DNA of 46,387 bases from Proteromonas lacertae. Taxonomy: Eukaryota. This document shows positions 1-46,387 of this stretch, one piece after another; positions within the stretch are counted from its first letter, which is position 1, and each line of letters opens with the position of its first letter. The notes below the pieces were generated by a model. The model had not been told where the DNA came from, did not search any database, and worked only from the letters and a program-made list of their open reading frames with translations. A program made the position numbers and the translations under genes. Location of the stretch: positions 1 through 46,387 of the forward strand of contig NGBS01000624.1 of assembly GCA_002245135.1 (NCBI GenBank), read 5' to 3'.

Positions 1-3000
1 CATAAATCATATATAATCGATAATTTGAAAAGACTAAATATGAATGATAAAAATGATAAAGATATTCTTGCAAATGCGTTATATGATAATGGATATATCC
101 CAGAGAATAAAAAGAAAGAGATAATAGATAGTATGGATAAAGAAAAAGAATAATGTGTGAGAGTTATGTATGATATTAATATTTATATAATTTTATAGTT
201 TTTGATTAATGAACTTTATCGTAGGGGATATAATGAGATAAATGAAATATATGGTAAACTTAAAGATAGATATTTAGATGTTATTAATAGTGATACAAAA
301 TACTTATAATAAATTGATAAATGATATTAATAAATTGAAAAATAAAAACCAACAATTGGAAAATAAAAATCAACCAAAGAATAGTAAAAGCAAAAAAGAA
401 ACTAGTGGTTCATCAAATGAAACATTAACTGAAGAAATTGAGAAATTGGAAAAAGAAATTGAGAAATGGAAAGAAGAAATTCGTGATTTAAATGAACTTA
501 ATAAGAAGAATAAAGAAATAATAGAAAAAATAAAAGAAGCAAAAAATGATAATATAGATGAAAAAGAGTCTCCCATTAAAAGAAAAAGAAATAGCAATAA
601 AGAAGTTGAAGAAGAGAATATAGAGGAAGATAAGGAAGCAGAAGATGAAGGAAATGAAGGAAATGATCAAGAAGATAAAGCAATAAAGAAGCAGAAGATG
701 AAGATAAACCAAATAAAAAGATTAAAACTATTGAAAATAATGAAGTGAATAATAATAATAATAATATTCCATCGAATGGAAATGGTGATAAACCACAGAA
801 AACAAAAGGTAGTGATATCGAATCATCAATCCCTTATAAAAGAAATAAACTTACTGATGATAAAGTTGTTAAAGAATTAACAGAGAAAAAGAAATTGTTA
901 TTGATGACAGAATATTACATGACTTAGATGATTATTTGATTGATGTAATATACCATGATAAGAAAAATAATAAAGAAAAAAAAGAGATGAAGAATGATAT
1001 TATTACTGTATATATATTATTGTATTATTATTATAGTCAATTAAAGAAGAAATAGATACACCAATAATTGATAATAATGTTATTATTGATAAGTTAGGAG
1101 AATGTAATCCAATATTTAATATTGTGTTTATTACATACAATCACAATGAAGTAACATCATCACTTGAAGAAGGTGAAACTGATTTTGGACATTATGGAAT
1201 ATTTAAAGATAAAATAATAGAAGAAATGAAGAAAACTTACAAATGGGATGAAATGAAATCAAATGATAAAAAGAATGAGATGAAATCAAATGCTACAGGA
1301 AATGAACAAAATCAAATTCCACAGAAAGTGAAATAAGTTCTGCTGGTAAAACAAAAGAAACTGATAAATTCAAAAAATTAATAATGTCAATAAAATCGAA
1401 AAGATTAAGATTTTGTACTTATAACATGTCTGATGAATTAAATGACTATTCAGTCTTCCAAAAGAATGTAGAAACATTACATATAGTTTTAGAAAATAGA
1501 AATGAAACTACAAATTTCATACTTACAGAATGTAGAAACCCATCAGTAAATATAATACCTTGTGAAATTGAAGAAAAAAAGATAGATTGTGATTATAGAA
1601 TATGTGAAAAGATTATAAATAGAAAAAGTGAACAAACTAAAACTGAAGATAATTCAAATGATTATATTGATATTAAATGGAAAAATCTGAATAATGAGTT
1701 TGTAATGGATGATAAAAATTCAGTAGTAGAAAAATTTAATCAATATCTAACAAAGAATGATATAGAATCAGCAAAAAATAATTTTGAAATGATAAAGGAA
1801 AATATATCTACTTATATTAAAAATCGCTCAAGTATATATATATATACATATATAATTATTATATAAATAATAGTGACTAACTCTTTATGTAAAGTATTTG
1901 GAAAATTAAGTCCAAAATACAATGATAGTGATAAAACTATAAAAATTTATTGTGATATATATCAATATCCTAATAGAATAGTTTATGTTAGAGATGTTTA
2001 TAAGAAAATATGGAATGAATTACAGAAAGATATTTCATATTATAGAAATAATCCAGATAAAAAATTAAGAATTCTATTGAGAGGAAATCCAGGATGTGGT
2101 AAAACTTCATTTGTTATCTATTTAATAAATCGAATTATTGAATTAAATGAAAAATTGAAAGGCAAAAAGATTAGTGTATGTGTTCTTAAAGCGAAAACAA
2201 AAGATGATAAAATAGTTTGTGATGAATACTATTTAAAAGGTAAGGAAATGCTACATGATATAAAAAACAAAAAATAGAATTTGATATTGTGATATGTGAT
2301 TCTTATGATGTCGGAAAGGATGATCCTAAAGGTCGTATTTATTTATATGTCACTTCGCCAGATTCTAAGAATTATGAATCATTTACAAAATTTGCTAATG
2401 ATGATGAGAATAGAGCAAAAAAGTATTTCTTTATGGATATATTTAGTGGAAAAGAAATTAAAGAATGGAAAGAAAAATGTTTACCAACTGAACTGCAAGA
2501 ATCAATAGAAAAAAATGAGTTTAATAGTAGATATGGAAATGTTCCAAGACATATCTATTATGCTGCAATATATGATGTTTGTTATGGTAAAGATTATTGG
2601 GATAAAATATATTCAAAAGGTATAAAAAGAATAGTAGGTAAACTTGGTTATATGAAATTTCTAAAAACATATTATATCCATGTAAGTCATATGAAGAAAA
2701 TGAGAATTTAGTAAAAAGAACAACAACATTTGATAGTACATTATGTCATTATATAGTGAAGTATTCTATTCCATATAAAGACAGAGTGAATGAAATCAAA
2801 TATTATGATAGAATTAATGAACATGAGATGGAATTCATATCAGATGAAGTATTCGATTATATTTATGATTGTGTTAAACATAAAGCTGTAGAAGATGATG
2901 TTAAGAATATGCAGGAACAATTTAGTGACTTATATCAGAATAAAGTGAAAAATGAATTTATGTTATATTTATTCAAAGAGTTAGTATGGTATAACTGTTT

Positions 3001-3559
3001 GTATCATGGTAATAAGATAACTCTTGATGATAGTGTATTAGTTGAAGAGATTGAAAATAATATATTAGAAGTATTTATGAATCTGTTTGATGGTGATATC
3101 TATTGTAGTAATGATAATAAATACTGCTTAGTTCATTTAGCAACATTGAAGAATAGAGAAATGATTTACTTATTGAATAACTGTTTTATTCATGTAATAA
3201 ATGATCAACGAGAAGTATTGGATTGTGATGATCAAATAAAAGAATGTATATGTGGTTTGCAACAAATGGTGAACTTTAAAAGAATGTATTATATTACAGT
3301 ATCCAATAATAAATCGCCTGAATCTTCATCTGAATCCTCACCTTTTATATCAAAAGTATTAGTTTCACATTATATTGGTAAAACAACCATCGAAAATGCA
3401 AATATTACCTATTGTAATTCAAAATTTGAAGGTTTAGTATATGGAAGTGATTTCAAGATAGAAAAATCAAAAGATGTAACTGTAAAGTTTGATATAGAAA
3501 AGAAGAATAATAAAAAGAAAAAGAATATAAAAAGACTAAAAGCATTTGGATTGGTTTGA
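1..3559 (+). pseudogene. 3' part of the CR-NTPase effector gene, upstream tandem copy; frameshifted as assembled
   Basis: Same exons and introns as 6765-10325, with Walker A GNPGCGKT and YGNVPR. Several 1-2 nt indels, mostly in homopolymers, may be consensus errors. Confidence 0.7.
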
Positions 3560-4152
3560 ATGAGAAATATCATCATCTTATTTTCAAATATAAATTGTTT
3601 TGTTAGGAATTGTTTTTCAGGGATAAGTTACATCAAACCATTACAAGATTTAGCAAATTCATTTATACTCTATTTAAGAAAATATATGAAAAAATAATTT
3701 ATAACACAAATAGAAAAAATGAAAGAAATAAAGGAAAAGATTTTATTGTTAATACTAAAACACCGATTTGTGCAACAGCTAATAATAAAAAAATGGAAGA
3801 AAAACAAAATGAATTATTGACAAGTAATGAAGTTAATGTAAAGAAACCTAAATTTGGATGAGGAAATGCTGATTAAGAGAAATAATAATACTAAAACATC
3901 TTTCGATTGATTATATTTCTTCATACTATTCTATTTATGTTATTTTCAATAGAAAGGGTTTAATTTTAAAGTAATGGTTAGGTTTAGTATATTGCAAAAC
4001 AACAACTTCATTTGCAGCAAATGGATCATTAGAAAAAGAAATAAAAGGCTTGAGAGTTGCAAGCCAAACTTCCAAAGCAGAATTAATTGATAATGTTTGG
4101 ACGATTGTAACAGCAGAAAAACCAACAGAACATGTAAAAGAATACATTCCAA
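1..4152 (+). repeat. Tandem segmental duplication, copy 1 (5' end lies outside the window)
   Basis: Position 1 (cataaatcatatataatcg) matches 6765. Near-identity continues to gaatacattccaa at 4152/10919. Period is about 6764 bp. Confidence 0.97.
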
Positions 4153-4719
4153 TGGATCCTGAAACCATGTTGAAGATGATAAGAAGATCAGCTTACAGTA
4201 GAAGTGATCGAGGTGGTAGAGGCTTGTGTCGTGCATTAGAAGTAATGGATGAACATCACAGAGACAGATTACAATTGGAAGACTTACAATTCGCATTAAG
4301 AGATGTAGGAATGAGATTTGAGAGATATGAAGTAGATATATTGATGAATGGATTTAAGCGAGAAGCTGATGGTACAATATCGTTGAATGAATTTATTGAA
4401 GCGTTAGTTCCTCCAATGCAAGAAAATCGATATAATGTAGTAATGGATATATTCCACATGTTAGATAATGAAAAGAACGGCGAACTAATGTCTTAAGTTA
4501 ATTGTGCCATTATATGATGTAAATAGTCATCCAACAATAAGAGAAGCTAAACTAACACAAGAACAAGCATTAGATCAATTCATTAATCATTTTCGATATA
4601 CAATAAAACCTGGATTTATAAGTATGAATGAATTTTTAGATTATTATTTGCTGTTAAGTTCAATGTATGAAAGTGATGAAGACTTTGAGACTTTAGTAAG
4701 AAGTAATTGGAGAATCTGA
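4050..4719 (+). pseudogene. Calcyphosin-like EF-hand protein, disrupted near 4494-4503
   Basis: RGLCRALEVMD, DGTISLNEFI, FHMLDNEKNG, YDVNSHP, ISMNEFLDYY and FETLVRSNW follow the calcyphosin/CAPSL pattern. Upstream exons are degenerate. The second copy is truncated at 10919. Confidence 0.75.
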
Positions 4720-4757
4720 TTATTTCAATAATAAATTTTATATATATTATCATTATT

Positions 4758-4765
4758 TGTTTGTT
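4758..4765 (+). promoter_or_regulatory. TGTTTGTT putative 3'-end processing motif
   Basis: Exact motif about 40 nt downstream of the EF-hand stop codon. TGTTTGTT is the known Blastocystis polyadenylation-associated motif. Confidence 0.45.
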
Positions 4766-5065
4766 GGTCATGAAATATTGTATAGTTAGTTTTCTGTTAA
4801 TCATTAATTTTCAAAATTTCCATCATTTTTAAGGCTCATTGTGATTAATATATTTACTCTTTGTAATACCAGTTATACAGAGAGATTATTGGTAATTACA
4901 TTTCAAATATCATTAATTAGTGGATGATGTGAATTTTGTCAAGTAACACATCAGATGGATGAATGAAATTGATTACATATAATAATGCTTAATATTTACT
5001 TTATGACATGTATATTACATGTAATTGACAAGTTTATAACTATACATTTCATTTGATAATTATAG

Positions 5066-8000
5066 ATATTGAAGAGTATAGTTATTACATTTTATTTAAT
5101 CTTATGGATTTCAATTATGTGATAAGGTATGGCAATATTGATAAGATTGAGTTGATGAAAAAGTGAAAATGAAGAAATAGTGTATTATTTAAACTATTAT
5201 CCTCAGATAAATAATACTTCTTGTTGTTATTTTATCTTAGTGAGAGATTGTTATGTAAATATTTATAACAGTATTAAAGATGTAGTAAAGAAAATCAAAA
5301 TAAAGGTAAGAATGAAGGTGATGGTAAGAAGAATGGTGAAGATGATAACAATGGTGAAGATGGGAATAATGGTGTTGGTGAGAATCAAAGTAAAGATGAG
5401 TATAGTGGTGAAGATGGAATCAAAGTAAAGACAAGAATAAAAATAAATATAAGAATCATCAGAATTGCTTTTTAATCTACGGCAATGAAGGTTTGGGTAA
5501 AACTACATTGTGTTTTTTTTTGTCGTATTGTCTTAATAATGATGATGATTTTGATGAATATAACATAGTAGTATATGGTGTAAGTGATACAGATAACATA
5601 TATCATTTTAGATTAGCAAATACTCATAAATTTGAAGAAAATATCTATATATGCCAGATTTAAAAGGTAAAACAATAGTTATAAGCGATAATGAACAGAT
5701 TCATGAAGATGATTTCAGTGATGATAATGTAATAATTATGATAAGTTCTCCAAAAGCAGAAAAATATAAGATTATGGCAAATAAGAGATGTACAATCCAA
5801 TTCTACATACCTCAATTCAATGAAAAGAATTAAAGATTATAATAAATCAAAAGAGAAATTAGATGATGATAAGAAAAAGAAAATATTAAATGATGCAGTT
5901 ATATATGGAGGCAACTTAGATATTAATTGTTCATTGAAAGAGTTATGTAAAAATTGTGAAAGGGAATTACCATTATATATTCCACCAAATTATGAAGAAC
6001 AGTTGTTTATATATGATACCAATCAATTTAATGTAATACCTGACACCTTGAGATATTTATCAACAGAAATGGAAAAATATATACTTGCAAATTGCTTTTA
6101 CAAAATAGTGGATTATAAAAGATTATATGAAGTATTTGAAAATGATTTATTGAATAAAAAAGATCCATGGATATTCGAAAGAATGTGTCACATTATATTC
6201 GAAGATAATGGTTATACAGGTTATAATTTAGATAAAAAAGAATTTCCATTTGATTTACCTGAACATACATTAATTTATATTGAAATGGATAAATTCCTTG
6301 ATTATCTTGATAATGGTGATAAATATAAGATTAAAAACCGAAAAATTAATGAAGTAACACTTGTGAGTGGTAAAATTAAAGATAAAAGTAATACTGAAAT
6401 AAAAAGTATAACAGAAGGAATAGTTGAAATAACATATAATAATGTAAGAGGAAAATATGATAGGATTGTTGATTGTGAAATAACAGGATTGACAATATCA
6501 AATGCAAAGATAGAAGGTGATAGAATTAGTGGTGTAATAAAAGATGGTTTAATATCAGAAGGAGTTATATTTGATGGTATTTATGTGGATTTTGGAAGAA
6601 TAATTAATTTTCCAGCAATAGATTCATGTATTATTAACAAATACAGTATTACTGGATTACAAATGACAATTTCTAATAATCATCCAACTAAGAATACTGT
6701 AATAGCATTTCTAAATGTATATATTATTATTATTATTATTATTGTATAGATGTTATATAGATATCATAAATCATATATAATCGATAATTTGAAAAGACTA
6801 AATATGAATGATAAAAATGATAAAGATATTCTTGCAAATGCGTTATATGATAATGGATATATCCCAGAGAATAAAAAGAAAGAGATAATAGATAGTATGG
6901 ATAAAGAAAAGAGAATAATGTGTGAGAGTTATGTATGATATTAATATTTATATAATTTTATAGTTTTTGATTAATGAACTTTATCGTAGGGGATATAATG
7001 AGATAAATGAAATATATGGTAAACTTAAAGATAGATATTTAGATGTTATTAATAGTGATACAAATACTTATAATAAATTGATAAATGATATTAATAAATT
7101 GAAAAATAAAAACCAACAATTGGAAAATAAAAATCAACCAAAGAATAGTAAAAGCAAAAAAGAAACTAGTGGTTCATCAAATGAAACATTAACTGAAGAA
7201 ATTGAGAAATTGGAAAAAGAAATTGAGAAATGGAAAGAAGAAATTCGTGATTTAAATGAACTTAATAAGAAGAATAAAGAAATAATAGAAAAAATAAAAG
7301 AAGCAAAAAATGATAATATAGATGAAAAAGAGTCTCCCATTAAAAGAAAAAGAAATAGCAATAAAGAAGTTGAAGAAGAGAATATAGAGGAAGATAAGGA
7401 AGCAGAAGATGAAGGAAATGAAGGAAATGATCAAGAAGATAAAAGCAATAAAGAAGCAGAAGATGAAGATAAACCAAATAAAAAGATTAAAACTATTGAA
7501 AATAATGAAGTGAATAATAATAATAATAATATTCCATCGAATGGAAATGGTGATAAACCACAGAAAACAAAAGGTAGTGATATCGAATCATCAATCCCTT
7601 ATAAAAGAAATAAACTTACTGATGATAAAGTTGTTAAAGAATTAACAGAGAAAAAAGAAATTGTTATTGATGACAGAATATTACATGACTTAGATGATTA
7701 TTTGATTGATGTAATATACCATGATAAGAAAAATAATAAAGAAAAAAAAGAGATGAAGAATGATATTATTACTGTATATATATTATTGTATTATTATTAT
7801 AGTCAATTAAAGAAGAAATAGATACACCAATAATTGATAATAATGTTATTATTGATAAGTTAGGAGAATGTAATCCAATATTTAATATTGTGTTTATTAC
7901 ATACAATCACAATGAAGTAACATCATCACTTGAAGAAGGTGAAACTGATTTTGGACATTATGGAATATTTAAAGATAAAATAATAGAAGAAATGAAGAAA

Positions 8001-10325
8001 ACTTACAAATGGGATGAAATGAAATCAAATGATAAAAAGAATGAGATGAAATCAAATGCTACAGGAAATGAACAAAAATCAAATTCCACAGAAAGTGAAA
8101 TAAGTTCTGCTGGTAAAACAAAAGAAACTGATAAATTCAAAAAATTAATAATGTCAATAAAATCGAAAAGATTAAGATTTTGTACTTATAACATGTCTGA
8201 TGAATTAAATGACTATTCAGTCTTCCAAAAGAATGTAGAAACATTACATATAGTTTTAGAAAATAGAAATGAAACTACAAATTTCATACTTACAGAATGT
8301 AGAAACCCATCAGTAAATATAATACCTTGTGAAATTGAAGAAAAAAAGATAGATTGTGATTATAGAATATGTGAAAAGATTATAAATAGAAAAATTGAAC
8401 AAACTAAAACTGAAGATAATTCAAATGATTCTATTGATATTAAATGGAAAAATCTGAATAATGAGTTTGTAATGGATGATAAAAATTCAGTAGTAGAAAA
8501 ATTTAATCAATATCTAACAAAGAATGATATAGAATCAGCAAAAAATAATTTTGAAATGATAAAGGAAAATATATCTACTTATATTAAAAATCGCTCAAGT
8601 ATATATATATATACATATATAATTATTATATAAATAATAGTGACTAACTCTTTATGTAAAGTATTTGGAAAATTAAGTCCAAAATACAATGATAGTGATA
8701 AAACTATAAAAATTTATTGTGATATATATCAATATCCTAATAGAATAGTTTATGTTAGAGATGTTTATAAGAAAATATGGAATGAATTACAGAAAGATAT
8801 TTCATATTATAGAAATAATCCAGATAAAAAATTAAGAATTCTATTGAGAGGAAATCCAGGATGTGGTAAAACTTCATTTGTTATCTATTTAATAAATCGA
8901 ATTATTGAATTAAATGAAAAATTGAAAGGCAAAAAGATTAGTGTATGTGTTCTTAAAGCGAAAACAAAAGATGATAAAATAGTTTGTGATGAATACTATT
9001 TAAAAGGTAAGGAAATGCTACATGATATAAAAAAACAAAAAATAGAATTTGATATTGTGATATGTGATTCTTATGATGTCGGAAAGGATGATCCTAAAGG
9101 TCGTATTTATTTATATGTCACTTCGCCAGATTCTAAGAATTATGAATCATTTACAAAATTTGCTAATGATGATGAGAATAGAGCAAAAAAGTATTTCTTT
9201 ATGGATATATTTAGTGGAAAAGAAATTAAAGAATGGAAAGAAAAATGTTTACCAACTGAACTGCAAGAATCAATAGAAAAAAATGAGTTTAATAGTAGAT
9301 ATGGAAATGTTCCAAGACATATCTATTATGCTGCAATATATGATGTTTGTTATGGTAAAGATTATTGGGATAAAATATATTCAAAAGGTATAAAAAGAAT
9401 AGTAGGTAAACTTGGTTATATGAAATTTCTAAAAACATATTTATATCCATGTAAGTCATATGAAGAAAATGAGAATTTAGTAAAAAGAACAACAACATTT
9501 GATAGTACATTATGTCATTATATAGTGAAGTATTCTATTCCCTATGTAGATGAGAATAAAATCAAATGTTATGATAGAATTAATGAACATGAGATGGAAT
9601 TCATATCAGATGAAGTATTCGATTATATTTATGATTGTGTTAAACATAAAGCTGTAGAAGATGATGTTAAGAATATGCAAGAACAATTTAGTGACTTATA
9701 TCAGAATAAAGTGAAAAATGAATTTATGTTATATTTATTCAAAGAGTTAGTATGGTATAACTGTTTGTATCATGGTAATAAGATAACTCTTGATGATAGT
9801 GTATTAGTTGAAGAGATTGAAAATAATATATTAGAAGTATTTATGAATCTGTTTGATGGTGATATCTATTGTAGTAATGATAATAAATACTGCTTAGTTC
9901 ATTTAGCAACATTGAAGAATAGAGAAATGATTTACTTATTGAATAACTGTTTTATTCATGTAATAAATGATCAACGAGAAGTATTGGATTGTGATGATCA
10001 AATAAAAGAATGTATATGTGGTTTGCAACAAATGGTGAACTTTAAAAGAATGTATTATATTACAGTATCCAATAATAAATCGCCTGAATCTTCATCTGAA
10101 TCCTCACCTTTTATATCAAAAGTATTAGTTTCACATTATATTGGTAAAACAACCATCGAAAATGCAAATATTACCTATTGTAATTCAAAATTTGAAGGTT
10201 TAGTATATGGAAGTGATTTCAAGATAGAAAAATCAAAAGATGTAACTGTAAAGTTTGATATAGAAAAGAAGAATAATAAAAAGAAAAAGAATATAAAAAG
10301 ACTAAAAGCATTTGGATTGGTTTGA
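5066..10325 (+). CDS. Crinkler/RHS-type effector: CR-NTPase + PD-(D/E)xK REase + charged coiled coil + second CR-NTPase (multi-exon; 5' end uncertain and frameshifted as assembled)
   Basis: NTPase 1: ILVRDCY, YGNEGLGKTT (~5478), IVISD, ISSP, YGGN, WIFERMCH. REase: NFPAIDS..GLQMTISNNHP (6606-6686). NTPase 2: VYVRDVY, GNPGCGKTS (8850), VICDS, VTSP, YGNVPR. Frame-restoring introns at 6717-6749, 6933-6963, 7774-7802 and 8599-8640. Confidence 0.8.
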
Positions 10326-10919
10326 ATGAGAAATATCATCATCTTATTTTCAAATATAAATTGTTTTGTTAGGAATTGTTTTTCAGGGATAAGTTACATC
10401 AAACCATTACAAGATTTAGCAAATTCATTTATACTCTATTTAAGAAAATATATGAAAAAATAATTTATAACACAAATAGAAAAAATGAAAGAAATAAAGG
10501 AAAAGATTTTATTGTTAATACTAAAACACCGATTTGTGCAACAGCTAATAATAAAAAAATGGAAGAAAAACAAAAATGAATTATTGACAAGTAATGAAGT
10601 TAATGTAAAGAAACCTAAATTTGGATGAGGAAATGCTGATTAAGAGAAATAATAATACTAAAACATCTTTCGATTGATTATATTTCTTCATACTATTCTA
10701 TTTATGTTATTTTCAATAGAAAGGGTTTAATTTTAAAGTAATGGTTAGGTTTAGTATATTGCAAAACAACAACTTCATTTGCAGCAAATGGATCATTAGA
10801 AAAAGAAATAAAAGGCTTGAGAGTTGCAAGCCAAACTTCCAAAGCAGAATTAATTGATAATGTTTGGACGATTGTAACAGCAGAAAAACCAACAGAACAT
10901 GTAAAAGAATACATTCCAA
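6765..10919 (+). repeat. Tandem segmental duplication, copy 2
   Basis: Near-identical to 1-4152 but with real substitutions (SIPYVDENKIKC vs SIPYKDRVNEIKY; RKIEQ vs RKSEQ). Confidence 0.97.
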
Positions 10920-10937
10920 ATATAATATAAATGCATG

Positions 10938-11158
10938 AAATCCTCTTTTATAGAGGATCCTCTTCTAAAAGAGGATTTTTAAATCCTCTCTGAAAGAGGA
11001 AAGAGGAAATATAAATTTTATAAAATCCTCTTATTGAAAAAGATGACAAATTAAAAATCCTCCATGCTAAACATAATATTATTGAAAAAATTAGAAATCT
11101 CTAATGATCAATTATTAAAAATTCTTCCTCCAATATGATACCATCATACTAGAGGATT
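10938..11158. repeat. Cluster of ATCCTCT-N5/6-AGAGGA(T) inverted motifs (chained hairpins)
   Basis: Hairpins at 10940-10958, 10957-10976 and 10983-11000, plus further TCCTC/AGAGGA half-sites up to about 11157. Confidence 0.8.
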
Positions 11159-11272
11159 ATAATTTTTTATGGGGGGGATGAAGGCGGGGTTGAGGACTAG
11201 ACTATAGTATAGACTAGAATAGACTAAAACAAAAATAAAAATATAGAACCAGTATATAATATTAGAGTAAAT

Positions 11273-11458
11273 CTAATTATTGTATCCATAAGGAACTGTT
11301 TCATAATCATCATCAAAGTATCTTTTATCATCAAAATATGTAAGTCCTATTTTTTCTTCATAAGCAGTATAGATATGATGATTTCTACTTCTAATATGAT
11401 TAATACCAAACTTCTGTTTAGAAACATATCCATCAAAATATGCAAGGTTTATTTTATA
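11273..11458 (-). mobile_element. Remnant C-terminus of a Polinton/Maverick-type family B DNA polymerase
   Basis: Manual minus-strand translation: YKINLAYFDGYVSKQKFGINHIRSRNHHIYTAYEEKIGLTYFDDKRYFDDDYETVPYGYNN*. This matches the IRSxxHxxYTxxxxKxxLxxxDDKRY..TxPYG terminal signature. Confidence 0.8.
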
Positions 11459-11536
11459 TTATGAAGTATAATAGATAAATTAATTTATATATATATATGC
11501 ATATATAATACTTAAGTGTATTCCGCCGATAGACGG

Positions 11537-11586
11537 TTGTCGACAGATGTCGACAAACAAAAGGGTCAATAGGGTCAATAGGGTCA
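11537..11586. repeat. Palindrome TTGTCGACA-GA-TGTCGACAA followed by (AGGGTCAAT)x~3
   Basis: Read directly. It forms a GC-rich island in an AT-rich background. Confidence 0.85.
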
Positions 11587-11659
11587 CACGCTTCTTCTAT
11601 ATCTCATTTTTTCATTTTGCCTTCGCTTGATGATTTTATGTTATTTATTAAAAATATAG

Positions 11660-11825
11660 AACAAAATGAAATTGTTTATAACAAAACTCATTGAATGAAG
11701 TGATAAAAGGAATTGGAGGTTTAGATTATAATAATTGGAGAAAATTCGTATTTCATAAGACAAGTTGTTAAAGTAGTGGTTTTATTGATGGTGATTTGAT
11801 TTGTAAATATAATGAGATTGAATAA
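11660..11825 (+). pseudogene. DDB1-like C-terminal (CPSF_A domain) fragment
   Basis: LNEVIKGIGGLDYNNWRKF..*SSGFIDGDLI matches the DDB1 C-terminus and contains an in-frame stop. Confidence 0.7.
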
Positions 11826-12140
11826 AGATTTACCTGAGTAGGAACATCAGAATTTATCAAATTTATCTCAATATATTGATGCTTTGAACAGATTATTCTA
11901 AGATATTGTGATAATTATTGAATGATTAAAATAACAAATAATTATTTTAGTCATGTGATTATTCTAATGAAGTTAGAAATGGATTTTATATAAAATAAAT
12001 CAAACCATTTCTAAATTGCTATATACACATGACTGGATATTCTTATACTATAGATAATCATATTTATAATTTAAAAGGAGTTATTTGTTATAGAAGTATT
12101 AAAACTAATACGTATTTCATTTGTTATTTGTTGGAGAGAT

Positions 12141-12196
12141 TTGATTGGTTGAAATACAGCCATTTGATTGGTTACACTTGGAGTGATTTGATTGGC
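12141..12196 (-). promoter_or_regulatory. Three TTGATTGG (inverted CCAAT box) motifs upstream of the effector gene
   Basis: TTGATTGG at about 12141, 12164 and 12188, upstream of a probable 5'UTR intron (12278-12318) and the ATG at 12330. Confidence 0.5.
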
Positions 12197-12329
12197 TATT
12201 CTATCAAATTATAATTCTTTATATCTCAGTTATTCAGCCCTTTTAAACCGTTATTATATATTATTAGAAGTTTTGAAGTATAAATATATATATATATTTA
12301 TACATAATAATAGTATAGGTTCATTATCA

Positions 12330-15300
12330 ATGCAAGTAATTCCACAAAAGAGAAAATTAAAAACGGATATGAATGAAGTTAAGGTGAGACGTACTGAATT
12401 AAATGATAAGGAAGGAAAAGAAACATTTATTGAAAATGTAATATTGCAAGAGTTAGTAAATGGGGTTTATTATTACAAATTCCATATCAATAAGTTTAAT
12501 TACTGCATTTGTTTTGGTTATTACGATGATAATTCAAAAAGAACAGGTTATATCAAGTTATTAAGAGTTTTATCTGAAGTTATTATGCCAGACAATACAT
12601 CAATTTATATGCCAGGTATATTTGGAAAAGAAAATGAAGAATACGAACTAAAGTTTGATATGTATAAAATGAAATTGTCAATTAGACAAGGAAATGGAAT
12701 ATTTATGGTTTTGTTAGATAAATTACCAGAATCGGTTTGTCTATATGCTATAAAATATAATGATAGTGAATTTACAATAACTAGAAGTTGGATGGATGAA
12801 AAGATAATCATAAAGAGGTATAATTTTGATGTTAAAGATATTGATGATAGAAATATTGTTTATTTTAAAAAAACTGAAGATGATTTATATAGAACAGAAA
12901 ATAGAGATAAAGATTTTATAATTCAGTATGTTGTATGTAATGAGATGTTTAATGATCAATATTATATAATAAATGAAATAATGGAACAAGGAATTTTTCA
13001 TTTCTATTATGACATAATAAATATTAATGATAAAGGTATTATTTTTGGCTATGAAAACACTCCAATCATTAAAATAAGTAATTCACCAGAATTACGTGAT
13101 AATAATCAAACAATAGATGGAATATTGAATATTTATGGTAAAGTAGGAGAAATATATGAAATAATATATGATATGAATGAAAAGAAGATGTTTTTTAGAA
13201 AAGGAAATGGCAAAGAAACCCAGATAGAAACAGATTTAAATACTCCAATTCGCCCATATATTAATGCCATCAACAGTTCAGTAAAATTAATAGAATACTA
13301 TATAGAAAGAGAGAGAAATCAATTATATCATATCACTGATTTCTGTTATTATGATGTTCAGTTAAATGATGATATAGTTGTTTTAAATGGAGTTAGATTT
13401 AATGATGGAGTTGTATTAAATGGAGTGAAATTACCAAATAATGTATTTGGCATTTACAATTACAGAAAATATTGTGTGATGGAAAAGTTATCACTTATAA
13501 ATAGTTATGCAGTAATTGATGTTGATAGATCTGCAGCTGTCGAAAGAATAAAGGACGATATAAATTCATTATTTATTACAAATAAAAACCAAAAGAGCTA
13601 TTTAAATGAAAGTAATAATATAACAAATTTGATAATATTCTTAAACTGTTATGGTGATGAGAATATAATTCTAGATATTCCAGATAGTTTTGTGAATGTA
13701 GTGAATAATTTATATACTAATGAGATTAATAGATTGAATGAAAAAGGTGAAATTATTAAACAAAAGATGTATTTAGAATTTAGAAATTCAAAAGTATTTC
13801 AATTTCCTAAAAGCAGAATCTATATCAGGGATTGCTACTATGAAATGTTTCGTGATATTTGTAAGATCATATCATCTAATACAATACCCAATATTGTAAT
13901 AACAGGTCAGCCTGGTATTGGTAAAACATCGTTTATATATGTTTTATTATACTTTTTAAAGATTAATTTAGACTTTAATCTTGAAGCAGATGAAGATGAA
14001 AAGAAATATTTACATCTAGAAGAGTTAAATATTGAAGAAGAGAATATTAGAAGTTTGATTCTATTAATAAACGCCCAGAAGAATGAAAAAATACAATCAT
14101 TTAACAAAGAAATAGGAATGCTTCAGGAAGGTATAAAAGAATGTTTAGAAAAGATTGAAACATGTGAAGAACAATTTAATCTGTATTATGAAGATCTGAA
14201 GAGTATAATTGATGGTAAAGAAACTACTCAGAAATATTATGAAGTAAAAAGTAAAACATATGAGTATAATGTAGATGGTGAAAAGAAAATAATACAACAA
14301 TCACATGTGCAAAAAATAGGTGAAATAATTGATGATACTATAAAGAACATCTAACAAATCATAGACTTAGGAAAAGAAATAAATAAGAAGAAGTTGGGTG
14401 ATTATATAGAAATGTTGAAACATATTAGTGAGAGTTTAAATAATGATGAAAAGATTTTGAATGATTATGCATGTAGATTTAATAATGATCAGGATAATTT
14501 AAAAAATAAAAAGGAAGAATTTAGAAGTGATATGGTGGAATTATTAGATAGAATAATAAGCAGTTGTGTAATATCATCAAATATAATTACAATCATTAAA
14601 GAGATTCTTCAACTGAATGATTCAATACGTATAAATGATAATAGAATAAATAAATATGAAGAGGAAAAAAAAGAAACGAATGTAATTAGAGAAACATTAT
14701 TAGAAATAGTGAATTGTTCATTACAATCAAAAACAGAAGAAATAAATAAAGTTGAAAATGAGGCAAAAGAGGATGATTCATTGATATTAAATATGAATAA
14801 AATAAATAAAATACAAAATAATAGAAAATATGGATTTAATTATTATCTGTTAGATGATATATGGAAAAGAAACAGTAAAATGTTTAAAGATATTTATGTA
14901 GTAAAGGGAAAGAGATTTGGATCAATCATTGATAAGAAAATATATTTATTGAAAGATGGATATCTCTGTAGGGTTGATATAGAAGGAAGTGATATTAATA
15001 ATTCGATAATAATAGTTGACACATTTAATGCGGATTTTGGTGTTAATAACATAGTAATATCAATTAGTTCGCCTGATAGTCATAACAATGATAAATATAC
15101 AAATACATACAATAGAATGTTATATTTTGATTCATTAACATTTGCTGAAATTAAAGAGTGGTTCGAAAACTGCATAAATATTGCTTATAGGGATATTGAA
15201 GAATTTGAAGAGATATGTAAAAATTATGGTAATATACCTAGACAAATATATTATCACTATTTATATAATAAAAACTATGGTAAAGATTATTGGGAATATT

Positions 15301-17705
15301 ATCAACAGTTGATAGAAAGTGTGGTAGGAACAACAGGATATAATGATTTTGTAGAACAGTATTTGCATAAAGATAAAATAATATCAGATGGTTTATCCAA
15401 TATTATATTAAAATATGATTTAAATAGATTATGGGATAATTATTTAAATCATTTTGTATTAGAACCGAAAGACAGATTAAAATTCGTTTCAGAAGAAGTA
15501 GAAAAATATATCATTTATAAATTCAAACCACCTGAAAATGATGATGATTATGGTAAAGTTAATGAGAGTTATAAGTCAATGGGTGATGATGATAATAATA
15601 TGAAAAGAATGGCATTAAAACAAGTTATTGCATATGAATTAAGTACTGGTAAGATTCAGGTGAATAATATAATTAAAGATGATAATTTCGATTTAGATCC
15701 AGAAAAACAAGTGTATTTTCATCGTCCTCCAAATGCATTGAATTTTGTTTATTATATATTGGATGAAAATAATTTCTTTGATTTGATAATGAATGGAGTT
15801 TTTATAAAAGTGTTATTAGATGATGATAATAAATTTGATAAGAAAAAAATAACAGATAAAATTAGAACAAAAATGGAAGATTCAATAAGAGTATAAATAT
15901 ATTTCATGTATTTTTATCATATAGGAATATAGTGTTAAGAAAGAAGGAGATTTTATGTATTGTGTAATACAAAACAGAGTAGTAGATGTTTATGATAAAA
16001 AATTCCATTTAAATGCTGTATCAAGTGATGAACAACAACCAGAAGAAGCAGAATTTCCACCAATAGAAGAAAAATTTGAAGTATATAATGATGGTAATGA
16101 ATTCCTATTAATGAGAAAATGTTTCAATCAAATGTGGGATATTATTAAAGAAGATAATTTTGTTTTTGTACACCAAAGAAATTTTTTAATATTTGGTTAT
16201 TCTAAAATTGGTAAAACAGTATTAGCCAAAATAATTAGAGATAAAATTCATAAAGAAAAACCAGGAATTCGTATATATTTTAGACACAAAGATGGTCAAT
16301 CATTTGATGATAAATATGACTATTTTTGTTGTAGAAAAGCTAATCCATATATTGTTATTGTTGATGGATTTGTTGTTGGTGAAGATGATTATTCTGATGC
16401 TGAAATGATTATTGTGTTAGCTAATGCATATGATAATCAGTATAAAACATTTCAAAGTAAAAGATGTCCTTTGATAATGTATATACCTCCATTTACACTA
16501 GCAGAAGTTAATAAAGTAGTATTATTGAAAAATCCAGAACTTAGAAAAGAAAATGAGGGATTTATAGAATATAGTGTAATAAAAAAGATAATACCTTCTA
16601 AAATAGAACAAGAAACATATAAAAATAAACAGAAATTATATCTCAACAATTATAAATATTATGGAGGTATAATAGGAAATTATACATATGATCAACATAG
16701 AATTAATCAAATAAGAATAGATAAAACAATTATTGAAAATATGATGAAAGGTATAAATACATCATCACTTTCAAAGAATGATTATAAAGACATATTTATA
16801 TATGAAACAGATGATAATGATGTAACTAAATCTGGTAATCTTCGATTTATAACTCCAACAATTAGAGATATAAAAGGTAAAGGCGTATTGACTATTAAAG
16901 ATAATGTAGATTGTAAATACAAGATTGATATTTTAATCAAAAATCAATTTTAAATAGATTGAAAAAGGTGGTTTAGCTGGATGCTTATATGAGATAATTA
17001 TTTTGTATAAGATGAAGAATTATCCTAGATTTATAGAAGATGTTGTTAGAAAAATGTATGAATTAATTGAAAATAGAATACAAAGTAATAGAAATTTAAG
17101 TTATTTAAGAGATTTAAGAGATTTATTAAAAAGAAAATTAATAGTAAGTAAAGAATTTAGTGATGTAAAAAATGAAAATGAATTAAAAAACATGCAAAGT
17201 TAAACGAATTATATATAAGTGGTAATACGATAAGTGATATAAATCCATTAATTGATAGTATAAACAAATATAAATGTTTAGAATACTTATGTATGTGTGG
17301 AGAAGATATAAAATATGAAGATATAACTAAATTATTAGATAATATATCGAAGTTAGATAAGTTTAAAAGAATGAAATTTGATAGTATGTACATAATTTAT
17401 AATTATTATATGTAGAAATAAAATTAAGTAAATGCGAACTTATTGACTTAGAAAAGAAAGTAGAAGAATTGAAGAAAGATGAAAAAGAGATTATAATAGG
17501 AGAAGTAATAGATAATATAGAAGATGAAGATAAATTAAAATATAATATAGAATATATACAATCATATCGAAGTGGATTTATGTATGGATTTTGTGGTTTA
17601 AGTTATGAAGATAATTACTATATGTATGATACTAAAGAAAGTATAAATGGATTTTATGATGGCTATGATGATGGTCAAGAATATAAAGAAGAAAGTTTAA
17701 ACTAA
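12330..17705 (+). CDS. SPRY-like x2 + CR-NTPase (coiled-coil insert) + second CR-NTPase + short LRR region; one in-frame TAA (14352) and one frameshift (~17190), so possibly a pseudogene
   Basis: NTPase 1: IYIRDCY, GQPGIGKT (13905), IIIVD, ISSP, YGNIPR. NTPase 2: LMRKCF, GYSKIGKT, IVIVDG, YIPPF, YGGI. LRR-like LNELYISGNTISD at ~17200. Introns at 15891-15924, ~16906-16957 (donor uncertain) and 17384-17415. Confidence 0.75.
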
Positions 17706-17799
17706 TTACTATTATTATATTAATGTCTACATATGTTTTTTTGTTTTATTAATTATTTTAAAGTTGAGTTAGACAAAGGACTTCCTTTAATGTTTTGTC

Positions 17800-18060
17800 A
17801 CAAAGTACCTAATGAACAATAAGCACCTTCTATACATAATAAACTATCTTTCTTCTACAATTATTAATCCATTCTTACATAAGGTGAAGATCAACCATGA
17901 TATGGACATATCTTACAAAAATCACATTCTGTACAAAATCTATTAGAAATACCATGAGTATCAAGTCGAAAAGTACTAGTGGATATGCAGTTGGTAATAC
18001 TGAACCACTTGGACAATAATAACCTGAACTACATTCACCTGATGGTTGACCTGCAGTAAC
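17800..18060 (-). pseudogene. Cysteine-rich repeat surface-protein fragment (CxxGYYCPxGS type)
   Basis: Minus strand reads GQPSGECSSGYYCPSGSVLPTAYP and CTECDFCKICP, with multiple disruptions. Confidence 0.55.
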
Positions 18061-18399
18061 TATTAGCTAATATAACGAATAATCCTCTAGCTTTACTATT
18101 AAATTTTAGAGGAGTTAGAGGAATATAGCTCATAAAAAGATGTTTAAGGACGAAGTAGTATCCTATATTTTATAGTAATTTATATGCTACAAATAGCAAC
18201 AAGGAATAAAGTAGATTTTAATACATTTAGCTTGATATGTTTGACCAACAGAAGGTCAAGACCAAACCGATTGTAATTGTATTTAATTATTTTCACTCAT
18301 ATTTTATCCCATCATATATCTATCAAACTTTAATAATGATTTAATATTGCCACTCTTGTAGCAAATATTACCCAACGAGATATACTCCAGTTTGGAATA

Positions 18400-19830
18400 A
18401 ATACTTTCTTCTATATTCAGCTATTGCATTTTGAGCAATTGAGCCTTAATCTTGACCTAATGAAATACTAAATAGTTTCTTAGATACATTTTATCAGCTA
18501 ATTTCAATAATTCATTCATTGGAGCAGCATCTGGAGATAATACGAAGATTAATGCAGCACAACAGTTAGAATCATTATAGCAAGCCATTAAATCACTACT
18601 TGGAATTTCAATGAATTTTCTACCATTAATTCATCAATTTCTGTGATTGGATCACTACTGAAATAAATAGCTTCCCCTTTTTCTAATTCCTTCTAAAATC
18701 GAACTATAAACTTCTCCATTCCTTGAATCTTTGATAAACCAATTATTTCATTCCAACTTTTATCACTTAACCATTTTGGTCCTTTTGTTACTGGATTGGA
18801 TTCTTTTAATGTCAAAGCAGTATTACCTGTTAATAAATATTTAAAGGCAGCTGGATCTAATTCAATATTGATTAACAATATCTTTGTACATAATAAGAAC
18901 GAGAATAATAACTTATCTTTTTCAAATAAAGATCGACATACATTCTCATCTAATATATAACTGAATGTATTATTCAAACTATTCAATCGATCTCTGATTT
19001 TATTAGTTCTTACAGCTTTATCAATTGATAATAAGAATAGATTAATATACCAATCCAATGAATATTGGTTTAATACCAGTTAAATCAGAAATACAGAAGA
19101 ATAAAGCTGATGCTCTTTCTGCGACTGGAATATAACTTGTTCGAACATGGGATATTTGTTGTTGTGTTGCTTTGGCACTCTTTACAGCTACCATAATCTC
19201 ATTGGAGGTTTGTTTGGATTTTCATATGATCTTCTAATATATCACCTTCAGATGAAGCTAATATTCGTCATCTTTCATTACCAATTCTACTCTTCTTTCT
19301 TCTAATTCTCTTTGTTCTTTTCCTACTAATATACCTAATAATTGATCTTGTAAACCTTCTTGAGTTGTCATAAAGTTCAATAAATTCACTTTTACACAAG
19401 TTTCAGGTGGATAATGTGGATTTTTAATCATATCATTATATATAATCGAAATTTTTCATCATAATTTACTGTATTATCATCTAACAATTAGCTTGTCCTT
19501 GAGGATCTATCATAAATGGCCATCTATCTGGATTTCTTAATATTATGCCATTCTCTTATGGCTATTACATCTCCTAATATAATAACTAATGAATAACTTG
19601 TAAACTAGCTCAATAATCAGTCCATCGACTAGTTTTTCTAAATCTTCTTTCTTTTTTATTATGTTTTCTAATTCTTCTTATAAGGGACTTGATCAACTAA
19701 TTCTTTCAATTCTACTTGTTTAATGGCTAATTGACCTTCAGTTTTTGTATTTGTAGTTTGAGCTTTTTCTAAGGGTTCTATCTTTGGTACTATTACTTCC
19801 TTAATATCATAATATCTCTTGTTATTATTA
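18400..19830 (-). pseudogene. Axonemal dynein heavy chain remnant (stalk to AAA6) with stops and large internal deletions
   Basis: RWPFMIDPQGQAN, NPHYPPETCVKVNLLNFMTTQEGLQDQLL, NVCRSLFEKDKLLFSFLL, WLSDKSW, CYNDSNCCAALIFVLSP and SISLGQ. The closest pattern is inner-arm DNAH3/7-like. Confidence 0.9.
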
Positions 19831-20125
19831 TAAATAGTTATTTAAACAAATCATCTGATTATGAAACTATTTACAATATCATAAATCCAATAATATAACA
19901 CATTAATTGACTAATTATTTCTTTAAAATTCTTTATATTTATAATACATAAACAAAATGAATGTTTGAAAAGAGATTTGATTGAATGGCTTGATTTGATT
20001 AATGAAACGGACAAAAACATTTAGTTATAAACCATTTTTGTTTATATCTCATCAGTAATCACTTTTACGACCATTATTATAGTATATATTTATTAATTGA
20101 TTAAATAGGTGACGGTTTAATCTAT

Positions 20126-21853
20126 ATGGGTTTACTAGGTAGTAAAGAAAGTATGTTATATGAAAAGGTTAGTAAAGAGAAAGGAAGAATGAAGTGTATA
20201 GATAATCCAACAAGCTTCATATATCAACAAGAAATTTCTAACAATGTTTATGTTGTTGAGTATAGAATTACAAAGATAAAAGAAGAAATGTTCTTAGGAT
20301 ATTCAGAAGGATGTGATGAGAAGAAAAATAGAGTGGCTGTATTAACCAATAATTGTGTTAAATATGGTGAAAAAAAATATAAATGTGAAGGTCTATTATG
20401 TGATGGAGAAGTATATGAAGTAAAATACAATATGTATGAAAAGAAAATATCAATAAAAAAGAAAAGAAGTGAAAATATAGCAAGTATATATGTGAATGAT
20501 ATGCCAAATACTATATATCCATTATTTTCATTGCTTGATAAAAATGATGAGATTAAAATCGAGAAATGCTATAAAAAAGATGCTGTAAAGAGAGTAAGAC
20601 CACCAAGTGATGTTGGTGGAATAACAAAAAGACAAAAAACTGAAGATATATCTGAGAATGGTGTTTATGCTGAATTGTATGAGAAGAATGATGAGAGTAG
20701 TTTTGATCAACCACCAAGTGTAAGTTCAAAACCAGTTCCACCACTTCTTTCTTCTGCTAAGAATCATCCTCAAGTTGAAGATAGAAGCAGCTGCAAAGAA
20801 GGAAATTATGAAGATATAATTAGTATGATATACAAAAGGGCAAATAGTTTACAGTTAAGTGAGGATGAATTACTGGATATTATAAGTCGTTTACGTCTAG
20901 ATAGTGATAAAGGTGGTGATAGAAGTGATGCATTATTCTCAAACAATACAAATATTCCAATTTCTTTTCCATTAGCAGGTATTGCTATAAATGAAGAAGA
21001 TGCTTTCATCAGAATAGTAAATTCTTTAAAATTAAATGTAGATAATGGTATAGAGTTGTTAGAGTTTGATGAATCTGTAAATGTATTTCAATTCCCCAAA
21101 AAGAGAATTCTTATTAGAGAATGTTATAAACAAATGTTTAGACATATTTGTTTATTATTATCAAAAAATCCTCGACAAAATATAACAATAGAAGGACAAC
21201 CAGGTATAGGAAAGACTTCCTTCATTTATGCATTATTATACTTTTTAAAGACAAATTTATGTAAAGAATATACTGAAGAGCAGAAGAATTACTTAAAGAT
21301 TCAAGGATATACACATGAAATGGCTGTCATGGATGAAATAATAAGAAAATATGATAAAGAAAATGAACCAAAAATAAGAAAATTGAATGAAGAAATTGAA
21401 AATTTAACAAAAGAAAACAATAAAAAGAATATAAATGAAAATGATATTACAGAAGTAAACAATATTTGTAAAGATTTGAAAAGTATAACAGAAGATATAT
21501 TTGGATATGATAAATTCATTAATGAGAATAGAATTAGATGTGATAGCATTATGAATAGTTTTAATAACGATAACAATAGAGTTATAAAACATTGTAATGG
21601 TAAGATTATACAAAAATTGAACGAAATTATAGAATTATTATTACCATCAGGAAGACTTAGTAAATTCCTTTCTTCAAAAGATGTTACCATCGATGTAAAA
21701 AAAATAGATGAATATTGTTGTTACATTATGAATGAAGATGATAGACTTAATACATTAAATAAAAATCAATACAAGGATATGACATTGGTTGGATATGCAT
21801 TGATAAGTATAATATTAGATAAATTAAATGAGATTAATAAAATATTATTATAA
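20126..21853 (+). CDS. Truncated paralogue of the 12330 gene: MGxxxS N-terminus + SPRY-like domain + N-half of CR-NTPase
   Basis: VFQFPKKRILIRECY..GQPGIGKTSFIYALLYFLK is nearly identical to the 12330 gene. The ORF ends within the coiled-coil insert, before Walker B. Confidence 0.75.
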   Translation: MGLLGSKESMLYEKVSKEKGRMKCIDNPTSFIYQQEISNNVYVVEYRITKIKEEMFLGYSEGCDEKKNRVAVLTNNCVKYGEKKYKCEGLLCDGEVYEVKYNMYEKKISIKKKRSENIASIYVNDMPNTIYPLFSLLDKNDEIKIEKCYKKDAVKRVRPPSDVGGITKRQKTEDISENGVYAELYEKNDESSFDQPPSVSSKPVPPLLSSAKNHPQVEDRSSCKEGNYEDIISMIYKRANSLQLSEDELLDIISRLRLDSDKGGDRSDALFSNNTNIPISFPLAGIAINEEDAFIRIVNSLKLNVDNGIELLEFDESVNVFQFPKKRILIRECYKQMFRHICLLLSKNPRQNITIEGQPGIGKTSFIYALLYFLKTNLCKEYTEEQKNYLKIQGYTHEMAVMDEIIRKYDKENEPKIRKLNEEIENLTKENNKKNINENDITEVNNICKDLKSITEDIFGYDKFINENRIRCDSIMNSFNNDNNRVIKHCNGKIIQKLNEIIELLLPSGRLSKFLSSKDVTIDVKKIDEYCCYIMNEDDRLNTLNKNQYKDMTLVGYALISIILDKLNEINKILL

Positions 21854-23215
21854 ATTTGGTTATGATATTGCAAGTAAAGATTTTCAAAATTATAATAAAG
21901 ATCATGTTTATGGCTTAGCAATGATTTTAGCTGAACAAGGGTTATTAAATGTATATCTATATTATTATTTATTTTATAATATATATAGGAATCATCAAAT
22001 CTATTTCAAATAATAAAAGAATCCATTCGAGAAGTTCCATCTTCTTATTTCAATCAAGCAATAATCATGAGAGCTCAAGGTAAAACTCAAGATTCAATCG
22101 AAGCAATGAAAAGTTATATAAAACGGTTTAATAATCCAACGAATTATGAACCATATTTATACTTAGCTCGTGCTTTATATGATAATAAGCAGTTTAAAGA
22201 GTTAATAACAATTTATACGAAATGTATTCAAATGGATCCTACTGTATATATATGTCTAATATATTGTTATATTCATTCAATAGAATATAAAATTATGGTA
22301 TATTTTAGCCATTGCTCATACTCAATATGCTGCTTTTATTATCACAGTTGAGAAAGTTCATATGTTAGAGTTTGATGAAGTGAAAGGTGTATATCCCTGT
22401 TGTGGTAGAGAGAAAGGTGAAGAAGGATGTACAACAAGTAGACAACGTACAGTTCAAGAAGTAGCTTCTGCAGTACACTCAATGATAACAGCCAGAGATT
22501 TATTCCAATGGTTATATGATGAATATGATACATTTCCAAATCCACCTTATCAGAAGAAAACAGCTGAAGCTTATTTCAACAGTTGTTCTCAAAATATTGA
22601 ACCAGCAAAAGCACATCTTGATTATGAAATAAAACAGAATGAACAATTATTTAGAGAATAACAGATTTATTTGACATTAGAGAAAGAAAGATAAGCTCAA
22701 AGAATCGAAAAAGAAGAAGAAGAAAAGAGATAAAAAGAAGAAAGAAGAAAAGAAGAACACAAAAAAGTGATGATAATAATGAAAGAAAAAGTCGAAAAAG
22801 AAATAAGAAGTATAATTATATTATATTATTTATTTCAATTAGAGAATCAGTGAATAAAGATTATGACGAGATATTTGGAGATGAAGATGAGATAATAACA
22901 ACCTCCAAAAAACAAAAGAGAAGAAAAGAGAAGAAAGGAAATGAATCATCTGAAGAAGAGAATGAATTATTAACAAGTGATGAAGAAGAAGATGATGATG
23001 ATAAATTAATAACGACAGTTCAGAAAAGAAGATTAGTAAAATCGAATACAACTACATCTGCTGCTTCTAATGAAGCAGTAAAGTCAGTTCTAGTATTCTC
23101 TGATGATGAAAATGATGAGAAGTTAATTCCAGTTCATAAACCTGAAGTTAATAATGAAAATAATAATGTGAATAAGAAGGTGGAAGATAAAAGTAATGTA
23201 GATAAGAAGATTTAG
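21850..23215 (+). pseudogene. CTR9-like (Paf1 complex TPR protein) 3' fragment
   Basis: GLAMILAEQG, PYLYLARALY, RTVQEVASAV..ARDLFQWL and an acidic/basic tail. Introns at 21951-21988, 22244-22283 and ~22810-22842. In-frame TAA at 22659; no 5' half. Confidence 0.7.
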
Positions 23216-24178
23216 AATTATCTGATTAATAATATGATAAAAATTAGAGTATGATATTCTCTATAATGCTTTTAATATGTTTATAAAATTGAACATTAAT
23301 CATTATATAAACAAATTATAATAATAAATAAAACTATTCTCTCACTATTCTCTATTATAAATATAAAATATTCCAATTCTTAAACCAAATTCCATATAGT
23401 TACACCTCTACAATTAATCTTTCAACTAAGTATTTCACTTAAATACAAAATAATCACACTTCATTTCACATAAAAATATCATTACAATAATTCATCAAAT
23501 AATAATTATTATTTTACAATACATACAAATCTAGAGATAATATCATCCTCAAATAATCTACTACATCTTCTTAGATATTAAGATATTTGAAACTTTCAAA
23601 TCAAGACTATTGTTAATCACTTTTTCTATATTCACTTATCTTACATCATCATATAAATAATCGGAATAATAAGATTCAAATTAATCAAATATCACATCTT
23701 TATTTCTTTAAACTCATTTTATCTTACACAAATTCACAATTTATACAAATCATCACAATTATGCTCAATCACATCATTTTTAAATTTAAACTATTTTCTA
23801 CATCTTTATAACATCATCAGGTTGTTCCACTCTGAAAAGGATTTGAAATCTGTCTCTTTCCTCATTTATTTTGTCCATATTAATAAAATTAACACCATAC
23901 TTAAGTAATATATGTTAATATTCACCATTAAACATCATTTACACATTAATTTCACAAAAATATTTTTTATATTTATAAATATTTAGCCGTTTCTTTCATC
24001 ATTTTTCATTTTTTCTATTTAAATCATCATTAAGCATAGATAATAATATAATAACATGAATAGATTGATATATAGTATATTTTCTTTTAATATAACATTA
24101 TTAGAATGATATTAATTGTTTATAAGAAAATATAAAAGAGAGTGTGATATATAAGAAAAAAGAGTGAAAAAATAATCA

Positions 24179-24297
24179 GAATCGTTCATATCTACAATAA
24201 AGCACCACATCCCATCAGAACTGCGAAGTTAAGATTGTACGAGCTATGATAGTAGTACAGTGGGGGACTCTGTGCGAAGTCATAGTAACGATTCTTT
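24179..24297 (+). rRNA. 5S rRNA
   Basis: About 118 nt. 5' GAATCGTT pairs with 3' AACGATTC. Contains CCCATCAGAACTGCGAAGTTAAG (box A), GTAGTACAGTGGGGGAC (box C-like) and a T-run terminator. Confidence 0.92.
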
Positions 24298-24559
24298 TTA
24301 TTCTTTTTCTTTATTTCTTTTTTCTTTCTTTTTATTATTATGTGGAGCAGGTATAGAAACAATAAAATAACACAAACAAATAGAATCAAACTCAATCGAA
24401 AATTAATTTGTGTAGATTTATTAAAGAAAAGATTAGAATCAATTCATAGAAAGATTTATCTTAATTTTACTCTCATGATTAATATTAAACCTAATTCAAC
24501 ACACATAATTTCTCTAAATGGCAAATTTATAGCCAGATAGTCCAATAATCAAACAACTT

Positions 24560-25740
24560 TTAATCAGTTGCTTTTAATGAAGATCTTTCTTGATGAGATG
24601 TCTTTACAACAAGTTCTCTTCTGTTGATTATTGCATAACCAACTAAACTAATAATAATCAAAGTACCAATAACTACACCATAAGAAATACCAATTGCTTC
24701 TCCAGTCTTACTAGCTGATCTGGTTTGTGGTTATTCATAAATATCAGTTTGTCTTACAATAACAGACGAATAAGCTATATCAGGAGAAGAAGAATGTAAA
24801 TCATTTTCAAAAGCATCAGATTTTAAGATATTCGATGTAATTGAGATTATTGTATTTCGATAATTCTTTGGAGCAGTAATAAATGCAACTGTTCTTACTA
24901 AATTTGATGTCATATCCATATTATCTTTATCCCAATCTAATCTCACATTCGTTCTATCAACATCAAATGAAACTGCACTTCTTAAATGAGTTATTAATAG
25001 ATTTATAATTATCACAAATGCTTGAGGATTTACTGCTTGACCAGATACACCAGTTGTATAATCGATTTCTATCTTGACAATTATTCTTCCATTTACTAAT
25101 GGAGGATCTTCTACATATTCTCTACAATCTGTATCATCTACAGATTGCCATTGTGGATTTAAGTAATTATCACCTCTATATTGTCTTTGAAGAATACCTG
25201 TCTTTCCATCTTTACATAATATATAAGCAGAAGTTGCTGGCCATTCGCCATTAGCTGGACATGTATTGGAAATGATTTGAAGATAAACATTTGTGTAATA
25301 AATTCCATTAAGATTCCTTTATAATGTTTCTTTCATTAATTCAGATGGTCTTCCACTGAATTTACCTTCACTGAATGTTATACCAGCTGGTAAAGTAGGA
25401 TAATCAGGTAAAATTCATTCTAATACATTATATTTAATATTTGGTGTTAAATCTTCTTCTCCCCAAACTGGTTTAGAATCTAATACTGTACATGTTCTAT
25501 AGGAATAACCCATATAACCTTCACTACAAGCTATTTGACCTCTTTCACCTACATTCGTTGCTGGATAACCATTTTCTGCACTACATGTTGATGCAATTAC
25601 TTCCAATTGGATTGTATATGTCTTTGTTGTTTGATCTCTTGCAACTATACCAGTTATTGTGTAAGTCATTAATTTTCTTGTTACTGAAGGAGTTCCTGTT
25701 ATTGTACCAATCTTATTTACATATAAACAATACCTTTTAA
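24560..25740 (-). pseudogene. Type I membrane surface protein remnant with He_PIG (putative Ig) and HRM-like Cys modules
   Basis: GTPS..YTIT, CSAENGYPATNVG..CSEGYMGYSYRTC..WGEED, LPAGITFSEGKFSGRP, CPANGEWPAT and a C-terminal TM (GEAIGISYGVVIGTLIIISLVGY). Several frameshifts. Confidence 0.7.
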
Positions 25741-25880
25741 CACTATTACTAAGTACTTATTCATTCACATAAATCATTTACACAAACATCTCATATCACA
25801 TATAATTCATCATTTTATATTTCTTTCATTGGTTTCTCACACTCTCACTATTCTTTTCTTTCTAACAGTCTCTACATGCT

Positions 25881-26458
25881 CATATCATTTCATCCAACAT
25901 TCTATTATTATATACATCAAAAACTACATACACTTATTTTCATTATTCAATAGATTGAAAATCAGAAAATTCTAAAAATTTCATCAAGCCAAATGATTAT
26001 TCAAACCCAATAAACAAAGAAATGCTATTTTTGTGCTTACTATGAAGTATAATGGTGAAATGATGTGTATTTCGATGATGATGATAATGATGAAATATGT
26101 GACTATGTATAGAATAGATGATAATATTTGGTATAATATTAGTATTACATAAAATGAAAGATAAAAAAGTATAATCTAATGTTTAATGTTTAATTGTAGT
26201 ATAGTGATTCAAAATTGTATATAAGTTGTATTTGAACAGTTTAAAATCTGTGTATGATAAAATGAATATGATGTGAGTGTAAGTGTGATGAATATATGAT
26301 TGTGTAGAGTAATAAAAGTGAAAATAAGAATATATTCGAGAAAATTCTGAGAAAAGAATCAAGCCAAATATATTTTAAGAATATTTTATTTATAAAAATC
26401 AAGATGAATAAATGTATGTTGAAATATAGTGAAAAAAATGATATAGAATTGTATATGA
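25881..26458 (+). repeat. Long inverted repeat A, left arm
   Basis: Reverse complement of 29135-29712 with very few mismatches. Confidence 0.93.
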
Positions 26459-26625
26459 TAAATTTACATTAATAGTATTTTGAAGTTGCTTATTATTTAA
26501 ATGTAGAGAGTATGAATATTAATGAAATAAATTCTTTAGAAATAGATAGAATAATTTATTTTGAAAAATGAAATGTGAAAAATGTGTTAATAATAAATAT
26601 ATGAATAAAAGAGTTGTATGAGTAA

Positions 26626-27670
26626 ATGTCTAGATATTATTGTTTGTTCATTTATTTATTCCAATTTTACATATATTAAAAACAATAAAGTCAAATAATA
26701 GAAAATATACAATTGCTGATAAAAAGAACAACCCTTACAATACACCTCCAATATATTTTTCAATTTATTCTGAAAAACATAAAGAATGGGTAAAAGGTTT
26801 ATTAAATAATACAAAAAGTCGAAGTTTAGTGTATTATCAACATCCAAGTGGTGGAATGGGAAATAAATTACGAACTCTTGTTGGAGTAACATTTTTGGCA
26901 ATGATGAGTGATAGAGCAATATTGTTACAGAATTGGAATACTTTTGATTCATATTTCTCAACTCCACTTTCAACAATTCATGTTCCTAGTGTTATTAATA
27001 ATGGTAGAAGATATTTTGATTATATAACCTGTTTTAATGAAAATCAACTTAAAGAAATATCAACAATAAATGATGATCATTTGAAATTTTTAACATGTTG
27101 TGATTTGACTGAATCATTTATAAAATATGGTAATTTTGGTAATAAACTCAAGAATTCTGGATTAATAACTGAAAGATCAAAGAATATTATTTATAAACAA
27201 GCAACTGAAATAAGACATTTTTTATATAAATTCTTCTTCAAACTATCAAAATTGGTCGAAAATGAAATAATGAAAATAACAAATAAATTCTCAAAGAATA
27301 AATTATTGATAGGATTTCATTTTAGAACAAATCACAAAGGATGGAATGATAGAGGAGTGACATTTTTAAATAATCACCAAATAGAAGAAGCAATTCAAAA
27401 TGCCACAAAAATATCAAAGAAATTGAAAAATGTAGAATGGTATATTTCAAGTGATGATAATGAGATATAAATGAAATATAAATCAAAAATATCCTGAATA
27501 TGTTGTTAATGATATTCATGAGAAAGTTCATTCCAGAGGATCTGCTTCAAGAGTAACAGATGGATTTATATATTCTGTTGTTGAAGCTCATATATTATCA
27601 GAATGTAAAATATTGTTTTTAACATCATCTAGTTCATTTAGTGGAATTGCTTATTATAAATCTAAATTAT
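26626..27670 (+). pseudogene. Fucosyltransferase-like (NodZ/GT11/GT23/GT37 fold), disrupted
   Basis: GGMGNKLR, GFHFRT, WYISSDD, EAHILSEC..SSSFSGIA. Stop plus frameshift at ~27468-27490; start region out of frame. Confidence 0.8.
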
Positions 27671-27677
27671 CTATATA

Positions 27678-28216
27678 TGAATTTTTAGATAAGAAAGAAA
27701 TTATTTGTAAAGTTTGTAGAATTATATGGATGTAATTAATGTTTATTATTTCATCATTCCAAAACAAATTTGTCCTTATAGAGTAGTGTGTGAAATAGTT
27801 GAAAATAATAATAAAAATTCAATAAGTAATATGTTGAATTACTGTCGACCTAAATATTGATGTGAATCTAGAACCATAACAAAGATGGTTATGATAAAGA
27901 TTTTCAGTTTACAATTATTTATCTATTATATTATACAAAACACAATTTTGCTGTGACATATTTCACAGGTCATAATGCTAGTAGTATAATTAAATCAGCT
28001 ATAAAGGCTTTGAAAGACTATCCATTCTCGTCAAGAAAAACAGCTGGTGTGGCAGTATATGCTAAAAAACATAGAAACAAAAACAAGATAATAGAATTAA
28101 TAAATAATTACTTGAATGTTGATAAATATGGCTCAGCATTCAATAATCCATATCCAAAAGATAAAATTGATTTGCTTAAAAAATATAAATTTTGTATAGC
28201 AATAGAAAAATTATGA
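27678..28216 (+). pseudogene. GT10 alpha-1,3-fucosyltransferase-like fragment
   Basis: VDKYGSAF..KIDLLKKYKFCIAIE resembles the GT10 YKFxLxFEN motif. Internally deleted relative to 30123-30568. Confidence 0.7.
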
Positions 28217-29134
28217 TGAAGTATAAAGTTACAATTAAAAATAATGGTAAAATATAAAGAGTGTGTATATTGGACAAAATAATATAGTAAAAAATGGTAT
28301 AATTGATTAAAATTTGATAAAGATGATAATATAATTAAAATTAAAATTAATTTATTTGATTATTTAATTTTATAAAATTAATTCAAAATCAAGAAATTTC
28401 TAGAAAACAATCAAACCAAGTTAACTATAAAAATAATTTATCAAAATCAAGCTGAAATAATGAGGATAAACATCCTTTTATTTTCTTAATAATTTACAAT
28501 CAAAATGAATCTTTATATAGAATATTATTCAATGAATTAGAAAGGTATAGAATAATTCACAATAAAAATTGGCTAGGTGAGGGAACATTAGAATTTGATA
28601 ATGGTATAAAAGACATTTTATAGCTTTAACAGCAATTTTTTTTAAATCAAAAGCATTAAAAGAAGATTATTATGTTGGTGAATTTACCATTACTAATGAT
28701 GATATTTATTATTCAGTTAATAATGTAATAATACATCCATCAAATAACAACAATAGAAATGAAATAATTGATGAAAATATTTATGATAGATTGATGAAAT
28801 ATCGTGATGAAATTGGTGGTATAGAAATATATTATTTGATAGCAACAAATGATGAAGTAGAAAAGAAAATCATATTTTATCTAAAGAATTAAATTAAATT
28901 CTTTAAATCCCATCACAGAAATCACACAAACAACTTTGATCATCACATAAATCTAACATAACAGTTAGAAATTTGTCAAACAATATCATCTATACTATAC
29001 GTATTTAAATTTCATATTATTATCATCTAAATACATTTCATTTCAGCAATATAGTTCATAATAACCACAAATAAAACATTTCTTTATTTCTTGGCTTGAG
29101 ATATATTTGGGATTGAATTTTCATTATAATTTCA

Positions 29135-29712
29135 TCACATACAATTCTATATCATTTTTTTCACTATATTTCAACATACATTAATTCATCTTGATTTTTA
29201 TAAATAAAATATTCTTAAAATATATTTGGCTTGATTCTTTTCTCAGAATTTTCTCGAATATATTCTTATTTTCACTTTTATTACTCTACACAATCATATA
29301 TTCATCACACTTACACTCACATCATATTCATTTTATCATACACAGATTTTAAACTGTTCAAATACAACTTATATACAATTTTGAATCACTATACTACAAT
29401 TAAACATTAAACATTAGATTATACTTTTTTATCTTTCATTTTATGTAATACTAATATTATACCAAATATTATCATCTATTCTATACATAGTCACATATTT
29501 CATCATTATCATCATCATCGAAATACACATCATTTCACCATTATACTTCATAGTAAGCACAAAAATAGCATTTCTTTGTTTATTGGGTTTGAATAATCAT
29601 TTGGCTTGATGAAATTTTTAGAATTTTCTGATTTTCAATCTATTGAATAGTGAAAATAAGTGTATGTAGTTTTTGATGTATATAATAATAGAATGTTGAG
29701 TGAAATGATATG
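29135..29712 (-). repeat. Long inverted repeat A, right arm
   Basis: Reverse complement of 25881-26458. Confidence 0.93.
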
Positions 29713-29742
29713 TTGTATATAACACTCTTACTACTCTTATCC

Positions 29743-29945
29743 AAAATTGTATGTAAGTTGTTTTTGAACAGTTTAAAAGCTGTGTATGATGATAATATCA
29801 TAATGTGAATATGGTGTGAGTGTGAATGTGATGAATATATGATTGTGTAGAGTAATAAAAGTGAAAATAAGAATATATTCGAGAAAATTCTGAGAAAAGA
29901 ATCAAGCCAAATATATTATAAGAATTTTTATTTTATTTAAATCAA
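29743..29945 (+). repeat. Third, partial and more diverged copy of repeat A
   Basis: Matches ~26210-26405 (tgaacagtttaaaa..gagaaaattctgagaaaagaatcaagccaaatata). Confidence 0.85.
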
Positions 29946-30122
29946 AATTAATAAATACATATTGTAATAAAGTGAAATAATATAATTAAAAAGTGTATAT
30001 TCATGAAAAAATATATATTTTATATAGTGGTCTATTATGTAAATTTACAGAGTATGAATTTTTAAAAGAATTCTTTAAAATATGATAATATTTGTATAAA
30101 AAAGTTTAAATTATTATCATAC

Positions 30123-30568
30123 ATGAATTCTTTAGATAAGAAAGAAATTATTTGTAAAGATTGTAGAATTATATGGATGTAATTAATGTTTATTATTTCA
30201 TCATTCAGTAAAAGTCAAAACAAATTTGTCCTTATAATGTAGTGTGTGAAATAGTTGAAAATAATAATAAAAATTCAACAGGATATATGTATAGTGATTT
30301 GCTCAATTACTACAAACAACATGAACATAACAGCTTAAATATTGATGTGAATCTAGAACCACAACAAAGATGGCCTAGAAGTTATAGAATATCAGAAGGT
30401 CAAGATAAAGATTTTCAGTTTGCAGTTACTTATCGATTGTATTATACAAAACACAATTTTGCTATGACATATTTCACAGGTCATAATGCTAGTAGTATAA
30501 TTAAATCAGCTATAAAGGCTTTGAAAGACTATCCATTCTCGTCAAGAAAAACAGCTGGTGTGGCAGTT
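30123..30568 (+). pseudogene. Second copy of the GT10-like N-terminal fragment
   Basis: Direct repeat of 27678-28056. Identity ends at ggtgtggcagt. Confidence 0.75.
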
Positions 30569-30625
30569 CATCTTTCTATTATAATCATCATGATTTTTGT
30601 GAAGGAACAAGAAAAGTACACTATA

Positions 30626-31427
30626 ATGTTACTAATTCATCTAACAATAAATTATACTCTATTTTTGAAATCATTATTCATTCTATTATTACTAATATTA
30701 TTAACAATATATATTGATGGTTTAAATACTAATAGAAACATAAAGTTAAGAAATAGTTATAAAATAAAGCTATTGGCAGTTATATTTTCATGTGATAGAA
30801 GTTATTTATTAAATAAAACACTTACTACATTTTATAGTCATTTAGAAATGTATGAAAGAAATGTATTTATATAATTTAAAGAATATTTATTTTATGAATC
30901 CAAATGATCCTGAATATTCGTATGGAGTATTTTGGAGTTATTTGCATGGTGATTATGTTTTATTTTTGGAAGATGATTGGCTTTTTAAAGATGAAGAAAG
31001 ATTCCTGTTTTACCCTAATTATATCGAAGAATCAATATTAATATTAAACAAAACAGATGAAGTTAAAGGAATTATATTAAAACAAGATAGAGAAGGAAGA
31101 ATAAAAATGAAAGAGATTAATACATATTTAGGAAAACATTTGTTATGTATTATAATAAAACCTCCAATGGATTACTATTATACTAATGGACCAGCTGTAT
31201 ATAGAGTTGATTATCTTACTCAAACTGGTCTATTTAAATCAGAATTTTCTATGGCAAATCGTTTTAGAATGCTTAATTGGTACACAGGATTTACATACAA
31301 AGGATTGAAGTGCAAAGATAAGAACAATTATACTACATCATGTCAAGGAGTTGCTTATCATATAGGTGAAGGTTATTCAACAATAAATGTGAATAACAGA
31401 AAAGTGTGTAGAATCTCAATGTATTAG
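30626..31427 (+). pseudogene. Signal-anchored GT2/GT-A glycosyltransferase with a frameshift or deletion near 30870
   Basis: TM segment, then VIFSCDRSYLLNKTLTTF, YVLFLEDDW, YTNGPAVYR and AYHIG. Confidence 0.7.
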
Positions 31428-31632
31428 AGGAGTGACATTTTTAAATAATCAACAAATAGAAGAAGCAATTCAAAATGCCACAAAAATATCAAAGAAATTG
31501 AAAAATGTAGAATGGTATATTTCAAGTGATGATAATGAGATATTAATGAAGTATAAATCAAAATATCCTGAATATGTTATTAATGATATTCATGAGAAAG
31601 TTCATTCCAGAGGATCTGCTTCAAGAGTAACA
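31425..31632 (+). repeat. Duplicated internal segment of the 26626 fucosyltransferase gene
   Basis: Direct repeat of 27350-27558. This copy keeps the open frame (EILMKYKSKYPEY). Confidence 0.9.
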
Positions 31633-31720
31633 TATATTTTCTTTTGAAATATTTTTTCATATTAACTCAATAGGAAAATAATATATTAGATATTTAAATA
31701 ATATTTAGTGTATGATATAA

Positions 31721-32085
31721 TTGATTTATGCTATGATATTTGTTTTTTATTTTCATAAAAAGAATAAATATTTTAAAGGAGGATTTATAGCTGTAGATAT
31801 ATTTTTTACTTTATCTGGATATTTCATAACTGGAAACTTAATAAGAAGGATGAAAAAAGAGAATTATTATTTATCATTTTATAAGGATAGAATACTAAGA
31901 TTACAGCCAATGTCAAACTTAGTATTAGTAATTATTTATTTAGATTATTTATTTATTCATACGCAAATTGTTCTATACTGATTTTGTTTTTTATTTCATT
32001 TACAATTTCATTATATATTTGTTATAAATATATTAGTTATTCATATTATTCATTTGAAGCGAGATTATGTGAGTTAATATTTGGA
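31721..32085 (+). pseudogene. OafA/YrhL-like O-acyltransferase (Acyl_transf_3) remnant
   Basis: GGFIAVDIFFTLSGYFIT..FYKDRILRLQP and YYSFEARLCELIFG. Large internal deletion; cut off by inverted repeat B. Confidence 0.8.
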
Positions 32086-32104
32086 AAAGATGTAAATTTA
32101 GCTC

Positions 32105-32568
32105 ATGCTCAATCGATTGAACATGGGGTTTATAGAGGGTTTTCGTCTATTCTAATTAGATATTCTTATGCATCTTTGTATTTCTTATTTATAAAAAAAG
32201 TCTCAGCTTCATATGTAAACTATATGCTAATTCAATTAATTTGATTTCGAATATTTCACTCAGTAATAGCTTCAAAAAATGCTATAAATTATGATTAGAC
32301 AGGATCTCCGTTTTATTTCTTCATATAAAAACTATTGAATGAGAAATCTTTAAAAAAAATTGAGCACAAGTTTTGATTTGAAAATTTTTCAACATAGATT
32401 TAAATTTTGAGCCATGGGGTATATAAGAAGTAAATTAATAAAATAAACATTACAATCAATTACATATTTCACAATAAATATTATGAGTGATTAAAATAGT
32501 TTTTTCATAACTTCATTTAATCAAATTATTTAATTTCTTATTATTTTAAAACTCTGATTGAAATTATT
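32105..32568 (+). repeat. Long inverted repeat B, left arm (464 bp)
   Basis: Reverse complement of 33492-33955, almost perfect. Confidence 0.95.
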
Positions 32569-32849
32569 TTATCAACAAAAATTATATGTATCAATTCTAT
32601 ATTTATATTAATTTACATCAGAAGATTCAATATTTATAATTATTTTATTTAAACTCAAATCAAACATAGAAACGAATATAATTCTATATTAGTTTTCTTT
32701 TCTTAATTTCTTTTGTAGTTGCTACATGTATAGTATAATAGCATTTTATTTTTAATATATTACTTGTCTATTATATAAAATTGTAGATGAAAGAATAAAT
32801 CGTCAGAGATGGTAGAATCATTATGTACTATTATTTTTATTATTCCTTT

Positions 32850-33140
32850 AGAAAGTTTAGATTTATTAATCCATAAATATGTATGAAAGATTGTAGTTAT
32901 GGTATTAAGTTGAAGAGATAATTTCACAAAAATTGCATATATGTATTATCTTTCCTTTTTGATTTATCAGATCAGTAGGTGTGTTATTATATATAAAAGA
33001 TCATATTATTCATGTAATATATGATCAAAATAATGAAATGTAATTGAGTAATTTAAGTTTGAATATGTTAAAAGAAGATGAAGAGATTAGAATAGAAGAA
33101 ATATGTTACACAAGTCCAGAAGAATTATCAGGATATTAAG
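32850..33140 (+). pseudogene. Degenerate protein (pseudo)kinase fragment inside the repeat B spacer
   Basis: SLDLLI, YIKDHIIH..DQNNEM*LSNLSL..CYTSPEELSG follow kinase subdomain V-VIII order. Short intron-like segments are present. Confidence 0.4.
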
Positions 33141-33491
33141 AGTATAATATGAAGTTAAAAATAATGATATCAATAAAACAATGAATAACATAATAAAATC
33201 AAATGATGATATAAATGTTGATGATAGAAAAAAGAAATAAATAAAACTTTTAAAACATTTTGATAAATAAAAGATGATAAAAATAAAATTATAAAGAAAT
33301 TAAAATTGATACTTATTACTAATTAATAATATTATATATAATATAAATATATAATTCAACATTAACATTTTTAACATTAAACTTACTATAAATATATTTA
33401 TCATTCAACTGTAAACCAATAGTATCATAATGAGTTAATTTGTTATTGAAATTACATAATAAGCTGTAATGATTGTGATAAAGTTATGATT

Positions 33492-33955
33492 AATAATTTC
33501 AATCAGAGTTTTAAAATAATAAGAAATTAAATAATTTGATTAAATGAAGTTATGAAAAAACTATTTTAATCACTCATAATATTTATTGTGAAATATGTAA
33601 TTGATTGTAATGTTTATTTTATTAATTTACTTCTTATATACCCCATGGCTCAAAATTTAAATCTATGTTGAAAAATTTTCAAATCAAAACTTGTGCTCAA
33701 TTTTTTTTAAAGATTTCTCATTCAATAGTTTTTATATGAAGAAATAAAACGGAGATCCTGTCTAATCATAATTTATAGCATTTTTTGAAGCTATTACTGA
33801 GTGAAATATTCGAAATCAAATTAATTGAATTAGCATATAGTTTACATATGAAGCTGAGACTTTTTTTATAAATAAGAAATACAAAGATGCATAAGAATAT
33901 CTAATTAGAATAGACGAAAACCCTCTATAAACCCCATGTTCGATCGATTGAGCAT
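33492..33955 (-). repeat. Long inverted repeat B, right arm
   Basis: Reverse complement of 32105-32568. Confidence 0.95.
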
Positions 33956-34568
33956 TAGGTTAAATGTTAAGTCCTTATGAAGCATCATACAATGATTGGG
34001 TAATAGATAAACCAAAATTTTATAAAATGAAGTATAAGAATTTCATAACATTATCCATTCAATTAATAGAGACTATTGATTATGTATCAGGAATAGCGTT
34101 AAGACACTTTCCAATTTCTTCAATCAAGAAAATACATGAAATTGTTTATTATTAATAAATCATCATGCAATATGTCATATATAAATGGTCCTTCAATTTA
34201 TAAAACATCAGTGTTGAAACTATTAGAAGAATACGAAAATGAATTATATACAGGTTAATGGTTTTGTAATCAAGGATATAAATTAGCTCTCTTTAACAAC
34301 TCAGGATGTATAATAAAGATCAGGTTTGTGTAACAATTATATGTATTAAATCAGTAAATAGTAAAAACAATTTTTATGATGGTAATTAGTTTAAAAATTC
34401 ACAAGCTTGAGGTGTAAAGTTTTTACTATTTCAAAATGTAAAGTATTCCAAGATAGTAATATTATAAGTTAATCTAAATACATAAATTATCCATTTTATC
34501 GTATTACAAATTAATGGCCTTTAGTTATATAACCTGAGTGTTTATTCTTTAATCATAAATTCAGAAAA

Positions 34569-35906
34569 ATGGATTTTCATAAAAAAATGATTTATCCTTT
34601 TTTCTTATTACTAATTTCAATTGTTTTAGTTATTTTAAGTGTATATCTTTTATTGATTTATAAAGGAAATAACAAAATATTAATTAAAATTAATAACAAA
34701 CGAAATAATTTTACTAAGTTAATTTACATTGTATTTGGTACAAGACCAGAAGTAATAAAATTATATCCAATTATTCAAGAATTGAAGAATGAAATAAATA
34801 ATTTTTCATTTAAAACAATTTGTACATATCAACAAGAAGAGATGGTAAAACAAATATTAAATGATTTTCATGTAATTCCTGATATTTCATTAAAGGTAAT
34901 GAAAAAAAATCAAAAATTATCTCTATTATCATCAAATTTATTTTTTCAATTAGAATCAGTTTATAAAGAAGAAAGTCCAGATGTGACTATTGTTCAAGGA
35001 GATACAACAACCTCATTAATCGCAGCATTATGTTCATTTTATCATAAAGTGCCTGTTGCTCATATAGAAGCAGGATTAAGGACAAGAAGAATATATTTTC
35101 CTTTTCCTGAAGAATTGAATAGGCAAACAATTAGTAATATAGCTACATATAATTTTTGTCCAACTAAATTATCAGCAGATAATTTATTTCAGGAGAAGAG
35201 AGAAACATCATCGGTGTATATTGTTGGTAATACAGTAATAGATACATTAAAAAGTTCTATTGATATTATCCGTAAGAATGATAATGTAAAATACACAAAG
35301 ATGATTATAAAATCAATTTTATCTGATAAATCAATAAAATATATTATATTATTAACAATTCATAGAAGAGAGAATTATGGAACTCCATTTGTCAATGTGA
35401 TGAAAGCAGTGTATGATATAATAAAGAATTATGAGTATATAGTAGTTATATACCCATTACATCTCAACCCTAATGTGATGTTATGTTTAAAACAAACATT
35501 ACCTTCTAATATTTTGCAGAACATAATAAATAACAAAATAATAAGTAGTAGAAGTTATTTATATCTAAATAGATTAAAAATAGTAAAACCATTAAGTTAT
35601 TTTCCTCTTGTATATTTGCTAAATCAGTCATATATAATACTAACAGATTCTGGAGGAATTCAAGAAGAAGCAGTTTATCTTCAAAAGCCAATATTAATTT
35701 TAAGAAATACAACTGAGCGAATGGAAGGAGTATTATCAAAATCAGCAAAATTAGTAGGGACAAATTATGTAAATATATATCACTCTGTTGAAGAATTATT
35801 GATTAATCGACATGTTTATGAAACAATGATTAAGAATCCTAATATTTATGGAAATGGGACAGCTGCAAAGCAAATAATTAATATATTAAAAAATAATATT
35901 AGATAA
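34569..35906 (+). CDS. wecB: UDP-N-acetylglucosamine 2-epimerase (non-hydrolysing, WecB/MnaA type) with an N-terminal signal anchor
   Basis: FGTRPEVIK, VQGDTTT, HIEAGLRT, PFPEELNR, HRREN, DSGGIQEEA, RNTTERMEG, YGNGTAA. Hydrophobic residues ~9-31. Confidence 0.93.
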   Translation: MDFHKKMIYPFFLLLISIVLVILSVYLLLIYKGNNKILIKINNKRNNFTKLIYIVFGTRPEVIKLYPIIQELKNEINNFSFKTICTYQQEEMVKQILNDFHVIPDISLKVMKKNQKLSLLSSNLFFQLESVYKEESPDVTIVQGDTTTSLIAALCSFYHKVPVAHIEAGLRTRRIYFPFPEELNRQTISNIATYNFCPTKLSADNLFQEKRETSSVYIVGNTVIDTLKSSIDIIRKNDNVKYTKMIIKSILSDKSIKYIILLTIHRRENYGTPFVNVMKAVYDIIKNYEYIVVIYPLHLNPNVMLCLKQTLPSNILQNIINNKIISSRSYLYLNRLKIVKPLSYFPLVYLLNQSYIILTDSGGIQEEAVYLQKPILILRNTTERMEGVLSKSAKLVGTNYVNIYHSVEELLINRHVYETMIKNPNIYGNGTAAKQIINILKNNIR

Positions 35907-36530
35907 GAAACTAAATATTATATACGTGATTATGTAATAGTTGTTGTAATTGTGTGGCAAAGAAACAATTTATTAATTCAACTTGATTTGATAAGTTCAC
36001 AATCGATATTAAAATGGATGAAAGTATCAATTTTAGTAATTTATGTTCATAACTATAAACACATAAATACAAAAAAAACTGAATGAATGGAAAAGAAATA
36101 ATACAAATCTTTATGTAATATTTGTTCAGACTGGATATTATGGAAGATTTTTATCTCCTTTAACTTATTCCAATAGTGATTCATATTTTATAATATGTGA
36201 TGATGATATATTGGTTGAATCAGAATACTTTGAAAACATGTAAAGAGTAGTTGATGATGGTAACTTATCGAAAATGGGTTAGGAGCTGATACTGACACTT
36301 TTATAAGAGGATATTTTACTTGGGAAGAAGATTTATGAAAGGGTTAAAAAAGGTATGGCAACATCCTCCGCCTTCCTTGTTGAATTGTGAAGAAGCATGG
36401 ATTAGTATAGTATTATGGAAGTATTATAATATCAGCACAAAAGTTCCAAAATGCCCTTTACCTATATAAATTCCTAGTAAACCTACTGCTTGAGCTAGTA
36501 GCGATTTATCTACTTTGAGTCACTTGCAGA
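35907..36530 (+). pseudogene. Decayed GT-A glycosyltransferase paralogous to 38788-39753, starting in frame after the WecB stop
   Basis: VIVWQRNNLLIQL, TGYYGRFL, YFIICDDDIL, WQHPPPSLLNCEEAWIS and ISTKVPKCP, with several stops and frameshifts. Confidence 0.85.
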
Positions 36531-36884
36531 AGGATCAAACAAAATTGTTTAATACAATAGTAATGCATTTTTAATGAACAAGCGCCTATATTAGCACCAA
36601 CATCAATAAAATATCCATTTATATGAGTTATATTTGTTCCATATTGAAAATAAATTCTCACATTCATTCATCATCCCTTTATTCTTTATACTATATAAAC
36701 AATTATATATATATATATTACCAATAATATCTTTCGCTTATGTAATTAGATTAATCTTTCATTTACCTTATAAAAAATGTTTCTTTTGCATCCAACTATT
36801 TTTACTAGGTTTTATAGTCACATATAATCAATAATACAACTTTCAACTTTTGTTCTTTATTGAATCGTCTTATTCATTGATTAT

Positions 36885-46387: not shown

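What the first reader, a model, noticed from the sequence alone, without database searches (positions are those of the whole stretch)
12330..17705. SPRY-SPRY-NTPase-NTPase-LRR: an NLR-like architecture built from CR-NTPases
Seen: two beta-rich SPRY-like headers and two P-loop modules. In an unannotated frame after ~17190 there are LRR-like repeats (KLNELYISGNTISDINPLIDSINKYKCLEYLCMCGEDI). No clear REase motif is present. Known: SPRY and LRR are ligand-sensing domains in TRIM/NLR receptors, and CR-NTPases are related to STAND/AAA+ NTPases. Inference: a convergent intracellular immune-sensor design in a protist.
Basis: partly seen in the sequence, partly recalled or inferred. Interest (0 to 1): 0.7.

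Follow-up and report, generated by a model that had tools for sequence, protein, structure and literature searches.

The report
SPRY-headed Crinkler-type NTPase mosaic gene
Near a chromosome end of an AT-rich protist lies a gene, broken in this assembly, that joins two likely SPRY binding domains, two ATP-binding modules, a likely dead nuclease remnant and only about three leucine-rich repeats, so it is likely a reshuffled Crinkler/RHS-type conflict gene rather than a true NLR immune receptor.

Summary
The observation largely holds. One codon-bias path runs 12330-17705 through six pieces, split by two well-fitting introns, one probable intron, an in-frame TAA (14352) and a frame change at an A-run (17185). 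The two N-terminal repeats are homologous (0 of 2000 shuffles); SPRY rests on ESM Atlas only (0.95, low recognition value), not Pfam or the fold. Both P-loops are real. The LRR frame is coding but holds about three repeats (LRR_4 E 2.9e-4, below cut-off). A neighbouring gene carries the same two NTPase subtypes in the opposite order with an intact-looking nuclease motif set; a second SPRY-NTPase half-gene lies 2.4 kb downstream, fused to a foreign gene piece. NACHT and NB-ARC were not matched. Best reading: a subtelomeric, recombination-built CR/RHS-type mosaic with a new (SPRY) header, recently disabled or mis-assembled, likely a non-secreted ATP-switched scaffold without its own nuclease. 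No intact full-length relative or RNA was found. New variant of a known kind; interest 0.4.

The parts
12330..17705 (+). Whole mosaic gene, about 1750 codons in six coding pieces; broken in this assembly
   Evidence: continuous codon-bias path; piece lengths
12378..12809 (+). SPRY-like repeat 1
   Evidence: homology to repeat 2 and to 20177-20593; Atlas SPRY 0.95 for both repeats together; no Pfam hit
12906..13328 (+). SPRY-like repeat 2
13791..13970 (+). NTPase 1, N-half with Walker A (13905-13928)
   Evidence: nSTAND3 E 3.4e-4, AAA_16 E 5.7e-4, both under cut-off; dN 0.23, dS 1.87 over 60 codons against 21080-21259
13971..14831 (+). 287-residue helical (coiled-coil-like) insert between Walker A and Walker B
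   Evidence: absent from paralogues in alignment; no proline, heptad signal; modelled as helical hairpin; shared in part with 21260-21850 (4 of 1000 shuffles)
14352..14354 (+). In-frame TAA inside the insert
   Evidence: the only covering intron candidate examined (14320-14364) is unlike six reference introns in donor, GC and T content
14832..15590 (+). NTPase 1, C-half: Walker B strand (15003-15017), sensor strand, GxP helix module (15225-15242), winged-helix-like region
   Evidence: 28% identity to 8868-9698, E 1e-21; AAA+/STAND-type fold matches Z 8-9; Atlas RHSP/CRN clusters
15591..15890 (+). Degenerate REase-like module (helix, three strands, helix), catalytic residues not recognisable
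   Evidence: covered by family profile; secondary structure at low confidence, pLDDT under 50; REase label rests on position and recalled motifs
15891..15924 (+). Predicted intron, 34 nt, keeps frame between pieces
   Evidence: GT..TAG, GC 0.15, like reference introns
15925..16905 (+). NTPase 2 (Walker A 16195-16218, Walker B 16351-16365); same subtype as the first NTPase of the upstream gene
   Evidence: 0 of 1000 shuffles for both motif regions against 5445-5746
16906..16957 (+). Probable intron, donor uncertain (16906 or 16913)
   Evidence: donor and T content less typical than the references
16958..17185 (+). Helical piece that begins like the first helix of a CR-type REase module (16967-16993), nuclease core absent
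   Evidence: coding bias; motif likeness recalled, pairwise test against the neighbour not significant (86 of 1000 shuffles)
17185..17190 (+). Frame change at a run of six A
17200..17383 (+). LRR stub: one full and two partial repeats (cores at 17200, 17278, 17362)
17384..17415 (+). Predicted intron, 32 nt, keeps frame between pieces
17416..17705 (+). Last exon: charged helix and Tyr/Gly-rich tail, stop at 17703-17705
5412..10325 (+). Upstream paralogue: NTPase (type of NTPase 2), REase with intact-looking motifs, coils, NTPase (type of NTPase 1), degenerate REase; also frame-broken
   Evidence: REase motif reading recalled
20105..21853 (+). Downstream paralogue half: one SPRY-like repeat, NTPase 1 N-half, part of the insert, then a TPR gene piece

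Best explanation
The locus is one mosaic gene with two homologous, likely SPRY-fold headers, two P-loop NTPase modules likely of the Crinkler/RHS (CR) type, a likely inactive nuclease remnant and a three-repeat LRR stub, likely assembled by subtelomeric recombination and either very recently disabled or mis-assembled. Shown: the module order, the breaks, the insert, the paralogues with the same modules in other orders, purifying selection on the NTPase 1 N-half. Inferred mechanism of an intact copy: it has no signal peptide or membrane segment, so it would stay inside the cell; the SPRY pair would bind a protein ligand, the AAA+/STAND-like modules would switch and oligomerise with ATP, the 287-residue insert would project as a stalk, and, having no working nuclease, the protein would act as a targeting or regulating subunit for nuclease-bearing family members rather than as a self-contained receptor. 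The LRR stub is most likely a captured fragment that replaced the nuclease core after NTPase 2.
For: Single coding path with equal codon bias in all 6 pieces. NTPase halves close into one AAA+/STAND-like domain around the insert in the model (residues 7-500 align to NB-ARC Z 9.3, rmsd 6.0, 170 aligned; Cdc6/Orc1 Z 9.0, rmsd 7.4, 193; TnsC Z 8.7, rmsd 6.1, 205). Atlas neighbours of the NTPase 1 C-half are eukaryotic clusters including RHSP (0.92, 17% of members) and CRN-named ones (0.85, 0.84). NTPase+HTH+REase is the typical CR core and headers vary (PMC5289972 section 11). Same two NTPase subtypes in reverse order upstream; SPRY+NTPase half-gene downstream. Three Logan relatives at 36-40% identity share the NTPase plus degenerate module. 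Telomere repeats at 45755-46387; neighbours are fragments or duplicates. RHS genes are subtelomeric, mosaic, over half pseudogenes and nuclear (PMC7563717 passages). Highest 19-residue hydropathy 1.67. One stop is expected per 0.3% neutral divergence, so any decay is recent.
Against: No Pfam RHSP, RHS_N or Crinkler match for any window piece or for the 3 Logan relatives scanned. Both Atlas queries had recognition values (2089, 2087) under the 2300 level below which a high score is weak evidence. The REase-like part of the model is under pLDDT 50 and was not reached by the fold search; pairwise likeness of it to the neighbour's REase is marginal (48 of 1000 shuffles). Fold Z-scores do not separate CR from NB-ARC, ORC or TnsC and Foldseek gave nothing at E 0.001. 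No intact full-length relative was found and no expression data exist here, so the working mechanism is untested.
Confidence: 0.5

Rival explanations
1. A dead subtelomeric chimera: pieces of several CR genes and an LRR gene were joined by recombination and the whole never worked as one protein.
For: In-frame stop not explained by a typical intron and a frame change; the flanking dynein piece carries many stops; the downstream paralogue is a half-gene abutting a TPR gene piece; no full-length relative.
Against: Only one stop in about 1750 codons; introns with normal signals keep the frame across two junctions, one of them inside the LRR-tail part; dN/dS about 0.12 in the NTPase 1 N-half; two near-identical copies of the neighbour differ by seven 1-nt indels at or beside homopolymer runs in 4.15 kb, which points to sequencing error as a source of breaks in such genes. 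Seven distal ORFs with 73 runs are unbroken (chosen because long), so errors are not general.
Confidence: 0.25
2. A convergent NLR-like immune sensor: SPRY and LRR read pathogen ligands and switch the tandem NTPases into a signalling oligomer; the breaks are assembly errors.
For: SPRY, STAND-like NTPase and LRR are all present; SPRY serves as recognition module in fish and fungal NLRs; SPRY header recurs on a second paralogue.
Against: About three LRRs; no NACHT or NB-ARC match beyond the P-loop; Walker B reads hhhhD-T and hhhhD-G-F, not the NB-ARC or NACHT forms (recalled consensus); no effector domain; sensor domains at the wrong end compared with NLR-B30.2; LRR seen on no paralogue; frame broken.
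Confidence: 0.15
3. Two adjacent genes: SPRY-SPRY-NTPase-REase-like ending at 15896, and a separate NTPase-LRR gene behind it.
For: The first frame has its own stop at 15894-15896 and a methionine lies early in the next frame; the donor at 16906 is atypical.
Against: 15891-15924 matches the organism's introns and joins the frames exactly; no room for an intergenic region; the upstream paralogue also carries two NTPases joined across predicted introns.
Confidence: 0.1

Closest known systems
CR (Crinkler-RHS-type) proteins, NTPase+HTH+REase class (Zhang et al. 2016, as summarised in PMC5289972 section 11; original not held)
   Same: Variable header, P-loop NTPase, helical module, REase-like C-part; multi-copy, recombining
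   Different: Header is SPRY-like, not Ubl, helical or Myb-HTH as in the section read; two NTPases; 287-residue insert in the first; nuclease degenerate or replaced by an LRR stub; no Pfam CRN/RHS match
Trypanosome RHS proteins (Pfam RHSP PF07999)
   Same: Subtelomeric, mosaic, pseudogene-rich family with an NTP-binding module (PMC7563717 passages); Atlas neighbour at 0.92
   Different: No RHSP match by HMM; no retroelement inserted in the gene; different headers
Fish NLR-B30.2 and fungal SPRY-NLRs
   Same: SPRY joined to a STAND-type NTPase, with repeats
   Different: There the NTPase is NACHT or NB-ARC, SPRY is C-terminal, repeats form a full domain and an N-terminal effector exists (PMC4852459, PMC12258605 passages)
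AAA+ or ABC ATPases with long inserts (HslU I-domain, SMC/Rad50; recalled)
   Same: Helical insert between Walker A and Walker B
   Different: Unrelated clade; here relatives carry a similar insert at another site, before Walker A (P0003, P0004)

Membership tests
CR (Crinkler-RHS) NTPase-REase proteins | AAA+/STAND-related P-loop NTPase followed by helical module | tested here: met
   motifs, model and VIA matches Z 8-9 to NB-ARC, Cdc6, TnsC; clade not resolved
CR (Crinkler-RHS) NTPase-REase proteins | Match to CRN/RHS family profiles | tested here: inconclusive
   no Pfam RHSP/RHS_N/Crinkler hit; Atlas neighbours RHSP 0.92 and CRN 0.85 with low recognition; the CR-NTPase profiles of Zhang et al. 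are not available
CR (Crinkler-RHS) NTPase-REase proteins | REase-fold domain after the NTPase | tested here: inconclusive
   collinear module covered by paralogue profile; model under pLDDT 50; motif reading recalled
CR (Crinkler-RHS) NTPase-REase proteins | Catalytic REase residues in this gene | tested here: not met
   by inspection the acidic and QxT-type positions seen in the neighbour (5745-6746) are absent after both NTPases; consensus recalled
CRN effectors of oomycetes and fungi | Ubiquitin-like LxLFLAK header | tested here: not met
   no Pfam Crinkler hit; N-terminus is two beta-rich repeats
NLR | NACHT or NB-ARC domain | tested here: not met
   Pfam: NACHT E 0.19 over 16 residues only, NB-ARC not listed at E up to 10; shared fold alone is common to the clade
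NLR | C-terminal repeat sensor domain | tested here: not met
   one full and two partial LRRs; LRR_4 under cut-off
NLR | N-terminal effector or signalling domain | tested here: not met
   N-terminus is SPRY-like; no TIR, CARD, HeLo or enzyme hit in Pfam
NLR | Ligand-induced oligomerisation and immune output | not testable with these tools
   needs bench work
SPRY/B30.2 domain | Match to PF00622 or SPRY-clan fold | tested here: inconclusive
   Atlas first hit 0.95, 172 shared features, 24 of 30 hits in SPRY or Neuralized sets, recognition under 2300; no HMM hit; fold pLDDT 33.6, all-beta, Foldseek uninformative

The most novel reading that the evidence does not exclude
This protist has rebuilt receptor logic from Crinkler/RHS parts: SPRY-headed, nuclease-dead CR-NTPases act as sensors that co-oligomerise, through shared NTPase subtypes and long helical stalks, with adjacent nuclease-active CR proteins as executors, with subtelomeric shuffling swapping sensor domains (SPRY, LRR) onto the scaffold. 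That would be a sensor-executor immune system independent of NACHT and NB-ARC.
Probability: 0.1. Interest if true: 0.8.

Novelty: new variant of a known kind. Interest (0 to 1): 0.4.

Why it matters
CR/RHS proteins are large, poorly understood families of eukaryotic conflict genes. A SPRY header was not among the headers in the review section read and no paper joining Crinkler, SPRY, LRR and NTPase terms described such a protein in the listings (the primary classification paper could not be read, so it may be known there). If intact copies exist, a ligand-binding header on a nuclease-dead CR scaffold would support an intracellular sensing role for the family rather than secretion, and would show STAND-like receptor design reached from a basal NTPase clade. 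As it stands it is one broken copy in a fragment-rich subtelomere.

Tried and rejected
No genome is held for this window, so paralogues outside 46 kb could not be sought. No sequencing run was listed. No relative of the 674-aa N-terminal piece among proteins of 370-1180 aa; none of 1060-3025 aa for the NTPase profile (810-1059 aa not covered by either NTPase search). The all-protein HMMER search never ran (queue full, 10 of 10 tries). Locus searches found no relative in viral, metagenome or prokaryote contigs. PDB sequence searches gave no SPRY or REase match; one search gave only weak Clp/AAA+ hits. PHROGs, NCBIfam and PADLOC gave nothing above cut-off. A phage tail-spike hit to repeat 2 (E 7) was not SPRY by Pfam; plasmid and second phage searches were empty. 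Viral fold library uninformative; the wide fold search of the SPRY model never ran. REase families were not listed in the fold search, whose rows covered residues 7-513 only. An intron over the stop (14320-14364) and one over the frame change (17165-17199) were considered and judged unlikely by composition; leaving out the first did not change the paralogue alignment score (53 both ways), so that test is inconclusive. A stop-reassigned code was rejected because other genes end in TAA and have long stop-free frames. The first run of the insert alignment used a wrong frame and was redone. Earlier-findings look-ups returned nothing.
Full report
Setting. The window is 21-32% GC, ends in 105 TTAGGG units (45755-46387) and has short AT-rich introns (six reference introns from neighbouring genes, predicted from frame changes: 29-42 nt, GTAT donors, TAG acceptors, GC 0.07-0.17). 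A remnant of inner-arm axonemal dynein (best PDB hit DNAH12, E 1.5e-26) points to a flagellated or recently flagellated protist; the taxon was not determined. The focal gene lies about 28 kb from the telomere repeats among duplicated and fragmentary genes.

Gene structure. Six stop-free pieces tile 12330-17705. A codon model trained on 4140 codons outside the gene follows one frame at a time through all of them; each piece scores 0.22-0.36 per codon against -0.6 to -1.05 in the other frames. Two junctions are typical introns that keep the frame (15891-15924, 17384-17415), one is a probable intron with an uncertain donor (16906 or 16913 to 16957), and two are true breaks in this assembly: TAA at 14352-14354 and a frame change at the A-run 17185-17190. 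Whether these are errors is open. The two copies of the upstream duplication differ by seven 1-nt indels at or beside homopolymer runs, 9 substitutions and one short divergent patch in 4.15 kb, a pattern typical of long-read error (own knowledge); but seven distal ORFs with 73 such runs are unbroken (selected for length), the dynein piece has many real stops, and a stop is a substitution, not an indel. One stop is expected per 0.3% neutral divergence, so the gene is intact in life or only just dead.

N-terminal repeats. Repeats 1 and 2 and the header of the downstream paralogue are mutually homologous (scores 90, 90, 69; 0 of 2000 shuffles each; alignment). ESM Atlas ranks SPRY clusters first (0.95, 172 shared features; 18 SPRY, 4 SPRY plus Neuralized, 2 Neuralized and 6 unnamed among 30 hits), but the recognition value of 2087 is below the level at which the tool calls a high score strong. 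Pfam, PDB sequence search and an unaligned fold (pLDDT 33.6, strands almost throughout) neither confirm nor refute it. SPRY is likely, not shown.

NTPase 1. Walker A is at 13905-13928; the Walker B strand is about 1.1 kb later. Alignment to the upstream paralogue and to Logan relatives shows a 287-residue insert right after the Walker A helix, proline-free with heptad signal. A model from 7 sequences with the stop read as X (mean pLDDT 49.6; NTPase strands mostly 65-80) closes the two halves into one domain with the insert as a helical hairpin. VIA-align matches residues about 7-500 to NB-ARC (Z 9.3), Cdc6/Orc1 (9.0), TnsC (8.7) and other P-loop proteins, all tied, and the insert to generic coiled coils; Foldseek found nothing at E 0.001. 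This shows an AAA+/STAND-type fold without naming the clade. Atlas neighbours of the C-half are unnamed eukaryotic clusters, an RHSP cluster (0.92, 17% of members) and CRN-named clusters (0.85, 0.84), again at low recognition. Three Logan proteins (36-40% identical to the upstream paralogue, E 5e-45 to 1e-39, of 5239 candidates) share the module; two of their clusters carry a long helical insert at a different site, before Walker A (P0003, P0004). The N-half evolves under purifying selection against its paralogue (dN 0.23, dS 1.87, 60 codons).

REase remnant and NTPase 2. A profile of four paralogues and relatives, the focal gene left out, matches 14355-15893 over positions 33-397 of 430 (E 1e-28 among 824 window ORFs), so the region after the helical module is collinear with the family's C-terminal module. 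By position and recalled motifs this is a degenerate REase; the upstream gene has an intact-looking one at about 6150-6690 (motif reading recalled, no database match). The model of this part is below pLDDT 50. NTPase 2 belongs to the subtype of the upstream gene's first NTPase (0 of 1000 shuffles for both motif regions). After it the frame begins what looks like the first REase helix, then turns into an LRR stub: LRR_4 E 2.9e-4, cores 26 and 28 residues apart, only the first complete, best PDB matches to short bacterial-type LRRs over one repeat. No other window piece matches the stub.

Family context. Upstream: NTPase II, REase, coils, NTPase I, degenerate REase. Focal: SPRY, SPRY, NTPase I with insert, degenerate REase, NTPase II, LRR stub. 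Downstream: SPRY, half of NTPase I with insert, then the 3' part of a TPR gene. Three orders of the same modules within 17 kb is what recombination in a subtelomeric family produces; trypanosome RHS genes are mosaic, about 30% subtelomeric, over half pseudogenes, and nuclear (PMC7563717, passages).

Comparison. CR proteins join a variable header (Ubl, helical, Myb-HTH) to NTPase+REase or other enzymes (PMC5289972, passages and section 11; PMC11342252 and PMC6131194, passages); CR-ATPases are basal kin of STAND (PMC8195603, passages). The primary paper (Zhang et al. 2016) and its supplements were not held and may list SPRY fusions. SPRY on STAND NTPases is known in fish and fungal NLRs, at the C-terminus (PMC4852459, PMC12258605, passages). 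The gene fails the NLR tests that could be run (domain type, repeat domain, effector) and fits the CR plan with inconclusive profile evidence.

Mechanism. Shown: order, breaks, insert, paralogues, no signal or membrane segment (highest hydropathy 1.67). Inferred: an intact copy would be an intracellular ATP-switched scaffold whose SPRY pair selects a protein ligand and which, lacking a working nuclease, would target or regulate nuclease-bearing relatives (0.5). Rivals: never-functional chimera (0.25), convergent NLR-like receptor (0.15), two genes (0.1).

Verdict. Interest 0.4.

Noticed in passing
window 1-4152 and 6765-10919: Tandem duplication, 99.5% identical, covering the 3' part of a CR-type gene and the start of an EF-hand gene; copies differ mostly by 1-nt homopolymer indels.
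   Followed up: yes
window 5412-10325 (+): CR-type gene with two NTPases; its REase with intact-looking motifs carries a beta-rich insert of about 90 residues (about 6290-6560) between the first helix and the catalytic strands; broken by frame changes near 5643 and elsewhere.
   Followed up: partly
window 20105-23215 (+): SPRY-NTPase half-gene runs straight into the 3' exons of a TPR gene (TPR hits; CTR9-like by recall), a chimeric junction near 21850.
   Followed up: partly
window 18400-19840 (-): 1.4-kb fragment of an inner-arm axonemal dynein heavy chain with many stops and frame changes.
   Followed up: partly
window 25881-26466 / 29127-29712 and 32097-32568 / 33492-33963: Two long inverted-repeat pairs (586 and about 470 nt, 99%); the first encloses a glycosyltransferase-like ORF and a 96-aa ORF (28602-28889) weakly matching the family's C-terminal module (E 1e-3); no clear target-site duplication seen.
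   Followed up: partly
window 26634-45724: Dense cluster of single-exon glycan-modifying genes: UDP-GlcNAc 2-epimerase (E 3e-90), FkbM methyltransferase (E 4e-10) and several glycosyltransferase-like ORFs not scanned, up to the telomere repeats.
   Followed up: no
window 24570-25760 (-): Membrane-anchored surface-protein-like gene with Cys-rich and Ig-like stretches (label recalled, no Pfam hit) and in-frame stops at about 25417 and 25321.
   Followed up: no
P0003, P0004 (Logan): Relatives carry a helical insert of about 200-270 residues before Walker A, whereas the focal gene has one after it: independent insertions into the same NTPase family.
   Followed up: partly
window 17550-17702 (+): C-terminal tail with two Tyr/Gly-rich motifs spaced like short helical repeats; no family hit.
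   Followed up: no
window 10920-11230: The duplication ends abruptly inside the EF-hand gene and is followed by a stretch rich in short inverted repeats and a G-run, possibly a mobile-element end.
   Followed up: no
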